Assembly (NCBI GenBank): GCA_963666975.2
Contig: CAXVYR010000004.1
Coordinates: 384,001-448,000, forward strand
DNA: 64,000 nucleotides
Origin: Terriglobia bacterium
GTDB taxonomy: Bacteria > Acidobacteriota > Terriglobia > 2-12-FULL-54-10
Direction of reading: 5' to 3'
The notes under the pieces were generated by a model. The model did not search any database, had not been told where the DNA came from, and was given only the letters and a program-made list of their open reading frames with translations. Shown in pieces: positions 1 through 64,000 of the stretch (positions within the stretch are counted from its first letter, which is position 1; the number at the start of each line of letters is the position of its first letter). Position numbers and translations under genes: made by a program.

Positions 1-942
1 GAACCCGAGATCAAAGCCGTTCCCGCTCGATGTGAGCTGCTGCACGGCTTGCAGGCCGAGGTAGGCGGTGGCGATGGGAATGAGGATGGCGCTGCCCAAA
101 ACGATTTCAATGCACTCGTTGGTCCACCCGGCGGCCATGGCGTTCACCGCGATATCATCCTTCTGCCGGAGGTAGGCCGCGTAGCAGTGGATCGAACCCA
201 TGCCGACCGACAAGGTAAAAAATACTTGCCCGGCGGCGGCGAGCCAGGTCTTGGGGTTGGCCAAGCCCCCCAGGTTCGGATCCCAGACGAAGTTCAGGCC
301 CGCCAGAGGGCTCTGCACGATGCCCGCGCCGTCTGCGGAAAGCGTGAGCCCGCGGATCGCCAGAACGACGCCGAATAAAACGAGCAGTGGCACGCCGATC
401 TTGGCGGCCATCTCGATGCCCCTGACCAAGCCGCGCGACAGAATGTAGATGTTCAGCCCGAGCGTCAAAAGGAACCAGAGCAGGGCTTCTCCAGGAAAGT
501 AATAGATCGACTGGCTGTCAGCGCCGACAAACTGGTTGAAGAACTCAGTCGGGGCGATCTTCTGAAAGGTTCCGACGATGGAGTGGAAAACATAAGCAAG
601 CGCCCACGACTCGATATACACGTAATAGGATGCGATACAGAGGGTGGTGAACAGACCGAAAACCCCGACGTATTTCAGCCAGCCGTAGGGCCCGAGCTTG
701 TCGAACATACCGGGGGCGGAATGGTGCCCAAACTGCCCGCCGTGGCGGCCGATGGCCCACTCCACCCAGAGAAGAGGGATACCCATCAGCAAAAACGCAG
801 CGAGGTACGGAAGCAGGAACGCCCCGCCGCCGTTCTGCGCGGCCTGCGCGGGAAAGCGCAGAAAATTGCCGAGCCCGACGGCGTTGCCGGCCACCGCCAG
901 CACCAAACCCACACGAGTGCCCCATCTTTCTTCTTGTGCCAT
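1..942 (-). CDS. Sodium-dependent transporter, NSS/SNF (LeuT-like) family; partial, runs off window start
   Basis: Absent from the ORF track; translated by hand from ATG 942: MAQEERWGTRVGLVLAVAGNAVGLGNFLRFPAQAAQNGGGAFLLPY, which matches the LeuT TM1 signature; also contains AAGQVFFTLSVGMG. Confidence 0.93.
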   Translation of the reverse strand, partial: MAQEERWGTRVGLVLAVAGNAVGLGNFLRFPAQAAQNGGGAFLLPYLAAFLLMGIPLLWVEWAIGRHGGQFGHHSAPGMFDKLGPYGWLKYVGVFGLFTTLCIASYYVYIESWALAYVFHSIVGTFQKIAPTEFFNQFVGADSQSIYYFPGEALLWFLLTLGLNIYILSRGLVRGIEMAAKIGVPLLVLFGVVLAIRGLTLSADGAGIVQSPLAGLNFVWDPNLGGLANPKTWLAAAGQVFFTLSVGMGSIHCYAAYLRQKDDIAVNAMAAGWTNECIEIVLGSAILIPIATAYLGLQAVQQLTSSGNGFDLGF

Positions 943-1027
943 CTATGGTCTCCGATTTGTCGTCAGATCACGGGAGCAATGTTATGGAACAGGACCGCCG
1001 ATTTAGGATTCACCACCCAAGCGCCGA

Positions 1028-2518
1028 TTAGTGATCAATCTGGGCCCGTTGCAGCTTCCCGCTGAAATCCACATAAATAGATTTCCACTCCGAAAAGGTG
1101 TCGAGCGACGCCACCCCTGCCTCCCGGTGTCCGTTGCCTGTCCGGTTGGTACCTCCAAAAGGCAGGTGAATCTCGGCGCCGATGGTGGAAGAGTTGACAT
1201 AGAAAACGCCGGTGTACATGTCTCGCATTGCCACGAACGCCCGGTTCACATCCCGAGTATAGATCGCAGAGGACAACCCATAGGAAACGCCGTTGCCAAT
1301 TTCGATGGCCGACTCCAGCCCGTCACAAGGGATGACCGAAACGACGGGACCGAAAATCTCTTCCTGGGCGATTCTCATTTGCGGAGTGACATCCGCAAAC
1401 ACCGTGGGTTCATAAAAGAATCCGGAGGCGCAGTCTCCATCCTGGAGCGGACGGCCGCCGCACAGCAGGCGCGCCCCCTCGTTGAGGCCGACCTGCACGT
1501 ACTCCTGGACGATCCCGAGCTGGTCCTGGTTGATCAGCGGGCCCATTTGAACATTGGGATCCAGACCGTTGCCCACCTGGAGCGCCTGTGCGCGGTCCAC
1601 CAGGCGTTCCAGGAACTCCCGGTAAACCTTTTTGTGAACCGCGACGCGGCTGGCCGCCGTGCAGCGCTGCCCGGTGGTCCCGAACGCGCCCCAAACGGCG
1701 CCATCCACCGCCAAGTCCAGATCGGCGTCCTCCATCACCAGAATGATATTCTTCCCGCCCATTTCAAGGTGGCAGTGTTTGAAACTTGCCGCGCATACTT
1801 CCGACACCCGCCGCCCCACCGCCGTCGAGCCGGTGAAAGAAACCATCCGAACAGGCGGTTGCGCCAGCAGGGCTTCTCCCGCTTCCTCTCCGAATCCTGT
1901 CACCAAGTTGACTACTCCGCGCGGAAGACCCGCTTCCGCCAAAATCTTCACCAAGTGATAACACGACAAGGGGGTATCCTCAGCAGGCTTGATGACCACC
2001 GTGTTGCCGCAAACCAGTGCCGGCAAAATCTTCCAACAAGGAATGGCTACCGGAAAATTCCATGGAGTGATCAGAGCGCAGACACCCAAGGGCATGCGCA
2101 CGCTCATGGCGAATTTGTCGGGCAACTCGGAGGGCGTGGTCTGTCCATAAAGACGGCGGCCTTCGCCCGCCATATAATAAGCCATGTCGATGCCTTCTTG
2201 AACGTCACCGCGGGCTTCCAGCAGGACCTTCCCCATCTCACGCGTCATGTCCTGAGCCAGAGCTTCCTTGCGCTCCTGAAGCACCTGCGCCGCCCTGTAC
2301 AGGATTTCCGCACGGCGTGGAGCGGGCACCAGCCGCCACTTGGGAAATGCTTCCGCAGCAGCTTCTGCGGCCTGGGCAACATCCTGGGCATCCGACTGCT
2401 GAAAAATACCGACGACTTCGCTCGTGGCAGCAGGATTCAGATTTTCAAACACCTTTCCAGAGTGAGATTCCACCCACTCCCCGTTGACGAAATTCTTGTA
2501 GGTTTTGGGCACGTGCAT
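1028..2518 (-). CDS. NAD(P)-dependent aldehyde dehydrogenase
   Basis: [29 protein letters not shown] and EEIFGPV motifs. Confidence 0.95.
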
Positions 2519-2730
2519 AGACTTCTCCCTGCCGACGTCTCAGCTTCAAAAAACAATTTGAATGCGGGGAAATCCTAACTCAATTTGGGCCGGGTTGGAA
2601 AGGGAAGAAAGGGGGTATGGAAGGATAAGGAAGAATGTTGTGACGGCAACAACCCTTCCCTCTACCCCCGAAACATTGAAAGGCTAAAGCTGAAAATCAA
2701 AAGCCGCACTAAAGGCCGGGAACAGCACCC

Positions 2731-4296
2731 CTACGGCAGGGTGTCCGCCAAGTACATCGTCTCGACCCGGCCTCGCCGGTTGCGCTGCACCAGAAACACC
2801 ACATCGGAGCCGGAATGCAAGTCCCGTTGAATCCGCACAACGTCATCCACTCCGTCAACCCGCTGCTGATTGATCTCCAAGATCACATCGCCCCGCTGCA
2901 ACCCAATCTCATTGGCGAAGCTGTCGGTGTCCACAGCCGTAACCAAAACCCCTCTGGTCTCCTCTAATCCCAGCTGGTTGGCGATCTCCGGGCTTACATT
3001 CTGGATCGAGATTCCGAATTTGGCCTCCGTGTCTTCTCTTTCGGAAGGTCCGTAGCCTTCTTCGGTGCCTAAGATGTCCGCGAAAACCTTGGAGCGGTCC
3101 CCAATGACCAGTTCGGTCTCCTGCTCCTCCCGGTTCCGTACGAACCGAATGGTCACGGATTCCCCGACGGGAGTTCCGGCGACCTTCGCGATCAGATCGT
3201 CCCCATTCTGGATCTGGTCGCCGTTGATGGTCAGGATTACATCCCCTTGTTTGAGGCCGGCTTTTTCGGCGGGGCCGCCCGGCTGAATTCCGGTGATGAC
3301 CACGCCATGGCTGGCGCCGAAACTTCTCAAAAGCACGGGGCTCTGTTCGGTTTGCTGGAAGGTCACGCCAATCGACCCGCGGGTTACCTTGCCGCTCTTT
3401 ACGATCTGATTATAAACACTGGCCGCCATATTGGAGGGCAGCGCGAATCCGACCCCTGCATAGCTGCCGGTGCCGGTGGCAATGGCGGTGTTGATCCCAA
3501 TCACCTCGCCCGCCATATTCACCAGAGGGCCGCCGCTGTTGCCCGGATTGATTGCCGCGTCCGTCTGGATAAAGCGCTGGAAGGAAGATCCCAGGTCCCT
3601 GCCCTTGGCGCTGATGATTCCCGCCGTCACCGTCTCTTCCAGACCGAACGGGCTGCCCACGGCCAGAACCCAATCTCCCACACTCAGGCCTTCCGAGTTG
3701 CCCATCTTCGCATGGGGCAATGGATGGTCGGCCTCGATCTGGATCACGGCGAGGTCAGTCTCCGAGTCGCTGCCAATCACCTTGGCATCATAGAGTTCCT
3801 CATCGCCCAGTATTTTTACTTTAATCTTGTCGGCCCTGCTCACAACGTGATTATTGGTAAGGATATAACCCTTCGGATCGATGATCACTCCGGAGCCAAG
3901 GCTTCTTTGCCGGAACTCCCGCTGGGGCTCGCCCTGCGGTCCGAAATCGAAGAACCGCCGGAAAAAGTCTCCAAATGGGTCTTGCTGTCCCTGGGGATTC
4001 CGGGGATTGCGTCTCAATCGCGACCGCGACTGCACGGTGGATTCCGTGTTGATGTTCACCACGGCGGGAGCAACCTCTTTGGAAATCTTGTTAAAAATGG
4101 AGGAAAGCTGGACGGGCGAAGGAAGCTCCACCTGCTGCGCATCGGAGACCTGGATCTGCTGGCGCGCCGCACGGACCCCGCGAGAGATCAACGTGCCGAT
4201 CAGGATGCCGACCGTCAGCGTAAACAAAACAGCAAGGGTCGAGACCACCTTGCGTTCCTTGATGATTTGCACGAAGTGATTCCAATTACTCATCAA
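2731..4296 (-). CDS. degP: DegP/HtrA (Do) family serine endopeptidase with two PDZ domains
   Basis: N-terminal TM anchor, LTNNHVV, TDLAV, TDAAINPGNSGGPL, two C-terminal PDZ repeats. Confidence 0.93.
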   Translation of the reverse strand: MMSNWNHFVQIIKERKVVSTLAVLFTLTVGILIGTLISRGVRAARQQIQVSDAQQVELPSPVQLSSIFNKISKEVAPAVVNINTESTVQSRSRLRRNPRNPQGQQDPFGDFFRRFFDFGPQGEPQREFRQRSLGSGVIIDPKGYILTNNHVVSRADKIKVKILGDEELYDAKVIGSDSETDLAVIQIEADHPLPHAKMGNSEGLSVGDWVLAVGSPFGLEETVTAGIISAKGRDLGSSFQRFIQTDAAINPGNSGGPLVNMAGEVIGINTAIATGTGSYAGVGFALPSNMAASVYNQIVKSGKVTRGSIGVTFQQTEQSPVLLRSFGASHGVVITGIQPGGPAEKAGLKQGDVILTINGDQIQNGDDLIAKVAGTPVGESVTIRFVRNREEQETELVIGDRSKVFADILGTEEGYGPSEREDTEAKFGISIQNVSPEIANQLGLEETRGVLVTAVDTDSFANEIGLQRGDVILEINQQRVDGVDDVVRIQRDLHSGSDVVFLVQRNRRGRVETMYLADTLP

Positions 4297-4600
4297 TCTA
4301 TTTCCTCCAATCTTCTAGGGAGGTTTCTCTCCCGCAAGCAGCTTTCCGGATTTCCTGCGATTTTAGCATGGAAACGAAACCAGAACTACAGACTACATTT
4401 GACACTGTCAAAAATATAGATGCATAAGGTGCCGTAAAGGTTTCCCCGCAGCGGACAATGGGAACAGACCGGGCCGGGCAGCTTCGTTCACGGTATCCGG
4501 CTTCTCCGGACTTCCGGCGACCTGGACTTACCGCAGCAGTCCATTGAAAACCTTGACCTTCCGTAACTACACCAGTATGATGAAATCTCTTGGTGTTTCT

Positions 4601-4846
4601 ATGGGCAGTATAGGTTTTCCGGAGATGATTGTCATTTTTTTGGTTGCCCTCTTGGTGTTCGGGCCCAAACGTCTGCCGGATTTGGGCCGTTCCATTGGCC
4701 GAGGATTGTCGGAATTTCGGCGGGCTTCCAACGATCTCAAAGGCTCGATCGAACGCGAAATCGAAACCCTGGACCATGAAGTCTCTTCGGCCAACATACC
4801 GAAGACACCAGACGCGGGTGCAGATACCAATGCCCCCAAGTTCTGA
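4601..4846 (+). CDS. tatA: Twin-arginine translocase TatA/TatB subunit
   Basis: MGSIGFPEMIVIFLVALLVFGPKRLPDLGRSIGRGLSEFRRA; start moved to ATG 4601; directly upstream of tatC. Confidence 0.9.
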   Translation: MGSIGFPEMIVIFLVALLVFGPKRLPDLGRSIGRGLSEFRRASNDLKGSIEREIETLDHEVSSANIPKTPDAGADTNAPKF

Positions 4847-5819
4847 TCCGGAACAGCCCGACATGGCTGCCGGCGGCTCCCCCGCCCCAGAACCTGTTTC
4901 CGATCAAAACACATCCGACCCCGATCCCTCCCCAAGCATAAGGGACGCATCCTCTTCGGGCCTGGCCGTGGAAGAGGAAGATATCTACGACTACGACTAT
5001 GGAGGAAAACCTCCCTCTCCACCCCCTGGAGGAGAATCGGGAAACGGCGGCAACGAACCTCCGGAAAATGAACCTCCGGATATGGGCAAGATGTCCTTTT
5101 TGGACCACCTGGAGGAGTTGCGGCGGCGCATCTTTCACTCTCTTTTCGGCATTCTCGGCGGCTTCCTTGTCTGCTGGACCTTTTCGGATCAGTTATACGC
5201 CGGGCTTGCACTTCCGCTCACGCGGATTCTTCAGGAACTGAACCTGCCGGACAAGCTTGTCTATACGAATCCAACCGCACCGTTCAACCTATATATCAAG
5301 CTGGCCTTCCTGGCCGGCATTTTTGTTGCCTCCCCGTTTCTTCTCTATCAGGTATGGAAGTTCATTTCACCGGGGCTGTACCCCAAGGAGAAGCGTTACG
5401 CAATCCCTTTCGTCCTGTTTTGTTCCCTGCTGTTTATTTCGGGCGGCGCCTTTGCTTATATGGTCGCATTTCCGGCGGCGCTTCGTTTTCTGCTGAACTT
5501 CGCGAGCCAATTCCAGCCGTTCATCACCGTCGATGAATATTTCAAGCTTGCCACCACCATTATTCTGGGGATGGCGCTCATCTTTGAGATGCCGATCCTG
5601 ATTGTGTTTTTGACCCTGCTGCGGGTAATGACACCGCAATTCCTGCTGCGGAATTTCCGTTACGCAGTTCTGCTGATCTGTGTCCTGGCAGCCGTCATCA
5701 CGCCCACTCCCGACATTCTCACCATGTCGCTTTTCGCTGCTCCCCTGATCGCTCTCTACTTCCTGGGCATCGGCCTGTCCTATCTGGTTCTCTGGAACCG
5801 AAAACGGAGCGAAGATTAG
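4830..5819 (+). CDS. tatC: Twin-arginine translocase TatC with long acidic/Pro-rich N-terminal extension
   Basis: MSFLDHLEELRRRI, FISPGLYPKE, FEMP, AAVITPTPD; start uncertain, ATG 4830 overlaps the tatA end. Confidence 0.93.
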   Translation: MPPSSDPEQPDMAAGGSPAPEPVSDQNTSDPDPSPSIRDASSSGLAVEEEDIYDYDYGGKPPSPPPGGESGNGGNEPPENEPPDMGKMSFLDHLEELRRRIFHSLFGILGGFLVCWTFSDQLYAGLALPLTRILQELNLPDKLVYTNPTAPFNLYIKLAFLAGIFVASPFLLYQVWKFISPGLYPKEKRYAIPFVLFCSLLFISGGAFAYMVAFPAALRFLLNFASQFQPFITVDEYFKLATTIILGMALIFEMPILIVFLTLLRVMTPQFLLRNFRYAVLLICVLAAVITPTPDILTMSLFAAPLIALYFLGIGLSYLVLWNRKRSED

Positions 5820-5821
5820 CC

Positions 5822-6748
5822 ATGTCCGCACGGCCGGCTCGCATGCGCAAACGCACCCGAACAACACTGGGAATTGCAATCCTTCTGGCAACCGTGCTTT
5901 TAGGCTGGGGGACTCTCTCTCTCAACAGGGCCGGCTTCAACGGGGAAGCCGCCTTGCAGTCAGTGGAAAGGATGGTCGCGTTCGGACCCCGGCCTCCCGG
6001 CTCGGAAGCCCACAGCAAGACACAAAGCTACATTACACAAGAGCTGGAGGCGGCCGGGTTGACCGTCGTGCAAGACCCGTTTACAGCAAACACCCCGGCG
6101 GGTCCAGTCTCCATGAACAATATCATTGGCCGAATTGCCGGCCGCAAAGAGCGTGTTCTTATGCTAGCGGCACACTACGACACAAAGGCGATGAACGATA
6201 CCCGGTTTCTTGGGGCCAACGACGGCGGATCGGGAACCGGACTGCTGTTGTCGCTGGCTCCGATGCTGGCCAAGCTGGACAATGATCACTCCATTTGGCT
6301 GGTGTTCCTGGACGGCGAGGAGGCTTTCGAGGAGTGGAGCGACACCGACTCACTCTACGGAAGCCGGCACTTGGTGGCAAGGCTTGCTCAGTCCGGGCTA
6401 CTTTCGAAGATCGGCGCCTTTGTGCTGGTTGATATGATTGGGGACTCCAGCCTGGACATCCGCCGCGACACCAACTCCACGCCCTGGCTGACGGATCTGG
6501 TCTGGGGCGTCGCCCGCCGCTTGGGCTATTCCCCGAATTTTCTAAACGCCGACATGACTATCCTCGACGACCACCTCCCGTTCGTCCAGGCCGGTGTCCC
6601 GTCAGTGGTTTTGATTGATCTCAATTACGGCTTCGGCAACCGCTTTTGGCACACGCCGCAAGATACCCTGGACAAGCTCAGCGCGGAAAGTTTCTCCAAG
6701 GTGGGCCACGTCCTGCTGGAAGTGGTGGCCGAATTGGACCAGGAATAA
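5822..6748 (+). CDS. M28 family peptidase / glutaminyl cyclase-like, exported
   Basis: AHYDTK, GANDGGSG, FLDGEEA, DMIGD, DDHLPF, WHTPQD; N-terminal hydrophobic signal. Confidence 0.88.
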   Translation: MSARPARMRKRTRTTLGIAILLATVLLGWGTLSLNRAGFNGEAALQSVERMVAFGPRPPGSEAHSKTQSYITQELEAAGLTVVQDPFTANTPAGPVSMNNIIGRIAGRKERVLMLAAHYDTKAMNDTRFLGANDGGSGTGLLLSLAPMLAKLDNDHSIWLVFLDGEEAFEEWSDTDSLYGSRHLVARLAQSGLLSKIGAFVLVDMIGDSSLDIRRDTNSTPWLTDLVWGVARRLGYSPNFLNADMTILDDHLPFVQAGVPSVVLIDLNYGFGNRFWHTPQDTLDKLSAESFSKVGHVLLEVVAELDQE

Positions 6749-6886
6749 GCATTCTGACACGCCAATAGCTTTCCAGGCGCAAACCAAATTTGTAAGAGCC
6801 ACTGCCTTCCTGCCCGGTCCCAGGCATAAGGCGTCCGGCTCGTGAGCAAGTTTGCATGAGGCCTGGAGAATGCGATAATTGCGAGG

Positions 6887-8047
6887 ATGAGAAAAAGAAC
6901 TGGCAGGAGACTTTCGCCTATTCGGGTGCGGGTTCCCGGAACGTCGTATCCAATCTTAATCCGGGAAGGCCTGCTCGCCGAGACTGGCGAGGTTTTGCGA
7001 AAGCTCGTCTCCCAGCGGAAGATTTTTATCCTGGCTGACACCACCGTCTGGCGGTTGTGGGGAAAACAACTTCTCCAATCGTTGGATGCTCCCAAAACTC
7101 CCGTCATCCTGGTTCCGAGCGGAGAGCGCTACAAGCGAATGGCTACGGTGGAAAAGATCGCCCAACAACTCTCCGCCCAGGGCGCCGAGCGTTCCAGTCT
7201 TCTCATTGCATTTGGCGGAGGAGTAACGGGAGATATCGGAGGCTTTGTCGCTTCCATCTTCCTGCGAGGAATCCCATACGTCCATATCCCCACCACGCTG
7301 CTGGCCCAAGTGGACAGCTCCATCGGAGGGAAAACCGGGGTCAACCTGCTGGCCGGGAAAAACCTGGTGGGGACATTCTGCCAGCCTCGGATGGTTCTGA
7401 CCGACCCTCGCCTGTTGCGGACTCTTCCCCGCCGCGAGCTGCGCGCTGGGTTGTTTGAAGCCCTCAAGTGCGCCGTGATCGGCGACCCCAAGCTGTTTGA
7501 ACTCCTCATCGCCAAGCGGTCCCGCATTCTCAGCGGGGAACCTGATGCCCTGCTCCCGGTAATCCGTGCCTGTGTCGCGCTGAAGAGCCGTGTGGTTTCG
7601 CTCGATGAAAAGGAGGGAGACCTGCGGCGCATTCTGAATTTCGGCCACACTATCGGCCACGCCCTGGAAGCGGCCACAGGATATCGCCGGTTCTTGCACG
7701 GAGAAGCGGTTGCCTGGGGAATGCTGGCAGCCACGCAACTGGCTGTCCAGGCCGGTCAACTGGCCAGTTCGCTAGGGGACCGGATTTGCTCGTTCATCGT
7801 TTCCTACGGTCCGGTGCCATCGCTCGGAGGAGTTGACCTTGCCGCCGTCTGCCGCCATCTGAGCGCCGACAAAAAAGTCCGCCGAGGGGTGATCCACTTT
7901 GTACTGCCCCGCCGAATCGGGGCGGTGAGGATCGTCTCCGGGGTCTCAGAGAAGCAGGTCCTGGGTGTATTAAAGAACCTGATCGAGACCGACCCTTTTG
8001 GACGCCCAGCCCGGCGACAGTCTCGGAGCCCCGCAGGCAAGCAGTGA
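6887..8047 (+). CDS. aroB: 3-dehydroquinate synthase
   Basis: GGGVTGD, PTTLLAQVDSSIGGKTGVN, LNFGHTIGHALE, HGEAVAWG. Confidence 0.96.
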   Translation: MRKRTGRRLSPIRVRVPGTSYPILIREGLLAETGEVLRKLVSQRKIFILADTTVWRLWGKQLLQSLDAPKTPVILVPSGERYKRMATVEKIAQQLSAQGAERSSLLIAFGGGVTGDIGGFVASIFLRGIPYVHIPTTLLAQVDSSIGGKTGVNLLAGKNLVGTFCQPRMVLTDPRLLRTLPRRELRAGLFEALKCAVIGDPKLFELLIAKRSRILSGEPDALLPVIRACVALKSRVVSLDEKEGDLRRILNFGHTIGHALEAATGYRRFLHGEAVAWGMLAATQLAVQAGQLASSLGDRICSFIVSYGPVPSLGGVDLAAVCRHLSADKKVRRGVIHFVLPRRIGAVRIVSGVSEKQVLGVLKNLIETDPFGRPARRQSRSPAGKQ

Positions 8048-8820
8048 AAAACACTCCCCGCCAACCCGCGCCGGGCACGCAGCCGCAGGGAACAACGGAT
8101 GAAGCCTCAGCTTCCCGGTACGTCCGCAGGCTGTTCTCCGACATCGCGCCCCGCTACGATCTGCTGAACCATCTTCTCTCGTTTCAGGTGGACCGCTATT
8201 GGCGCAGAGTCACTACCCGGCAGTTCCGCCATCTGCTTTCCAATCCCGCCGCCCGCGTGCTGGACCTTTGTTGCGGCACGGCAGACCTGAGCATGGCCCT
8301 GGCTCGGCGCGGCAGCGCGCAGGTGATCGCCAGCGACTTCTCCCACCCCATGCTCACGCTCGCTCAGCATAAATTAAACAACAGACAGCACCGTGACGGC
8401 CCGCCGCCCCTGCTGGCGGAGGCCGATGCGCTGCAACTTCCCTTTTCCGATAATTCGTTTGACCTGGTTACCTGTGCCTTCGGGTTTCGCAATCTCGCCA
8501 ACTATGGCGCGGGTTTGAAGGAAATCTGGAGGGTGCTTCGTACCGGAGGAGAGGTTGGCATTCTGGAATTCGCCGAGCCCGCCGGTCCGCTGATGGCTCC
8601 GCTTTACTCATTCTATCTGCACCGCGTCTTGCCGGCTATCGGCGAGCGGGTCTCCGGCGTTCGCGGCTCTTATAGTTACCTTCCCGGGTCCGTCGACCGT
8701 TTTCCCGCCAAAGAGGAATTCACCGAACAGATGCGGGAGATTGGTTGGGGTGGATTACACAGGAGAGAGTTGACCTGGGGAATCGCGGTTCTTTATACGG
8801 GCAAAAAAAACGCCCGCTGA
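8044..8820 (+). CDS. ubiE: UbiE/MenG (demethylmenaquinone) C-methyltransferase
   Basis: FSDIAPRYDLLNHLLS, VLDLCCGTAD, LPFSDNSFD, FGFRN; GTGA overlap with aroB. Confidence 0.92.
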   Translation: MKNTPRQPAPGTQPQGTTDEASASRYVRRLFSDIAPRYDLLNHLLSFQVDRYWRRVTTRQFRHLLSNPAARVLDLCCGTADLSMALARRGSAQVIASDFSHPMLTLAQHKLNNRQHRDGPPPLLAEADALQLPFSDNSFDLVTCAFGFRNLANYGAGLKEIWRVLRTGGEVGILEFAEPAGPLMAPLYSFYLHRVLPAIGERVSGVRGSYSYLPGSVDRFPAKEEFTEQMREIGWGGLHRRELTWGIAVLYTGKKNAR

Positions 8821-8892
8821 GAAATCATGTTCCGAAACCGGAACAGCTTTTCCTGCAGCGGGCTTCCGATCGTTTCCAATAAAGATGGATGA

Positions 8893-9483
8893 TCAACGCG
8901 ACCAGCCGACGGGCAGGCCCTCGCGGCGCAGTTCCTCTTCCAGGGCCGTAATAGCAGCTTTTTTCTGCTCCACGACGGCCCTCTGAGTCTCCATATCTTG
9001 CACCCGCTGGTTGATCTCGCCCCGTTCATGCTGCTCTCGCATGGCCACATTGGGATCGGAATAGTACTGGACCTGCATCAGGTTCAACTCCCGCTGCATG
9101 ACGTCCAGCTTCCGCTCCTCATAGGAGAGTTCCTCCCGCAGTTGCGCAAATTTATCGCGGTATTCTTTGTCCAGTCGGGCTCGCTCTTCTCTCGCCGACT
9201 CGGCCGTCCCGGCTTCTGTCGTATCGGCGGCATCCATTTGCTCTTCGCCCTCCGGCTTCTGCGCTTCAGCGGCGGGGGTGGCAGGCCGGCTGCTGGACGA
9301 CCGGGAAATCTGATCGTTGGTAAACACCTTGACGGCCTTGCCCTGCTGCTCTTTCCGGGCCCTCTGCTGGCGGGCCAGTTCTACAAGCGACTGGCCGTAC
9401 AGCGTCCCATGAAACGCCAATCCCAGGAAGATCACCAGGAAACTCACAAGAAGTGTTTTGACCTGTTTTTTGCTATTTTTCAT
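8893..9483 (-). CDS. Exported coiled-coil hypothetical protein
   Basis: Signal peptide, SLVELARQQR...KVFTND motif, long E/R/Q-rich helical C-terminus. Confidence 0.75.
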   Translation of the reverse strand: MKNSKKQVKTLLVSFLVIFLGLAFHGTLYGQSLVELARQQRARKEQQGKAVKVFTNDQISRSSSSRPATPAAEAQKPEGEEQMDAADTTEAGTAESAREERARLDKEYRDKFAQLREELSYEERKLDVMQRELNLMQVQYYSDPNVAMREQHERGEINQRVQDMETQRAVVEQKKAAITALEEELRREGLPVGWSR

Positions 9484-9640
9484 AGTCTCACCCGATAGTC
9501 ACACCCGGGGGAATGCCCTCCATCCTCTATGAGTGAGTCTACGCCCCCCAGGTTGCCTAAATCAAGCAGATTGGCTGGCTGCACCTTCACCAAATCGACA
9601 CATCCAGGCTACGCCTGGCGCTGCTGCCGGTCCCATGCCG

Positions 9641-10465
9641 TCAGGAAAAAAAGCCCAGGTACCAAAACAATATCTGCTTTCCCCACACCGCCGACACCAG
9701 GGCCGCTATTCCCAAAAAAGTGCCGAAGGGAAGTTCATATGCCGTCCCTTTGCGAAAACCAACAATGAAGATTAGCCCCAAAATCGCCCCGCTCACCGAA
9801 CCTAGCAGGATCGTCAGCATCGCCAGCCTGGGACCCAGAAAAAAGCCCACCATCGCCATCATCTTCACGTCGCCCAGACCCATCCCTTCCTGGTGGCGCA
9901 ACCGGAAGTACACCTCCCCCAGCAGGTAAAGCGATCCGCCGCCCAGCGCAGCCCCCAGCACGGAATCGAGCAAGGAGGCGTGCATCATGCGAATTTGCTC
10001 CATACCGGCCAGCCGCGCCAGAAAAAAGCCGCTGCCGTCGTCCACAGGAACCATCTGGCTGAAGAACAATCCCAAGGCCATGCCCGGAAACGTAATCAGA
10101 TCGGGCAACAGCCGTTCCTGCCAGTCCGTCACCACTAATACAACCAGCAAAACTCCCAGCACCACGTATTTTGCAAGTAACGCAGTCAGCCCGAAAACAG
10201 AGAATAGAAACAGGAACAGCAAACCCGTAGTCAGTTCGACGGAAAAGTAGAGGGGCGAGATGCGGACTCGGCAATAGCGGCATCTGCCTTGCAACAGAAG
10301 GTAACTGAACAGAGGAATGTTGTCATACGCCGCGATGGGATGGTTGCAGGCGGGACAACGGGAACGAGGCGAGACGACCGACTCGCCACGGGGAAGGCGA
10401 TGGATGCAGACATTCAGAAAACTGCCGATAGTCAGCCCGAACAGGAATAGGAACGCTGGAATCAC
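9641..10465 (-). CDS. pilD: Prepilin peptidase (A24) / N-methyltransferase
   Basis: GSFLNVCIHRLP, two CxxC (CPAC, CRYC), GMGLGDVK, LPFGTFL. Confidence 0.93.
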   Translation of the reverse strand: MIPAFLFLFGLTIGSFLNVCIHRLPRGESVVSPRSRCPACNHPIAAYDNIPLFSYLLLQGRCRYCRVRISPLYFSVELTTGLLFLFLFSVFGLTALLAKYVVLGVLLVVLVVTDWQERLLPDLITFPGMALGLFFSQMVPVDDGSGFFLARLAGMEQIRMMHASLLDSVLGAALGGGSLYLLGEVYFRLRHQEGMGLGDVKMMAMVGFFLGPRLAMLTILLGSVSGAILGLIFIVGFRKGTAYELPFGTFLGIAALVSAVWGKQILFWYLGFFS

Positions 10466-11589
10466 GCTCTGTTTCGGTTGCTCCCTTGCAAAAGTTCTGC
10501 GTAAACGGCGGCTGTCCGGCTGGCCATTATATCAGTGGTGGCATGGGTCATCACGAACCTTCGTCCGGCGTCGGCCAGCCGCTGGCGCGTCCTCGCCGAG
10601 TCCCGAAGCAAGCGAATGGCGGGAGGCAGTTCGCTCTTCCAATCCTTGCCTGCCAGGAGCCCCTCCTCCATATGGCGCACGATCTCCGGTATGCCTCCCA
10701 CATTGCTGGCTACAACGGGCAGATTGTATGCCATAGCCAGCAGAATCGCCGAGCCTAACCCCTCGGATTTACTCAAGTACAAAAACATGTCCAGCGACCC
10801 CAGAAAGGCACTTAAGTCCTCGCCGAGCCGGACAATCTGAAAGCGTTTCTCCACGCCGCGCTTCCTGGCGTGTTCGAGAAGGACTTTTTCGGCAGCTTGC
10901 TGGTCCGCGTCCGACTCTGGAAGACCGAGCCCCGGAGTCCCAAGCCAAAGCTGCATTGTGGAAGGCAGATTCACCAGCAGGTCCACGCTATCCTGCAAAA
11001 GCTTCTCGGGAGCTATCGTCGCCAATGTTCCGATCAGAAAGGTTTGCTCCCCCACTCCAAAGCGGCGGCGCAGCTCGCTGCTATTCCCGGAACCCGCGGG
11101 CAAACGGGGAAGCTTCACCCCGTCCAGAACCACGTGAATCTTTTCTTCCGGCACGCTAGCCTGGAGAAGCTGCTGGCGGACATAATCCGAAACGGCGATA
11201 TAAGCGTCGGCGGCGCCGTACTTGAGACGGCTGAAAAACCCAATCGGATAGGCCACTCGCCGGGATACAACCAGACGGGGCCAGGACTTTTTGCTTCTGC
11301 CGATGCCTGCCAGCCACGCCAGCGAATGTCCGCGGGCATCATGCGCATGAAGCAGATCAAACCGGACGGCCTTCTGAGGGAGACCCCGAAGGTTCGCAAA
11401 AGACATGGCTTGCGGAGACAGTTCCGCAACCTCCAGCCCTGCTTTGCGAGTCCGCTCCGCCAGAGGGGAGCTGCTCGGGGCCAGCAGCAACTGTTCATGG
11501 CCGAGGTCCCGCAGTCCTTCCATCAGCCAGAAAAGTTGTTGCTGTCCACCGCGCCATCCTTTGCCGGTGTCCAGGTGCAGTATCTTCAT
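10462..11589 (-). CDS. Glycosyltransferase family 4
   Basis: WRGGQQQ, HAHD, SKSEGLGSAILLAMA, PVVASNVGGIPE. Confidence 0.9.
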   Translation of the reverse strand: MKILHLDTGKGWRGGQQQLFWLMEGLRDLGHEQLLLAPSSSPLAERTRKAGLEVAELSPQAMSFANLRGLPQKAVRFDLLHAHDARGHSLAWLAGIGRSKKSWPRLVVSRRVAYPIGFFSRLKYGAADAYIAVSDYVRQQLLQASVPEEKIHVVLDGVKLPRLPAGSGNSSELRRRFGVGEQTFLIGTLATIAPEKLLQDSVDLLVNLPSTMQLWLGTPGLGLPESDADQQAAEKVLLEHARKRGVEKRFQIVRLGEDLSAFLGSLDMFLYLSKSEGLGSAILLAMAYNLPVVASNVGGIPEIVRHMEEGLLAGKDWKSELPPAIRLLRDSARTRQRLADAGRRFVMTHATTDIMASRTAAVYAELLQGSNRNRA

Positions 11590-11662
11590 TATTATTTTTT
11601 GCTCTGATCCACGGTTCCTGTTTGAAGATCGGCGGCACTTTTCATTGCTTCCTCTTCATTCT

Positions 11663-12466
11663 TTACCCTTCCATTCCTGCCTCCGTCCCTTTGTGGACCA
11701 TCTGCCAAAGTTTCGCATACTTCAAGAAAACATAGAAGGCGGCCATGCCGGCAATCACCAATCCCGGAAAACCGTCCCGAAAGCCCTGCCGGAAAAGATA
11801 GGACTCCAGAAACTTCCAGGGAGGCATCGCCGCCAAACGGGGCAGTATCCAGCCAGCACGACCATCTCCAGTACTTCGATCCCCAGCACCACGATCTAAT
11901 ACCTCCTGGGCCGCCAGCGTAGTGTAGCGGTCCAGCGTTTGGAGATGTTCGCCGAGCGAATCACATGTATAGTGCCGCAGGTCTCCCTTGAGTTTTCTTG
12001 TCTGCCCCTGCACCTCCACATGCTCATGCACGTAATCGCCGACCCATTGTCCCCGCCGTCGGTCGTAGAGCCGCAACTTGAAATCCGGATACCAGCCGGA
12101 ATGGCGAATCCAGCGCCCCAGGTAACGAGCCGCCCGTGGCATCAGAAATCCCGCCGCTTCCCCCGGACCTTTCTGCTTGAGTTGCAGCAGTTCGTCAGCC
12201 AGTTCCGGACTGAGCGCTTCGTCGGCATCGAGGCTGAGAATCCAAGGATAGGCGGCCTGGGACGCGGCGTAATTTTTCTGCCGTGCGTAACCCTCCCACG
12301 GGTGTGAGAACAGACGCACTCCGTAGCGGCTGGCAATTTCCAGCGTCCCATCCGTGCTGCCGCAATCGACCACCAGCACCTCGTCCGCCACCGACAGGGA
12401 CTCCAGGGCGCGCGCCAAGCGGCGCTCCTCGTTGAGCGTGATGAGAACGGCGGAAATTTCCATCAT
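11663..12466 (-). CDS. Glycosyltransferase family 2 (WaaE/KdtX-like LPS beta-1,4-glucosyltransferase)
   Basis: ITLNEE, VVDCGSTDGT, WILSLDADE, GWYPD, VHEHV, GFRDG. Confidence 0.9.
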   Translation of the reverse strand: MMEISAVLITLNEERRLARALESLSVADEVLVVDCGSTDGTLEIASRYGVRLFSHPWEGYARQKNYAASQAAYPWILSLDADEALSPELADELLQLKQKGPGEAAGFLMPRAARYLGRWIRHSGWYPDFKLRLYDRRRGQWVGDYVHEHVEVQGQTRKLKGDLRHYTCDSLGEHLQTLDRYTTLAAQEVLDRGAGDRSTGDGRAGWILPRLAAMPPWKFLESYLFRQGFRDGFPGLVIAGMAAFYVFLKYAKLWQMVHKGTEAGMEG

Positions 12467-12530
12467 CGGTCGCCCGGCCAGAAAAATAAATACTGCATAA
12501 TAACTGACGAGATGTGCTTCCCTGCATCCT

Positions 12531-13865
12531 TCATGAATATGTCATTAAAATCCGAAGGTCGCGGACATTAGTTCCCGTGGGGCCCGTCACCACCGTGTCC
12601 CCTAGCTTCTCGAAAAAGCGGTAGGAGTTCCCTTCCCTCAAAAAACTTTCCGGGGCTAACTCCAGCCTTGCCGCGCGCCCGGCGCTGTCGCCGTCGGCGA
12701 TAGCGCCGCAGGCCGGGCTATTGCCGTCGATGCCGTCCGTACCTGCGCTCAGAACTACAATCGGTTGTCCTGCAATCTTGGCGACGCAATCCAGGACAAA
12801 CGCCTGGTTCCGTCCTCCCAAGCCCTCGCCCGAAACCGGGCAGCTCAACTCCCCTCCGCTCACTACAACCACTGGATGTCCGGGATGCTGCTTTCTCAAG
12901 GCTCCGAGACGCGCCAGCAGATGATCCGCAGCCTGGCGGTATTCCCAGTCATCGCAACTTAAGTCCGTCTCTGCCCTGAGGCCCTTTGCCTGGGCGAGTT
13001 CCGCAAGTTTCCCCACGCCTTCCCGGTTCGACAGCAAACAATAATAACTGCTCCGCGCAAAAATAGGGTTCCCCGGTTTGGGAGTCTCGGCAATATCCCC
13101 AGAGTTAAACACGGCGCGGATTGAGCCGGGAAACTTCGGGAGCAGATCGTAGGAAGCCGCAATGCGGCGGCAATCCTCCACCGTGGATTCATCCGGCATA
13201 GTGGGACCGGAAGCGACCGTCGAGGGCAGATGGTCTGGGACATCGGAAACATAAAGGGTCACCTGGGTCGCCGGGGCGGCTCGCTCGGCCAGCCGCCCGC
13301 CTTTCACCGCCGAAAAATGCTTGCGAAGCACGTTGATCTCGTAGATGGATGCTCCGCAGGTGACGAGCACTTCATGGAATCTGTGGAGGTCTTCGGCAGA
13401 AACCGACGGACAGAGCGACTTCTCCAGGAGCGCGGAACCGCCTCCTGAAATCAAAAAAAGGACCGCGTTGTCCCTGGAACAGTTTTCGAGAAACGCCAGA
13501 GTCGCTTCGGCGGCCCGGCAGCTTTGCGCATTGGGATAAGGATGCCCCCCCTGAAAAAACTCGAATGCCGGACTGTCCCCGCCTGGAGGCGGCGCTGTAT
13601 TGGGAGCCACAACCACGCCGCGCAGGCCGGTACCGGCAAGTGATTCTGCCGCAACCTCAGCCATCTCCCGGGCAGCCTTCCCGAAGGAAACTACTCGAAT
13701 GCTCTGGAATCGACCCTCAGGATAACTTTCCCCAGCGATCTCCAAAACACCGTTGCGGAGACGGAGCGCCTCCCGCAGCCGCGGGCCGACATCGAGATGC
13801 CGAAGTGTTTCCAGCAGAAGGTTGCGGCAAAGGTCTCTGGCTTCCGCGCTGTTTATGCCCGGCAT
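12531..13865 (-). CDS. Glycerate kinase type 2 (MOFRL/DUF4147)
   Basis: FGKAA, GGHPYP, LISGGGSAL, VKGGRLA, SGPT, GGRNQ, GTDGIDG, TGPTGTNVRD; start set at ATG 13865. Confidence 0.9.
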   Translation of the reverse strand: MPGINSAEARDLCRNLLLETLRHLDVGPRLREALRLRNGVLEIAGESYPEGRFQSIRVVSFGKAAREMAEVAAESLAGTGLRGVVVAPNTAPPPGGDSPAFEFFQGGHPYPNAQSCRAAEATLAFLENCSRDNAVLFLISGGGSALLEKSLCPSVSAEDLHRFHEVLVTCGASIYEINVLRKHFSAVKGGRLAERAAPATQVTLYVSDVPDHLPSTVASGPTMPDESTVEDCRRIAASYDLLPKFPGSIRAVFNSGDIAETPKPGNPIFARSSYYCLLSNREGVGKLAELAQAKGLRAETDLSCDDWEYRQAADHLLARLGALRKQHPGHPVVVVSGGELSCPVSGEGLGGRNQAFVLDCVAKIAGQPIVVLSAGTDGIDGNSPACGAIADGDSAGRAARLELAPESFLREGNSYRFFEKLGDTVVTGPTGTNVRDLRILMTYS

Positions 13866-14039
13866 CTTTATTTCTCGCTTGTCATTTCTCTCTCGTCCGG
13901 CAAGATTATAGCGGGCTGAATCACAAAAGTGGGCACACAAAAGCTTTTCTTCCTGGAAAGTTCCAAGAACGTTCTTGCTTGTGTTTTTACCTTTCTACTG
14001 AGAAAAAACAGGGGGCGGGACAGGAAAGCTGAAAGAATC

Positions 14040-14663
14040 TCATCGTCTGCGGGGGCGGGACCCACCGGCAGGCAACGCGCTGAGGTCGTTGAGCAATTTC
14101 CGCTCTTCCGAGTTGAAGCGGCGCTGGATCTCAGGCCGGGCGATGTAGGTTTTGCGTTCGTCGAGAGACATTCTCTGGAGGCGGCGAAACTCCTGGATCA
14201 CAGCTTGACGGCGTTCTGCCGGAAGGCCGCGCCAATGCTGGCTGTAAATTTCCCGGGCCCTGCGGCGCTGGTCCGGCGTGAGTCTTCGAAAATTTTCGTA
14301 CCGCTGCTCGATTCGCCCCCTCTGCTCGGGTGACAACGCTTGAAAGCGGCGCAAGCGCTCCAGCAACTGTTCTTTCCGTTCCTTTGGGAGCCGCTGGAAT
14401 CGCTCGTTATTCCGGAGCACTTTCTCCTGTTCCTCCGGAGGGAGCTTGCGCAGCCTCTCTAACAGCTGGGGGGGCAGAGGCCCCCGACCGCGGCGTCCGG
14501 GCCTGCTGTCTGGACGAGGTCTCCGCTGCTGAGCCAGACGGAAAACGCTCCTCTCCCTTGCCGGAGCATGGAGGCCGGACGGATTTTCGCCCCATCCGTC
14601 TGCGCCGAGTTCCGCAACCGGGACCAGACTAACCAGCAGGGTAAAGGAAAAAATAAATCTCAT
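14040..14663 (-). CDS. DUF3106-like exported helical-repeat protein
   Basis: Signal peptide; repeated FxxLxPEQR units; third gene of an ECF-sigma operon. Confidence 0.75.
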   Translation of the reverse strand: MRFIFSFTLLVSLVPVAELGADGWGENPSGLHAPARERSVFRLAQQRRPRPDSRPGRRGRGPLPPQLLERLRKLPPEEQEKVLRNNERFQRLPKERKEQLLERLRRFQALSPEQRGRIEQRYENFRRLTPDQRRRAREIYSQHWRGLPAERRQAVIQEFRRLQRMSLDERKTYIARPEIQRRFNSEERKLLNDLSALPAGGSRPRRR

Positions 14664-15166
14664 GGCTGTGATACGCTCGCAATGCTCAATTCTTGCAGCA
14701 CTTCAAAATTTCTCAAAAGTTCCCAATCTTCCAAAACAGGCACCAGCTCATCCATCTCGATAGCCATGCTGGCCACCATCGGTTGCTGCTCCCGGCTCGC
14801 CAAGTTTTCGCTCGTGGAGGGTGGATAGCCTACCAAGACCACCGCCAGAAAAATCACGGCAACCATCGCTGTGGCAAAAGCCGGCCTTCCCAGCGGCAGG
14901 TTTCGCAAGGCGCTCCCGAGACCTGCCAGCCATCCTGCCGAGACGGCGTCTTGCTCGATGCGCCGCTCCAGGCGGGCGTTGAAGAAAGGAGAAGGCTCGA
15001 TGCCCTCCCATGCATCCAGCAGTCCGAACACTTCCGTGAACCTCTTCGCTTGCTCCGCGCAGGAAGAACAAGCACGCAGGTGGGACTCCACCTCCGCCCG
15101 TTCGCGAGGGACCAGCTTTCCATCCATGAAGGGAATCAGGAAGCCTTCGGCTTTGTTGCATTTCAT
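14660..15166 (-). CDS. Zinc-binding anti-sigma factor (zf-HC2)
   Basis: MKC...HLRACSSC ZAS motif, single TM segment, overlaps the sigma gene. Confidence 0.88.
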   Translation of the reverse strand: MKCNKAEGFLIPFMDGKLVPRERAEVESHLRACSSCAEQAKRFTEVFGLLDAWEGIEPSPFFNARLERRIEQDAVSAGWLAGLGSALRNLPLGRPAFATAMVAVIFLAVVLVGYPPSTSENLASREQQPMVASMAIEMDELVPVLEDWELLRNFEVLQELSIASVSQP

Positions 15167-15747
15167 GATCTACCTCCAGCCATATGGGCCAACCGTTCGC
15201 GCAGAGTCTCATAAGCGCGGAACAGCAGAGACTTCACTGCCGATTGGGAACACTCCAAAGATTGCGCAATCTGCCCGTAATCGAGTTCCTGGTACTTATG
15301 CAGAATCACCGCCGCCCGCTGCTTGTCGGGAAGCGATTGGACCGCGCGGCGAATCTCCAATGCCCGGGCCTCGGCCACCAGGTTTTCTTCCACCGTCGGC
15401 GACGGGTCCCGCACCCCCCGCTCTTTTTCACCGGAGAGTTCCTCCAACGGCGTTTCCTTCCGGGCGTGGCGGCCATTGCGCAGTGAATTCAGCGCCACAT
15501 GCGTCGCAATGCGGTACAACCAAGTCGTAAACTTGGCGGTCGGGACATAGTTGGCGCGGGCCCTGTAAACGCGAAGAAACACCTCCTGCGCCAGTTCTTC
15601 GGCGACGGCTGCATTCTGCACCATTCGGTACAGGTAGTTCACCACCGGGTCGCGGTGCTTTGTGAGCAAGTAGGCGAAGGAGCTTTCATCTCCGCCCTTC
15701 ACGCGAAGCATCACTTCCGCATCTGAACCGGCAGTTACTGCCTCCAT
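15163..15747 (-). CDS. ECF RNA polymerase sigma-70 factor
   Basis: AEELAQEVFLRVY, FTTWLYRIA (region 2); LPDKQR...IAQSLECSQSAVKSLLFRA (region 4); start set at ATG 15747. Confidence 0.93.
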   Translation of the reverse strand: MEAVTAGSDAEVMLRVKGGDESSFAYLLTKHRDPVVNYLYRMVQNAAVAEELAQEVFLRVYRARANYVPTAKFTTWLYRIATHVALNSLRNGRHARKETPLEELSGEKERGVRDPSPTVEENLVAEARALEIRRAVQSLPDKQRAAVILHKYQELDYGQIAQSLECSQSAVKSLLFRAYETLRERLAHMAGGRS

Positions 15748-15755
15748 ATAGTCTC

Positions 15756-15782
15756 TAAACCCCGAATCGCCCGGTAAGTTGC
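15756..15782 (-). promoter_or_regulatory. Candidate ECF-sigma autoregulatory promoter
   Basis: GCAACTT-N15-GTTTA, 8 nt upstream of the sigma ATG; the same motif occurs at 16021-16048. Confidence 0.5.
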
Positions 15783-16020
15783 GGTCACTTGGGGGGATAT
15801 CCAGCTCGCCCAGGGGTACAGCTCGATCCTCGGAAAGCACAACACGGGGAGACCTTCTCTGCATGATCCAACACCCACCTTGCCCGGCATTCCGCAAAGG
15901 CAAGCAGTTCCGCTGGCTAGGATGATTTTACTCCCAGTTTCCGGCTGTTGAACACACAAGATTACGCCGCGCACAGGCGCCGAAAAGATGAGGGCGATGG
16001 TGCGCCCCGTTTCCTACAAC

Positions 16021-16048
16021 GCAACTTTTCCGTCCCCAAACGTGTTTA
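16021..16048 (+). promoter_or_regulatory. Candidate ECF-sigma promoter for the spy/BON genes
   Basis: GCAACTT-N16-GTTTA. Confidence 0.5.
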
Positions 16049-16153
16049 TCCGTTTGACGAGCATTTCGATAGCAAGCAATTTTTAGCCGTTTGCGAAAGG
16101 AAATCGTCGCCAATGCTGGCTGAAAGAAAAATCAAATCACGCAGGAGGAAAAA

Positions 16154-16591
16154 ATGCAACGAAGAAAAATCTTCTCATCCACTGTCGTCATGCTTTGTGC
16201 CCTGGTCGCCGGCGGCCAGATAGCGGTTGCGGAGCCGTCCCAAGCAAGAGAGGGCGACCGCGCTGAAAGAAGGGGAGAACGCTCCCAGGGGCTGGGCCAG
16301 AGACTGGACCAGAGGCTGCAAAGGTTAAGTGAAGAGCTGAGCTTAACCGAGGCACAGAAGGCCGAAATTTGGTCGTTTTCCGAACAACAACAAAACCAGG
16401 CCCGGACCTTGCGCGGCGACAATTCCCTTTCCCGCGCGGAGAAGCAGGAACAAGCAAAGCAAATCCGCCAGGCAACCCAAGAGGGTATCCAGCGAATCCT
16501 AACATCGGAACAGCAAGAACGGTTTGCCGAAATGCGAAAGCAAGCTGGAGAAAGACGCGGGGGACGCAGGGGCCGGAGAAACTCCCGGTGA
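16154..16591 (+). CDS. Spy/CpxP-family periplasmic chaperone (LTxxQ motif)
   Basis: Signal peptide, LSLTEAQK and ILTSEQQ motifs; AGGAGG RBS. Confidence 0.8.
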   Translation: MQRRKIFSSTVVMLCALVAGGQIAVAEPSQAREGDRAERRGERSQGLGQRLDQRLQRLSEELSLTEAQKAEIWSFSEQQQNQARTLRGDNSLSRAEKQEQAKQIRQATQEGIQRILTSEQQERFAEMRKQAGERRGGRRGRRNSR

Positions 16592-16666
16592 CCTCGCCCG
16601 GAAGCAAGAAATAACAAATAAACAGGCTCCAACCTTCATGAGGAGTAACAGAACAGGGAGGATTCA

Positions 16667-17437
16667 ATGAAACGGGACACAAGAATAAAAACAACTCTCC
16701 TATCCATGATTATTGTTTTGGGAATCGCTACGCTTCCCGGCGCGGCACAAGCCCACCTTTCCGATGCGATGATCAAGACCCGGGTGCAGCATCAACTCAT
16801 GGACCAGAAGGTGCTGCGCGAAGACAATGTCCAGGTTATGGTGGAAGAGGGCGTCGTCCGCTTGACCGGAATCGTGAGCAATATTGCTGAGAAGCAGCGG
16901 GCGGAGAAGGCCGCCCTCGGCGTGGACGAGGTTGCCCGCGTGCAGAACGACTTAACCGTCGAGATCGCTGACCTTTCCGATCAGCAAATCGCTGACGGCG
17001 TCGCGAAGCAAATACACAGTTACGTGTTCTACGACGTTTTCGATTGGATTGAGGGAGAGGTCCAAGAAGGCGCTGTCACGCTGAAAGGGCAGGTCCGAGA
17101 ACCGTGGCGCAAGAAGGACTACCAAAGACTTGCGGAAGCGGTTCCAGGCGTGCAGAGCGTGGCGAACGAGATCCAGGTCCTCCCACTCTCCAGTTTTGAC
17201 GATCAATTGCGGGTAGCCGCCGCCCGATCCATCTATGGAGATGCCTTCTTTGCACGCTACGCCAATCGCGCGCTGCCACCCATCCACATCATTGTCAAAA
17301 ACGGGAAAGTCACCCTGGAAGGGGCGGTCGCCAATCCGCTGGAGCGGCAGTTAGCCGAGACGGTTGTCCGCTCGGGAGTGCTGTCTTTCGGCGTGGTGAA
17401 CCACTTGACTGTCGATACGGAAACGCAATCCATCTAA
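16667..17437 (+). CDS. BON-domain (OsmY-like) exported protein, three BON repeats
   Basis: Signal peptide; GVVRLTG/GAVTLKG/GKVTLEG each followed by VxNxL. Confidence 0.9.
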   Translation: MKRDTRIKTTLLSMIIVLGIATLPGAAQAHLSDAMIKTRVQHQLMDQKVLREDNVQVMVEEGVVRLTGIVSNIAEKQRAEKAALGVDEVARVQNDLTVEIADLSDQQIADGVAKQIHSYVFYDVFDWIEGEVQEGAVTLKGQVREPWRKKDYQRLAEAVPGVQSVANEIQVLPLSSFDDQLRVAAARSIYGDAFFARYANRALPPIHIIVKNGKVTLEGAVANPLERQLAETVVRSGVLSFGVVNHLTVDTETQSI

Positions 17438-17565
17438 CTTGCGTTTAGGAGGAACCTGTCCGGAATGGAAGTCTGTAGCGGCGGCAAGCCGGCGTGAGGG
17501 AGGCTGGCCGCCACCGGGCGGGACGCTCACCGCGCCGGTGTAGGAGAGACTAAGTGTGCGAGAGA

Positions 17566-20500
17566 CTAATGGAGCCATGTATGCAAGCGAGCAGTAATTG
17601 CGGAGCGGGCGTCCAGCGTCAGGCTAAACAAGGCGGGCACCAAGAAAAGAGTGAAAATCGTCGAAACAACCAATCCCCCTATCACTACGCTGCCGAGGCC
17701 GCGATAGAGTTCTGAACCGGCGCCGGGAAACAGCACCAGCGGAAGCATGGCGAAAACCGAAGTGCTGACGCTCATGAAGATGGGGCGTATACGGTTTGAA
17801 ACCGACTCCCGGATGGCCTCGCGCGGCGCCATTCCCTCCTCGCGCATGTGATTCAATGACTGGTGGACAATCAAGATCGCATTGTTTACCACGGTGCCTA
17901 CCAAAATAATGAACCCCAGCATCGTCAGCACGTCCAGGGCTTGGTAGGTATACAGGTTCACCACCGCCAGCCCCAAGAACCCTCCTAATGCCGCCAGCGG
18001 CACGCTGAACATAATTACGAAGGGATAGAGAAAGCTCTCGAACAGCGCGGCCATCAACAGGTATGTGATGACAAGCGCCAGCAGGATGTTCCATCGCAAG
18101 GCGCCCGCCGTCTCGACCAGCTTATCGGCGGCGCCGCTCAGGGAGACTTGATAAAGCCCCCCCAGCTTTCCCTCCCGGCGCAAGGGCGCAATCATCTCCG
18201 ATTCAATCAACTCCATCGCGGCCTCCAGCGGCATCTGCTCGGCTGGAGACACCTGGATGGTGATGGCGCGCTGGCGTTCACTGTGGTTAATGGTTTGCGG
18301 ACCATTCACTACGGAGATATCGGCCACCGCGCCCAGCGTGACCAGCCGGCCGCCTGGCGCGGCGATGGGCATCTGCTCCAGCATGTGTGTGCGATGGGCG
18401 AAGCTTTCTTCCGCCATCACCTTGAGGTCGATCTCCCTGCCTTCATTTTGATAGTCGCTCACCTTGGCTCCGTCCACCAAGACGCTGACGGTGAAACCAA
18501 GCTCGCGGTTGGAAATCCCCAGATCGGAGGCGCGACGCCGGTGTGTGACCAACCGGACTTCCGGATTGTCCAGGTCGAGGCTGGGACGAGGGAAAGCCTG
18601 CGACCCCGGCAGGACCTGAAACGTCTGCATCATGATGGTTTGACCCAATTCGATCAGCCGCTCCAGTTCCGGACCGGTGATTTCGATGTCGATGCTCCGT
18701 CCTGCACCCATCTGCTGCTGGAAAATGCTGGATTGCTCGGCAAAAACGATGGCCCCGGGAACCTGAAAGCCCGCTTCCCGGATCGGGGGGATGAGTTCAG
18801 TCACCCGAAGCGGTATGTTCGCTTTCGCTCCCAGAAAGGCTTGATTTTGGAGGACCACAAAAAAGAAGTCGTCGATGCCGCCCCCGGGAAGGCCTGCAGC
18901 CTCGGGAGACCCAGCAGGCACATCCCAAAGAGGCCGTAGTTTTTCATCGATGACGTTGTGGAACGAGGAGACTTCCTCCAGGTTCAAGCCGGGAGGCGGA
19001 AGCAAGACCCCGAAAATAAAGTTGTTGTTGCCCACCGGCAAATATTCGGTCTTGGGCATCAGCCAATAGCTGAATCCCAGCGAGGCAGCGGTGAGCACCA
19101 CGACCACTGCCAGCCGGACCAGTATGGACCCGGTAATCCAATGAACGCTGCCGGTGACCATGCGGGTGAAACCGCTGGTAAGGGCCGTGGCGCCCCAAAG
19201 ATTGTGGAAGCCGCGCCGTTGGGGATCGTGCTCGGCAGTGCGCAATATCTTGGCCGAAAGACTTGGAATGACGGTAATCGAAATCACCAGGCTCAAGACC
19301 ACGGCGCAACTGATGGCGAGCGCGATGTCGCCGAACAGTTGCCCGACTTCCTGCTCGATAAACACTACGGGGATGAAAACAGCCACGGTGGTCAGGGTGC
19401 TGGCCAGCACCGCGCCCCAGACCTCGCGGGCGCCATCATAGGCGGCGGCGAAACGGTCTTTTCCCATCTGGCTGTGGCGGTAAATGTTTTCGAGCACCAC
19501 GATGGCGTTGTCCACCACCAGGCCCACGGCAAACGCCATGCCCGCCAGGCTGATGACGTTCAGCGTGCGGCCGAATACATACATCATCAGGAAGGCCCCG
19601 ATGATGCTGATGGGAATGGCGACGGCAACCACCAAAGTGCTGGTCGCGCTGCGCAGAAACAGCAGAAGGACGGCAACGGCCAACAATCCGCCAATTAAGA
19701 TGCTCTGGCGGACCAGGTCAATGGCGCTGTTGATATAGTCGGTCTCGTCGTAAACTTGGACGAATTCCAGGCCACGGGGATGGAGCAGGTCGGCGTTCAG
19801 GCGGCGCACTATCTCCTGAAGCTCCGCCATCACTTCCAGGACGTTCGCCCCGGCCTCCTTGACGGTATTGATGATAAGCACCTGCTCGCCTTTGTGGAAG
19901 ACCCTGGCGGAGACCTTGCGGTAGCCGAGTTCTGCGCGGGCTACGTCCTTCAGGTAAATAGGCACGCCGTTGCGGACGGCAATAACGATTTCCTCGATCT
20001 CTTGAGGCGAGCCGTACTCTCCCACAGTCCGGACAACATAGCGACGCTTGCCCTCGCCAAAGTCGCCGCCGCTGTAGTTGCGGTTTTCGCGCTCCAGCGC
20101 CGTCCCCAGTTGGTTCAAGGTCACCTGCCGGGCGGCGAGCCGGGCCGGGTCAACCAGGACGTGCATCTCGCGCTCCTGGCCGCCGAAGATGTTGGCAACG
20201 GCAACGCCGGGGACGCGCTCAAACTCCGGCTTGATGAAGTCGTCGACGAAATCATAGAGCGTGGAGATGTCACCCGTGAACCCATCTTCCTTGGTAGACA
20301 CGATGGCAAACCAGGCAGCGGCATTGGCAAGAACATCTACTGTGCGAATGACGGGCTTGTTGGCATCGTCGGGGTAGGAAGGAACCTGCTCCAGGCGGTT
20401 TGATACCTTCAGCACGGCGGCGTCCAGGTCCGTGCCCACCTGGAAGGTCAAGGTGACCGTTCCTTGGCTGTCTGCGCTGGAGCTCTCCATCTTGGTGAGC

Positions 20501-20727
20501 CCCTCGAGGCCCTTGAGATGCTCTTCCTGCTCGTCAACGATCTCGCGCTCGACTTCCTGGGGGCTGGCTCCGGGCCACACCGTGACCACTGTAACTTCGG
20601 GCTCTTGGACAGTCGGGGTAAGCTGGATGGGAAGGCGAAAAAAACCGATGAAGCCGAATAAGACCAGGAAGATCACCCCGACGGCGGTCGTAACCGGAAA
20701 GCGAATGGCGTTTTCAATAATCTTCAC
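17566..20727 (-). CDS. RND efflux transporter permease subunit (AcrB family)
   Basis: 1053 aa; GLVVDNAIVVLENI, GTVVNNAIL, RIRPIFMS. Confidence 0.95.
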   Translation of the reverse strand: MKIIENAIRFPVTTAVGVIFLVLFGFIGFFRLPIQLTPTVQEPEVTVVTVWPGASPQEVEREIVDEQEEHLKGLEGLTKMESSSADSQGTVTLTFQVGTDLDAAVLKVSNRLEQVPSYPDDANKPVIRTVDVLANAAAWFAIVSTKEDGFTGDISTLYDFVDDFIKPEFERVPGVAVANIFGGQEREMHVLVDPARLAARQVTLNQLGTALERENRNYSGGDFGEGKRRYVVRTVGEYGSPQEIEEIVIAVRNGVPIYLKDVARAELGYRKVSARVFHKGEQVLIINTVKEAGANVLEVMAELQEIVRRLNADLLHPRGLEFVQVYDETDYINSAIDLVRQSILIGGLLAVAVLLLFLRSATSTLVVAVAIPISIIGAFLMMYVFGRTLNVISLAGMAFAVGLVVDNAIVVLENIYRHSQMGKDRFAAAYDGAREVWGAVLASTLTTVAVFIPVVFIEQEVGQLFGDIALAISCAVVLSLVISITVIPSLSAKILRTAEHDPQRRGFHNLWGATALTSGFTRMVTGSVHWITGSILVRLAVVVVLTAASLGFSYWLMPKTEYLPVGNNNFIFGVLLPPPGLNLEEVSSFHNVIDEKLRPLWDVPAGSPEAAGLPGGGIDDFFFVVLQNQAFLGAKANIPLRVTELIPPIREAGFQVPGAIVFAEQSSIFQQQMGAGRSIDIEITGPELERLIELGQTIMMQTFQVLPGSQAFPRPSLDLDNPEVRLVTHRRRASDLGISNRELGFTVSVLVDGAKVSDYQNEGREIDLKVMAEESFAHRTHMLEQMPIAAPGGRLVTLGAVADISVVNGPQTINHSERQRAITIQVSPAEQMPLEAAMELIESEMIAPLRREGKLGGLYQVSLSGAADKLVETAGALRWNILLALVITYLLMAALFESFLYPFVIMFSVPLAALGGFLGLAVVNLYTYQALDVLTMLGFIILVGTVVNNAILIVHQSLNHMREEGMAPREAIRESVSNRIRPIFMSVSTSVFAMLPLVLFPGAGSELYRGLGSVVIGGLVVSTIFTLFLVPALFSLTLDARSAITARLHTWLH

Positions 20728-21866
20728 GGCAGCGGGTACTCCTGCACGTCACCCTGGACCGGCTGGCCGGGAGCCAGCCGCTCGTTGCCCCGGGTAATCA
20801 CTTTCTGTCCGGGCTGGACAGGGCCACGGACCTCCACCCAGGAACCCGCGCCCTGGCCGGTTTCAACCGGAACCAGGCCGGACGTATTGTCTCCGTTCAT
20901 CACATAGACGAATTCCTGCGGGCCGCGGCGAATCACAGCGTCTTTGGGCACCACCGTGGCAAGGTGGGACTCGCTGGCCTGAAAGGAAACCTGGGCCAGC
21001 ATCCCCACACCGATGCGGCCCTCTGGGTTCGGAATGGCCACCTTGAGCGGAAAGGTGCGGGCCTGGAGATCCGCACGGGGAATGATGGCGGTAATCCTGC
21101 CACGGACCTCGACGCCCGGAAGCGATTCAAAACGGACGGCGGCTGGAGCGCCTACAGTCAGGTTGCGGAAGTCGTGCTCCGGCACCTCGACCCTCACTTC
21201 GAGTTCTCTCATGGACAGAATTTCCACCACCGGGCCACCCACGCCCAGCCACTCGCCCACCTCGGTTCTCTCCGCCGTCACCACGCCTGCAAAGGGAGCG
21301 CGGGTGGTGGACCGGGCAATGTCGTCGTTGATACGGGCCATCTCTGCGGTGAGTTGCTCAATACGTCCCTGCCAGGCATTCGACTCGTAGAGGCGGTCGT
21401 CGTATTGCTCGCGCGGGATCACCTTGCCTTCCAGCAACTCGGCGGCACGCTCCAGGTTGACCTTAGCCTGCTGCTGACGTGCATTCGCCTCCTTGAGCTG
21501 GGCCTGGATGGCGTCGCGTTGCAACTCCCGGTTGGTGACGCGCAAACGAGCCAAAGGCTGGTCCTTGCTCACCGTATCTCCCTCGTGCGCCAGGAACTCC
21601 ACCACCAGCCCTGCCACTTCGCTGGCCACCATGCTGACGGTTTTCGACTCCACTGTTCCCGGCAACCGGATAGTGCGCTGCACCAAGTGCTGGCGGGCTT
21701 CCGTGTAGCGCACCAGCGCGGGCGGCATGCCTCCCGGACCTTGCGCCCAGCCCGGCGCCCAATTTGGAACAGTCAGCAACAGAAACGCCGTGAGCGGCAG
21801 TAACAGTACACGAACGTGGATTGTCCTTAGCGTCATCAATTCAAACCTTCTTCCCTGTGTCAACAC
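20724..21866 (-). CDS. RND efflux periplasmic adaptor (MFP) subunit
   Basis: ASEVAGLV, alpha-hairpin, RAPFAGVV, VVPKDAV; overlaps the permease start. Confidence 0.92.
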   Translation of the reverse strand: MLTQGRRFELMTLRTIHVRVLLLPLTAFLLLTVPNWAPGWAQGPGGMPPALVRYTEARQHLVQRTIRLPGTVESKTVSMVASEVAGLVVEFLAHEGDTVSKDQPLARLRVTNRELQRDAIQAQLKEANARQQQAKVNLERAAELLEGKVIPREQYDDRLYESNAWQGRIEQLTAEMARINDDIARSTTRAPFAGVVTAERTEVGEWLGVGGPVVEILSMRELEVRVEVPEHDFRNLTVGAPAAVRFESLPGVEVRGRITAIIPRADLQARTFPLKVAIPNPEGRIGVGMLAQVSFQASESHLATVVPKDAVIRRGPQEFVYVMNGDNTSGLVPVETGQGAGSWVEVRGPVQPGQKVITRGNERLAPGQPVQGDVQEYPLP

Positions 21867-21936
21867 TGACCGATATCGCTCTTCTATAATAATCTAAATA
21901 TGTGACCGGCTCCCATTTTGTTGATCCGCTCCCTGG

Positions 21937-23136
21937 TCAAACCGGTTTGATCTTGCCGCCTGCTTCGATTCGGAAACGTTCCCCGCGCCAGACCACATGG
22001 TTCCCCATAAAGCTCGTGATCCATACACTCAATGCCACCAGGTCGCGAAGGAGAAGCAGCCAAAAGAATTTCCGAATCACGCGGTCCCGGCAAACCAAGA
22101 TACCGGATGCCCATGCGGCTAGAAAGCGTGAGGCCAGCGTTCCGGCCAAAACCGCTTGCGCCAGGAACGAGTCTGGATGGAAGAGCAGGGCCACGAGAGC
22201 GAGCGGAACGCCGAACGTCAGCAGCAGTGCCGGATAACCACGGGGGCTGGAAAAACGGATGGTGCGGGCCCAGCGCAATTGGTGCCGAAACATCTCGAAG
22301 AAAGAACGACGGGGGACCGTCGTATCCACTACGGTGCCGGAGAGATGAACGAGATAGCCAGCCGCAGCAATTTTGTTCCCCAGAATGTAATCATCGGCCA
22401 GATAATCGGCCCACGGAGCAAGTCCTCCGATCTCGGCGATCTGCTTTTTGCGGGTAACCAGGGTGGCTCCCAGGGCAAACCGGACTCCTTTCACCAAGCG
22501 CGCCAGAAGCACATGCCCGGCAAAGTCGCCGCTGATGCCGAGCGCCTCCAAAATGGAGACGAGCCCGCCTGCGGGAACGCCGCGGTAGAGACAGGTCACC
22601 AGGCCGGTTCGCGGGTCACGCAACGGCAGCACCACCTGCCGCAGGTAATCGCTCTCCACGCTGATGCCGGAATCGTTCATCAAGACGATTTCATGTGCGG
22701 CTTGCTCCAGCATCCGTTCGAGCTTGTTAATTTTTGGATTGGCACGTTTCCGATGAGCACTCCCGTCATCTTCCATTTCCATTTCCATCGTCACCGTCAC
22801 CACTTTTACGGGCACATGGGGGAAATCCCGGCGCAACTGGGCGATAGTCCACTGGGCGGGATCTTTCAAACCACTGACGCCGAAGACGATCTCGTAATGA
22901 GGATAGTCCTGCCGGAAATGGCTCGCCAGACTGCGATAAAATTCCTGCTCGATGCCATGAACCGGCTTCAGGATGGAGACCGGCGGCGCGAAATCGGATG
23001 CCTCTTCCTCCTCCGGCTGGAATCGGAATTGCAAAGCGGCGCAGAACACCGCCAGGTGGTACAAGCATGAGCAGACGGCGAGGATCACGGGAAGATGGAA
23101 CAGAAAGACGGCGGCGATGAAGGAGAGGAAAACCAA
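21937..23136 (-). CDS. hpnI: HpnI / ceramide-glucosyltransferase family glycosyltransferase
   Basis: PPVSILKPVHG, QDYP, NPKINKL, YLADDYILG, HQLRWART; follows EamA and hpnJ remnant; start codon uncertain (TTG). Confidence 0.85.
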   Translation of the reverse strand: MVFLSFIAAVFLFHLPVILAVCSCLYHLAVFCAALQFRFQPEEEEASDFAPPVSILKPVHGIEQEFYRSLASHFRQDYPHYEIVFGVSGLKDPAQWTIAQLRRDFPHVPVKVVTVTMEMEMEDDGSAHRKRANPKINKLERMLEQAAHEIVLMNDSGISVESDYLRQVVLPLRDPRTGLVTCLYRGVPAGGLVSILEALGISGDFAGHVLLARLVKGVRFALGATLVTRKKQIAEIGGLAPWADYLADDYILGNKIAAAGYLVHLSGTVVDTTVPRRSFFEMFRHQLRWARTIRFSSPRGYPALLLTFGVPLALVALLFHPDSFLAQAVLAGTLASRFLAAWASGILVCRDRVIRKFFWLLLLRDLVALSVWITSFMGNHVVWRGERFRIEAGGKIKPV

Positions 23137-23158
23137 GAAAATTGCGCAGCGAACGGTT

Positions 23159-23524
23159 TCAAAGCGAAATCAAGGCGACACCCAGGCAAACGCACAGGGC
23201 TCCCGCCCAGCGTGTGCGGGTGACCTTTTCGCTCAGCAGATATTTAGCAGCCAGCGTCTCGACAACGTAACTGGCTGCCGTAGCCGGCACGACCCAACTC
23301 AGGTCCGCGCGGACCAGCAAAACCAGAAAACTGAAAAAAGCCACCGTCATATATAGGATGCCGCGCCAGATCAAACGGTTTCGCACAACCTTGCCGGCAA
23401 CGGCAAGCAGAATCGCAGCCCGGAAACCGGATATCTCACCCACCGCCTTCATGCCACGGGTCAGGCTGACATCCCCGGCGGCTCCGGCCAGTATGACCAC
23501 GGCCAATAATATGAAATCAATCAA
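23159..23524 (-). CDS. Small EamA/DMT-family transporter (hopanoid-cluster type)
   Basis: ADLSWVVPATA...EKVTRTRWAG; TTG start at 23524 preceded by AGGAGAG and overlapping the stop of the upstream remnant. Confidence 0.8.
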   Translation of the reverse strand: MIDFILLAVVILAGAAGDVSLTRGMKAVGEISGFRAAILLAVAGKVVRNRLIWRGILYMTVAFFSFLVLLVRADLSWVVPATAASYVVETLAAKYLLSEKVTRTRWAGALCVCLGVALISL

Positions 23525-23639
23525 CGCTGCGCTCTCCTGGTTCCGGCGCGGTGGGGGAAGAGTAGGTTCGCGCAACCATCCAAGTGCCCGCCACAATCAG
23601 CAACGTCCCGGCCCAACGAGCGGGCGAGATGGTCTCACG
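23517..23639 (-). pseudogene. C-terminal remnant of a second EamA/DMT gene
   Basis: RETISPARWAGTLLIVAGTWMVART...VD*, parallel to EKVTRTRWAGALCVCLG of the intact neighbour; N-terminal part is missing. Confidence 0.75.
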
Positions 23640-23739
23640 GATGCAGCAGGAACGGAACGTTGTACTTGGTGATGTCCAGGTCGCGCTTATAGATGTCGGT
23701 CACGAAGGGCAGCGAGTCCAGATCCTGGATGGCCGGCTG
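23635..23739 (-). pseudogene. hpnJ: Internal fragment of hopanoid radical-SAM gene hpnJ
   Basis: QPAIQDLDSLPFVTDIYKRDLDITKYNVPFLLHP*, the segment that precedes the RGCxxxCxxC motif in HpnJ. Confidence 0.8.
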
Positions 23740-23741
23740 AC

Positions 23742-24101
23742 TTAAGATGTCCCCGCCTGCTTCTCGGCTAGTTCCCCAATCACGGGCAGCTTGAACCACT
23801 CGTTCTTGTAAGCCTTATAGGCGCAGACGATCGCCGCAACGATGGCCGCAAACGGCAAGAGCAGCAAGATGAACCAACCCAGAATGGGAATCATAGTCAA
23901 GATGATGCTGAGGGCAAACCACGCGAGTCCCAGGAACAAGGCCTGAAAGGAGTGGAAGCGGATAAAACGGTCCTTATTGTAGGGTTCCATCACCAGCCAA
24001 AGAATGGCTGGTATCCAGAGTAAATAGGCGAGCAAGGCGGCTACGTTGGGGCTGAGCCCGCCGCTTGACCCGGTCGAAGGCGCTTGCGGCGTTTGTTCCA
24101 T
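23742..24101 (-). CDS. DUF4870-like membrane protein
   Basis: GLSPNVAALLAY, FIRFHSFQA, FKLPVIG; GGAGG RBS before ATG 24101. Confidence 0.82.
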   Translation of the reverse strand: MEQTPQAPSTGSSGGLSPNVAALLAYLLWIPAILWLVMEPYNKDRFIRFHSFQALFLGLAWFALSIILTMIPILGWFILLLLPFAAIVAAIVCAYKAYKNEWFKLPVIGELAEKQAGTS

Positions 24102-24344
24102 GCAACATCCTCCGTTTTTGAAGTCAGCTTTCCGCACGATCATGCACCTATCGTTTTTTTTTTTAACCCTCAAAACAAGCCCAGAGGCTCTTAGGGGCAT
24201 GGGTAAGCCTTCCAGGATGGCTAAAACGCCTGAGGTAACGGCCTCTGTGTGCAAATTCGGAAAAGTGCTGGAAGCAGATTTTTTTACACGTCTTTTTACG
24301 AGGTCGGGTGTATGATTCCCGGGATAGGCAGGAAAGAGGCCGAG

Positions 24345-24509
24345 ATGGGTAAGGTTGTTGCAGCAACCATGCTTGGCGCAGGGCTTATTGGTCTATTCGT
24401 ATTGCTGGCGAATATCTGGTGTTCGCAGATGATGGACTGTGGGCCTGTGAGGGCGAAGGATTCCGCATGTATATTCAAATATTTTGAAGGTCGCTGCGTA
24501 TCTCGATAG
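24345..24509 (+). CDS. Possible small membrane peptide
   Basis: AGGAAAGAGG upstream of ATG; hydrophobic N-terminus; no family recognised. Confidence 0.3.
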   Translation: MGKVVAATMLGAGLIGLFVLLANIWCSQMMDCGPVRAKDSACIFKYFEGRCVSR

Positions 24510-24652
24510 CGGCTCCCCTTCCGGCCGGCGGTTCTGACCCATCCCATTTTCTCTTACCCCCAGGATTCTGGCCCCGACATTTTGTCACCTCACCTGGTTC
24601 CTAAGAGTCAAAAAGCTCTCTAGAAAAAAATGGACTTGTAGTACGATAGCGA

Positions 24653-25069
24653 ATGAAAGCTGCGGGATTAGGAGCAGCCGAAAAAATCCTTTCCCGAGGG
24701 TCGCTTTTGCCAGCCGGAGAACCAGACACCAAGCCCGACCAGGGAGAGGAGCAGCGAAAGAGTCAGCGAGCCTTTTTGTTAGTCCAGGTAGAGATTGGAA
24801 ACACCGGGGACTTCAGTATTGGGCGAGGGGAAAACATCAGCGAGGGCGGGTTGCTGGTGTTCACCCACAATACTTTCGAACCCAATACCGAGACCATAAC
24901 CCGCTTTAACCTTCCTTCTACTCCTCGGGAGTGCCACATCGAGTGCCCCGGTGTGGTTGTCCGTGTCCAACCTGGAGCCCATATGGGCGTCGAATTTCTT
25001 CACCTGAAAGACGAAGACCGTAAAGCCATCGCTGAGTTTATCCAAGCGACTTTAGCAGGCGACAAATAG
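24653..25069 (+). CDS. PilZ-domain (c-di-GMP-binding) protein
   Basis: EQRKSQR (RxxxR), NISEGG (D/NxSxxG), MGVEF. Confidence 0.85.
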   Translation: MKAAGLGAAEKILSRGSLLPAGEPDTKPDQGEEQRKSQRAFLLVQVEIGNTGDFSIGRGENISEGGLLVFTHNTFEPNTETITRFNLPSTPRECHIECPGVVVRVQPGAHMGVEFLHLKDEDRKAIAEFIQATLAGDK

Positions 25070-25187
25070 TTCAAATCCGAAAAAGCCCCTGATAGCCCCC
25101 TTCCCCAAACCCCGTCAAACTTTTTTGTTAGAAGGTCCGGTTCTTAGGAGGTTGTTGAAAAACGGGTGTATGGGTTCGCTAGCTAAT

Positions 25188-25258
25188 CCCTCGGCTTCGC
25201 TCCCTTCGGCTATGCTCCCTTCGGCTTCGCTCAGGGCAGGCAGGGCAGGCGGGACAGG
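25188..25258. repeat. Three nested ~24-bp REP-like hairpin units
   Basis: CCCTCGGCTTCGCT[CCCTTCGGCTATGCT[CCCTTCGGCTTCGCTCAGGGCAGG]CAGGGCAGG]CGGGACAGG. Confidence 0.8.
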
Positions 25259-25411
25259 CGCGCGCGGCTCGGTCGGTGCAGCCAAATCAGCACGCCAATT
25301 CCGAGCCGCGACCGCCCTGCCCTCCCATATATTTTCCATAGCGCTACACCAATTCCGGAATTCTGCTTTCCCTCAGAACAGAACCCCCTATGACTATATC
25401 GCATAGAATTT

Positions 25412-25427
25412 TGGCACATTTTCTGCA
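25412..25427 (+). promoter_or_regulatory. Sigma-54 (-24/-12) promoter candidate
   Basis: TGGCACATTTTCTGCA with GG-N10-GC spacing. Confidence 0.55.
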
Positions 25428-25905
25428 CAGCCCATGGACCCGTTCTGTCTTCGGGTGAGTGCGGACCGGCGCACCTGGGAAGTCACGAACACGCCGAGTG
25501 TGACCTGCCCGCGTGGGGGCCCGGGATATAGCCGATGCGTTTCAGATGTCCGGTAAACCTCTTCTTAACGAGGTCTATGCGAGTCGTCTACTTGATTCCC
25601 AGAACGTGTCTGGGCCCTGCAAACGTGGTATGCTTATTTTGCGCTTAATCCCGCGGTGTGTAATGCGGTTGCTCCGGTTCGTTTTGTGATCTGAGGATTT
25701 CCGCCTTCAATATTCCTCCGTAAGTTTTACGCGTAATTCCAAATAAGATTGGCCATAGCCGAAGCTATACTTGTTCCAGATTGGTTCATTCGCTCCGACG
25801 AAATCGGCTAGAGAAGATCAGAGGCAAGACGGTGCGGAAATTTTCAAATTTCCCGATTTCCGCACGGATGGAGGATCCTCTCTCAAAAAGGAGAGGCAAA
25901 TTATT

Positions 25906-27543
25906 ATGCTCTCGGTGAACAATATTTCCATGCGCTATGGCGCAACACTTCTATTCGAGGATGTTACCTGTACGTTTTTCGCTGGCCGTCGCTACGCGAT
26001 TACCGGACCGAATGGCGCCGGCAAATCGACTTTTATGAAAATCCTGACCGGCGAGATCGAGCCTTCCAAGGGTTCGATCACCCGGCCGAAGAAGCTTGGC
26101 GTTCTGCGTCAGGACCAATTTGCCTTCGACGAGTTACGCGTGATCGACGCCGTCATCATGGGCAACGCTCCACTTTGGAATGCCCTCGAGGCGCGGGACG
26201 CGCTGTACGCCAAACCCCACGAGTCGCTGACGGATGAAGATGGGATGCGTCTGGGCGAGCTCGAAGGCATCGTTGGCGAAGAAGGAGGGTATACGGCGGA
26301 GTCCGATGCCGCGGTGCTTCTCGACGGGTTGGGAGTGGAAGATGCGCTGCATGAGCGCAATATGGGCGAACTGCAGGGCGGCCAAAAAGTTCGCATCCTG
26401 CTGGCGCAGGCGCTGTTCGGCAACCCGCCGGCATTGCTGTTGGACGAGCCTACCAACCACCTCGATCTCGATTCGGTGCACTGGTTGCAGAACTATCTGG
26501 GCAACTACGAAGGGGTGCTGATCGTGATCTCGCACGACCGCCACTTTCTGAACAGCGTATGCACGCACGCGGCCGATATCGACTATGAAACGATCATCAT
26601 GTATACGGGCGGATACGACGACATGGTGGTCGCCAAGTCGCAAATCCGCTCCCGTATCGAAGCGGGGAACGCCCAGCGCGAAAAGAAGATCGCACAGTTG
26701 AATGAGTTCATCGCGCGCTTTTCGGCCGGCACGCGTTCGTCGCAGGTGACCTCGCGAAAGAAGGAAGTCGAGCGGTTGCAAACTGCGGAACTGGCTAGGT
26801 CCAACATCCAGCGGCCGTACATTCGGTTCGACATGAAGCGGCCTTCCGGGCGCCATCCGCTGCAGATCGAGGAGCTTCAAAAATCTTACGGGGATCTTAA
26901 GGTGATCCAGGCTTTCAAGGCCAGTGTGGCCCGCGGGGAAAAAATTGCCCTCATTGGCCGGAATGGTTCGGGCAAGTCCACTTTGCTGAAATCGCTCCTG
27001 AGCAACACGACCGGATTCATTGACAACTCCGAAAGGCAATTCGCGATTGATGGCGGCACGGTGGTCTGGGGGCACGAAGTGGCGGTGGGCTACTTTGCGC
27101 AAGATCACACCGATTCCATCATGAAGGGTACGACGGCTATCGAGTGGCTGCGCCGGTTTGATCCGCAGGCGTCGCAGGAGGAACTGCGCGGTCTGATGGG
27201 CCGGATGCTGTTCAGCGGCGACGACGCTCTGAAACCCACGGACGCGCTTTCGGGCGGTGAGTCGGCGCGGCTGATCTTCTGCCGGCTGATGTTACAGAAG
27301 CCGAATCTCCTGGTGCTCGACGAGCCGACCAATCACCTGGACCTGGAAGCCATCAATGCGCTCAACATCGCCTTGCAGCGTTACGAAGGGACCGTCCTGC
27401 TGGTAACGCACGACCACGACGTCATCGACGAAGTTGCCACCAGGATCTGGCATTTCGAAGGCGGGCACATTGAAGACTTCCAGGGTGGGTACGCGGACTA
27501 TTTGGCGTATGTGCAAGAAAAGGCGCTGCTGTCTACTCGCTGA
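25906..27543 (+). CDS. ABC-F family ATPase (YbiT-like ribosome-associated)
   Basis: Two ABC domains (GPNGAGKST, GRNGSGKST, LDEPTNHLD twice), no TM segments; AGGAG RBS before ATG 25906. Confidence 0.93.
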   Translation: MLSVNNISMRYGATLLFEDVTCTFFAGRRYAITGPNGAGKSTFMKILTGEIEPSKGSITRPKKLGVLRQDQFAFDELRVIDAVIMGNAPLWNALEARDALYAKPHESLTDEDGMRLGELEGIVGEEGGYTAESDAAVLLDGLGVEDALHERNMGELQGGQKVRILLAQALFGNPPALLLDEPTNHLDLDSVHWLQNYLGNYEGVLIVISHDRHFLNSVCTHAADIDYETIIMYTGGYDDMVVAKSQIRSRIEAGNAQREKKIAQLNEFIARFSAGTRSSQVTSRKKEVERLQTAELARSNIQRPYIRFDMKRPSGRHPLQIEELQKSYGDLKVIQAFKASVARGEKIALIGRNGSGKSTLLKSLLSNTTGFIDNSERQFAIDGGTVVWGHEVAVGYFAQDHTDSIMKGTTAIEWLRRFDPQASQEELRGLMGRMLFSGDDALKPTDALSGGESARLIFCRLMLQKPNLLVLDEPTNHLDLEAINALNIALQRYEGTVLLVTHDHDVIDEVATRIWHFEGGHIEDFQGGYADYLAYVQEKALLSTR

Positions 27544-27612
27544 TCGGAACTCCTTTTATACAGCTCGTCCAGCCGCAGATCTCGAGGCCCAAGCCCATTG
27601 CTTGAAAGGAAT

Positions 27613-27686
27613 TGGCTGGGGCGCCAGGATTCGAACCTGGGTGCCATGCTCCAAAGGCATGTGACTTACCACTAGTCGACGCCCCA
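27613..27686 (-). tRNA. tRNA-Gln(UUG)
   Basis: TGGGGCGTCGACTAGTGGTAAGTC...CTTTGGA...GGTTCGAATCC...GCCCCAGCCA; directly after ispE. Confidence 0.96.
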
Positions 27687-27687
27687 A

Positions 27688-28614
27688 CTATTTTGCGGTA
27701 ATGATTCCCGGCAGCGGGTTTTGGAATTCCCGGCGGGATACAGTCCGCGTCACGAAGACATCTGCGCCGGGCCGTCGCAGCCTTCGTGCCGCTGTTTGTG
27801 CCTGGGAATAGTCTTCAAAAACGCCGAAAACCACGGAGCCGCTGCCCGTAAGCGAAGCCGTAACGGCCCCGGAGCGCAAAAGCGATCGCTTCACTGCGGC
27901 CAGACCGCGAAACACCGAAAAAACAACCGGCTCAAAATCGTTTTCGAGCCGATTCCATACTGCTTTGTTGACCGAGCCACAAAACATCTCTATGGTATGG
28001 CGCGTGGCAGGGGATGTCAACAACGGCGCGCGCAGCCTCCGAAAGGCCGTGGCAGTGTCCATGCTCCTTCCGGGATACAACAGCACGCAGTAGCGGCGGG
28101 ATTCTTCCTGGAGCGGGTACACTTCCTCACCGCGCCCAATTCCGAGCGCCCTCCCTCCCAAGAGAAAGAACGGGACATCCGAGCCCAAGCTCGCAGCCAG
28201 AGCGAGCAACCGGTCCGCCGGCATCTTCTTCCCGGCCAGATGGAGAACGGCCCGTATGACGGCTGCCGCGTCACTGCTGCCGCCGCCCAATCCGCCGCCG
28301 GACGGGATTCGCTTCCGCAGGAAAACAGTAACTTTGCGGCGGAGATTCAGCTCCTGCAAAACCGCCTCGGCTGCGCGCACCGCAAGATTTTGCCTCCCCG
28401 GCGGCACCTCGATTCCAGCAGTTTCCAGGCTGACGGCGGGCGGACCGGCTGCGAGACGGACTTCCAAGTGATCGGCTAGAGAAATAGTCTGGTAGATGGT
28501 GCGCAACTCATGAAAGCCATCCTTCCGGCGTCCAATGACACGCAACCCCAGATTGATTTTTGCGTATGCCTTCAGGGCAACAGACCTTCTGCTCCTCAAT
28601 TTGCGCTGCTCCAT
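27688..28614 (-). CDS. ispE: 4-diphosphocytidyl-2-C-methyl-D-erythritol kinase
   Basis: AKINLGL, GFHEL, KRIPSGGGLGGGSSDAA, LGSDVPFF, LTGSGS. Confidence 0.96.
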   Translation of the reverse strand: MEQRKLRSRRSVALKAYAKINLGLRVIGRRKDGFHELRTIYQTISLADHLEVRLAAGPPAVSLETAGIEVPPGRQNLAVRAAEAVLQELNLRRKVTVFLRKRIPSGGGLGGGSSDAAAVIRAVLHLAGKKMPADRLLALAASLGSDVPFFLLGGRALGIGRGEEVYPLQEESRRYCVLLYPGRSMDTATAFRRLRAPLLTSPATRHTIEMFCGSVNKAVWNRLENDFEPVVFSVFRGLAAVKRSLLRSGAVTASLTGSGSVVFGVFEDYSQAQTAARRLRRPGADVFVTRTVSRREFQNPLPGIITAK

Positions 28615-28743
28615 AATTTGCGCTACTCCACAGGACGACGAAACGGGTCCGGCGCTAGAGAGGCCGGAACGGCGACCCTTTTCGCAGGAAAAGATTTCTC
28701 GTGGGGATAATGGCTTGGAGGCAATGCCCGGACGACAAGAAGG

Positions 28744-30834
28744 CTACGGGCTGGAATCTTTGTTTTCTTGGGCCAGCTTGACCAGGGCGTTTTTGATTTT
28801 CTTCTCAACCTTGGCGAGGTCTTCCCCCTCCACATCGTTTTTTGGAAGACGGTTCCATTCTCCCAGCGCGGCCTCCCACTCCATTTGCGCTTCGCGAATC
28901 CGTCCGGCTTTGTAGTAGATGTCTCCCATATGGTCACGGATCGTAGGATCGGAAGGGAGGTACTCGATAGCTCTATGCAGGTATTGCTCAGCCAAATCCA
29001 AGCGCTCTTGCTTGTAGTAGGCCCACCCCAGACTGTCCAAATAAGCGCCGCTGTTGGGTTCCAGCTGCAAAGCGCGCTGGATATAGTTCACCGATTCTTT
29101 CAGGCGAATTCCAAGGTCTGCCAGCATGTAGCCCAGGTAATTCAGCGTCATGGCGCTATTGGGATTGATCTCCAGAGCCTTGCGAAACGCTTCCTCGGCG
29201 CGGCCGTATTGCTTCTCGCGCTCCCAGATGGAGCCATCCAGAAAATGAATATATTCGATTTCTTCTTCTGAATCGGAAAGGTCTTTGGCCTTCGCGACAG
29301 CTTGCCGCGCTTGCTCAAACTGCTTAGCCCGCAAATGAATCTGCGAAAGAGCAAGCCAGATTCCACGATCCCTTGGGGTGTTATCGAGGAAAGGCTCCAG
29401 CAGCGCAACTGCGGCTGAAACATCGCCCGTGCTGGCCAGCAACGAGGCCCGCTCGGTCGCCAGTCCACGGCTTTCCGGATACGCCTGGACGGCCTTTTCC
29501 GACGCTTCCAGGGCCCTGTCGTATTGTCTGTTCTCCCGGTAGGTTTCTATCAAGCGAGCTTCGGCCCGAATGGCCGAGTCCCCTCCCAACGCCAGCATCC
29601 GGCGGAAGGTTTCCTCCGCAGCCGCGAAATCTCCCCGGGTCCGGTGAAGGAATCCTGCTTTTTCGAGAAATATGCTGCGGTTCGCCGATTCCTGGAAAGT
29701 GTAGGCGCTTACATCCGCTTTGGAAGTGGAATCCAATATCGTTTCGATTATATCAATGGCCTCTCCAATTTCGCCTTCCACTTCCGCCAGCAAAGCCCGG
29801 TTGTATTGGACATCCAGGTTGCCCGGAAACAGCTCCAGAGCTTTATCCAGGTTTTGTCCCGCCAGTTCATATCTGTGCTGGAAGCGATAGACCTGACCGA
29901 GACGCAGATAAGCTTCCCCGTCCTGCGGGTTGGCGCGAATGACAATCTGGAACTGATCCAACGCTTTATCGTACTGCTGGCTCAGAATATAACTCTGCCC
30001 CAAGGCTTTGCGGTAAGCCACGTTATTCGGTTCCAGTTCCAAAGCACGGCTATAAGCCTCGGCAGCCGCATCGTAATCCCGCACCTGTTCATAGGAGTAA
30101 GCCAGGGTTGTCAGAAGCCGGGGATCAGAACTGTCAACGGTAACCCTTTCCAGCAACTCGATGGCCGCACGGTAGTCGCCGACATCCACATACAGCAAGG
30201 CTAAATTCTTAATTGCGTCCGGGGAATCCGGCTGTAAGGCGACCGCCTTTTTGAGGATTTCTTCCGCCTTGGCATTCTCGTCCATCGCCCGGTAGAGTTG
30301 CGCCAAAACCAGATAGGACCCGACATCTGTGGGGTCCCGTTCCAGAATTTCCTCGAACTGCTGCACAGCGCGCTGCCGCATCCCGGCGGGCACCTGGCGG
30401 CTTCTTCCCCCCGTCAGGAGGCGCAGATAGAGACGGCCCAGGAGCTTGCGCGCTTCGGAATCTTGCGGATGGCGCTGGACGGCGCTCTCCGCCTCCTGCA
30501 CAGCATTTTGCCACCGGCCGGTGGCTGCATACAGGTCCGCCAACTCCAAACTAAGGAAGGTGGAGTCCGGGTCATACTGCAAGGCCAGCTTGAGCTCTTC
30601 AATGGCTTGGTTGAGCAGGTTGGCTCGCTTAAAGAGAGCGCCTCTTTCCTGATAGAAGTGTCCCAGCGAATAGTGATAATAGGCGAGCGCCTTGTCCGGC
30701 TCAACGGGCTGCCCGGACGCACTGGCCGCCGTTTGGCTGGCAGCTTCCTCTGCGGGCTCAGTCGCCTGTGCGGCCGCCAGTCCCGACAGCAAAATCCACA
30801 GACACGCCAAATATCCAAGCCTTTGCAGTTCCAT
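28744..30834 (-). CDS. Exported TPR-repeat protein
   Basis: Signal peptide, many TPRs, LNYLGY..AD and YLDSLGWAYY; typical neighbour of ispE. Confidence 0.9.
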   Translation of the reverse strand: MELQRLGYLACLWILLSGLAAAQATEPAEEAASQTAASASGQPVEPDKALAYYHYSLGHFYQERGALFKRANLLNQAIEELKLALQYDPDSTFLSLELADLYAATGRWQNAVQEAESAVQRHPQDSEARKLLGRLYLRLLTGGRSRQVPAGMRQRAVQQFEEILERDPTDVGSYLVLAQLYRAMDENAKAEEILKKAVALQPDSPDAIKNLALLYVDVGDYRAAIELLERVTVDSSDPRLLTTLAYSYEQVRDYDAAAEAYSRALELEPNNVAYRKALGQSYILSQQYDKALDQFQIVIRANPQDGEAYLRLGQVYRFQHRYELAGQNLDKALELFPGNLDVQYNRALLAEVEGEIGEAIDIIETILDSTSKADVSAYTFQESANRSIFLEKAGFLHRTRGDFAAAEETFRRMLALGGDSAIRAEARLIETYRENRQYDRALEASEKAVQAYPESRGLATERASLLASTGDVSAAVALLEPFLDNTPRDRGIWLALSQIHLRAKQFEQARQAVAKAKDLSDSEEEIEYIHFLDGSIWEREKQYGRAEEAFRKALEINPNSAMTLNYLGYMLADLGIRLKESVNYIQRALQLEPNSGAYLDSLGWAYYKQERLDLAEQYLHRAIEYLPSDPTIRDHMGDIYYKAGRIREAQMEWEAALGEWNRLPKNDVEGEDLAKVEKKIKNALVKLAQENKDSSP

Positions 30835-30926
30835 GCCTTAATCCTCGACAGGAGATCCGGAAGGGCTCCCGCCCCTCTCCACAGGTGCAATAGCTCTGCG
30901 AACAGTATAGCTCAGTCACAAGCATC

Positions 30927-30968
30927 TTCGGAACAAGATTCGGGAACAAGATTCGGGAACAAGCTTCG
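30927..30968. repeat. Short intergenic tandem repeat (13-bp unit, ~3 copies)
   Basis: TTCG(G)GAACAAGA x3. Confidence 0.8.
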
Positions 30969-31078
30969 CCAGGAAAACTGCCCCGGATTGTTCTTCCTAA
31001 CCCGGCGGCAGCTTGGAGATTTATGAACCAGGAGAATTATGAACCAAATGATGAACCATATGACACGGCACGAAGACC

Positions 31079-32653
31079 CTAATGCCGAAAATGCCGCACT
31101 CCCGTAAAAACCATGGCCAAGCCGAGCCGGTCCGCCGCTGCAATGACTTCCTGATCCCGGATCGACCCTCCCGGCTGGATCACCGCCGCAACCCCCGCTT
31201 TTGCCGCCTCCTCGATACCGTCGGGGAAAGGAAAAAACGCATCGGAGGCCATCGCAGACCCCTGCAACGGCAGGACCGCTTTGCTCGCCCCCAGACGAAC
31301 CGAGTCCACGCGGCTCATCTGGCCTGCGCCGACGCCCGCCACCTGCCGTCCTCGCGCGTAAACAATGGCATTCGACTTGACGTGCTTTGCCACTTTCCAC
31401 GCAAACAGCAGGCTCGCCACCTCCTCCTCGCTGGGCCGCCGGATCGTGACAGGTTTCAGGTCTTCGGCGGAGAGCACATGACGGTCCTTTTCCTGAACCA
31501 GCATTCCGCCGCTTACCTGCTCCAAATGCAACTCGCGATCCATGGGAACCGAAGTGTCGATCTCAATCAAGCGGAGATTTTTTTTGCCGGCCAGCCGCTC
31601 CCGGGCCTCTGCCGTAAAAGCGGGCGCTGCAATCGCTTCCACAAACGTCTTGGCAACCTGTTCAGCGGTTTCGCCATCGAGCGGCCTGTTGAAGCCCAAT
31701 ACCGAGCCATAGGCGGAGACGGGGTCCGCTTCGTAGGCCTTCTGATAGCTGGCTGCCAGCGTCGGCTGGACGGATGCGCCGCAGGGATTCGTATGCTTGA
31801 TGATGGCCGTGGCCGGCTCGGAGAATTCCTGTGCCAGGTCCCACGCCGCCTCCAGATCGACCAGATTATTGAAGGAAAGCTCCTTGCCTTGCAGTTGACG
31901 GCTTCGGGCAAGCCCTCCTTTCTCATTGCCGGCCGTCGCATAGAGAGCTGCAGCTTGGTGCGGGTTTTCACCGTACCGCAAGTCGCAGAGTTTCTGAAAG
32001 CGCACACCCAAAGTTTCAGGAAACATTTCCTGCCGGCGCGTCACCGTCTCCTGTCCGGTATACTCCACCGAAGCCAGCGTGCCGGCGATTGCGGTGTCGT
32101 ATCGCGCCGTGCAGGCGAAGGCCTTCTGGGCCAGGCTCCAATGCGTCTCAGGGCTCAACTGCCCCGAATAGCGCTTCATCTCATCCAAAATCCGGGAATA
32201 GTCCTCCGGCGAGGTGAGAACCGCCACATCCTGAAAATTCTTGGCGGCCGAGCGGATCATCGCCGGCCCTCCGATGTCCACGTTTTCAATCAAGTCGGAA
32301 AATTTCGCCGAGGCGCGGGCGGCGACCTGCTCGAAGGCATACAGGTTGACCACCACCATATCAATCCACCCGATCTTTGCCTGCTCCAGCATCCGGCGAT
32401 GGGTTTCGTCATTCCGTTTGGCCAGAATGCCGCCATGAACGGCGGGGTGAAGGGTCTTCACACGGCCGTCGAGCATCTCCGGAAAGCCGGTCACCTCCGC
32501 AACGTCCTTTACCGGAACCCCTGCTTCCCGCAACATCTTCCCGGTGCCGCCGGTCGAAAGAATCTCCACTCCCCATTCCTGCAATCCCCGGGCGAAGTCA
32601 ACCACACCCGTCTTATCCGTAACACTAATCAAGGCACGCGAAATCCTGCTCAA
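31079..32653 (-). CDS. purH: Bifunctional AICAR transformylase/IMP cyclohydrolase
   Basis: RALISVTDK, GRVKTLHP, DIGGPAM, LRYGENPHQ, KHVKSNAI, ASDAFFPF, RHFRH. Confidence 0.97.
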   Translation of the reverse strand: MSRISRALISVTDKTGVVDFARGLQEWGVEILSTGGTGKMLREAGVPVKDVAEVTGFPEMLDGRVKTLHPAVHGGILAKRNDETHRRMLEQAKIGWIDMVVVNLYAFEQVAARASAKFSDLIENVDIGGPAMIRSAAKNFQDVAVLTSPEDYSRILDEMKRYSGQLSPETHWSLAQKAFACTARYDTAIAGTLASVEYTGQETVTRRQEMFPETLGVRFQKLCDLRYGENPHQAAALYATAGNEKGGLARSRQLQGKELSFNNLVDLEAAWDLAQEFSEPATAIIKHTNPCGASVQPTLAASYQKAYEADPVSAYGSVLGFNRPLDGETAEQVAKTFVEAIAAPAFTAEARERLAGKKNLRLIEIDTSVPMDRELHLEQVSGGMLVQEKDRHVLSAEDLKPVTIRRPSEEEVASLLFAWKVAKHVKSNAIVYARGRQVAGVGAGQMSRVDSVRLGASKAVLPLQGSAMASDAFFPFPDGIEEAAKAGVAAVIQPGGSIRDQEVIAAADRLGLAMVFTGVRHFRH

Positions 32654-32754
32654 GAATTGTTCTCCTTTTATTGCTTTGTGAATCCGAAATCGGCGAGCGG
32701 CAGCGCGGCGCTGAAGTTCTCCGCCGCCTGCCGGTGAAACTTGCGGCGAGGCTG

Positions 32755-33300
32755 CTACAAACCTTTAGCTTTGAGCTTGACCTGGCCCTTCTCTACTTCC
32801 ACTACATACTGCACTTGGTCGCACTTGAAATCGCGTTTGAGCTGGGCAGTTTTCTGCTGGACAAACTTCCGGAAATCATCCGGACCGATATTCGCGGCAT
32901 TCTCTCCGCATTTGCGCTTTGCCTCAATCAGCGCTTCGAACAGTTTGTCCACCTTCTCCGGCTCCGAGACCGGGTCGCGCCATTCCACACGGCACGCCAA
33001 GTGCTTTTTCTGCTCCGCCCGCAAGCCCGATCCCGTCTGGCGGGGACCCTCCTCGCGGTCCTTGATTCCCTTCCGCCAAAGATCGGAGAAAACGCTAAAG
33101 CGCTGGGCGAGTCCATTGTAACGGAAACGTTGAGCGTAGGTTAGCTTTTGGGCGTCGGCATACTTTTTGATGAGGTTCTCCACGCGCCAGCGGCTGTCGG
33201 TAGGAGGCCGCTGTGATCCGCCGTTAAAATAAATATCAAATTCTATTTTAAGCCGGCGAAGGCTTTCTTCCAGGTGGGAGAGTTCCTCATCAACCGTCAT
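32755..33300 (-). CDS. MXAN_5187 C-terminal-domain-like protein
   Basis: LKIEFDIYFNG..RPP..RWRVE, RFRYNGL, VEVEKGQVKLKA. Confidence 0.7.
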   Translation of the reverse strand: MTVDEELSHLEESLRRLKIEFDIYFNGGSQRPPTDSRWRVENLIKKYADAQKLTYAQRFRYNGLAQRFSVFSDLWRKGIKDREEGPRQTGSGLRAEQKKHLACRVEWRDPVSEPEKVDKLFEALIEAKRKCGENAANIGPDDFRKFVQQKTAQLKRDFKCDQVQYVVEVEKGQVKLKAKGL

Positions 33301-33500
33301 AGTAAAACCTCAACATCCCAAATAGTATAGTATCGTTCGGTCCGCCGGAAGGTCAATATGCAATTACCCTGCGGGAGGTAACGCGGAAGCCTCTCCTCCG
33401 GAGCTTGGTATCCTTTTAACATTCTTATACTTACACCACTGATTATTTCATGTGACAAGTTCAACAAGCGGGAGAAAATCACCGCCCTAAAGTGTAATCA

Positions 33501-33821
33501 TCAGCAGTTCGGTCTAATGGGAGTGTTGATCACGCTGCCTTTCCCAGAACCGCCGGGCACAGACCGATTGGAGGAACCGGGCAAGCGAGGATGCCCATGG
33601 AAAGAGAAAGGGAAGATGCACCTTGCGATAACCCATCGAAGAGCAACGGCCATGAAAAAAACAAAAAGCCCCATGCTGATGAATGCCGGGATACCAAAGA
33701 CTACGCCGATGATGAGCCAGCAAAAAAGTGTCCAGTGGGTCCACAGACAGATTCCTAACAAAGCAATATACACGGCTGCCAGGTAGCACAGAGTCGAGAG
33801 CGGTGATTTAGAGTGAGGCAT
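33501..33821 (-). CDS. Small membrane hypothetical protein
   Basis: GAGGAG RBS, two hydrophobic segments, upstream sigma-54 motif. Confidence 0.6.
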   Translation of the reverse strand: MPHSKSPLSTLCYLAAVYIALLGICLWTHWTLFCWLIIGVVFGIPAFISMGLFVFFMAVALRWVIARCIFPFSFHGHPRLPGSSNRSVPGGSGKGSVINTPIRPNC

Positions 33822-33854
33822 CGCTTACTCCCTCTCTGGCCTACTCTATGCAGG

Positions 33855-33870
33855 AGCAATTGTGTTGCCA
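33855..33870 (-). promoter_or_regulatory. Sigma-54 (-24/-12) promoter
   Basis: TGGCAACACAATTGCT on the minus strand, about 35 nt before the ATG at 33821. Confidence 0.65.
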
Positions 33871-34270
33871 CGACAGGGAAGCTGGCCATACGGGCTTAGT
33901 CCTCGAAAATCGCCGCCATTCAGCCACCAGAAAAGAGCAATCATCGACCGTCCGGCCACATCGCTTGTTTTTTTAGCTATATTCGGCCTTGGTTTACCGC
34001 AGGTTTAGGAGGCATGCGAATGCCAACGGGTGAGCCAATTTTCCCACCAGCGTTATAACGCACACCATCTCTCGGACAGGAATACGGGGTAGGGATAATT
34101 GTCTGGGGATGAGCGATTGTTTTGAAGGAACGACTTCGTGGCCAGCAAATGGGGGCTATCCGGCAAGAGATGTTAACGGCGGCAGGATTGGGAGAAAATT
34201 CGGGAAAGCGATTGTGGGCGCTCCCACGCAGCCATACCCACATCTGCATCCATTCGCCGACCGCGTTTCG

Positions 34271-35467
34271 TTACGCCTGCTCCCTGCCAGAGGCCTTGGG
34301 ATATCGGTGCCGGATCGGCTCCGGAACACGTTCTCGTTCGGGCGGATGCACTGTCAGATTCCATTCCAGAGGGATATCCTGAGGCAGGTAGCAAATCTTG
34401 TCGTCGCAGGCCTGGTATCGAAACCGACCGCGAATCTTCAACTCCCGGCTTCCTGAGAAAATCGGCCGCAAGACATCGATTCGCCCCATGGTGATATCCT
34501 GCGTCACCCGGAATACTCCGTGATAAACCGGGACGGTTTCCTGGATGGCGGGCAAGTGTATCATTTCCGGCGTTGGATATTCCGCCGCATGCACGACGTA
34601 TTCCGAAGACGGCTCCAGTTCCAGTTGGATCGGGATATAGCCTTGGACAGTGGGAGCATAGACGTGCATCTTCGGCTTCAAATCCAGCCCGGCCACCAAA
34701 GTCAACCGGAGACTCGGATGGACCACATCCTGCGTGGAATAATATTTCAACTCCAGATGGTCCGTCTCCACCCGCGTTTCGCGCGTGCCGGCCTGGGAAC
34801 CAAACTCCCGCAGCAATATGGTCGGGGCGGTAACACGGTCCCGGAAGGAATCCGGGAAATACTTCGTCTGCAGGATCCCCTCTCGGTCCACTACATACGT
34901 TCCCGGATAGGGAATTCCGTAATAGAAATGGTCGCGGGAAACATGAGTGTTTAAGATCCCGAACTCCCGGATGATGCTGGACTGGACGTCTGACAACATA
35001 GGAAAAGTAATGTTTTTCCGTTTGGCAAAATCCGCCAGAATCGCTTCGGAATCGTACAGGATGGAGCAGACGCCGTATCCCTGCTCACGGAATTTTTCGA
35101 CGTATTGTTCCAGCTCCACGAGCTGTGTTTTACAGTATGGTCACCAGTCTACGGACCGGTTGAAGACGATCACCGCTCCCTTGGGACCGAGAATGGAGTT
35201 GAAGTCCTGCACCTTTCCGAATTGATCCGGCGCGCGAAAGAATGGAATCTTTTCCCCGACAGCCGGCCCCGTGGAAGTAGGCAGGTTGTTCTTCCAAGGC
35301 CCTTCGATGCCGCGCTCCCACGGTCCTTCCAGGGCGCCTTCCGGCTGCGCCTGCCCCATCAGCAATGGCGCCAGAAACAGACACATCGCCAGCACAAATC
35401 CGGCCCTGGAGCCTTTAGAAATCCGTGACCCGGATTCCCTGCGGTGTTTCCAGTTGTACCCGTTCAT
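34271..35467 (-). CDS. Selenocysteine-containing exported redoxin (AhpC/TSA-like, WUPYC) fused to a DsbD-N-like domain
   Basis: ORFs 35141-35578 and 34271-35119 are in frame across a single TGA (35141-35143), giving RSVDW-U-PYCKTQLVELE; C-terminal YQACDDKICYLP; start uncertain. Confidence 0.88.
35111..35125 (-). promoter_or_regulatory. Candidate bacterial SECIS hairpin
   Basis: CAGCUC-GUG-GAGCUG; the loop starts with G, 21 nt after the UGA. Confidence 0.65.
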
Positions 35468-35529
35468 TACGGCTCCAGAAACCAAATTTTTCAAAACAAA
35501 CCTCCGGTCACTAGCCGTGTGATTACTGC

Positions 35530-36972
35530 TTAACGACCCGCATCCGCATAGAACCCGCCCACGATGGCATCGTACCAAAGCTGCACTCCCGCCGGGGCCA
35601 CTCCTCTGGGAAGCCCGGCTTCCGGCGCGCTGTAGCCGTGTATGCCGGCATCCAACTGATACACACGAAATTTTGGCGCGGGATTCATTGCGGCATACCG
35701 TGGCAGATAGACATTCCGGTAAATCTCGGGGGCGTGGTCCCGGCTGTTCTTTGTAATAATCAGCAGCAGAGGCGGAACCGGCTTGGCGTCTTTCCCGGAA
35801 ACCTCCCGAAGGTAGCCGACGTATCTCGCGACCAGGGCCTCGGTCTCCTGTGAACTCAGTTTTAACCGTTTGGCGGTGGCCTTTGCCGCCGAGGCCATTG
35901 CAGCGGCGTTGTCAAAATGAAGGATGTTTTCCGCCTTGAACTGCGGACGCTTGGTGCCACGCTCCCAACTTTCGTAAACTTCCTCCATCACCATAGCCAG
36001 GCGCTCTAACGCCTCCACTCCCTCTTCCTGAATCAATTCATATCCGTAGTACCGGGCGGTATCACGCCAGGAGCGAATTCTCAGGCAGTTGAAGTCCACT
36101 CCCCAAGGTTCGCTGATGCCCTGGATTTCTCTTGTCATCTGCCCGTACAGGGACCCGAAGGGGGAGCTTTCCATTCCGACGATGCCCCGAATGTTGGTGA
36201 CCCGCTGGCTCAGCATCATGGTAAAGGGTCCGCCCGTCGAATGGCCGTGGGCGTAAATCGAGAATTGTTCTTCGGGCAGGTGCTGGCGCAGCATTTCCCT
36301 GCCCCCTTCCTCGAAAGCCACCGGCCAGCCTGCCATGCGGTTGTAGAACTCCGTCCCTTCCTTGGCGCAGGCCAAAGTCAGCGTGCCCCACCTTCTGCGC
36401 CGGGAATCTTCCTGGTCCTTTACCACTTCGTACTGATCCGGGGTAATCACGCCGTCGCGCTTCCAGATCGGCGTTCGCACGGTGCCATCCGCGCGGATGG
36501 TGTCGCCGGGCCAATTTCTGGACGGGTCCTGCAGGTTCAGCCGCCCCGGGTAGGACATGTTGACCACCTTGAAACCAAACTTGCTCGTCAGGAAACGGGA
36601 GAATTTATCTTTCGATATGTGGTCTCCCGATCCCCCGTGCAGCACGAGGATTCCCACTTTCTTTCCGTCCGCTCCAATTGGAATTTGGGATGCGTCCACC
36701 GGCTCGTAGACCATCGCCGCAATGTCCCAATCCAATTCGAGAGCCCGGATTCGGATGATGGATTCCTCCGCCCGCAGAGGGATGTCGGGCTTTGCCAAAA
36801 CCTTTTTCGAGGTCTCGACGAGTTCGGGGCGAGTGATACGAATCCATTCCCCTCCGCTCACTTGCTCCACCTTGCGTTTTGAATCCTCTGCGGCAACGGT
36901 CCCATTGCTGCCAGCGCTGAACAGCAAACACAACAACGCAACCGTCACGAAATTGATCTTTCGGCGCATCAT
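35530..36972 (-). CDS. Exported alpha/beta-hydrolase-fold protein
   Basis: Signal peptide, VLHGGSG oxyanion region, GHSTGG nucleophile elbow, C-terminal D and H candidates. Confidence 0.78.
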   Translation of the reverse strand: MMRRKINFVTVALLCLLFSAGSNGTVAAEDSKRKVEQVSGGEWIRITRPELVETSKKVLAKPDIPLRAEESIIRIRALELDWDIAAMVYEPVDASQIPIGADGKKVGILVLHGGSGDHISKDKFSRFLTSKFGFKVVNMSYPGRLNLQDPSRNWPGDTIRADGTVRTPIWKRDGVITPDQYEVVKDQEDSRRRRWGTLTLACAKEGTEFYNRMAGWPVAFEEGGREMLRQHLPEEQFSIYAHGHSTGGPFTMMLSQRVTNIRGIVGMESSPFGSLYGQMTREIQGISEPWGVDFNCLRIRSWRDTARYYGYELIQEEGVEALERLAMVMEEVYESWERGTKRPQFKAENILHFDNAAAMASAAKATAKRLKLSSQETEALVARYVGYLREVSGKDAKPVPPLLLIITKNSRDHAPEIYRNVYLPRYAAMNPAPKFRVYQLDAGIHGYSAPEAGLPRGVAPAGVQLWYDAIVGGFYADAGR

Positions 36973-37229
36973 CTCAATTCCTCCCGGGCTGGTTCTCTTC
37001 TCGCTTAACTTAAAATTCTATGCCAAGCCATCCGCTCGACTCAAGCTGAGATCGCCATGGCCGCTTCTGGTGGCACCGCGGCTCGCTCGGGCCCTCGCTC
37101 GGGACGTTGTGTTCGCATGAAAATAGCGCTGGGGATACTGGCTCCGGTTTTGTTGTGGCGTGTAGCCTTTTTGACATGACTTTTGGCTGTAGCAAAGCCG
37201 CGTGGACCTGGGTGGGGGTGCGGAACCTC

Positions 37230-37802
37230 TCACGGATTGTTAGCAATTGCATTTCGTACGAGCACCTCGGCTGCCGCTCGGGCGTCATCCGCGGCCCCGG
37301 CTCGACCGGTCACCTGTGCTGTGGCAATCGCGCCATCGACAAGCAAAACCAATTGCTTGGAAAGGGTGTCTGGATCTTTTGCGCCGGTCTCGGCGACAAG
37401 ACCGCGCAAGTAGGACAGGACCATTTCCTTATGTCTCACCGCAAGCTGATGGACCGGGTCTTGCAGGCTTGGATATTCTCCGCTGGCTTTGATGAAAGCA
37501 CACCCGCAGTAGCCATCGCTACGAAACAGCTCGCCGAAAGCTTCAAAAACAGCAAGCAATCGATCCGATGGCCTTTTCGCCCGTCGTTCCACCGCAGCCA
37601 CTAGCCACTCGCGGAACTGTTGATCCTGGAGTTCCAGTGTTGCCAGGATCAACTCCTCCTTGGACTTAAAATGCTTGTAAAGGGTCATGCGAGCGACGCC
37701 AGCCTCTTTGAGGATCGAATCTACGCCGGTGGCATGAAAACCGTGGGAGTAAAACAAATCACTGGCCACACCCACCAGGTGGTCGCGCTTTTTTGATGCC
37801 AT
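37230..37802 (-). CDS. TetR/AcrR family transcriptional regulator
   Basis: LFYSHGFHATGVDSILKEAGVARMTLYKHFKSKEEL, GCAFIK; divergent from the trxA operon. Confidence 0.93.
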   Translation of the reverse strand: MASKKRDHLVGVASDLFYSHGFHATGVDSILKEAGVARMTLYKHFKSKEELILATLELQDQQFREWLVAAVERRAKRPSDRLLAVFEAFGELFRSDGYCGCAFIKASGEYPSLQDPVHQLAVRHKEMVLSYLRGLVAETGAKDPDTLSKQLVLLVDGAIATAQVTGRAGAADDARAAAEVLVRNAIANNP

Positions 37803-38026
37803 CTTGTACTCCTTTTTCTTTCTGTAAACCATAATATATAGACTATTCCATGTATTGGAAAGTTTCTGACAAATTCAGTTTAGAGGAATACTTAATTAAC
37901 TATCTTATTATCAATCAATTAAATAATTTCAAAAAATATATGAATCGTTCTATCTAATAGCGCCATCTCATGTAGTGAATTCGCTCATGATCGGGTGGAG
38001 GATCAGCAAAAAAAGGAGAAAACAAA

Positions 38027-38386
38027 ATGAAAATGAAGGACACATCCAAATACACCACACTCAACGAGAACAACTTCGAGAACGAGGTTATTCAAAGCAC
38101 CCAGCCCGTGTTGGTCGATTTCTGGGCTGACTGGTGCGGGCCGTGCCACGCGATTGCCCCGGTGATCAATGAGCTGGCGGGTGACTTTGAAGGAAAGGCT
38201 AAAGTCGGCAAATTGAACGTAGACGACGCTGCGGGCGTCGCTGCTCAGTACGGCATCCGCTCCATTCCGACCCTGCTCTTCTTCCAGAACGGCCGGGAAG
38301 TGGACCGTGTCATCGGCGTGGTTCCGCAGCAGGAACTCGCTGACAAGCTCAACGAGCTGGTGCAGAAGACCAGCGCCGTGGCATAA
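38027..38386 (+). CDS. trxA: Thioredoxin
   Basis: VLVDFWADWCGPC, YGIRSIPTL. Confidence 0.95.
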   Translation: MKMKDTSKYTTLNENNFENEVIQSTQPVLVDFWADWCGPCHAIAPVINELAGDFEGKAKVGKLNVDDAAGVAAQYGIRSIPTLLFFQNGREVDRVIGVVPQQELADKLNELVQKTSAVA

Positions 38387-38417
38387 GCAAGTATTCATTA
38401 AGGAAAGGAGAAATCAA

Positions 38418-39452
38418 ATGAAAGCAGCAGTGATTCGAGAATTTGGCGGTCCCGAGGTGCTGACGTATGAAAATATCGAGACTCCGAAGCCCAAGCCCGG
38501 GAACATCCTAATCAAGGTGCTCGCCGCCAAGGTCGAACGGCTGGACCATTACATACGGGAAGGGTCAGTCGTTCCACAGCTCCCCTTCCCGCATATCCTG
38601 GGCACGGATGCCGCCGGTGAAGTAGCTGAATTGGGCGCAGGGGTCAGCGGCTTTCAGATCGGCGAGCGCGTGATTCCGGTGCCCGGCTTCCCTCTCAAGG
38701 AGGAGGACTACAATATCCGCCCGGCGGCCACGGCGCCTAGTTTCACGCTTCTTGGATTGGGAATCTGGGGCAGCTATGCCCAGTATATGGAAGTTCCGGC
38801 ACGCTGGGTGCTCAAGGATGACACTGGCATGAAACCAGATGAAGTGGCGACGCTGCCCGTGCCCCTGGGCACCGCTGTTCGATCCGTTAAGAAGGTTGGC
38901 GAGGTCAAGGCAGATGACAAGGTGCTAGTCCAGGCTGGCGCGTCCGGCTCCGGGAGCATACAAATCCAGGTGGCCAGAGCCCTTGGCGCGCAGGTTGCCA
39001 CTACTGTCCGTGACGACGCCAAGGGCGAGTTTGCAAAGAGGCTGGGCGCAGAGCTTGTGATCAACACGCGTAAGGAAGATTTTGTGGAGCGCGTAAAGCA
39101 ATGGACCGGCGGACGGGGTGCTGACGTGGTAATCGACAATCTGGGTGGCGACATTCTGCCCAAAAGCATCGATGCGGTGAAGCCTCTGGGCATCGTGGTT
39201 GCTTTTGGCTTCACAGCCGGCACCGAGGTGACTTTTGACATCTTTAAATTCTTTTCTGCTCAGAAGCAACTGCGCGGCTCGATGGCGAGTGACGACGAGG
39301 ACCTCAAGTGGGGGCTGGAGCAAGTCCGCGCGGGCAGGATCAAATCCACACTCGACCGCGCGCTCCCGCTGAGCCAGGCGGCTGAGGCGCATAGATTGGT
39401 CTCTACCAACCGGGTCACCGGCAACATTGTGTTGCTGCCGTGGGGAGAGTAA
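38418..39452 (+). CDS. MDR-family NAD(P)H:quinone oxidoreductase-like protein
   Basis: MKAAVIREFGGPEVL, PHILGTDAAG, AGASGSG; AAGGAG RBS before ATG 38418. Confidence 0.88.
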   Translation: MKAAVIREFGGPEVLTYENIETPKPKPGNILIKVLAAKVERLDHYIREGSVVPQLPFPHILGTDAAGEVAELGAGVSGFQIGERVIPVPGFPLKEEDYNIRPAATAPSFTLLGLGIWGSYAQYMEVPARWVLKDDTGMKPDEVATLPVPLGTAVRSVKKVGEVKADDKVLVQAGASGSGSIQIQVARALGAQVATTVRDDAKGEFAKRLGAELVINTRKEDFVERVKQWTGGRGADVVIDNLGGDILPKSIDAVKPLGIVVAFGFTAGTEVTFDIFKFFSAQKQLRGSMASDDEDLKWGLEQVRAGRIKSTLDRALPLSQAAEAHRLVSTNRVTGNIVLLPWGE

Positions 39453-39502
39453 GCTCCCTCGGTACAAGGCAGCCGACATTGCTGCTCGCAAAGGAGCCGG
39501 TC

Positions 39503-40180
39503 ATGACACGGAAAATAACAGAGGCAAGGAAACTGATTTCAGTGAATGTTGGACTCCCGCGCGCGGTGGAATGGAAAGGCAGGATGATCACAACGGGAAT
39601 CTTCAAGGACCCGGTGGAAGGCCGCACCACCTTACACCGCCTCAATCTCGACGGCGACGGACAGGCCGACTTGACTGTTCACGGGGGGCCCGACATGGCG
39701 GTCTATGCATACCCGGCTGAACATTATGTCTACTGGCGACAGGAATTGCCGGGCATGGATCTACCCTGGGGAATGTTCGGGGAAAATTTTTCCACCGAGG
39801 GACTGCTGGAGGGATCCGTCAACATCGGCGACCGATTCCGCATCGGCACGGCCGAGGTTCAGGTTACGCAGCCACGCGTGCCTTGCTACAAACTGAGTCT
39901 CAGGTTTAGACGCGACGATATAATCAAGAGATTTCTTGCCAGCCGGCGCACCGGTTTTTACCTTCGAGTCTTGCAAGAAGGAGAGGTGGCTCCCGGCGAC
40001 CCCTTCGAGCTGACGAGCCGAACCGGAAGCAATGTCACTGTCGCGGATATTACCCGGCTGCATATGAAAGAAGATGTCAACCCCGACATCTTGCAACGAG
40101 CCCTTGAGCTCGAAGCGTTGTCCTGGAGTTGGCGAAAGCGCTTCCAACAACGGCAAGCGAAGCCGGTGGGCCCAGCTTAG
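39503..40180 (+). CDS. MOSC-domain protein (YiiM-like, with 3-alpha domain)
   Basis: GDGQADLTVHGG, FGENF, QPRVPCYKL, RTGFYLRV. Confidence 0.9.
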   Translation: MTRKITEARKLISVNVGLPRAVEWKGRMITTGIFKDPVEGRTTLHRLNLDGDGQADLTVHGGPDMAVYAYPAEHYVYWRQELPGMDLPWGMFGENFSTEGLLEGSVNIGDRFRIGTAEVQVTQPRVPCYKLSLRFRRDDIIKRFLASRRTGFYLRVLQEGEVAPGDPFELTSRTGSNVTVADITRLHMKEDVNPDILQRALELEALSWSWRKRFQQRQAKPVGPA

Positions 40181-40336
40181 AGCAATTTCACAAATGGTGT
40201 AGACCGTCCGAGCCGCGACAGTTATGGAGCGGCCATCCAGCGATGATCGGCCAACCAACGTTTCGTGGTCGCTCCTTTACAGTCGCGGCTCGGATTTCGG
40301 ACCGTGCGAGTCTACACCATTTGTGAAAACTGTATA
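40178..40336. mobile_element. MITE-like element with 19-bp perfect inverted repeats and an internal REP doublet
   Basis: TTTCACAAATGGTGTAGAC (40186-40204) and GTCTACACCATTTGTGAAA (40310-40328); TA at both ends; internal 29-bp IR at 40207-40235/40266-40294. Confidence 0.8.
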
Positions 40337-40396
40337 GAAGAACCAAAGAGCCGCATCGTGGTTTTAACGTCTGGGTTTTAACGCCTGGAGGCATTT

Positions 40397-41218
40397 ATGA
40401 CAGTTAACTTACTAGTTTTTCTGGCGATTGGGCTGCTGACGGCCTTTGGCTGCTCTACACTAACACCTGAAGTGAAACAACCCGAACCTGGAAGAGAAAT
40501 CGTAGCGCGAATGATTGAAGCGCACGGCGGGTTGGAGAAATGGCGGTCGGCGTCGACAGTGAGCTTCGAGGCTGCTTTGCTCCCACCTGGGGCCGACTCC
40601 CCTGTGGTTCATCGCGTGACAGTGGAGCAGGGGCCACGCCGTGCCTATCTGGATTTCCCCGGGATGGGCGCGCGGATTTCCTGGGACGGAGAGAAGGCAT
40701 GGAGTGAAAACTGGCAAGGTCCTTTTCCGCCCCGGTTCTTTGCGCTCCTCAGTTACTACTTCATGAACCTCCCATGGCTTGCGGCAGACCCCGGGGTGAA
40801 CCTCAGCGAGCCGGGGACAGGCATGCTCTGGGATGATCCGACCGAATACATCACAGTGAAGATGACTTTCGGGCCGGGCGTGGGTGATACGCCTGAAGAC
40901 TACTACATTCTGCACATCGACCCGGACAGCTACCGCCTGAGGGCAGCCGAGTTGACTGTTACCTATGCCGCCGTCCTACCGCCCGGCGTCGATGTGATGA
41001 CGGAAATTATCGTTTACGAAGAGTTCGCCACCGTGGATGGGCTTACTGTGCCGATGAAAAGCTCAATTTACGGCAAAGACGGCTCGTCCCTGGCGTCCTT
41101 CCCGGAGCTGAGGGACTGGTCATTTAGTAAGCCATTCGATGAATCGAGGATGGTGATGCCACCCGACGCGGTGCTCGATACGTCTAGCCCAACCCGGCCA
41201 GCCGGGACAGCGAAGTAA
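40397..41218 (+). CDS. Hypothetical lipoprotein (DUF6503-like)
   Basis: Lipobox LTAFGC; IEAHGGLEKW; YFMNLPW; VGDTPEDYY. Confidence 0.72.
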   Translation: MTVNLLVFLAIGLLTAFGCSTLTPEVKQPEPGREIVARMIEAHGGLEKWRSASTVSFEAALLPPGADSPVVHRVTVEQGPRRAYLDFPGMGARISWDGEKAWSENWQGPFPPRFFALLSYYFMNLPWLAADPGVNLSEPGTGMLWDDPTEYITVKMTFGPGVGDTPEDYYILHIDPDSYRLRAAELTVTYAAVLPPGVDVMTEIIVYEEFATVDGLTVPMKSSIYGKDGSSLASFPELRDWSFSKPFDESRMVMPPDAVLDTSSPTRPAGTAK

Positions 41219-41242
41219 AAGGGGGAAACCAACCAGCTAACG

Positions 41243-41344
41243 GATGAAGAGATAGCCAAGGCGGCGCTGTTTTTGGCGTCCACGGATTCGTCCTACATGC
41301 TCGGAGCCGAACTGGTGGCGGATGGCGGCAGATCGCAGCTTTAA
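41243..41344 (+). pseudogene. C-terminal remnant of an SDR oxidoreductase
   Basis: DEEIAKAALFLASTDSSYMLGAELVADGGRSQL*, the classic SDR C-terminus; N-terminus absent. Confidence 0.8.
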
Positions 41345-41427
41345 CCGGCAACGGGTGGCCGACCGCGACGCCGGAGTAGTTACGAGAGTTAAGAGATTTA
41401 CTGACAATTCTACTGGAGGAGAAAAAT

Positions 41428-41751
41428 ATGTCTCTTTACGGAATTTATGGGAGCCACACTGTCGAAGCGTGCCCCGTCAACAATCTGGAAAATGCAAAAA
41501 AGCTGGTTTCTTTCGCGGAGAGTGATCCCACCCCGCTCCTGGCGAAGCATCGAATCCACAACGTTCTGGGTCAGTATCACTCGGCCTTTGAACATACGTT
41601 CATTTGGATCGTGGATGCAGATGACCCGCATTTGATCGAGGAGTTTGCCCTGGAGACAGGTCTTGCTTCGTTCAATAAGCTGACAATCGTACCGCTCAAG
41701 AGTCTTAGCGAATGGGTCATCCCGCGGCTTAAAAAAGTGCATGGCTTATGA
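41428..41751 (+). CDS. Small hypothetical protein (HTVEACP motif, possible metal/redox ligand)
   Basis: GGAGGAG RBS, intact 107-aa ORF. Confidence 0.7.
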   Translation: MSLYGIYGSHTVEACPVNNLENAKKLVSFAESDPTPLLAKHRIHNVLGQYHSAFEHTFIWIVDADDPHLIEEFALETGLASFNKLTIVPLKSLSEWVIPRLKKVHGL

Positions 41752-41807
41752 ATTAACTGGTCGAGAAGGTCGAGAAAAATAAGCGTCGGGTTCGCCGACA
41801 TGCGGGT

Positions 41808-42944
41808 CTACTGCTTGAGCCGGAGCGCCTTGCGAGTGATGGTAGTAACCGGAAGCCGGCTCATCTGGCGCGGGGAAACCCAACGCTCCCGAGGCTCGAC
41901 GACCCGGCGATCCATCCGGGCCGCGTAGACAGCCACATGCAGTTTGTTGGATGTGATCGTGTGCTGTACGTGCCCGAGCAAGCTGCCCAGTCGAATTCCA
42001 TCGCGGGGCTCGGTTTTCCGATGGGCAGGAGAGTTTTTCCGGCTGTTCTCCTCCCACAGGGGCAACTCCCAGAACCCTCCCATCCATTTCGCGGTGCGCG
42101 CCCTGCGAACCAGTAACACTCGGCCCGCCGGGTCGAGCGCCAGAGCCGTTGTGAATCGGCGCGCCACGGGTTTGGACTTGCGCCTGACCGCCGGGTATCT
42201 CTCCACTTGATTTCGCCGAAAGGCCAAGCAATGGCTCCGCAGCGGACACTGTTGGCATCGTGGCTGCCTCGGCAGGCAGAGGGTCGCCCCCAATTCCATG
42301 AAGGCTTGGTTGCAGTCGCCGGGCCGCCGCCGGGACAAGAGCGCATCCGCCAAGTGCCTGCGAACTTGCTTGCCACGGGCAGTTTGAGGATCATCCGGCA
42401 ATGCGTACAAGCGCGCCAGAACCCTGGCAACATTGCCATCCAGGACCGGGAGCGGGACCCCGCAGGCGATGCTGAGCACGGCAGCAGCGGTATACTCGCC
42501 GACACCGGGCAACCGGAGCACGGCCTGGAGGTCCGTCGGAAACGAACCTCCGCATTCGCGCACAATCATCTGCGCCGCCTTCTGCAAGTTTCGCGCCCGC
42601 GAGTAGTAACCCAAACCGCTCCAGCACGCCAGCAAGCGTTGCTCGTCCGCTGCGGCCAATGCTTGCACATCCGGGAAAAGGCGGAGGAATCGCTCATAGA
42701 ATGGAACAACCGCCTGCACGCGGGTCTGCTGGAGCATGATCTCGGAAACCCAAATCCGGTACGGGTCGAGCGTCTTTCTCCAAGGAAGGCTCCGCTTGTG
42801 AAGGTCATACCACTTGAGAAGCTTTTGCCGAATTTGACTCTCTGCCTTGCTTTTCCCGACGGAGCTTGCCAAGCTTCTTGTCGAGTTTTGTGTTTTTGGG
42901 TTTGGCGTTTTTTGGTTTTGCGTTGGTTTCGTAACGCGGCTCAT
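41808..42944 (-). CDS. mutY: A/G-specific adenine glycosylase
   Basis: WVSEIMLQQT, WSGLGYYSRARNL, LPGVGEYT, DGNVARV, C-x6-C-x2-C-x5-C 4Fe-4S motif. Confidence 0.95.
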   Translation of the reverse strand: MSRVTKPTQNQKTPNPKTQNSTRSLASSVGKSKAESQIRQKLLKWYDLHKRSLPWRKTLDPYRIWVSEIMLQQTRVQAVVPFYERFLRLFPDVQALAAADEQRLLACWSGLGYYSRARNLQKAAQMIVRECGGSFPTDLQAVLRLPGVGEYTAAAVLSIACGVPLPVLDGNVARVLARLYALPDDPQTARGKQVRRHLADALLSRRRPGDCNQAFMELGATLCLPRQPRCQQCPLRSHCLAFRRNQVERYPAVRRKSKPVARRFTTALALDPAGRVLLVRRARTAKWMGGFWELPLWEENSRKNSPAHRKTEPRDGIRLGSLLGHVQHTITSNKLHVAVYAARMDRRVVEPRERWVSPRQMSRLPVTTITRKALRLKQ

Positions 42945-42974
42945 ACCAGATACACGCTCCGATGAAAACCTGTG

Positions 42975-44384
42975 TTACAGACTTTTCAGCCAGCGCGCCA
43001 GCGGCGCAGTGGGAAGGCCGGGCTGCATAAAGCGTTGCGGGTTTCCCGCCGCCTCGGTGACTAATTCTGCGGCTCGGTATCCGCTGCGAACCGCGCCCTC
43101 CATGGTCGGAGGCCACCCGGTCGCCGTCCAGTCTCCCGCCAGGAAAAAATTCTCAAAGGGAGTCCTCGCGCCCAGCCGAAGCGGGTCCAGCCCCGGCTGG
43201 AGCGATACGGTGGCTTTTGCTTCCTTCACAACAATAGACTTCACCAGTTCCGCCTTCCGGCTGAGAGGAAATAGCTCGTGGAGTTCCCGGAGCGCCATCG
43301 ACAGAATTTCATCCTGCCGCATCGTCAGCAAACCCCGCGATGCGCTGACCACCAACTGGATGTATTGAGGTGTTGCAGAACCCTGTTGACTCTCTCCCTG
43401 TTTTCTTCCAATTCGGGAGCGGTTGAAGACCCACTGAATGGTACGGCCAAGCACCGTAACATGGTCGAGTTCCATGACAGGCCGGTCAAACCACAGATGG
43501 ATTCCCGTGATCGGCGACCACTCTGGCTTTCGCAGCTTGTCCAGTTCCGGCCACAACTCCGGCCACTGCTCCGGGAGTTTTTCCGGAAACAGGCTGGCCA
43601 GGGCGTCGGGCGGAAGCGCGCTGATGTAATAGTCCGCCCTCTTCTCTCCGCCGTTTTGCAGATGGAGGCAGACGACCCGTCCCGCCTTCGATTGCACCCC
43701 GGCTACGTGCGTCCGAAGCTGCAAGGAACATGTTTCACTGAGAATCTTGCTGGAATAAAGCTCGCTCAAGGGAACCACCGGGACTCCCATGCGATATCCG
43801 CGGCGGTTGCTGAGAAAAGCCTCCACAAACACATGGAATGCGTAGCGGCTGGAGAGGTGTTCCAGGTCCTCGTTCAGGGCGCTGGTCAAAACCACGCGCC
43901 AAAAATTTTCAATGGCCGCGCTGGTCTGCCTTTGTTGCTTTAGCCAATCCATCATGGGCTGGCCGTCCTGAGGCTCGCGGTCCCGGAGAACGGCGAGCAT
44001 GGCCCGGGCGATGCCCCAGCGGTCCCGCCACCCGAGATCACGAAAGCGCAACAGCGACGGGAGCAAGTGAAATGGGGCCGGAAGTCCCGATGCGCTTATC
44101 GAGGAAAGCCCGCCGGGACCCAGGAAGAGGAAGCTGTCATAAAAGCGGAATTTCTCAGCCGCTCCGATGCGCCGGAAAAAATCCAGCAGGTTGGTGCAGC
44201 AGCCGAGCAGCACGTGCTGGCAGTTATCGACCGGCTCGATCCCGCCCGCCGGGATAAAAGACGAAGCGCGGCCTCCCAGCACCGGACGCTTCTCCAGAAT
44301 CTCCACCTGAAACTGAGCTTCCGCCAAGCAGGCAGCGGCAGCGAGCCCCGCCAGCCCGCCTCCTAGAATGATAACCCTTGGAAT
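42975..44384 (-). CDS. hpnE: Hydroxysqualene dehydroxylase HpnE (FAD-dependent)
   Basis: RVIILGGGLAGLAAA lies upstream of the track start; LGGRASS, DNCQHVLLGC, AGDWTATGWPPTMEGAVRSG; apparent ATT start at 44384. Confidence 0.9.
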   Translation of the reverse strand: MPRVIILGGGLAGLAAAACLAEAQFQVEILEKRPVLGGRASSFIPAGGIEPVDNCQHVLLGCCTNLLDFFRRIGAAEKFRFYDSFLFLGPGGLSSISASGLPAPFHLLPSLLRFRDLGWRDRWGIARAMLAVLRDREPQDGQPMMDWLKQQRQTSAAIENFWRVVLTSALNEDLEHLSSRYAFHVFVEAFLSNRRGYRMGVPVVPLSELYSSKILSETCSLQLRTHVAGVQSKAGRVVCLHLQNGGEKRADYYISALPPDALASLFPEKLPEQWPELWPELDKLRKPEWSPITGIHLWFDRPVMELDHVTVLGRTIQWVFNRSRIGRKQGESQQGSATPQYIQLVVSASRGLLTMRQDEILSMALRELHELFPLSRKAELVKSIVVKEAKATVSLQPGLDPLRLGARTPFENFFLAGDWTATGWPPTMEGAVRSGYRAAELVTEAAGNPQRFMQPGLPTAPLARWLKSL

Positions 44385-45271
44385 TGTTGCCTCTCCAGCT
44401 CGCGCCCTGCCTTATGACGGAGCCACATCCGGACGCCCCGAAGCACCACCCCTATTTTCTCCATTTCCGTCAGCGCAGCATCGCGCGCGAACACGTTGCA
44501 TTCATTCCGCTCGATGCTTCTCAGGATGCCGCGGTAGATGGCAATCAAGGCCCACAGGGCGGGCCGGCTCTCCGGCTCCACCATCTCGATCAAAGGATAG
44601 GTCCTTTCATAGAAATTTTGGGCGCGGGCGATCTGGAATCGCATCAAACCGAAGAACTCCCGGTTGTAGACGCCCGCTGTCAATTGTTCCGGCGAATACT
44701 CGAAGCGTTCCAGGTCCTCCAACGGAAGATAGATCCGGCCGCTGTTGGCGTCCTCGCGGATATCCCGCAGAATATTCGTCAACTGAAAAGCGATGCCGCA
44801 TTCCTCAGCCAGTTTTTTCGCCGCCGGGTCCCGGAACCCCAAAATATGCAGAGAAGCCAGGCCCACCACCGACGCCACCCGGTAGCAGTATGGATAGAGA
44901 TCGTCAAACGTCCGGTAGGAGCAGATGGAAAGGTCCATCTCGGCGCCGGTAATCAGGTCGTAAAAAAACTCCGGAGGGATGGAGTAGCGCCGGACGGCGT
45001 CGTGAAACGCGGGGAGAATCAAACTGTCGCCGTAGTCGCTGCCCAGCGCTCGTTCCAGCGCCTGCCGCCATTCCTGCAAGCGGGCTGCCTTGTCGGAAAC
45101 CGCGTCCGCGCCATCGGCCACGTCGTCACAGTAACGCATGAAGGCATACACGGCGCAGAATGCTTCGTGGCGCGGCTTGGGGAGCAGCAGGAAGCCGTAA
45201 TAAAAATTCCGCGCCCGCTGCCGGGTCAGCCGCCGGCAATAATCGGAGGAAGCTGCGAGGAGGGTTGGCAT
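44363..45271 (-). CDS. hpnD: Presqualene diphosphate synthase HpnD
   Basis: NFYYGF, YAFMRYCDD, YCYRVASVVG, FQLTNILRD, GRIYLP; start set at ATG 45271. Confidence 0.9.
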   Translation of the reverse strand: MPTLLAASSDYCRRLTRQRARNFYYGFLLLPKPRHEAFCAVYAFMRYCDDVADGADAVSDKAARLQEWRQALERALGSDYGDSLILPAFHDAVRRYSIPPEFFYDLITGAEMDLSICSYRTFDDLYPYCYRVASVVGLASLHILGFRDPAAKKLAEECGIAFQLTNILRDIREDANSGRIYLPLEDLERFEYSPEQLTAGVYNREFFGLMRFQIARAQNFYERTYPLIEMVEPESRPALWALIAIYRGILRSIERNECNVFARDAALTEMEKIGVVLRGVRMWLRHKAGRELERQQFQGLSF

Positions 45272-45272
45272 T

Positions 45273-46214
45273 TCACCTGCCCTTCCGGCGGGAAAACATT
45301 TGACCGGCCAGAACCGATACCAGCAACAGAGCCTTTTCCCCCTGGCCGAGCACGGGACGCCGGGCCAGTACATTGTAGTTTTGCCGTTCGATGCGTTTCA
45401 ATAGTTCCATTCCCGCGCGGCTGAACAGCTCCAAGTCCACCGCCAGCCGGACGCCTACCTGCGAGGCCAGCGGCAGGCCTTCCCTAAACAACTTCCATGT
45501 GCGCTCGACTTGCTCCTTCAGCAGGGCAACAAAATTCCCGTTATACCGAGAATGCGCCAGATCGTCCTCCGAGTACCCATGCCGGGCCATGTCGTCCAGC
45601 GGCAGGTATATCCGCCCGATGCGGAAATCCCGCCTGACATCCTGCCAGAAGTTGGCCAGTTGCAACGCCGTGCAAGTGCAGTCGGAAAGCCTCTTCCGCT
45701 CCGGGTCGCGATATCCGCACAGGTGGAGGACAAGCTGGCCCACCGGATTGGCCGAATAGCGACAGTACCCCAGAAGCTGCTGAAAATTCCGGTAGCGCGT
45801 CTTTGTTTGGTCCTGCCGGAAGGCGGTGATCAAATCCAGAAACGGTTGCTGGGGAATCTCGAATTGCTCGATTGTCTCCCGCAAGGCTACAAACACCGGA
45901 TGCCGGACGCGGCCCCGGTAACAATCCTGCAACTCCTCTTCCCACCGGTCCAGAAGAAACAGCGCACGGGCCCGGTCGCCGGTCTCGTCTCCCAAGTCGT
46001 CGGCCCAGCGGCAGTAGGCATACACCGGATAGAAGTGGACCCGCAGCTCGCGGGGAAGCAGCAGGCTGGCGATGGGAAAGTTTTCGTAGTGACCCCGGAC
46101 CAACTGTTCACAATACTGACGGGCTTGGCCGAGCGAAGGCGGCGAAGCAGGAAGTTCGCCCGTCCAGTCTGCGGGCTGGGAGGCGATGGCGGGGAAGGAC
46201 AGCTCGGCTCTCAT
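45273..46214 (-). CDS. hpnC: Squalene synthase HpnC
   Basis: HYENFPIAS, YAYCRWADDLGDE, YCRYSANPVG, LQLANFWQDV. Confidence 0.92.
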   Translation of the reverse strand: MRAELSFPAIASQPADWTGELPASPPSLGQARQYCEQLVRGHYENFPIASLLLPRELRVHFYPVYAYCRWADDLGDETGDRARALFLLDRWEEELQDCYRGRVRHPVFVALRETIEQFEIPQQPFLDLITAFRQDQTKTRYRNFQQLLGYCRYSANPVGQLVLHLCGYRDPERKRLSDCTCTALQLANFWQDVRRDFRIGRIYLPLDDMARHGYSEDDLAHSRYNGNFVALLKEQVERTWKLFREGLPLASQVGVRLAVDLELFSRAGMELLKRIERQNYNVLARRPVLGQGEKALLLVSVLAGQMFSRRKGR

Positions 46215-46252
46215 TTCTCAAGAAACGGACGACCGGGAACTCCGGGCCGTCC

Positions 46253-47293
46253 TCAGGGAAGGATCGCCGTTTTCAGGTCGCCGTTGCGGTTTGCCATGCG
46301 CCGCAGCAGCTCGGGGAGACCGCTCAAGGGCGCCTCGCCGGTAATGAAGTCCCGGCTGCGTATCTCGCCGCGGCTGATCGATTCCAGGGCTTTCCGAATA
46401 TATTTTGGGGTGTGATGAAAGCTGGCCTTCAAAGTGATTTCCGAGTAATGCAGCAGGGACGTGTCGAGCTGGACGGTGCTGCCGCTGGGACAACCCCCGA
46501 AGAAATTTACCGTTCCGCCCCGGTGAACCATATTGGCAGCCCACTCCCAAGTCTGTGGCGTGCCGACGGCTTCCACAGCAACGTCAGCGCCTCCGTTGCG
46601 GGTTAATTTGCGAACCTCCGCCACCACATCCCCGGCGAGGGTGGCATCCACAATCTCGTCCGCCCCCATACGCTGGGCCGCCACAAGCTGGCTGCGTCTT
46701 TTTCCTACCGCAACCACCCTGGCGCCTTTCAGCTTTGCCAGACGGATGAACATCAATCCGACGGGCCCCATGCCGATAATGGCCACAACATCGTTGCGTT
46801 GCAGTCCGGTTTCTTCCAGCCCGCGCAGCACGCAGGCCAGGGGCTCCACTAGGGCGGCGTCGACAAAATCGATGTGGCCCGGAATTTCCAGCAAATTCTG
46901 CCGGACAATGGGACCCGGGATGCGAATGTACTCCGCGTACGCTCCATTGTTAAACAGCAGCCGATCGCAAAGGTTGGCGCGGTCCCGTAGGCAATAACGG
47001 CATTCCCCGCACGGAGCGGAGTTGGCGGCAACCACCCGCATCCCTGTCCGAATATTCCGGACCTCCGGGCCGACCTCTTCCACTACACCCGCCAACTCAT
47101 GTCCGAAAATCGCCGGGGGGGTGATCATGCGGGCATGATATCCCTGACGATATACTTTGAGGTCTGTTCCACAGGTCAGGGCAGCCTTGATCCGAATCAG
47201 CACTTCGTCGGGACTCAAGGTGGGAACGGGCACCTGTTCGACTTTCAGGTCTTCTTTGCCGTACAGAACGGCGGCTGTCATTCTCCTCGTCAC
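46253..47293 (-). CDS. Zinc-binding alcohol dehydrogenase (hopanoid-cluster associated)
   Basis: CGTD, GHE, CxxCxxC, VEPLACV, GMGPVG. Confidence 0.9.
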   Translation of the reverse strand: MTRRMTAAVLYGKEDLKVEQVPVPTLSPDEVLIRIKAALTCGTDLKVYRQGYHARMITPPAIFGHELAGVVEEVGPEVRNIRTGMRVVAANSAPCGECRYCLRDRANLCDRLLFNNGAYAEYIRIPGPIVRQNLLEIPGHIDFVDAALVEPLACVLRGLEETGLQRNDVVAIIGMGPVGLMFIRLAKLKGARVVAVGKRRSQLVAAQRMGADEIVDATLAGDVVAEVRKLTRNGGADVAVEAVGTPQTWEWAANMVHRGGTVNFFGGCPSGSTVQLDTSLLHYSEITLKASFHHTPKYIRKALESISRGEIRSRDFITGEAPLSGLPELLRRMANRNGDLKTAILP

Positions 47294-47383
47294 TGTTATT
47301 CTTACCTCACAGGGCCCCGCAGAATCAGCGGGGTTGATTTAGCTCCTGAATAGACTATGCACCGCCCAGCGGAGAGATTCGGT

Positions 47384-47647
47384 TTATCCTGAACCCAACG
47401 CCGCGGCCAGCCCGCCGGCCGCCCGGCGGGAACTCCCTGCGAGCCTCCATAAATCTTTCACTCCACTGAGGCTCCGGATTCCCTCCCGGACAATATTCCA
47501 CCCAGATAACTTTTCATGCTCTCTCTGACAGCGCTCAAAGTCAATGGAAATACTCTGTTCCACCGAATCTGTAATGGACTTGATAGCGCAAAAGGGTACT
47601 CCCCCCAGGAGGGCGGCACGGGCCACTCCTGCTGATTCCATATCCAC
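47384..47647 (-). pseudogene. hpnG: C-terminal remnant of nucleoside phosphorylase-like hpnG
   Basis: VDMESAGVARAA...VPFCAIKSITD, the PNP/MTAN DMES motif; N-terminal half missing. Confidence 0.75.
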
Positions 47648-47725
47648 CCAGTTGAGACCGGTGCCGAGATAAGCGGGCATCTTACGGTTGAGAAAATCCA
47701 AAATAATCTTCCCCGTCGACGTCGG
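47642..47725 (-). pseudogene. hpnA: Internal remnant of hopanoid-associated epimerase hpnA
   Basis: PTSTGKIILDFLNRKMPAYLGTGLNWVD, matching the HpnA PTPTG..I.DFL...MPAY.DTGLN.VDV motif. Confidence 0.82.
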
Positions 47726-47903
47726 ATTCCAGCGAGATATCTGCTTCGAGTTCTCCCACCCAGAAACCTTCCGGATACTGCAAGGAAAGCAGATCGTCGA
47801 GAGACGCTGCAATGGATTGGGGGAAGGGGGATAACCCCGGTTTCACGGGGCAAGAAGCGCTGATCTTTCCATCCGAACACTTGAGCGCCGTCGTGATGCT
47901 CAT
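47721..47903 (-). pseudogene. shc: N-terminal remnant of squalene-hopene cyclase
   Basis: ATG overlaps the ispH stop; SIAASLDDLLSLQYPEGFWVGELEADISLESD contains the first QW repeat and GELEAD motif, then similarity stops after ~60 aa. Confidence 0.85.
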
Positions 47904-48925
47904 AGGTTGGATGGCATCCTCGTGTTTTCCGTTTCCAGGGAGACAAGCTCCGGCGGCAAAGCGAACCGCACGTCTTCCGACACCGGCTCGACCTCCCGCA
48001 CCTTACCGAAACCCTGGCTTTTCAGAAAATCGACCACCTTCGCGACCAGGAACTCCGGCGCGGAGGCCCCGGCGGTGACGCCTACTGTCTGGACCTTTTC
48101 GAGCCACTGGATATCAATGGCCGTCTCATCTTCAATCAAATAAGAAGGCAACCCGGCGTTGGCAGCCACTTCCACCAAACGGTTGGAATTGGAACTATTG
48201 GAAGAGCCGACCACCAGCAGCAGACTACAAAGGGAAGCGACGGCTTTGACTGCTACCTGACGGTTCTCGGTGGCGTAACAGATGTCCTGAGCCGGGGGGC
48301 CCACAATGCCCGGATACTTTGCCTGCAACGCCGCAATGATGCCCTTGGTTTCCTCCAGGCTCAGCGTCGTCTGGGTGAGGTAAGCCACCCGTGAGGGGTC
48401 CGGCACGTTCAGGCTTTGGACTTCCTCCTCGGAACTGATCAGCCATGTCTGCCCCAGGGCTTCGCCCAGCGTTCCGATTACTTCATCGTGATCTTTGTGT
48501 CCGATCAAAACGATGGAGTATCCCTCGCGTGCAAAGCGAACAGCTTCCAGGTGCACTTTGGTAACCAGCGGACAGGTGGCGTCGATCACTTGCAGGCGCC
48601 GCTCGGCCGCCACGCGCCGAACATCGGGCGAAACGCCATGAGCGCTGAAGATGATCCGGGCTCCCTCCGGCACCTCCTCGATTGCATCGAGGAAAATTGC
48701 CCCCTTGCGGGAAAGGTCCACAACCACATGATGGTTATGGACGATCTCTTTCCGCACATAGATGGGCGCGCCGAAAGTTTCCAGGGCGATATTCACAATA
48801 TCAATCGCGCGGACCACGCCCGCGCAAAAACCCCTGGGCTTCAGCAGAACCACCGTCTTGGCAGCCGGCAAAGCGGCTGGTCCGGAGGTAGTCGCAGGAG
48901 AATCTTGGTCCAGCAAAGGATTCAA
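47900..48925 (-). CDS. ispH: 4-hydroxy-3-methylbut-2-enyl diphosphate reductase
   Basis: PRGFCAGVVRA, IVHN, SAHG, DATCPLVTKVH, QTTLS, ICYATENRQ, SSNSNRL, TAGASAP. Confidence 0.96.
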   Translation of the reverse strand: MNPLLDQDSPATTSGPAALPAAKTVVLLKPRGFCAGVVRAIDIVNIALETFGAPIYVRKEIVHNHHVVVDLSRKGAIFLDAIEEVPEGARIIFSAHGVSPDVRRVAAERRLQVIDATCPLVTKVHLEAVRFAREGYSIVLIGHKDHDEVIGTLGEALGQTWLISSEEEVQSLNVPDPSRVAYLTQTTLSLEETKGIIAALQAKYPGIVGPPAQDICYATENRQVAVKAVASLCSLLLVVGSSNSSNSNRLVEVAANAGLPSYLIEDETAIDIQWLEKVQTVGVTAGASAPEFLVAKVVDFLKSQGFGKVREVEPVSEDVRFALPPELVSLETENTRMPSNL

Positions 48926-48976
48926 AGGAAAGTCCCGTTCTTGTTGGAGTCGTGCTTTCAGGAAAGGAAACCAGCG

Positions 48977-50560
48977 CTATTTCTTCCGGGCAATAACTTG
49001 TTTCGCATTTTCCGACAAAGCAGCCGCCTGGGGCAGCAACTCAATCGCTTTTAGGATTTGGGTGTCTGCGCCCGCTTCCAACTTGTAAGCTTCATCCATA
49101 CCGAAAACAGACAGATACAGCTCTAGTTTAATGTTGTGCCGAATGTAGTCCAAATGCTCGGCAAAATCCGGCTCATCAAAGTCGATTTGCTGTTCCTGTA
49201 AAAACGCCCGGAATCGCTCCAGCACGGCATCATCGGCCTCAAAGCTCCGGGAGATCGACCGATTTTCGGCCAGGTACCGTTTTGCAAAATTGAAGAAGGC
49301 GTATCCCCGGGCGAGCAACTGCTGAAAGCGGTTGAGTTTGGATTCCGGGATTTCAAAGTCCGGAGTGATGCCGCCTCCGCCGTAAACAACCCGGCCGGCG
49401 TCGGTCAATTTCACCTCGGCGTTCGCGTGGCTATCGTCTTTATTGTAATAATATTCGTACAGCGATATGCCCGAGTATTCGCGCTGGATCAAGCGGCCGC
49501 TCGGCGTATAGTATTTCGCCGTCGTCAGCGCCAAGCCGGTATTTTCGCTGAGCGGATAGACGGTTTGGACGAGCCCTTTTCCAAAGCTGGCCTCTCCCAC
49601 TATCAATCCCCGGTCGTGGTCTTGAACGGCTCCGGCTACGATTTCGGCCGCGCTGGCAGAGAAGCGGTTGAGCAACACAACCAGCGGGAAGCGCTCCCCC
49701 CGGTTCCCGCGGGCTGCCGTGTACCGCTTTTCGCGGGAAGAGCGGCCCTTATGAGAAACAATCAGTTGCCCGCGGTCGAGAAACAGGCCGGCGACGTTCA
49801 CCCCTTCCTGCAGAAGTCCGCCGGGATTGTTGCGCAAATCCAGGACCAGCCCTTCCCAGGTGCTGGAATTGAGCTCCCGCATTTTCGCTCTCAATTCCCT
49901 GCTGGTGGTTTCATTGAAACTGGAAATCCGAATGTAGCCGATTTTCGGAGCGATCAGAAAGGCATGTTCGATGCTCAGCCGGGGAATCTCATCCCTCACA
50001 ATGACAAATTGCAAGGGCTCCAGATCCCCTTCGCGCGAAACCCGGATGCGAACCGTTGTCCCCCTGGGCCCCTTCAGCAGTTCCGCGACTTCTGTGGTGT
50101 TTAAGTTTTCTGTGGTCGTGTCGTCGACCTGGACAATGATGTCGCCGGGACGCAAACCTGCGCGGTAGGCCGGTGAGCCGACAAACGGAGCCAGCACGAT
50201 GGTCTTCCCGTTCCGCGGTGTCACCGTCATCCCGACGCCGTAGTAACGTCCTTTCTGCTCTTCGCGCAGCAGCTTGAAGCTCCTGGGATCGAAAAAGTTG
50301 GAGTGCGGATCCAAACTGTGGAGCATGCCGGGAATCGCTCCGCCATAGATGACTTTCTCGGCGTCAACGGGAGCTGCGTAATTTTCCTCTACGGCGCGGA
50401 GTACCTTGGAAATGCTCTCGAGACTTTCCTCGACTCCGGACCCGGCAGCAGCGCTCTCGGCGGTGACTCGAGCGCCGTAGAGCCCGCCGACTAAAGCGCA
50501 AATCAAAATAACGCTGCAAAAAACAAAAAAGCGGCGCACTTCAGAGCTCATTCGTTTCAT
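48977..50560 (-). CDS. S41 family carboxy-terminal processing protease
   Basis: LDPHS, PDZ domain, LDLRNNPGG, SASAAEI, FGKGLVQ, GGITPD. Confidence 0.94.
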   Translation of the reverse strand: MKRMSSEVRRFFVFCSVILICALVGGLYGARVTAESAAAGSGVEESLESISKVLRAVEENYAAPVDAEKVIYGGAIPGMLHSLDPHSNFFDPRSFKLLREEQKGRYYGVGMTVTPRNGKTIVLAPFVGSPAYRAGLRPGDIIVQVDDTTTENLNTTEVAELLKGPRGTTVRIRVSREGDLEPLQFVIVRDEIPRLSIEHAFLIAPKIGYIRISSFNETTSRELRAKMRELNSSTWEGLVLDLRNNPGGLLQEGVNVAGLFLDRGQLIVSHKGRSSREKRYTAARGNRGERFPLVVLLNRFSASAAEIVAGAVQDHDRGLIVGEASFGKGLVQTVYPLSENTGLALTTAKYYTPSGRLIQREYSGISLYEYYYNKDDSHANAEVKLTDAGRVVYGGGGITPDFEIPESKLNRFQQLLARGYAFFNFAKRYLAENRSISRSFEADDAVLERFRAFLQEQQIDFDEPDFAEHLDYIRHNIKLELYLSVFGMDEAYKLEAGADTQILKAIELLPQAAALSENAKQVIARKK

Positions 50561-50681
50561 TTATTTATTTCTCCTGCCCTTCTCTTACGGAAAGTATAGC
50601 ATAAAGATTGTTGACGGCATTCCCAATTTCGCCCGTACCAGCGCGGTAAGCAGTGCCTTTCTCAGGGTAACCGTCTCATCG

Positions 50682-50711
50682 TTGTCACCGTCCGTCCCTA
50701 TGTTGTATACT
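50682..50711 (+). promoter_or_regulatory. Sigma-70 promoter of the tRNA pair
   Basis: TTGTCA-N18-TATACT, 11 nt before tRNA-Gly. Confidence 0.6.
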
Positions 50712-50722
50712 TGGATCGGTTA

Positions 50723-50798
<76 letters not shown>

Positions 50799-50802
50799 TT
50801 GG

Positions 50803-50878
50803 GGCGCGGTACCCAAGTGGTTAAGGGAGAGGTCTGCAAAACCTTTATGCGGCGGTTCGAATCCGCCCCGCGCCTCCA
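50803..50878 (+). tRNA. tRNA-Cys(GCA)
   Basis: GGCGCGGTACCCAAGTGGTTAAGG...CTGCAAA...GGTTCGAATCC...CGCGCCTCCA. Confidence 0.97.
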
Positions 50879-50952
50879 ATTATTCAATGAGTTAGCCTCA
50901 CCTCTGGGAATCCATTAATCGCCAATGTAGCGGAAACTGTAGCGGGTGCCGG

Positions 50953-52047
50953 TCACTGCATGGACACCTGGGCGTCTTCGCCCTCATATTCGGCAATCTG
51001 TTTAGCGGCGGTGAATTCTTCTAATCGCCGCATTTCTGCGAATTGATGCTCCTCTGTCGGGTGAACGTATCGGAGCACCATCTGGATGCGCGAGTGCCCG
51101 AGCATTGCCGCTAAGGTCACAAGATCCATACCCGACATGGCCGCTCTGGTGGCCCAGGTGTGCCTCAAATCATACAGCCGGAAATAATTCACCTTGCTCT
51201 CCGTGAGTGCCAGCGTGTGTGCGTTATTCATTTTCAGGATGGGCCGGTTGGGATCGGTCCGCCCGGGAAAAGCGTAAGGGCTGCCATTGGCGGCGCTCAA
51301 ACGCTTTTTGAGAACTTCCCGAGCAGTCCTGTTCAGCCGAATCTTCCGTTTCGCCGCTTTGGTTTTTCCGTAAGGGTTGAAGAGGTAACTCTCCTTGAGG
51401 TGCACGTTCTCAACCCGGATTCGGTAAACTTCGTCCGGGCGCATACCCGTTTCCAGCATGATGACAGCCACGTCCTTGAGCGGTTGAGAGGCATTCGCAA
51501 GATATTTCCGCTGCTCTTTATAATTCAGCACGCGGGTTTGTTCGTTGTCTTCCTCTAGGAAATTTACGCGGCTGACCGGATTCTTAAGAACCACGTCGCC
51601 CTTTATTGCAAAGTTGAAAAGGGCCTTTAGGCAAGCCAATTCCCTGTTCACCGTGGCAGGCCGTAGTTTCTTTCCGGTTAACTGGCCGGTTTGTTCTCCT
51701 CGCTCTGCCTTGAACTTTTCCACATCTTCCGGAGTAATCCTATCGAGAGGCGCGTCTTTGAAATGCCGCAGGAGAGCCTTGCTGCTCGTGACGTAACGAA
51801 CATGAGTGCGCGGGTGCGCCCTGTGCTCCGTCCCAGACCACGCAAGGAAAGATTTCATCGCGCCTCGGAAGAAGGGAATGGATTTTGGCTCCATGATCCC
51901 CACCTCTCCCTTCGCAAGTGCGGTGCGACAGGCAGCTTCTATCTGCCGGGCCACTCGCGGATTGCCTTGCTTGGTGCTTTTCTGGACGTGCAGGCCGTTG
52001 AAAACGAAATGATACCAGTACGTCTTGCCTCGTTTGAAAATTGCCAT
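50953..52047 (-). CDS. Tyrosine recombinase/integrase
   Basis: N-terminal arm FKRGKTYWY, ATVNREL, ETGMR, YDLRHT, LGHS, MVLRY. Confidence 0.95.
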   Translation of the reverse strand: MAIFKRGKTYWYHFVFNGLHVQKSTKQGNPRVARQIEAACRTALAKGEVGIMEPKSIPFFRGAMKSFLAWSGTEHRAHPRTHVRYVTSSKALLRHFKDAPLDRITPEDVEKFKAERGEQTGQLTGKKLRPATVNRELACLKALFNFAIKGDVVLKNPVSRVNFLEEDNEQTRVLNYKEQRKYLANASQPLKDVAVIMLETGMRPDEVYRIRVENVHLKESYLFNPYGKTKAAKRKIRLNRTAREVLKKRLSAANGSPYAFPGRTDPNRPILKMNNAHTLALTESKVNYFRLYDLRHTWATRAAMSGMDLVTLAAMLGHSRIQMVLRYVHPTEEHQFAEMRRLEEFTAAKQIAEYEGEDAQVSMQ

Positions 52048-52282
52048 AATTACCTCCTAGCTAGATGAAATTTGGCTAAAGTCTTCTTCCCCATGATGGT
52101 GGCTCCCAGGGACGCTTTTCTAGGAGCGTGGTGATCTTTAATCTTTCCCGCGACGACCGTGAAGTCCTCGGATTAGGCGAACACGTCGCACCTGTCCACT
52201 TTCCCGACGCCGGTGACGACGCGAGGGCGGCCAGCTTCGAGATGCTCAAGAATCCCCCGGCGGCGTTTGTAGAATCCGAGGC

Positions 52283-52768
52283 TTATGCCTGCACCGCCAT
52301 CTGACTCTTGATGGCTCTGAGCATTGTCGTGACCGGTGCCGTGTTACCTGCCAGCATGTCTCGGCGGAGTTGTTCAGCTTTATCCTGGCCGAACATCTCC
52401 CTCACCAACTTGTCCAGTTCGATCACGCGCCGTAGAGTTCTGCCGGAAACTCTCGCCTCCGCTCCCGCCCTGTCGGTTAACCTGCCTAAGCGTTCTCGCT
52501 TGTGGGCCACGTGGCCCACTTTATCTGGAACGCTTTGGGTTCTGCCAAGCCATGCCAGTTTCCTGCATCGCGCCGTACAGTATTTCTTTGCTGAGCCGCG
52601 CCGTCTGCGTTGTGGGAGAGAGACACCGCAGTTAAGACAAACGACACCATCATGACGATCATCGTCCCCGAGCATGGCCGGAACCGCCTCCATGGGCAAC
52701 GAGGAAACCCGCTCCGGGTGCTCCAGTAGTTCGCTCAATCGTGGGATTGGAACGTGGTTCCTAGACAT
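52283..52768 (-). CDS. Hypothetical protein with a CxxC...CxxxC zinc finger and HTH-like segment
   Basis: CLNCG...KKYCTARCR; AEARVSGRTLRR. Confidence 0.55.
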   Translation of the reverse strand: MSRNHVPIPRLSELLEHPERVSSLPMEAVPAMLGDDDRHDGVVCLNCGVSLPQRRRRGSAKKYCTARCRKLAWLGRTQSVPDKVGHVAHKRERLGRLTDRAGAEARVSGRTLRRVIELDKLVREMFGQDKAEQLRRDMLAGNTAPVTTMLRAIKSQMAVQA

Positions 52769-52868
52769 TGGACACCTTCCGCTTAGGTTTATTTTGGCTT
52801 GGTTTTAGTCGCACCACCACACTCCGCCACGCTTGTATAGGCCACGGTTTCTTTTGTTGTTTGCCATT

Positions 52869-53447
52869 TCACTTTCTCCTCTTTTCGGATTTACTTCGAC
52901 TGGCTTTCTCGCCAAAAAGGTTTTGATCCGTTTGCCATCCTGCAATGGAGAGATCAAGCGAATCCAGGATCACTCCTAGGTGTATAAAAAAGGCGAGCCA
53001 CTTAAAAAGCCGCGTAAACCATCTAACGTCCCGAACAAGGCTGGCCAATTCAGCCTTTGTTAGATGACGAATCGGGGGGATATTAACCCTTACCCCGTCA
53101 AACTTACGGGGTAAAGGAGACGCCACACACGCTAGATAAACCTGCCGGTTCTTCTTTTGCAAAAGGTCGGAATGCTCCAGCAGATACGAGAGAACCTTCT
53201 TGGTTAGCCGGGGCTGTAGTCCCGCCTCCATCAGGTTTGCGGCAACCCCCAACAGATAGACCTCTTCGAGTGCATAAAGATTTGCCGCTCCCTTTCTGCC
53301 CGGTGCGCGAATGGATGGCTCAATCTGAAAAGGATTTCCCTTGCTCCAATTGCGCACTAGCGCGGGCGATATCTCCAGGATTTCGGCAATCTCCCGGCGA
53401 TCAAAGACTATCAATCGATGTCTGTTACGGGTGTTTGGGGTTGACAT
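52869..53447 (-). CDS. MerR-like HTH regulator (candidate element repressor)
   Basis: EIAEILEISPALVRNW...NLYALEEV; divergent from the xis-like genes. Confidence 0.7.
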   Translation of the reverse strand: MSTPNTRNRHRLIVFDRREIAEILEISPALVRNWSKGNPFQIEPSIRAPGRKGAANLYALEEVYLLGVAANLMEAGLQPRLTKKVLSYLLEHSDLLQKKNRQVYLACVASPLPRKFDGVRVNIPPIRHLTKAELASLVRDVRWFTRLFKWLAFFIHLGVILDSLDLSIAGWQTDQNLFGEKASRSKSEKRRK

Positions 53448-53541
53448 TTGGACTCCAGTATGCTAATGTAATCCAAGAAGTATAAAAATAGACTATTAAG
53501 TCCATCTCTAACCTAGGAAATTTTATATGAGGTCGAATGAG

Positions 53542-53769
53542 ATGTCAATAGAAATTTTGGCGATGGGTCTGAAAGAAGCTGCCGAAGCTGTGGGGCTCAG
53601 CCATTGGACCCTCAGAAAGCTAATCGCGGAAGACAAGCTGTCCGCCTTCCGGGTGGGGCGTCGGGTTTTGGTGGAACCGGAGGCCCTGCGGCAATTGGTC
53701 GAACGCGGCAAGGAAACTACGGAAACTCCCGGGCCAAGTGGAACCTCTCAAATGCAAGTGAAAGGATGA
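53542..53769 (+). CDS. Excisionase/AlpA-like HTH_17 protein
   Basis: LKEAAEAVGLSHWTLRKLI...RVGRRVLV. Confidence 0.82.
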   Translation: MSIEILAMGLKEAAEAVGLSHWTLRKLIAEDKLSAFRVGRRVLVEPEALRQLVERGKETTETPGPSGTSQMQVKG

Positions 53770-54041
53770 TCGAGTATATGGAGACAATCATGCCGGAACC
53801 CGAAACGGGAACACCACCGACGCTAACCAAACCAGTCGCACCCTTAGCCGTCACCATCCCGGAGGCTGCCCGGTTGCTGGGCCTGTCGCCGCATACAATC
53901 CGATTTTACGTCCGTAAGGGCAAGATCACCCCTGTCCGTTTCGGGCGTCGCGTCTCCATCCCGATGACGGAGATCGAGCGTCTGGCCCGCGAGGGTGTCC
54001 CGGCGAATCCAGAGACCCCCAGCAAGGAGGCAATCCAATGA
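53766..54041 (+). CDS. Second excisionase-like HTH_17 protein
   Basis: TIPEAARLLGLSPHTIRFYVRKG...RFGRRVSI; ATGA coupling to the previous gene. Confidence 0.82.
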   Translation: MIEYMETIMPEPETGTPPTLTKPVAPLAVTIPEAARLLGLSPHTIRFYVRKGKITPVRFGRRVSIPMTEIERLAREGVPANPETPSKEAIQ

Positions 54042-54253
54042 GCATGACGGGAATGGCGAGCACTAGCCCCCACAGAGACACCAACTCCATGAAAACCGTG
54101 CCTGAAGTCTTGCACGATTTGGAGGGGCAACGATTTTACGGCTCCGTAGAAATCAAGTATGAGGCAGGGCGAGTCGTCCTGCTGCGAAAGACCGAAACCA
54201 TCAAACCCGACCATCGGGACAACCGAGGTATCAAAGATGAGCACGGCACCTGA
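54038..54253 (+). CDS. Small DUF2292/YezD-like protein
   Basis: FYGSVEIKYEAGRVVLLRKTETIK; AAGGAGG RBS. Confidence 0.65.
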   Translation: MSMTGMASTSPHRDTNSMKTVPEVLHDLEGQRFYGSVEIKYEAGRVVLLRKTETIKPDHRDNRGIKDEHGT

Positions 54254-56174
54254 ACGAACCAGCCCTACACAAAATGGAGCCGAGAATCTACCGCCTGATG
54301 GTGTTTTTCCCGCTACTATTCGCCACTTGGGGCTCATGGGCAACAAGGTGGCACTTATGTTCGAGGTAGAGTGGGGCGACGGGGATCTGCATCGCTTTGA
54401 TCGACGAGTTAATCCACGCTCGAATAGCGGCAGGAAGTTGCTTCTTGCCGTGCGAATCAGTGCAGGTCTCTCGGATAAAGCGGATGACTCATCACTTGAA
54501 GGCAAGCGAATTTCGATCAAAGGAGAGCGAGCATACCGTGGCGGGACACTCGATTGGGTTGCGAAGCGTTTTCTACAGTTGGGGGAGCCCAGAGCGAGTG
54601 AGGTAGCTGAACCAGGGATTCAGCCAGATGAAAAGGACGCCCTCGCTGACCGGATGTTGAGGCACATGACAGACGCCAAATTCACCCGTGAAGGTGACGA
54701 CGTGATGATACTGCTCCCCGGCAGGAGCCCGATTCCCATTGACCCTAATTCGGATGATTACGGCTTGCTCCAGCATCAGCACACAGGTGTGGGAACACGG
54801 GAATATAAAGGGAAGGTTGTGGCACAAAGGGTGAAGTTCTTGGCAATGGCAAAGGCGGGTAGCTTCCGCACTGTTCAGTTTTCCTATGCCGACCAAGAGC
54901 AGGTATTGGTGCCGGTGGAAGGCGGAAAGGTCTTGCGCATAGGCGCAGATGGTTTCTCCATCTTGGAGAACGGCGCAAATGGATTTTGGCTTGCTCATCC
55001 CCGAAAAAACCCTTTGCCATGGCAGCCCGATGCCGATCCTCGTGAGGGGTTGGATAAGTTTGAGGAATTGCTGATCCAGACGCAACCCATCCCAATCGAA
55101 CCTATGCGCTTCATTCTGGGGTATGCGCTAGGCATCTTCCCATTTCTACGCCAGCTTGCGACCACGCGACCGATTTCGGAGCTGGGCGGCAGGCATGGGG
55201 AGGGCAAGACCTCAACCGGCCAGCGATACTTGACGCAGCACAGGCTGGGTAAAGTGAAGGGCAATTACTCATTGGCCCTGCGCGAACGTGATGGTGACGT
55301 AGGTTTGACCGTTATCGACAATGTGGAGACAGCGGACCTCAATAGGCACATAGAGAACTCGTTGTTGTACGCAGCCACTGGCGGCGAGTGGGGTAGAGTA
55401 GGGGCCGGGGCGAACTCAAATCATCCGGTCATCGCCGTGACTACTGTGGAGGGCGTTGCGAGGCGTCCAGAAACGGCCCGGCGTCTACTCAATCTCGACT
55501 TCCAGCGTGAGCACAAGGCTTGGCCGGAGGGTCAAATACTCGCCGATATCGAAAAACACGGCGGGCTAATCTTTCGGGGAATTGCAGAGGTGATTCGACT
55601 CACTATGGCCCAAGACCCAGTTCTTGAAACCAACATCATCCCCATGGTGGACTTCACCGACTACTGTCTTCTCGCCTATCGAGCATTGAGAGCCTACGAG
55701 CAAGTGGCCGAGAAACCTGCTGGTTTTGCCGACTCAATTTTTGAGGCATGGAACGATCAACAACATACCGACGAAGGAGAGGATTCGGCAGGCTCCTATC
55801 CGCGCTTACTGGATACATTGACGGCTCGGCAAGATGTGGGAAGCTTTGAGGACCTTGTTTACGGCCAGATTCAACGAAAGTCGAACTACACTCACGGCCA
55901 GGTCACGGGGGATTTGTTTGTGGCCTCGCCTAACGATTGGCTCACAGCGTTGAAGGATGTCGCATCCAGGGATCGGCACCATGGCCCGCTGCCAGGACGA
56001 CCTGAAGGGTTGCGCAGGCGGCTTGAGGGCTTAAACATTGAGGCCCACGGGTACAAGCTCCTCACGGACAAAGACGACAAGGACACCTTGGCCCGCCGTG
56101 GGTCGCGTCGGTTGTGGGGCATCCTGAAGGTGTCACTAGACAACCGTCAGTTGATAACTCGTTGCCATCATTAG
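54237..56174 (+). CDS. Replication-associated P-loop ATPase/helicase-like protein
   Basis: Walker A GRHGEGKTS, Walker B-like TVIDNVE, AATGG; follows xis genes and precedes origin-like repeats; C-terminus affected by a duplication. Confidence 0.72.
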   Translation: MSTAPERTSPTQNGAENLPPDGVFPATIRHLGLMGNKVALMFEVEWGDGDLHRFDRRVNPRSNSGRKLLLAVRISAGLSDKADDSSLEGKRISIKGERAYRGGTLDWVAKRFLQLGEPRASEVAEPGIQPDEKDALADRMLRHMTDAKFTREGDDVMILLPGRSPIPIDPNSDDYGLLQHQHTGVGTREYKGKVVAQRVKFLAMAKAGSFRTVQFSYADQEQVLVPVEGGKVLRIGADGFSILENGANGFWLAHPRKNPLPWQPDADPREGLDKFEELLIQTQPIPIEPMRFILGYALGIFPFLRQLATTRPISELGGRHGEGKTSTGQRYLTQHRLGKVKGNYSLALRERDGDVGLTVIDNVETADLNRHIENSLLYAATGGEWGRVGAGANSNHPVIAVTTVEGVARRPETARRLLNLDFQREHKAWPEGQILADIEKHGGLIFRGIAEVIRLTMAQDPVLETNIIPMVDFTDYCLLAYRALRAYEQVAEKPAGFADSIFEAWNDQQHTDEGEDSAGSYPRLLDTLTARQDVGSFEDLVYGQIQRKSNYTHGQVTGDLFVASPNDWLTALKDVASRDRHHGPLPGRPEGLRRRLEGLNIEAHGYKLLTDKDDKDTLARRGSRRLWGILKVSLDNRQLITRCHH

Positions 56175-56450
56175 ATGAGTTAGTGGCCTCGCCTAACGAT
56201 TGGCTAGCGTTGAAGGATGTCGCATCCAGGGATCGGCACCATGGCCCGCTGCCAGGACGACCTGAAGGGTTGCGCAGGCGGCTTGAGGGCTTAAACATTG
56301 AGGCCCACGGGTACAAGCTCCTCACGGAGACGACAAGGACACCTTGGCCCGCCGTGAAGGGAAAATATCGCGTCGGTTGTGGGGCATCCTGAAGGTGTCA
56401 CTAGACGAACCGTCACTTGATAACTCGTTGATATTAGATGAGTTAGTGGC
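55920..56450. repeat. Imperfect tandem duplication, period 263 bp
   Basis: Copy 1 starts at 55920 and copy 2 at 56183; both bounded by GTGGC; several small indels. Confidence 0.92.
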
Positions 56451-56631
56451 TAAATGACGGTAGTGACGGTTCTTTTCAGGTAGAGGCGGTATATATTATC
56501 AAACACATAACAGTAAACATCTCTTCTTCTTCTCTTCTTCTTCTTAAAACAACTGTCACTACTGTCACTAAATTGAATAACTTCTATTGTTATAATAAGT
56601 TACATCGGTGACGGTTGAGGTGACAGTAGCA
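56395..56631. other. Putative replication origin (iterons plus IHF-like sites)
   Basis: Repeated TGACGGT/TGACAGT in both orientations around an AT/CTT-rich core, flanked by TAAC...GTTA palindromes. Confidence 0.6.
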
Positions 56632-58080
56632 GAGGGTGTCCCATACATAGTTGAAGGTTGAACGGCGGTTCGGCCCGAATCGAATAGAATCGGGCCAAGC
56701 CTAAATCCTATAGAAGGAGAACCGCCGAATGAAGGGAAAATATCACGTTTTGGAACTGGGTTCCAAGGGAGCCGAAGAAACCATCCAGAAGTTTTGCCAA
56801 ACCAACGGACAGATGCTGTTGCCGGTGGTGGATCTGATCACGGAGGCGCGTCTGGCGTTGGATGAGGTGATTGATCGGGCCGGGCGAGGTTTGATTGAAA
56901 CGATTCTGAGCATGAGCGCAGAGCAAATCGCGGGGCCAAAGAGTCCCGGGAAGGCGAGCGGAGAGGTGCGCTGGCATGGCCGGCAATTGGGGAGGGTGAA
57001 ACTGGCCGATCGCCAGCTGCGGGTGGAGCGGCCCCGGCTGCGCCGGAAGGGCGGAGGGGAAGAAGCGGTGCCGGCCTACGAAGCACTGCGGAAAAGCGAG
57101 AAGACGGGCGAGGAGATGTTCGAGGCACTGTTGAAAGGGGTTTCGACGCGGAACTACCGCGAGGTGATCCCGGAGATGGCCAACAGCGCTGGGGTGTCGA
57201 AGTCTCAGGTGAGCCGGGAAGCGGCCGAGCAAGGAGCGCGGCGGCTGGAAGAACTGTTGGCGCGGCGCTGGGAGGAGGTCGAGATTCTGGTGATTTACCT
57301 GGACGGAATGCGGTTCGGCTCCCACCACGTCATCAGCGCCGTGGGCGTGGACAGCGAGGGCCGCAAGCATGTGCTGGGGATTCAACTGGGCGCGACCGAA
57401 AACGCCGCTGCGGTGAAAGACCTTCTCACCCGCCTGCGCCAGCAAGGTTTGCGCACGGATCAGCGCTATCTGTTTGTGATCGACGGCGCCAAAGCGCTCC
57501 GCGCGGGGATCGAGGAAGTATTCGGCAGCAATCAGCTGGTGCAGCGTTGCCGTACTCATAAGCTGCGCAACGTGGCTGAGCGGTTACCAAAGGGCGACAA
57601 AATGCTGGCGAATCAGGTGCGGTCGCTGATGCGCGCCGCCTGGCGATTGCCCCAAGCCGAGGAAGGCATCGTGCGCATAAAGAAGCTCGCTGGGATGATC
57701 GAGTGCGATCATCCGGCAGCAGCCGCCAGCTTGCGCGAAGGGTTGGAGGAGACCTTTACGATCAATCGAGCCGACGTTCCTCCCAGCCTCCACCGCTGCC
57801 TGGCAACCACGAACCTCATCGAGAGCCCGCAGTCGGGCGTGCGGAAAAAGACTGGCAATGTTTGCCGCTGGCGCGACGGCGAGATGACGTTGCGCTGGGT
57901 GGCAGGAGCGTTTCTGCTGACCGAGAAGAATTTCCGGAAGATCATGGGTTATCACGATCTCTGGGCTTTGGCATCGATTCTCGGCCGAAGTCCAAACGCT
58001 GCTTCCTCTCACAAGGAGAAAGTGGCGTAATATGAACTCAACCCGCCGTCCCAATCTGCAACTGAGTTTGGGACACCTTC
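56632..58080 (+). mobile_element. Complete IS256-family insertion sequence (1449 bp)
   Basis: IRL GAGGGTGTCCCATACATAGTTG and IRR (rc) GAAGGTGTCCCAAACTCAGTTG match at 18/22; 8-bp TSD CAGTAGCA at 56624-56631 and 58081-58088. Confidence 0.95.
56729..58030 (+). CDS. IS256-family (mutator) transposase
   Basis: GVSTR, SKSQVSR, YLDG, VIDGAKAL, QRCRTHK, TTNLIES. Confidence 0.95.
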   Translation: MKGKYHVLELGSKGAEETIQKFCQTNGQMLLPVVDLITEARLALDEVIDRAGRGLIETILSMSAEQIAGPKSPGKASGEVRWHGRQLGRVKLADRQLRVERPRLRRKGGGEEAVPAYEALRKSEKTGEEMFEALLKGVSTRNYREVIPEMANSAGVSKSQVSREAAEQGARRLEELLARRWEEVEILVIYLDGMRFGSHHVISAVGVDSEGRKHVLGIQLGATENAAAVKDLLTRLRQQGLRTDQRYLFVIDGAKALRAGIEEVFGSNQLVQRCRTHKLRNVAERLPKGDKMLANQVRSLMRAAWRLPQAEEGIVRIKKLAGMIECDHPAAAASLREGLEETFTINRADVPPSLHRCLATTNLIESPQSGVRKKTGNVCRWRDGEMTLRWVAGAFLLTEKNFRKIMGYHDLWALASILGRSPNAASSHKEKVA

Positions 58081-58277
58081 CAGTAGCATTTTGAACTGTC
58101 ATTGCGTCATCCCACTGGTAAAAGCACTACCCCACTATCGAGGCTGACCTGCCAGAACACCACCCGCAGGACTAGAGCTTATCGACCCGAAATCCCGCTT
58201 CGCGGAACCACACCCCCGGCATCCAGACCCGCCGGGAGATTTACCCCAACCTCAAAACTGAAAGGAACACGACAGCT

Positions 58278-58886
58278 ATGTCTTATGAATCAAATCATGA
58301 TTGGAATATTGGAAATGCCTTCGACCTCACCGAAGAGGCTCGTTACGAACTAGAGGAACTGGCACTGCCGAAGTTGCGAAAGCTGGCCCGGGGGCTGCCA
58401 GAACCCGAACAGAGAGAACTATTGAATGTGTGTGGCGAACACATCGGTTACTCGATGGCCTTGGTTCGATCCGCGAGTGGCTGGCTCGGCCAAGTTGTTC
58501 CACCCAGCGAGTGTGTTCAAGAGGGGCATCGTAGGCGCTACAAGCCCCTGATCGAAACCCCGAAGACCCTGCCCGCTGAGATCAGCAAGCAGGTATTTCA
58601 CTACGAGCAAGCTCTCCTGACCGCTGTCCAGCCAACCACACGCCGCCGCCACGGGAACCTGCTCTGGAAGTTCTTTGACCGCTTCAGGGCCCATAAGCGG
58701 GTGGAGGAGTTCCGTCCCGCCGACATTGAGAGCTATCGAGAGCAACGTCGGGGCGAGGGTGCCAAGCCAGCGACCATTGAGGCGGAGATCTCCATTGTGC
58801 GGGCCTTCTTCGCCTGGGCGATGGAGCGGAACAACAGGATCACATGTAACCCTGCGCAGCGGCTAAAGCCTCAGGCTGTAAGGTAA
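58278..58886 (+). CDS. Integrase N-terminal SAM-like (core-binding) domain protein without a catalytic domain
   Basis: DIESYRE...KPATIEAEISIVRAFFAWA...NPA followed by a stop; no R-HxxR-Y residues. Confidence 0.7.
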   Translation: MSYESNHDWNIGNAFDLTEEARYELEELALPKLRKLARGLPEPEQRELLNVCGEHIGYSMALVRSASGWLGQVVPPSECVQEGHRRRYKPLIETPKTLPAEISKQVFHYEQALLTAVQPTTRRRHGNLLWKFFDRFRAHKRVEEFRPADIESYREQRRGEGAKPATIEAEISIVRAFFAWAMERNNRITCNPAQRLKPQAVR

Positions 58887-59042
58887 ACTTCCTCAATCAT
58901 CCGGCACAAATTATCGGCCCGGTAACAAGATTTAACATATTGATAAATAAGTGGGTTATGAATTACCATTAAATTTGGTGGTGGCATCCCTGAACATTAC
59001 GCCTTCATCTGTGAATGTGACAGGAAAAGTGATTTTTTAGTC

Positions 59043-59081
59043 TTGACTATGTCAGAAAAAATATGTAATATTACTGACATA
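59043..59081 (+). promoter_or_regulatory. Sigma-70 promoter overlapped by an inverted-repeat operator of the AbiE operon
   Basis: TTGACT-N17-TAATAT; TATGTCAG-N18-CTGACATA (59048-59081). Confidence 0.75.
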
Positions 59082-59091
59082 AGGAGGAGTT

Positions 59092-59691
59092 ATGGAGCGA
59101 ACAGTCACAAGAGCCATTCGCAACCGAATACGAGCGAAGCAACGGGGCTGGGTGTTCACGCCCAAAGAATTTGCGGCTATCGGTCCTCGGACGGCAATCG
59201 ATCAAGCACTTTGCCGTCTACAGCAGAAGGGCATGGTCCGCAGACTCGCTCGGGGAATCTATGAGTATCCAAGATTTCACCCGCGAATCGGTATTCTTTC
59301 CCCATCAACGGAAGCAGTAGCTAAAGCCGTTGCAGCGAAAACAAGCAGTCGGCTTCTAGTTTCCCAAGCAAGAGCTGCGAATCTTCTAGGTCTGTCAACA
59401 CAGGTTCCTGCTCAAAATGTATTTCTCACTGAAGGTCCTTCCCGCATTCTGCAGATTGGGAATCAGACCATCGTTCTCAAGCACGCTGCTCAATCGAAAA
59501 TGATCTGGGCGAAGTCTGAAGCTGGGACTGTTATTCAAGCAGTGAGAGCTCTTGGTCCAAACGGCGTGAACGAAATACCGGTTACGTCAATTTCACAGAA
59601 GCTGCCTCCGGCAGTGAAATCTACCATCAAGCGCCTGCTGTCGGCGGCACCCGTCTGGGCACAGCCAGTTCTCAGCCGAATTGCTGCCTAA
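59092..59691 (+). CDS. Type IV TA antitoxin, AbiEi-like (DUF6088)
   Basis: VFTPKEF, IDQALCRL...RRLARGIY, AANLLGLSTQVP, LTEGPSR. Confidence 0.88.
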   Translation: MERTVTRAIRNRIRAKQRGWVFTPKEFAAIGPRTAIDQALCRLQQKGMVRRLARGIYEYPRFHPRIGILSPSTEAVAKAVAAKTSSRLLVSQARAANLLGLSTQVPAQNVFLTEGPSRILQIGNQTIVLKHAAQSKMIWAKSEAGTVIQAVRALGPNGVNEIPVTSISQKLPPAVKSTIKRLLSAAPVWAQPVLSRIAA

Positions 59692-59696
59692 CTTGA

Positions 59697-60722
59697 ATGG
59701 ATAATTTTGCAAAACTCGCGGCGGCTGAACGGCAACCCTACGTCGAAGAAACCGCCAGCCGCCGAAATTCCACAAACCCCGCCATCGAAAAAGATTTCTG
59801 GGTCTGCTGGACGCTACAACACCTCTTTTCTCTCCAAGGCGTCCCTAAAATGACCTTCAAAGGTGGGACCTCTCTCTCAAAAGTTTTCGGGCTAATCCAT
59901 CGATTCTCAGAAGACATTGATATCTCCCTGGATCGAGCAGCATTTGGATTCACCGGCGAACGTGATTTAGCGAACAAGGACCTCTCGAATACGAGACGGA
60001 GGGAACTCGGCGAGGAACTCAGGGCCGCTATCCAAAATGCAGTGGTGAACGAAATACTTCCAAAGCTGAAAGCGAGCTTTGAATCCGTCATTGGCAAATC
60101 AAAGTGGGACCTTAAAGCATCGGACGAAAAGAAAGAAGAAATGACGCTCCTATTCTCTTATCCAAAGGCATTCGAGTACGAAGACTATCTCAGACCTCAG
60201 ATCAAGATCGAATTCGGTAGAGGCGATCAGTGGCCCAGCAGTCAATTTGCTATCTCTCCATATATCGCCGAAGAATTCGCTGACATATTCACCCCTCCAC
60301 GCACTGCAATTTCGGTCCTGAAGTGTGAACGAACATTTTGGGAGAAGGCGACGCTGCTCCATGCGGAAAATCATCGCCCCGATCCGACAACCCTAAAGCC
60401 GAGGATGTCACGTCACTGGTCAGACATCGCCGTCATCAGCACCGATCAGAAATTCACGGATGCACGGCTAGATTTCCAGTTGCTTGAAAAAGTAGTCGAA
60501 TTCAAGAAGGTCTATTTCGCTTCAAATTGGGCGAATTACGATTCGGCATGTCCTGGAACCTTGCGCATCGTGCCAAACACAGCCCTTGCCAAACAGCTGA
60601 GCGATGACTACAAGAGGATGGAGGAAATGTTCTTTGGGCAACCTCTCTCTTATGATGCAATGATTGAGCGGCTGCAAGTTCTCGAAAAAAGAATCAATGC
60701 CCTCCGAGCCGATTCGCCATGA
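59697..60722 (+). CDS. Type IV TA toxin, AbiEii nucleotidyltransferase
   Basis: IEKDFWV, FKGGTSLSK, RFSEDID, ERTFWEK, SRHWSD. Confidence 0.92.
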   Translation: MDNFAKLAAAERQPYVEETASRRNSTNPAIEKDFWVCWTLQHLFSLQGVPKMTFKGGTSLSKVFGLIHRFSEDIDISLDRAAFGFTGERDLANKDLSNTRRRELGEELRAAIQNAVVNEILPKLKASFESVIGKSKWDLKASDEKKEEMTLLFSYPKAFEYEDYLRPQIKIEFGRGDQWPSSQFAISPYIAEEFADIFTPPRTAISVLKCERTFWEKATLLHAENHRPDPTTLKPRMSRHWSDIAVISTDQKFTDARLDFQLLEKVVEFKKVYFASNWANYDSACPGTLRIVPNTALAKQLSDDYKRMEEMFFGQPLSYDAMIERLQVLEKRINALRADSP

Positions 60723-60844
60723 ACGCCCCGCCAAGCCCCCTGCCGGTATCGCGGCCTGACCCTTCGGATTCACAGCCCGGTTAAAACCCGTTTCCCTTGT
60801 CGCTTCGCCTGGTTTCTGGGAGAGGCTGATTCCTTAGCATCTTC

Positions 60845-61786
60845 CTAGCGGAAAATATGGGTCGCATGATGCAGCAGGTTATCCCTCGAAGGCATCGACT
60901 TTGTATCGGAGGGAACCGTCACCTGTCTGCCGTGGAGAGGATAATACTCACGGCCATTATCAAACTCCTCTCTGAGCCTCTTGCTTACCATGATTCTCCG
61001 GTCGTCGGGATCAATAGCGACATACCCGAGATCGAATAGCCTGTGCAGATCGCTCCGAAGCAGAATACCGTTAGAAACTGCATGAGGCCCGCCTGAAGCG
61101 TAAGGAAGGATGTGTGCGGCCTCAAGGACAGGTAGCGTCCTTTCCTGTGTCATTGCACAGCGTCGAGCATACGCATCTGTGACCAATACGCGAAAGGCCC
61201 CTTGCCCTAAACGTGGGGAAACTAATACCGGACTGCTGTACCTCGTTTCTTCTGATGCTGCCAGCACCGCCGGACCCGGATCAGAGAGTAATGCGCGAAG
61301 TCTTGCGAGTCTCTCTGCCACGAGTTTCCACAAGTCAAGACCTCCCTGGGTATCAGTATCGTAGCCCTTCCCGACAACCGTGGGCCGTTTGAAATCGGGG
61401 GGAGCAGGAATCCATTCGGTCTCAGGGAAAAAGAACGGCTCTGCAAGGATTACGCACCCTATGTGAGGGTCTTCAAATGGCGCGATGGTCGTCTTGCGGT
61501 ACTTTCCGATCCGCGTCCTAACTTCTTGGATTGTCTGTGCGCCGTTTCCTTCGCCGAACGCCTCCCATGCGAGGCTGATGGGCAGTTGAAGAAACTTCGT
61601 AAAGAAACCGCCCCCTACGATGTAGTTGCGAGGGGCATGAAGTTTGAATAGGAACGGCTCACCCGTTTTGAGGGCTTTGAAAGAAACGTCTGGTGAGGGT
61701 CGCCAAAAATTTACCTCCTCAACGCGGGGCTTTGAGGCGTGGAGCGAATACCAGTCGTAATCCGTTACGCCGACAAAGAATTTCAT
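60845..61786 (-). CDS. HNH endonuclease, putative (modification-dependent) restriction enzyme
   Basis: N-terminal VGVTDYDW...EVNFWRP domain; RLGQGAFR..V..AY..RCA, LEAAHI, NGILLRSDLHRLFD. Confidence 0.85.
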   Translation of the reverse strand: MKFFVGVTDYDWYSLHASKPRVEEVNFWRPSPDVSFKALKTGEPFLFKLHAPRNYIVGGGFFTKFLQLPISLAWEAFGEGNGAQTIQEVRTRIGKYRKTTIAPFEDPHIGCVILAEPFFFPETEWIPAPPDFKRPTVVGKGYDTDTQGGLDLWKLVAERLARLRALLSDPGPAVLAASEETRYSSPVLVSPRLGQGAFRVLVTDAYARRCAMTQERTLPVLEAAHILPYASGGPHAVSNGILLRSDLHRLFDLGYVAIDPDDRRIMVSKRLREEFDNGREYYPLHGRQVTVPSDTKSMPSRDNLLHHATHIFR

Positions 61787-61847
61787 ATAGGCGAGTGCCG
61801 ATCAAATCAACCAGATTCTAACATTACCAATGTCTTTGAGGAGCGAA

Positions 61848-63032
61848 ATGCAAACACTTAATACTTTGCCGAAAATTAGCCCCTGGGACGCGCTACAGGC
61901 CGTCCTGCTCGCCCATTACCATGAGCCCGACCTGGAGGCTGCCCGCACCCTCTTTGCAGCAGTCGCAGCACACCGCCTACCAGGCCAACCCGTGTGGCTC
62001 ATGCTCGTGGCCCCACCCGGCAGCATGAAGACCGAGCTACTGGAATCTTTGGGCGGCCTGCCCACCGTCCACCTCATTGATCGCCTGACGCCCAACACCT
62101 TCCTCAGCGGCCAAGTGGCGAGGTCTCGCGCACCGGCCAGCCTCCTCCATAGGATCGGACCGGACGGCATCCTGGTCTGCCCGGACTTCTCCACTGTGCT
62201 CTCGATGCACCGGGATCACAGAAGTGCTGTACTGGCAGATATGCGTAGGATCTACGATGGACACCTGCGGCGGGAACTTGGGACCTGGAAGGACCTGGAA
62301 CAGCGGGAATGGCGGGGGAGACTGACCTTCCTTGTGGGGGCAACGCCAGACGTGGACCGGCACTACAGCATCTTTCAGATGCTAGGGGAGCGGTTTGTGA
62401 TGGTGCGTTGGGCCAGGCCAGGGGGAATGCAGGCGGCACTCCGAGCCATGCGCCAGGATCGCCAGCGGGCACCGCTAGAGTTACGCGAGGCCGTCACAGC
62501 CCTGTTCGACTCCCTGCCTGACTGCCAGCCTGTCCTCCCGGAGGAGATTCAGCACCGAATTGCTGCGTTAGCGGAGTTCACCGTCCTAAGCCGAACCCAC
62601 ATCGCACGGGACGGGCGCAGCAAGGAGATCATCTACGTCCCAGAACCCGAAGCGTCTACCCGCCTCGCTCAACAGCTATGCCAACTCGCGAAGGGCTCGG
62701 CGTTGCTGGCGGGCCGCGACCTTGTGGACGAAGAGGACTTCCTTCTGGTCCGGCGCGTCGCGTTCGATTCGATTCCTGCGACGAGGCGGAGGATTCTGGA
62801 CGCCCTGACCTCCGGCAAGCAACCTTCAGAGACGGGGCTGCCGTTTTCGACGCGCAACTATGCGGTGCTGGACCTCAGAAGCCTGAAGCTGGTGGTGCAC
62901 GCCTTGGACCCCGTAGAGGGGATGGGAGTCCAATTTCTATCGCGCCAAGCGAAGCGGCTCCTTGTGGAGGCTGGTATTCGTGTCAAAAGGGGACGGTACG
63001 GGAAGAGGGGTTTGGTATTTCATCGAGACTAA
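61848..63032 (+). CDS. Second P-loop ATPase (MCM/AAA+-like) of mobile-element type
   Basis: WLMLVAPPGSMKTE Walker A, DFSTVL, DMRRIYDG, GERF. Confidence 0.7.
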   Translation: MQTLNTLPKISPWDALQAVLLAHYHEPDLEAARTLFAAVAAHRLPGQPVWLMLVAPPGSMKTELLESLGGLPTVHLIDRLTPNTFLSGQVARSRAPASLLHRIGPDGILVCPDFSTVLSMHRDHRSAVLADMRRIYDGHLRRELGTWKDLEQREWRGRLTFLVGATPDVDRHYSIFQMLGERFVMVRWARPGGMQAALRAMRQDRQRAPLELREAVTALFDSLPDCQPVLPEEIQHRIAALAEFTVLSRTHIARDGRSKEIIYVPEPEASTRLAQQLCQLAKGSALLAGRDLVDEEDFLLVRRVAFDSIPATRRRILDALTSGKQPSETGLPFSTRNYAVLDLRSLKLVVHALDPVEGMGVQFLSRQAKRLLVEAGIRVKRGRYGKRGLVFHRD

Positions 63033-63313
63033 GCCATGCAGTCCTCCCGGCTGTCGGGGCAATCTCAGGTGGCCCAACTCAATCGGATGTAGAAGGTAGC
63101 GGACCGTGGCAGGTGGGCGTCGCCCCTTCCCTTAGCTGTCCCATCGGCGTGTTTGGTTGTGCGATTTCAGCAAAAAACAGCAGGGGGGAAGGGCTGTCAG
63201 GGCTCGGAGAGGACGACGCCTGCCTCCGCTCTTGATTGCGCCGCGTGTGTTATACGGTGTTGCAGTGTAGCAAAGACGGTGCCATACTACTTTTCAAGGT
63301 GAGGAGAAGCGCC

Positions 63314-64000
63314 ATGAGATTAAGATTTCTGCTTGTGTCTGTAGTGGTGCTGTTCTGTATCCCCGTGCAGTCGGCGTCGCAGTCTGCCTCCAAGCCACGG
63401 GTCTTTGTTACCGACAGCTATTCCTGGCAGAGGGGGGGCGCAAGACCTCAAACCGCCGAAATAGTGAAGACCTTCAGCGAGCGGTGCCCTGATGTTGTGG
63501 TTACCATTAACAAAGAAAACGCCGATTTCGTGATCTTATTGGAACATGAAGGCGGCAAGGGATACGCCGCTATAGACAATAAGGTAGCTGTGTATAGGAA
63601 TGATGGCGATATGATCTACGCTGGCTCCACTGTAGTGCTCGGCAACGCAGTAAAAGATGCCTGTCAAGCCATTAGGATTGCAAGGCGCTCCGTCTCCCAT
63701 GGAGCAGAAAGGCCGAGTTCCGTATCACCGGAAGCGATAAGCAGTAATCAACAATCTGAAAAGATGGAAAGTGTGGGTGCAATCGCAGCGCCTGCCCAGT
63801 CCGCCCTTGTGTATGTATTTCGGCAGAGAGGCGAAGGTAATAGTAGCAAGGAGCCGCCCGTCTTCATCAACAGACGCGAAATTGCCCGCATGGACAACGG
63901 AAGATATATCGAGCTATCATTACCGCCTGGCCGCTATACGTTCGCATCAAATGACACCAAGAAGCCTTCGGTAACACTCGTCGTAGAGGAGGGAACGGCG
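63314..64000 (+). CDS. Exported protein with a C-terminal DUF2846-like domain; partial, runs off window end
   Basis: Not in the ORF track; GAGGAG RBS; MRLRFLLVSVVVLFCIPVQS signal; ALVYVFRQ...PPVFIN..EIARMDNGRYIELSLPPGRY. Confidence 0.75.
   Translation, partial: MRLRFLLVSVVVLFCIPVQSASQSASKPRVFVTDSYSWQRGGARPQTAEIVKTFSERCPDVVVTINKENADFVILLEHEGGKGYAAIDNKVAVYRNDGDMIYAGSTVVLGNAVKDACQAIRIARRSVSHGAERPSSVSPEAISSNQQSEKMESVGAIAAPAQSALVYVFRQRGEGNSSKEPPVFINRREIARMDNGRYIELSLPPGRYTFASNDTKKPSVTLVVEEGTA

Follow-up and report, generated by a model that had tools for sequence, protein, structure and literature searches.

The hopanoid cluster carried by a 64,000-nucleotide stretch of DNA from a Terriglobia bacterium (the window) has been reduced by deletions, the downstream enzymes are absent from the genome, and hpnC, hpnD and hpnE, the genes for squalene synthesis, are intact and conserved. 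We think it probable, on balance, that the hopanoid cluster was dismantled and that squalene was kept as a selected end product. We infer that hpnC, hpnD and hpnE still yield squalene as the end product, and that in the genome of the window (G000) they persist through selection and not because too little time has passed for their loss.

Deletion scars at the ispH-mutY locus

The sister species, G002, retains a full cluster in the order ispH-shc-hpnH-hpnA-hpnG-ADH-hpnC-hpnD-hpnE-mutY, with intact SHC (734.6 bits), HpnH, HpnA and HpnJ (hpnJ 761 bits). In the window, the interval between ispH and the ADH gene is a 520-nt scar on the minus strand (the strand of every feature given here), in which the N-terminal part of shc, 94 nt of hpnA and the C-terminal part of hpnG meet at short direct repeats. 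The shc remnant (47715..47903, about 63 N-terminal codons) matches SHC positions 16-51 of 640 (22.4 bits) at 47721-47828, its original ATG at 47903 overlapping the ispH stop. Positions 48000-47720 align to L022 of G002 (6427-6716) at 88% identity, and the alignment reveals a private 10-nt deletion and a 1-nt insertion in the remnant. At the first deletion junction (47720..47732), both G002 alignments overlap on a 13-nt near-repeat, CTGGAAnCCGACG, that is found in both shc and hpnA of that species; about 3.44 kb is lost, comprising the remaining shc, the entire hpnH and the 5' half of hpnA. The internal hpnA fragment (47639..47732; residues ~177-207, TIGR03466 positions 177-208 of 327) is 91.5% identical to L022 10147-10240 of G002 (84% at the amino-acid level). 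It is joined in frame to hpnG at the second junction (47639..47648) through a 7-nt microhomology common to the two genes, GGTGGAT, with about 0.85 kb gone, as sized from G003 (7518 to 6672) and from two G002 contigs bridged through G001, a second congener. The hpnG remnant (47384..47648; last ~88 codons, stop kept) matches TIGR03468 positions 125-210 of 212 (48.2 bits). It is 90.5% identical to G002 and, in amino acids, 79% identical to hpnG of G001, where the gene is intact; it shares one 142-aa ORF (47384-47812) with the hpnA piece. Because the three pieces are collinear with the intact G002 cluster at 88-91% identity, this is a real scar and not a chance resemblance.

A fourth remnant lies 24 kb from the main cluster, where 101 nt of the hpnJ interior (23637..23737) are 97% identical to G002. 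The profile match, HpnJ positions 163-200 of 472 at 23626-23739, includes one TGA; on the 3' side 1,188 bp have been lost, and the DNA on the 5' side is unrelated. Partial profile matches and the G002 alignment thus confirm the initial annotation, which had described shc, hpnA and hpnG here, and hpnJ 24 kb away, as scars only. The ORF of hpnI, for the BHT glucosamine glycosyltransferase (21937..23136; TIGR03472 336.9 bits, cut-off 310), is intact and orphaned, the steps that make the HpnI substrate being no longer encoded in the genome.

Assembly error does not account for the scar-bearing stretch. It is extremely unlikely that the organism has shc and its partners and that assembly missed or collapsed them: the genome is in 4 contigs and lacks 1.1% of marker genes, but the native locus itself holds remnants with defined junctions, at least half of the words of the stretch occur in 13 sequencing runs, the runs with a share of at least 0.97 come from four studies, and a single contig from another study (run X6) crosses both junctions with zero differences. 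RNA-library contigs are 100% identical to the window over parts of ispH, the scar and the ADH gene; DNA carry-over is possible, and they weakly favor the history proposed here.

In that history, the ancestral order, as it stands in G002, was dismantled a short time ago in G000 by two deletions between the short direct repeats (13 nt in shc/hpnA, 7 nt in hpnA/hpnG), and a further event removed hpnJ, so that the cell can no longer cyclize squalene or build bacteriohopanepolyols. The sole ispH copy, which the MEP pathway requires, is kept. ADH-hpnC-hpnD-hpnE would most probably still lead from farnesyl diphosphate through presqualene diphosphate and hydroxysqualene to squalene, which may serve as a membrane constituent and end product for which selection spares hpnCDE.

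Retained genes and genome content

The genes flanking and following the scar were described initially as full length and tightly coupled, a description that agrees with their profile scores and spacing (ADH-hpnC gap 38 nt, hpnC/hpnD and hpnD/hpnE ORFs overlapping, hpnE-mutY gap 30 nt). ispH, for HMBPP reductase (47900..48925; NF002189 443.5 bits, TIGR00216 320 bits, LYTB 307.7 bits), is intact and the single such locus in the genome by tblastn, its protein sharing 93% identity with the G002 ortholog (omega 0.16). The intact Zn-dependent alcohol dehydrogenase (Zn-ADH, 'ug2'; 46253..47293) is 70% identical to an ADH adjoining hpnC in G036, an SHC-less genome of another family with the order ispH-ADH-ADH-hpnCDE. 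The intact hpnC, for hydroxysqualene synthase (45273..46214), scores 341.6 bits over TIGR03464 positions 3-266 of 267, above the whole-protein equivalog cut-off of 250.45 bits that we used for HpnC membership. The intact ORF of hpnD, putatively for presqualene diphosphate synthase (44363..45373), scores highest against TIGR03465, but its 245.4 bits fall short of the equivalog cut-off (278.6 bits), and a cyanobacterial CrtB profile is runner-up (232.5 bits); its assignment follows from its location, flanked by hpnC and hpnE, and from its orthology to the gene in SHC-bearing relatives. Since its first ~34 codons overlap hpnC, the true start may be further downstream.

HpnE (hydroxysqualene dehydroxylase) was judged by TIGR03467 (cut-off 283.05 bits) and by an N-terminal GxGxxG FAD-binding motif inside the translated protein. 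The score is 391.3 bits. The motif lies in the open frame, but ahead of the first ATG, GTG or TTG, and so precedes the listed TTG start at 44327. The frame is open upstream only to 44410, through a stretch with none of these codons; translation probably starts at a conserved ATT (44384), which follows GGAGAGG by 5 nt, and the same arrangement is found in G001 and G002. Provided that translation begins at this ATT, hpnE (42975..44384) would be intact. The sub-cut-off hpnD score and the missing canonical hpnE start are both common to the SHC-bearing G002.

Pan et al. in 2015 reportedly described a three-step synthesis of squalene by HpnCDE. The window resembles that system in having two SQS_PSY paralogues followed by an amine-oxidase-family flavoprotein, with HpnC and HpnE above their cut-offs, and differs in its lower-scoring HpnD and apparently ATT-started hpnE; the activity is a predicted one.

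G000 is 98.88% complete. The host is a soil-type acidobacterium. No full-length cyclase was found anywhere in the genome (TIGR01507, PF13243 and PF13249): SHC is represented by the scar match described above, PF13243 has zero matches, PF13249 matches only the shc remnant (17.4 bits), and tblastn with the G002 SHC returned the scar alone. For HpnH, nothing exceeded the TIGR03470 cut-off of 225.05 bits, the best of 6 matches (50.8 bits) being a generic radical-SAM protein, with tblastn identity of at most 26%. HpnG, HpnA and HpnJ occur genome-wide as fragments only, the sole other HpnA-like match being an SDR at 33% identity, and an intact shc-hpnH-hpnG set elsewhere in the genome was looked for and not found. 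Nor did the genome-wide search yield an oxidosqualene cyclase, a squalene epoxidase, a CrtI/CrtN desaturase or a third SQS_PSY gene beyond the two present, and TIGR02734 matched nothing in G000, G001, G002 or G003. PF01593 matches are hpnE, protoporphyrinogen oxidase, which adjoins ferrochelatase and is the sole other amine-oxidase-family gene, and two weak partials (one of them the glutamate synthase small subunit). The genome is thus squalene-only by gene content, with HpnCDE intact and SHC/OSC, squalene epoxidase and CrtN absent. The missing SHC, cyclase domains and HpnH, together with the deleted syntenic copies, support a loss of the capacity for hopanoid synthesis in this lineage, in line with the initial proposal that it may have stopped making hopanoids.

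Squalene could instead be the precursor of a C30 carotenoid or of another triterpenoid, as the initial annotation suggested, possibly made through the retained Zn-ADH and HpnI. Consistent with this, hpnI is intact, and in a class sample of 41 genomes (24 with HpnC above the cut-off) the ADH ortholog is present in 19, in none that lack an HpnC or HpnD match, and adjoins hpnC wherever the coordinates of both were listed, its identity being 70% across families. A squalene route to C30 carotenoids, likewise a non-hopanoid use of HpnCDE squalene, exists in Planctomycetes and other phyla, according to part of the article by Santana-Molina et al. (2022, PMC9907078), but as given there it needs CrtN and CrtP, which were not found in G000. 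The suggestion is also not upheld by the other searches (cyclase domain, squalene epoxidase, third SQS_PSY gene) or by relatives: G001 keeps hpnCDE, whereas its ADH and hpnI are both gone, G003 and family f5 carry hpnCDE without the ADH, and at the 2 of 7 SHC-less hpnCDE loci compared there is no common neighbor gene beyond ispH and the ADH. We consider another product very unlikely in G000. Distant CrtI-family genes (115-128 bits) are present in the SHC-less G025, G033 and G036, where squalene may have another fate.

Relatives and selection on hpnCDE

Synonymous divergence (dS) is about 0.2 between G000 and G002 and 0.4-0.7 for either versus G001, which places G001 as the outgroup to the other two. 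In G001, shc-hpnH-hpnA are lost and hpnCDE are intact. Only the first ~30-39 codons of shc are left, fused to the start of hpnG, which is an intact orphan; the ADH is cut to its last ~35 codons by a deletion that ends ~105 nt before the ADH end, just upstream of hpnC; and hpnI and hpnJ were not found. Because these junctions differ from those of G000, the two genomes have independent deletion histories, and the sequences indicate that shc was lost twice in the genus with the same genes, hpnCDE, spared both times.

If the whole pathway were dispensable, hpnCDE, the ADH and hpnI would be relics not yet deleted, with no selection for squalene, and deletions would have struck shc, hpnH, hpnA, hpnG and hpnJ first by chance. 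The scars are indeed young: their pieces share 88-97% identity with G002, and of 25 changes in the scar assigned to the G000 branch, 16 are still at third codon positions. Orphans are also preserved as well as hpnCDE, namely the intact G001 hpnG and the G000 hpnI (omega 0.19 versus G002; 10 amino-acid replacements assigned to the G000 branch and 8 to the G002 branch), and complete loss does occur, since both SHC and HpnC are missing from G008, another member of the family of G000. Against such ongoing decay, the independent deletions in G000 and G001 spare all three of hpnCDE, one of those in G001 stopping just upstream of hpnC, and SHC matches are absent from 8 of the 24 HpnC-bearing genomes (G000, G001, G017, G025, G033, G028, G036 and G040), including 3/3 of family f5 (three genera) and 2/2 of family f11. 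Within SHC-less f11, omega for hpnC, hpnD and hpnE is 0.14-0.17 (pair G028/G036), indicative of purifying selection. SHC is present in 11 of 13 relatives within the hopanoid-bearing family of G000, and the best matches of the G000 HpnC are Terriglobia-type MAGs.

The comparison of hpnCDE with relatives yields no sign of relaxed selection: pairwise omega is 0.11-0.22 (hpnC 0.11-0.18, hpnD 0.15-0.16, hpnE 0.17), similar to eight flanking control genes (0.13-0.37). Synonymous/non-synonymous changes in hpnCDE number 72/31 on the G000 branch and 52.5/29.5 on the G002 branch; for the controls, the G000 branch has 240.8/138.2 (Fisher p = 0.43 and 0.25). At columns at least 95% conserved among 83 (hpnC), 19 (hpnD) and 66 (hpnE) homologues, deviations number 5 at 98, 0 at 42 and 7 at 86, respectively; all are common to G002 and none is private to G000, which also argues against decay. 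The loss in G000 is recent, so that hpnCDE may be intact in part because little time has passed, and with the orphan hpnI equally conserved, G000 by itself is no proof of selection. Of the initial claim that selection still maintains squalene synthesis, the absence of relaxation therefore stands; the case for maintenance comes from comparison with the relatives and not from G000 itself. We regard decay as unlikely, though less so than the other alternatives, and prefer squalene as a selected end product.

Known squalene-only genotypes and significance

The rewiring was initially thought to be undescribed, which is not the case. In the portion of Damste et al. (2017, PMC5462960) drawn on here, subdivision-6 Acidobacteria such as Luteitalea pratensis have hpnCDE and lack shc and BHP genes, and no hopanoids were found in cultured strains. 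G000 resembles them in the presence of hpnC, hpnD and hpnE and the absence of shc, hpnH, hpnG and hpnJ as genes; it differs in that its state is newly derived in a hopanoid-bearing family, with readable scars, a retained orphan hpnI and a second independent loss in its genus. The same portion names the hpnC-associated Zn-ADH 'ug2' and gives the canonical clusters of subdivisions 1 and 3 as A (ug2-hpnC-hpnD-hpnE), B (shc-hpnH) and C (hpnA-hpnG). Measured against these, G002, G003 and G009 show a concatenated A/B/C arrangement, and G000 has cluster A complete and in the usual order, including ug2, but clusters B and C shrunk to the 520-nt scar. The squalene-only genotype itself is therefore already in print; in G000 this known gene pattern is seen soon after its origin.

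More speculatively, ispH, the ug2 ADH and hpnCDE could form a self-sufficient membrane-lipid module in the class whose product replaces hopanoids in repeated hopanoid-to-squalene switches, which we hold doubtful; the product would then be free squalene or, with similar reserve, an alcohol or ketone derived from squalene with the Zn-ADH. If this were true, G000 and G001 would have made the switch recently and independently within a single genus, and G002 and G000 would form a before/after pair for what hopanoids do that squalene cannot.

Hopanoids and fossil hopanes serve as bacterial biomarkers, and Acidobacteria of hopanoid-bearing subdivisions are assumed to be producers. Judging from gene content, the capacity for hopanoid production can apparently vanish within a genus, independently in two of three species here, with the squalene genes kept; consequently, neither the presence of hpnCDE nor family-level taxonomy would predict hopanoid production, and shc and hpnH need direct checking before production is inferred. 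Close relatives with and without the cyclase provide a natural experiment on free squalene in membranes and on the function of the ug2 ADH.

Locus organization and hopanoid gene remnants

The genome under study (G000; 4.23 Mb, 4 contigs, 98.88% complete) carries on the minus strand of the window, in descending coordinates, genes for an S41 protease (48977-50560), ispH (47900-48925; NF002189, 443.5 bits; single-copy by tblastn of the whole genome), remnants of shc, hpnA and hpnG (47294-47899), a Zn-dependent alcohol dehydrogenase (ADH; 46253-47293), hpnC (45273-46214; TIGR03464, 341.6 bits, cut-off 250), hpnD (44363-45373; top match TIGR03465, 245.4 bits, below the cut-off of 278.6), hpnE (42975-44327; TIGR03467, 391.3 bits) and mutY (41808-42944). 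An intact hpnI lies at 21937-23136 (336.9 bits, cut-off 310), and ispE of the MEP pathway is found in the same window (27688-28614; TIGR00154, 184.8 bits). Directly past the S41 protease gene is a mobile-looking stretch (50953-63032; GC down to 52-55%) with a tyrosine recombinase (50953-52047), a Mutator-family transposase (56729-58030), a DUF6088/AbiEii toxin-antitoxin pair (59092-60722) and an HNH endonuclease (60845-61786). Between 41700 and 50800, 5 promoter-like sites (2.4 expected) and 18 terminator-like sites (11.9 expected) were predicted, neither of which clarifies operon structure.

The initial annotation had described full-length squalene genes beside scars of hopanoid genes, and each of its observations was confirmed. 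The shc piece (47721-47828) corresponds to SHC positions 16-51 of 640, and a 142-amino acid open reading frame (47384-47812) fuses HpnA positions 177-208 of 327 in frame to HpnG positions 125-210 of 212. Adjoining hpnI, an hpnJ fragment with an internal TGA (23626-23739) covers HpnJ positions 163-200 of 472. In the SHC-bearing sister species G002, whose cluster proteins are 91-97% identical to those of G000, the order ispH-shc-hpnH-hpnA-hpnG ... ADH-hpnC-hpnD-hpnE-mutY is intact and spread over two contigs, with profile scores of 734.6 (SHC), 444 (HpnH), 452 (HpnA) and 761 bits (HpnJ). Against this DNA the 520-nt G000 scar aligns as three collinear pieces (88%, 91.5% and 90.5% identity). Junction 1 falls on a 13-nt near-repeat, CTGGAAnCCGACG, which G002 carries in shc as well as in hpnA, with a deletion of about 3.44 kb that took away hpnH completely, together with the remainder of shc and the 5' half of hpnA; junction 2 falls on GGTGGAT, common to hpnA and hpnG, with a deletion of about 0.85 kb. 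Both are microhomology deletions of the ordinary kind. A 10-nt deletion and a 1-nt insertion in the shc remnant are private to G000. Of hpnJ, 101 nt of gene interior remain at 97% identity, with 1,188 bp missing on one side and unrelated DNA on the other.

Two further differences were seen in G002. Its hpnG appears damaged (loci L022, 10618-12565, and L031, 1-330): contig C332 departs from the gene after about codon 142 into 1.5 kb of unrelated DNA with an SgcJ/EcaC-family gene, and on contig C188, which carries the 3' part, a G run is 1 nt shorter than in G000 and the second congener, G001. Either the side-chain pathway has begun to decay or this MAG (83% complete, 430 contigs) is misassembled here. 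In addition, mutY of G002 directly adjoins the gene for a 480-amino acid protein, as read from open reading frame positions in L031, and G000 has about 4.8 kb extra relative to G002 (37000-41800; part present in G001) that encodes a TetR regulator, a quinone-oxidoreductase-type ADH, a MOSC/YiiM protein and a 273-amino acid protein of unknown function.

An assembly artefact is made very unlikely by the presence of the same scar stretch in public sequencing runs and contigs. Thirteen runs hold at least half of the words sampled from the 5,951-nt stretch containing the scar, and those with a share of at least 0.97 come from four studies. In run X6, one contig spans 47601-48925, including both junctions, with zero differences, and a second spans 42975-47606 with one difference. 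Two metatranscriptomic libraries yielded short contigs that match parts of ispH, the scar and the ADH gene at 100% identity, which weakly hints that the ispH-to-ADH stretch is transcribed, DNA carry-over being possible; coverage of hpnC, hpnD and hpnE in RNA libraries X18 and X19 is limited to one 31-nt partial match, and such contig gaps are not evidence of silence. A metatranscriptome contig of run X20 is 95-99% like window positions 47720-48010, has 84 letters where G000 has 75, and at 47720 runs on into sequence matching intact shc of the G002 type, so that RNA library contains a close relative whose ispH-shc junction is intact.

The start of hpnE is unusual in all three species of the genus (window 44363-44413, minus strand; L031 3319-3376 in G002; L030 8461-8518 in G001), where the GxGxxG FAD motif has no upstream ATG, GTG or TTG. 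An ATT at 44384, 5 nt 3' of GGAGAGG and overlapping the end of hpnD, is conserved in all three and is likely the start codon; hpnE of the relative G003 has a GTG three codons upstream. The odd start is older than the loss of shc.

Genome-wide search for hopanoid and squalene-using genes

Whole-genome profile searches of G000 detected no SHC beyond the scar (SQHop_cyclase_C without a match, SQHop_cyclase_N in the scar only; PF13243 and PF13249), no HpnH (best of 6 matches 50.8 bits, cut-off 225) and no squalene epoxidase (PF08491), which bears out the proposed loss of the hopanoid genes. Queries with SHC, HpnH, HpnA and HpnJ of G002 and HpnG of G001 and G003 (tblastn) found nothing beyond the scars and distant paralogues. 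SQS_PSY genes are limited to hpnC and hpnD, and the only full-length amine-oxidase-family gene besides hpnE is protoporphyrinogen oxidase, adjoining ferrochelatase. The CrtI-family profile (TIGR02734) found nothing in G000, G001, G002 or G003. Another triterpenoid route was therefore set aside, with no oxidosqualene cyclase, squalene epoxidase or carotenoid desaturase found in G000 (PF13243, PF13249, PF08491, PF01593, TIGR02734); the genome encodes squalene synthesis and no known squalene-using enzyme.

The ADH had been proposed to serve, with HpnI, in a new route. It is the 'ug2' gene that, according to Damste et al. (2017, PMC5462960), precedes hpnC in subdivision 1 and 3 genomes. Orthologues (55-97% identity) occur in 19 of the 41 genomes of our family and class sample, including G000, never in a genome lacking a match to HpnC or HpnD (the HpnC of G005 is only partial, lying at a contig end), and within a few hundred bases of hpnC wherever hpnC coordinates are listed. 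Since G001, G003 and family f5 have hpnCDE and lack the ADH, it is an optional accessory of the squalene module rather than a required step. The optional nature of the ADH and the loss of hpnI in G001 together argue against the proposed route. Members of the SHC-less family f11 have two Zn-ADH genes between ispH and hpnC (G036, L137 5535-7671; G028, L136 5883-8019), of which the ug2 orthologue (70% identical to that of G000) adjoins hpnC and the other is only 30% identical.

Constraint on hpnCDE and repeated loss of the cyclase

Nei-Gojobori estimates of omega, made for each of the three species pairs, are 0.11-0.22 for hpnC, hpnD and hpnE, inside the range of eight flanking genes (0.13-0.37). 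With changes polarised using G001 as outgroup, hpnCDE accumulated 72 synonymous and 31 non-synonymous changes on the G000 branch (52.5 and 29.5 on the G002 branch), and control genes 240.8 and 138.2 on the G000 branch; this branch-specific test shows no excess of non-synonymous change and no sign of relaxation of hpnCDE in G000. At columns at least 95% conserved among acidobacterial homologues (83 HpnC, 19 HpnD, 66 HpnE), G000 deviates at 5 of 98 (HpnC), 0 of 42 (HpnD) and 7 of 86 (HpnE), and all of these deviations are common to SHC-bearing G002.

In G000 the loss is recent. Over 520 scar sites the G000 branch has 25 changes (16 of them still at third codon positions) and the G002 branch 15, numbers too small for scar divergence to date the loss. 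The orphan hpnI, whose substrate pathway is gone, has an omega of 0.19, with 10 amino acid changes on the G000 branch and 8 on that of G002. As hpnI looks as healthy as hpnCDE, the branch test cannot separate selection from recency, and hpnCDE in G000 may be intact simply because too little time has passed. On this genome alone, maintenance by selection, as the initial annotation suggested, is thus not proven; its support is comparative.

By dS, G001 lies outside the G000-G002 pair. It also lacks SHC, with different junctions: about the first 30-39 codons of shc are joined in frame to the start of an intact hpnG (L030 10386-11480; TIGR03468, 106 bits, below the cut-off), only the last ~35 codons of the ADH remain, immediately upstream of hpnC, neither hpnI nor hpnJ is present, and hpnC, hpnD and hpnE are intact. 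The dismantling thus took place twice independently, and both times the same three genes were spared. The ADH remnant does not date the G001 loss, its homologous ~105 nt resembling G000, on our reading of the alignment, about as closely as intact genes do (the printed identities, 110/165 and 112/163, both include non-homologous flank). In the family, SHC is present in 11 of 13 relatives, and G008 lacks both SHC and HpnC. HpnC is above cut-off in 24 of the 41 sampled genomes, eight of which have no SHC match (G000, G001, G017, G025, G033, G028, G036 and G040), including 3/3 of family f5 and 2/2 of family f11. Two of the seven SHC-less loci fetched were annotated, with the order ispH-ADH-ADH-hpnC-hpnD-hpnE in G036 and hpnCDE located after the cell-division cluster in G017. 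Among the matches listed, HpnC has relatives in MAGs of Terriglobia and Acidobacteriaceae (52-61% identity), closer ones seemingly being left out.

Omega for hpnC, hpnD and hpnE in the SHC-less f11 pair is 0.14-0.17. Together with the second loss in G001 and the eight SHC-less genomes, this argues that a cyclase-free squalene module is recurrent and selectively maintained in the class, and selection is consequently the more probable reason for the survival of hpnCDE in G000. That these genes are mere relics fits the recent loss and the equally healthy orphan hpnI, but seems rather unlikely.

Relation to published systems

The combination had been proposed as a possible undescribed rewiring. 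The genotype, hpnCDE without shc, is already known: the paper of Damste et al. (2017, PMC5462960) reports cultured and environmental subdivision-6 Acidobacteria as genetically able to make squalene and without shc or other BHP genes, and no hopanoids in subdivision-6 cultures. The novelty here is that it arose recently and more than once within a hopanoid-bearing family, that the junctions can still be read and that a sister genome retains the full set. A limited literature search found no paper on such in-progress loss; supplementary tables of the Damste and Santana-Molina papers may list more HpnCDE-only Acidobacteria. According to Santana-Molina et al. (2022, PMC9907078), the squalene route to C30 carotenoids requires CrtN, and squalene itself can affect membrane properties. 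Overall, the observation stands and its interpretation is supported in part; it is of moderate interest for the interpretation of hopanoids as biomarkers and for the natural experiment it offers in comparing squalene with hopanoids.

Follow-up and report, generated by a model that had tools for sequence, protein, structure and literature searches.

Three gene remnants and their neighbours

The window, a stretch of 64,000 nucleotides from a Terriglobia bacterium, carries on its minus strand a 520-bp region (47384-47903) that lies between an intact ispH gene and an intact gene of a zinc-type alcohol dehydrogenase (adh) and that contains remnants of three genes of hopanoid biosynthesis, shc, hpnA and hpnG (Table 1). 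The locus was compared with the rest of the window's own genome (G000; 4.23 Mb, 4 contigs, 98.88% complete) and with three related genomes: G001, another species of this genus (10 contigs, 95% complete, 81-85% identity); G002, a metagenome-assembled genome (MAG) of the same genus (92-94% DNA identity, 83% complete, 430 contigs); and G003, a complete genome from a neighbouring genus (single contig, 68-78% identity to the window). By its IspH the window's genome falls in Acidobacteriota, the best named relatives being MAGs at 76% and 72% identity. IspH itself shows 93% amino-acid identity to its counterpart in G002, with a dN/dS of 0.16.

Table 1. Features of the hopanoid locus. Positions are those of the window; C332 and C188 are contigs of G002.
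Feature	Position	Strand	Basis
ispH (4-hydroxy-3-methylbut-2-enyl diphosphate reductase), intact, first gene of ispH-shc-hpnH block	47900..48925	-	NF002189 443.5 bits, TIGR00216 320 bits, full length
shc remnant, 5' end only, corresponds to codons 1 to about 64 of G002 shc	47726..47903	-	TIGR01507; 92% DNA identity to G002 up to 47720
73-codon ORF	47903..47682	-	shc remnant match
142-codon ORF, overlapping, other frame	47812..47384	-	HpnA and HpnG matches
Junction 1, CCGACG, single kept copy of direct repeat in shc and hpnA of G002	47720..47725	-	ungapped three-way comparison
hpnA remnant, about 31-32 internal codons, residues 177-207 of 333 in G002	47649..47719	-	TIGR03466; 91.5% identity (47732-47639) to G002 C332 10147-10240
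Junction 2, GGTGGAT, single kept copy of 7-bp direct repeat in hpnA and hpnG of G002	47642..47648	-	three-way comparison
hpnG remnant (phosphorylase/nucleosidase), C-terminal 85 codons and stop, about 40%	47384..47641	-	TIGR03468; 94% DNA identity to G002 C188 from position 50
adh (zinc-type alcohol dehydrogenase), intact	46253..47293	-	Pfam ADH_N and ADH_zinc_N
hpnC (squalene synthase HpnC), intact	45273..46214	-	TIGR03464 341.6 bits, cut-off 250
hpnD (presqualene diphosphate synthase), full length, open	44363..45373	-	TIGR03465 245.4 bits, positions 2-264 of 267, slightly below cut-off 278.6
hpnE (hydroxysqualene dehydroxylase), open	42975..44366 (listed ORF 44327..42975)	-	TIGR03467 391.3 bits, cut-off 283
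mutY	42944..41808	-	downstream of hpnE

The first-pass annotation, made from the letters alone, had proposed that sequences of squalene-hopene cyclase (SHC), HpnA and HpnG are hidden here behind two meaningless entries in the list of open reading frames. Both the hidden position and the assignments were borne out by three separate partial matches to NCBIfam profiles, and the peptides and the two motifs it had read, CCGAC (47725-47721) and GTGGAT (47647-47642, minus strand), lie where it had placed them. The 73-codon ORF matched the cyclase profile TIGR01507 over positions 15-51 of 640 (E 4.4e-6, 25.4 bits against a cut-off of 431.1). The 142-codon ORF matched two profiles: TIGR03466 for HpnA, a hopanoid-associated NAD-dependent epimerase/dehydratase-like protein, over positions 177-208 of 327 (E 4.7e-9, 35.6 bits against 367.65), and TIGR03468 for HpnG over positions 125-210 of 212 (E 9.6e-13, 48.2 bits against 187.1). 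These scores are far under the cut-offs because only fragments are present; no full-length SHC, HpnA or HpnG family match over the curated NCBIfam cut-off was found at the locus, and the N-terminal nucleotide-binding fold of HpnA is missing. Pfam gave weak support for two of the assignments, the cyclase N-domain and the phosphorylase fold. The genes on either side were assigned securely by NCBIfam.

The first approximately 60 amino acids of the region had been taken as SHC. They do belong to a cyclase remnant, but only about 35 residues are read in the ancestral frame. In the alignment to G002 two indels mark the shc stub, a loss of 10 bp after 47897 and a C added to the run at 47823-47819. 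Because of them the 73-codon ORF does not enter the ancestral frame until about 47822, which is confirmed by tblastn, where the match is split over two frames. Similarity to the shc gene of G002 ends at about codon 64 (position 6716 in L020), and the catalytic central region of the cyclase is absent. In cyclases this region carries the acidic protonating motif DxDD. In one strain, represented by sequencing run X8, an extra CC stands behind 47600 in the hpnG stub, a case of strain-level decay of the relic. A terminator scan of 47200-48000 gave no sites.

Downstream of the relic, all three genes of the predicted HpnCDE squalene pathway are full length and open, without stops. The longest ORF for hpnD overlaps hpnC by about 100 bases, and its start is likely the ATG at 45271, near which the family match begins. 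The profile match of hpnE starts only at position 18, and this was considered as a further lesion of the cluster. We rejected that reading since the GGGLAGL FAD-binding motif (44328-44366, minus strand) is in frame, immediately behind the stop codon of hpnD and ahead of any ATG, GTG or TTG, and since the start is built alike in G001 and G002; a non-canonical start codon or translational coupling may account for it, rather than damage. The adh gene is 97% identical in G002, survives in G001 only as some 49 C-terminal codons and is missing from G003; on gene order, its insertion between hpnG and hpnC is specific to this genus. Its best NCBIfam matches were scyllo-inosose and threonine dehydrogenases, all far under the cut-off. 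Elsewhere in the window, genes for tRNA-Gly (50723-50797) and tRNA-Cys (50803-50878) are followed by one for a tyrosine recombinase/integrase (50953..52047, minus strand), and the stretch 50723-52047 may be the edge of an integrated element.

The intact cluster and the two junctions

The order ispH-shc-hpnH-hpnA-hpnG is complete in both G002 and G003. In G002, contig C332 carries ispH, shc (671 aa, 735 bits), hpnH (444 bits), hpnA (452 bits) and hpnG as far as codon 128, while contig C188 begins within hpnG and continues with adh, hpnC, hpnD and hpnE. In G003 the order ispH-shc-hpnH-hpnA-hpnG-hpnC-hpnD-hpnE is found on one contig, without adh. SHC scored over the cut-off in 19 of the 41 genomes searched (G000 and 40 relatives). 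Within the same family it did so in 10 of the 13 other genomes, one more holding pieces at contig ends and two, G001 and G008, having no match. The ancestral operon would have been ispH-shc-hpnH-hpnA-hpnG-(adh)-hpnC-hpnD-hpnE, and the 520 bases at 47384-47903 would be the wreck of its central part. The first-pass annotation had described the three segments as standing in their usual cluster order; the stubs do keep that order, but in the relatives hpnH stands between shc and hpnA.

The hpnG gene of G002 is split at about codon 128. From about position 11043 (L020) the next 1.5 kb of contig C332 are unrelated DNA with an SgcJ/EcaC-family gene in it, and in C188 (L113, 1-110), which begins within hpnG, the frame changes near a run of G. 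The split may be an insertion plus a frameshift, a third hit on the cluster in the genus, or an artefact of MAG assembly; with G002 being a MAG of 430 contigs, an assembly effect may account for it.

When the window was aligned to G002 with BLAST, the similarity fell into three blocks, in which window positions 49100-47720 correspond to C332 5328-6716, 47732-47639 to C332 10147-10240, and 47648-45200 to C188 50-2503. The first and second blocks have 13 bases in common and the second and third have 10, and these bases are the repeats found on both sides. The motifs CCGAC and GTGGAT named in the first-pass annotation are present at the junctions, but the true repeats are longer, namely CCGACGCC (8 bp, in G002) and GGTGGAT (7 bp). 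The repeat of junction 1 is exact over its 8 bp in G002 and agrees at 14 of 15 positions when the flank is included, the source sequences being CTGGAATCCGACGCC in shc and CTGGAAGCCGACGCC in hpnA. The window now reads CCGACGT at this point, so that no more than 6 bp of the repeat can still be seen in it. The frame switch that had been read at CCGAC and the continuation through GTGGAT were both confirmed: junction 1 shifts the reading frame, whereas junction 2 fuses the HpnA and HpnG stubs in one frame, by chance. The three-way comparison detected no foreign, filler or mobile-element bases at either junction.

Alignment to the intact clusters also upheld the proposal of two deletions removing several kb. 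Measured on G002 the first is 3,443 bp long, and on G003 it is 3,546 bp. Since hpnG of G002 is split over two contigs, the size of the second (about 0.85 kb) rests on G003, which gives 851 bp, and on a composite of G002 and G001, which gives approximately 842 bp. For breakpoint pairs drawn at random in the G002 reference (n = 300,000) the mean microhomology was 0.72 bp, and the fraction with at least 7 bp was 0.00069; at this probability per junction, two such junctions are not a matter of chance.

We propose that deletion 1, of 3.4 kb, took shc from about codon 64, the whole of hpnH, and hpnA through about codon 176, and that deletion 2, of about 0.85 kb, took hpnA from about codon 208 and hpnG through about codon 135. 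Each would have occurred between two copies of a short direct repeat, one of which stays. The anatomy of the junctions points to slipped mispairing in replication or microhomology-mediated end joining as the likely route, and the small indels in the stubs would have gathered after inactivation. The absence of hpnH before the alcohol dehydrogenase gene, which the first-pass annotation had also observed, is explained by deletion 1, since in the relatives hpnH lies between shc and hpnA. We give a probability of about 0.9 to the reading that 47384-47903 is a deletional relic of the centre of a hopanoid operon, formed by two direct-repeat deletions and consisting of three non-functional stubs, and that the loss in the sister species was a separate one.

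The deleted form in other assemblies and alternative readings

Half or more of the words sampled from 46900-48400 were present in 13 of the 21 sequencing runs listed, and the 20 runs with the stretch or a part of it came from nine studies. A run labelled as a sponge metagenome contained 0.25 of the sampled words and two other runs 0.06-0.07. In three runs from three studies (X1, X4 and X8) a single contig of about 8.2 kb was unbroken over 46200-49000, in three cases out of three. The contig of X1 showed no differences from the window, that of X4 showed 4 SNPs as tabulated (5 when counted in the spanning piece), and that of X8 had the CC insertion. All three are assembled contigs whose library kind is unrecorded; the window itself may derive from one of them, the other two being independent assemblies. 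They show that the deleted form is present, and a rare intact allele in the populations would be compatible with them. The deletions are a property of the DNA and not of a single assembly.

Misassembly had been named at the outset as the outcome that would undo the two-deletion reading, and it was checked with these independent contigs from three studies, which span both junctions. An artefact of this kind, in which the cluster collapsed at short repeats while the true genome keeps an intact shc-hpnH-hpnA-hpnG, could draw on the 7-8 bp repeats at both junctions and on the window being known from assembled sequence only. However, repeats of 7-8 bp are far under the word length of any assembler, both junctions occur in the separately assembled contigs of all three runs (one with letters of its own and one with an indel of its own), and no spare shc, hpnH or hpnG is found elsewhere in the four contigs of the genome. 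We consider such an artefact extremely improbable.

The same junctions could also have been produced in one step. Replication could have switched template twice within one complex event, each time at a microhomology (by fork stalling and template switching, or by microhomology-mediated break-induced replication), and the hpnA segment would then be a 94-bp island copied between the two jumps; the island is indeed very short (47732-47639 including both repeats, with about 71 bp unique) and has a microhomology junction on each side. Also in favour of this account, an allele with only one of the junctions was not found in G001-G003 or in X1, X4 and X8, although intermediates were sought in just four related genomes and three runs, and two scans of metagenome contigs were unhelpful. 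In these scans the exact 26-nt pattern of the hpnA stub gave no stretches, and a degenerate hpnG pattern gave one match, L112 (3283 bases). L112 was considered as an intermediate allele and rejected: it holds a 3' part of hpnG, 97% identical to G002, amid unrelated high-GC DNA and Ns, and is probably chimeric. Nothing observed speaks positively for a single event, and two independent deletions are to be expected just as much, since an operon already killed by the first is no longer shielded by selection from the second. We keep the single event as a possible but clearly less favoured account of how the two junctions arose.

RNA run X14 contained near-identical pieces at 46422-46622, 46841-46993, 47252-47492 and 48153-48403. 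None of the X14 pieces crosses either junction, so nothing follows from them on transcription of the stubs. In comparisons with G001 and G002, dN/dS was 0.11-0.18 for hpnC, 0.15-0.16 for hpnD and 0.17 for hpnE. For ispH together with a neighbouring protease gene it was 0.13-0.19, and for the dead stubs, with few sites, 0.05-0.19. The ratio was rejected as a test of present constraint on hpnC, hpnD and hpnE, since the dead stubs are equally low and the values of the three genes cannot prove such constraint. It follows from the low dN/dS of the stubs that the deletions are recent in comparison with the divergence from G002 (dS about 0.2).

These data bear on a further reading, that the 142-codon ORF, which fuses HpnA and HpnG in frame, encodes a novel small protein whose function is kept by selection. 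Its ORF is open, its HpnG part has a dN/dS of 0.18-0.19 against the relatives, and one contig of the RNA library covers 47252-47492. Nevertheless, positions 1-124 of the 212 in the HpnG profile are missing and HpnA is down to 32 positions. The low dN/dS is what a recent deletion is expected to leave, and it rests on about 20 substitutions. In addition, strain X8 has a 2-bp insertion inside the ORF, the listed TTG start at 47812 sits in out-of-frame shc sequence, and the RNA contig is no proof of a transcript of the ORF because such libraries may contain DNA. A functional chimera is in our judgement very unlikely. The relic is real, and it is ordinary deletional gene loss.

Loss in the sister species, hopanoid capacity and known systems

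No cyclase match was found in the G001 genome. The locus of this sister species (L031, C7:455000-464000; about 5240-5290 and 4401-4544) consists of ispH, about 125 bp of the 5' end of shc, a full-length hpnG (228 codons), an adh remnant and hpnC, and its shc stub joins directly to the region just upstream of hpnG. This junction is at another place than both junctions of the window, and the difference indicates that the two species lost shc-hpnH-hpnA separately. A breakpoint common to both had been considered, since the G001 match begins exactly at junction 2, and was rejected; the match begins there because G001 keeps the whole of hpnG and the window does not. From the structure of its locus, G001 is read as having lost shc-hpnH-hpnA by a single deletion of its own. 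The relic in the window is somewhat more interesting because a sister species has separately lost the same genes.

The window's genome was searched for copies that might replace the lost genes. Across its four contigs there was no other cyclase match, only the stub (22.4 bits), and no match to HpnH (TIGR03470) over the cut-off of 225.05 bits, the best of six matches reaching 50.8 bits and representing generic radical-SAM paralogues. A tblastn search of the whole genome with the proteins of G002 and G001 found shc and hpnG as stubs only. In the same search the best hpnH matches were radical-SAM paralogues with at most 26% identity to HpnH of G002, and the best other copy of hpnA was a 33%-identical paralogue. 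This gene content predicts that the window's organism cannot cyclise squalene or build extended hopanoids. The HpnN transporter had no match over the cut-off in any of G000-G003, including the two genomes with shc, so its absence carries no information on the loss. A route from squalene to carotenoids was considered and rejected, as no CrtI/CrtN-type desaturase scored over the cut-off in the same four genomes.

In both sister species shc-hpnH-hpnA were cut separately, and hpnC, hpnD and hpnE are open and conserved like housekeeping genes. One could take this to mean that hopanoid loss in the genus is adaptive and recurrent rather than drift, with squalene, or an unknown cyclase-independent product of it, being useful in the membrane and hopanoids being dispensable or harmful in the habitat; we regard this interpretation as doubtful. 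Hopanoids serve as bacterial biomarkers, and genome surveys usually score the pathway by any match. Here a lineage in a hopanoid-making acidobacterial family has just lost the cyclase and kept the genes of squalene synthesis, which is a warning that matches to hpnC, hpnD and hpnE, or partial matches to shc, are no basis for inferring hopanoid production. The locus also provides a base-resolved example of microhomology deletions dismantling an operon, and a natural test of squalene's own role in bacteria without a cyclase.

The classical scar of a deletion between short direct repeats has intact flanks, one retained copy of the repeat and no filler, and it arises from replication slippage or microhomology-mediated end joining. 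The relic shares the repeat at the breakpoints, the single kept copy and the lack of inserted bases; in the present case the mechanism is read from the scar only.

For Acidobacteria of subdivisions 1 and 3, passages of Sinninghe Damsté et al. (2017, Front Microbiol 8:968, PMC5462960) describe three clusters, namely ispH together with shc and hpnH, hpnA together with hpnG, and hpnC-hpnD-hpnE. According to the same passages, all three are concatenated in Terracidiphilus gabretensis and some acidobacterial hopanoid clusters "have lost genes". The genes and their order are the same in our material, and G002 and G003 show the concatenated arrangement. In contrast to the clusters described there, the middle of the window's cluster is reduced to three stubs, and a zinc alcohol dehydrogenase gene stands between hpnG and hpnC in the window's genus; a remnant-bearing deletion of shc does not appear in these passages of PMC5462960. 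The papers listed by literature searches dealt in general with acidobacterial hopanoid genes and with deletions in bacterial pseudogenes; none among them treated a loss of shc, either in Acidobacteria or in Acidobacteriota associated with sponges.

The relic also resembles deletional pseudogenes and gene remnants of other bacterial genomes, the field of a 2018 study (Patterns of Nucleotide Deletion and Insertion Inferred from Bacterial Pseudogenes, Genome Biol Evol, PMC6054270), in that an inactivated pathway is being erased by deletions and its remains carry small indels. What sets it apart is that both breakpoints of multi-gene deletions are kept in one relic and an intact reference from the same genus exists, and with these two features the events can be reconstructed to the base.
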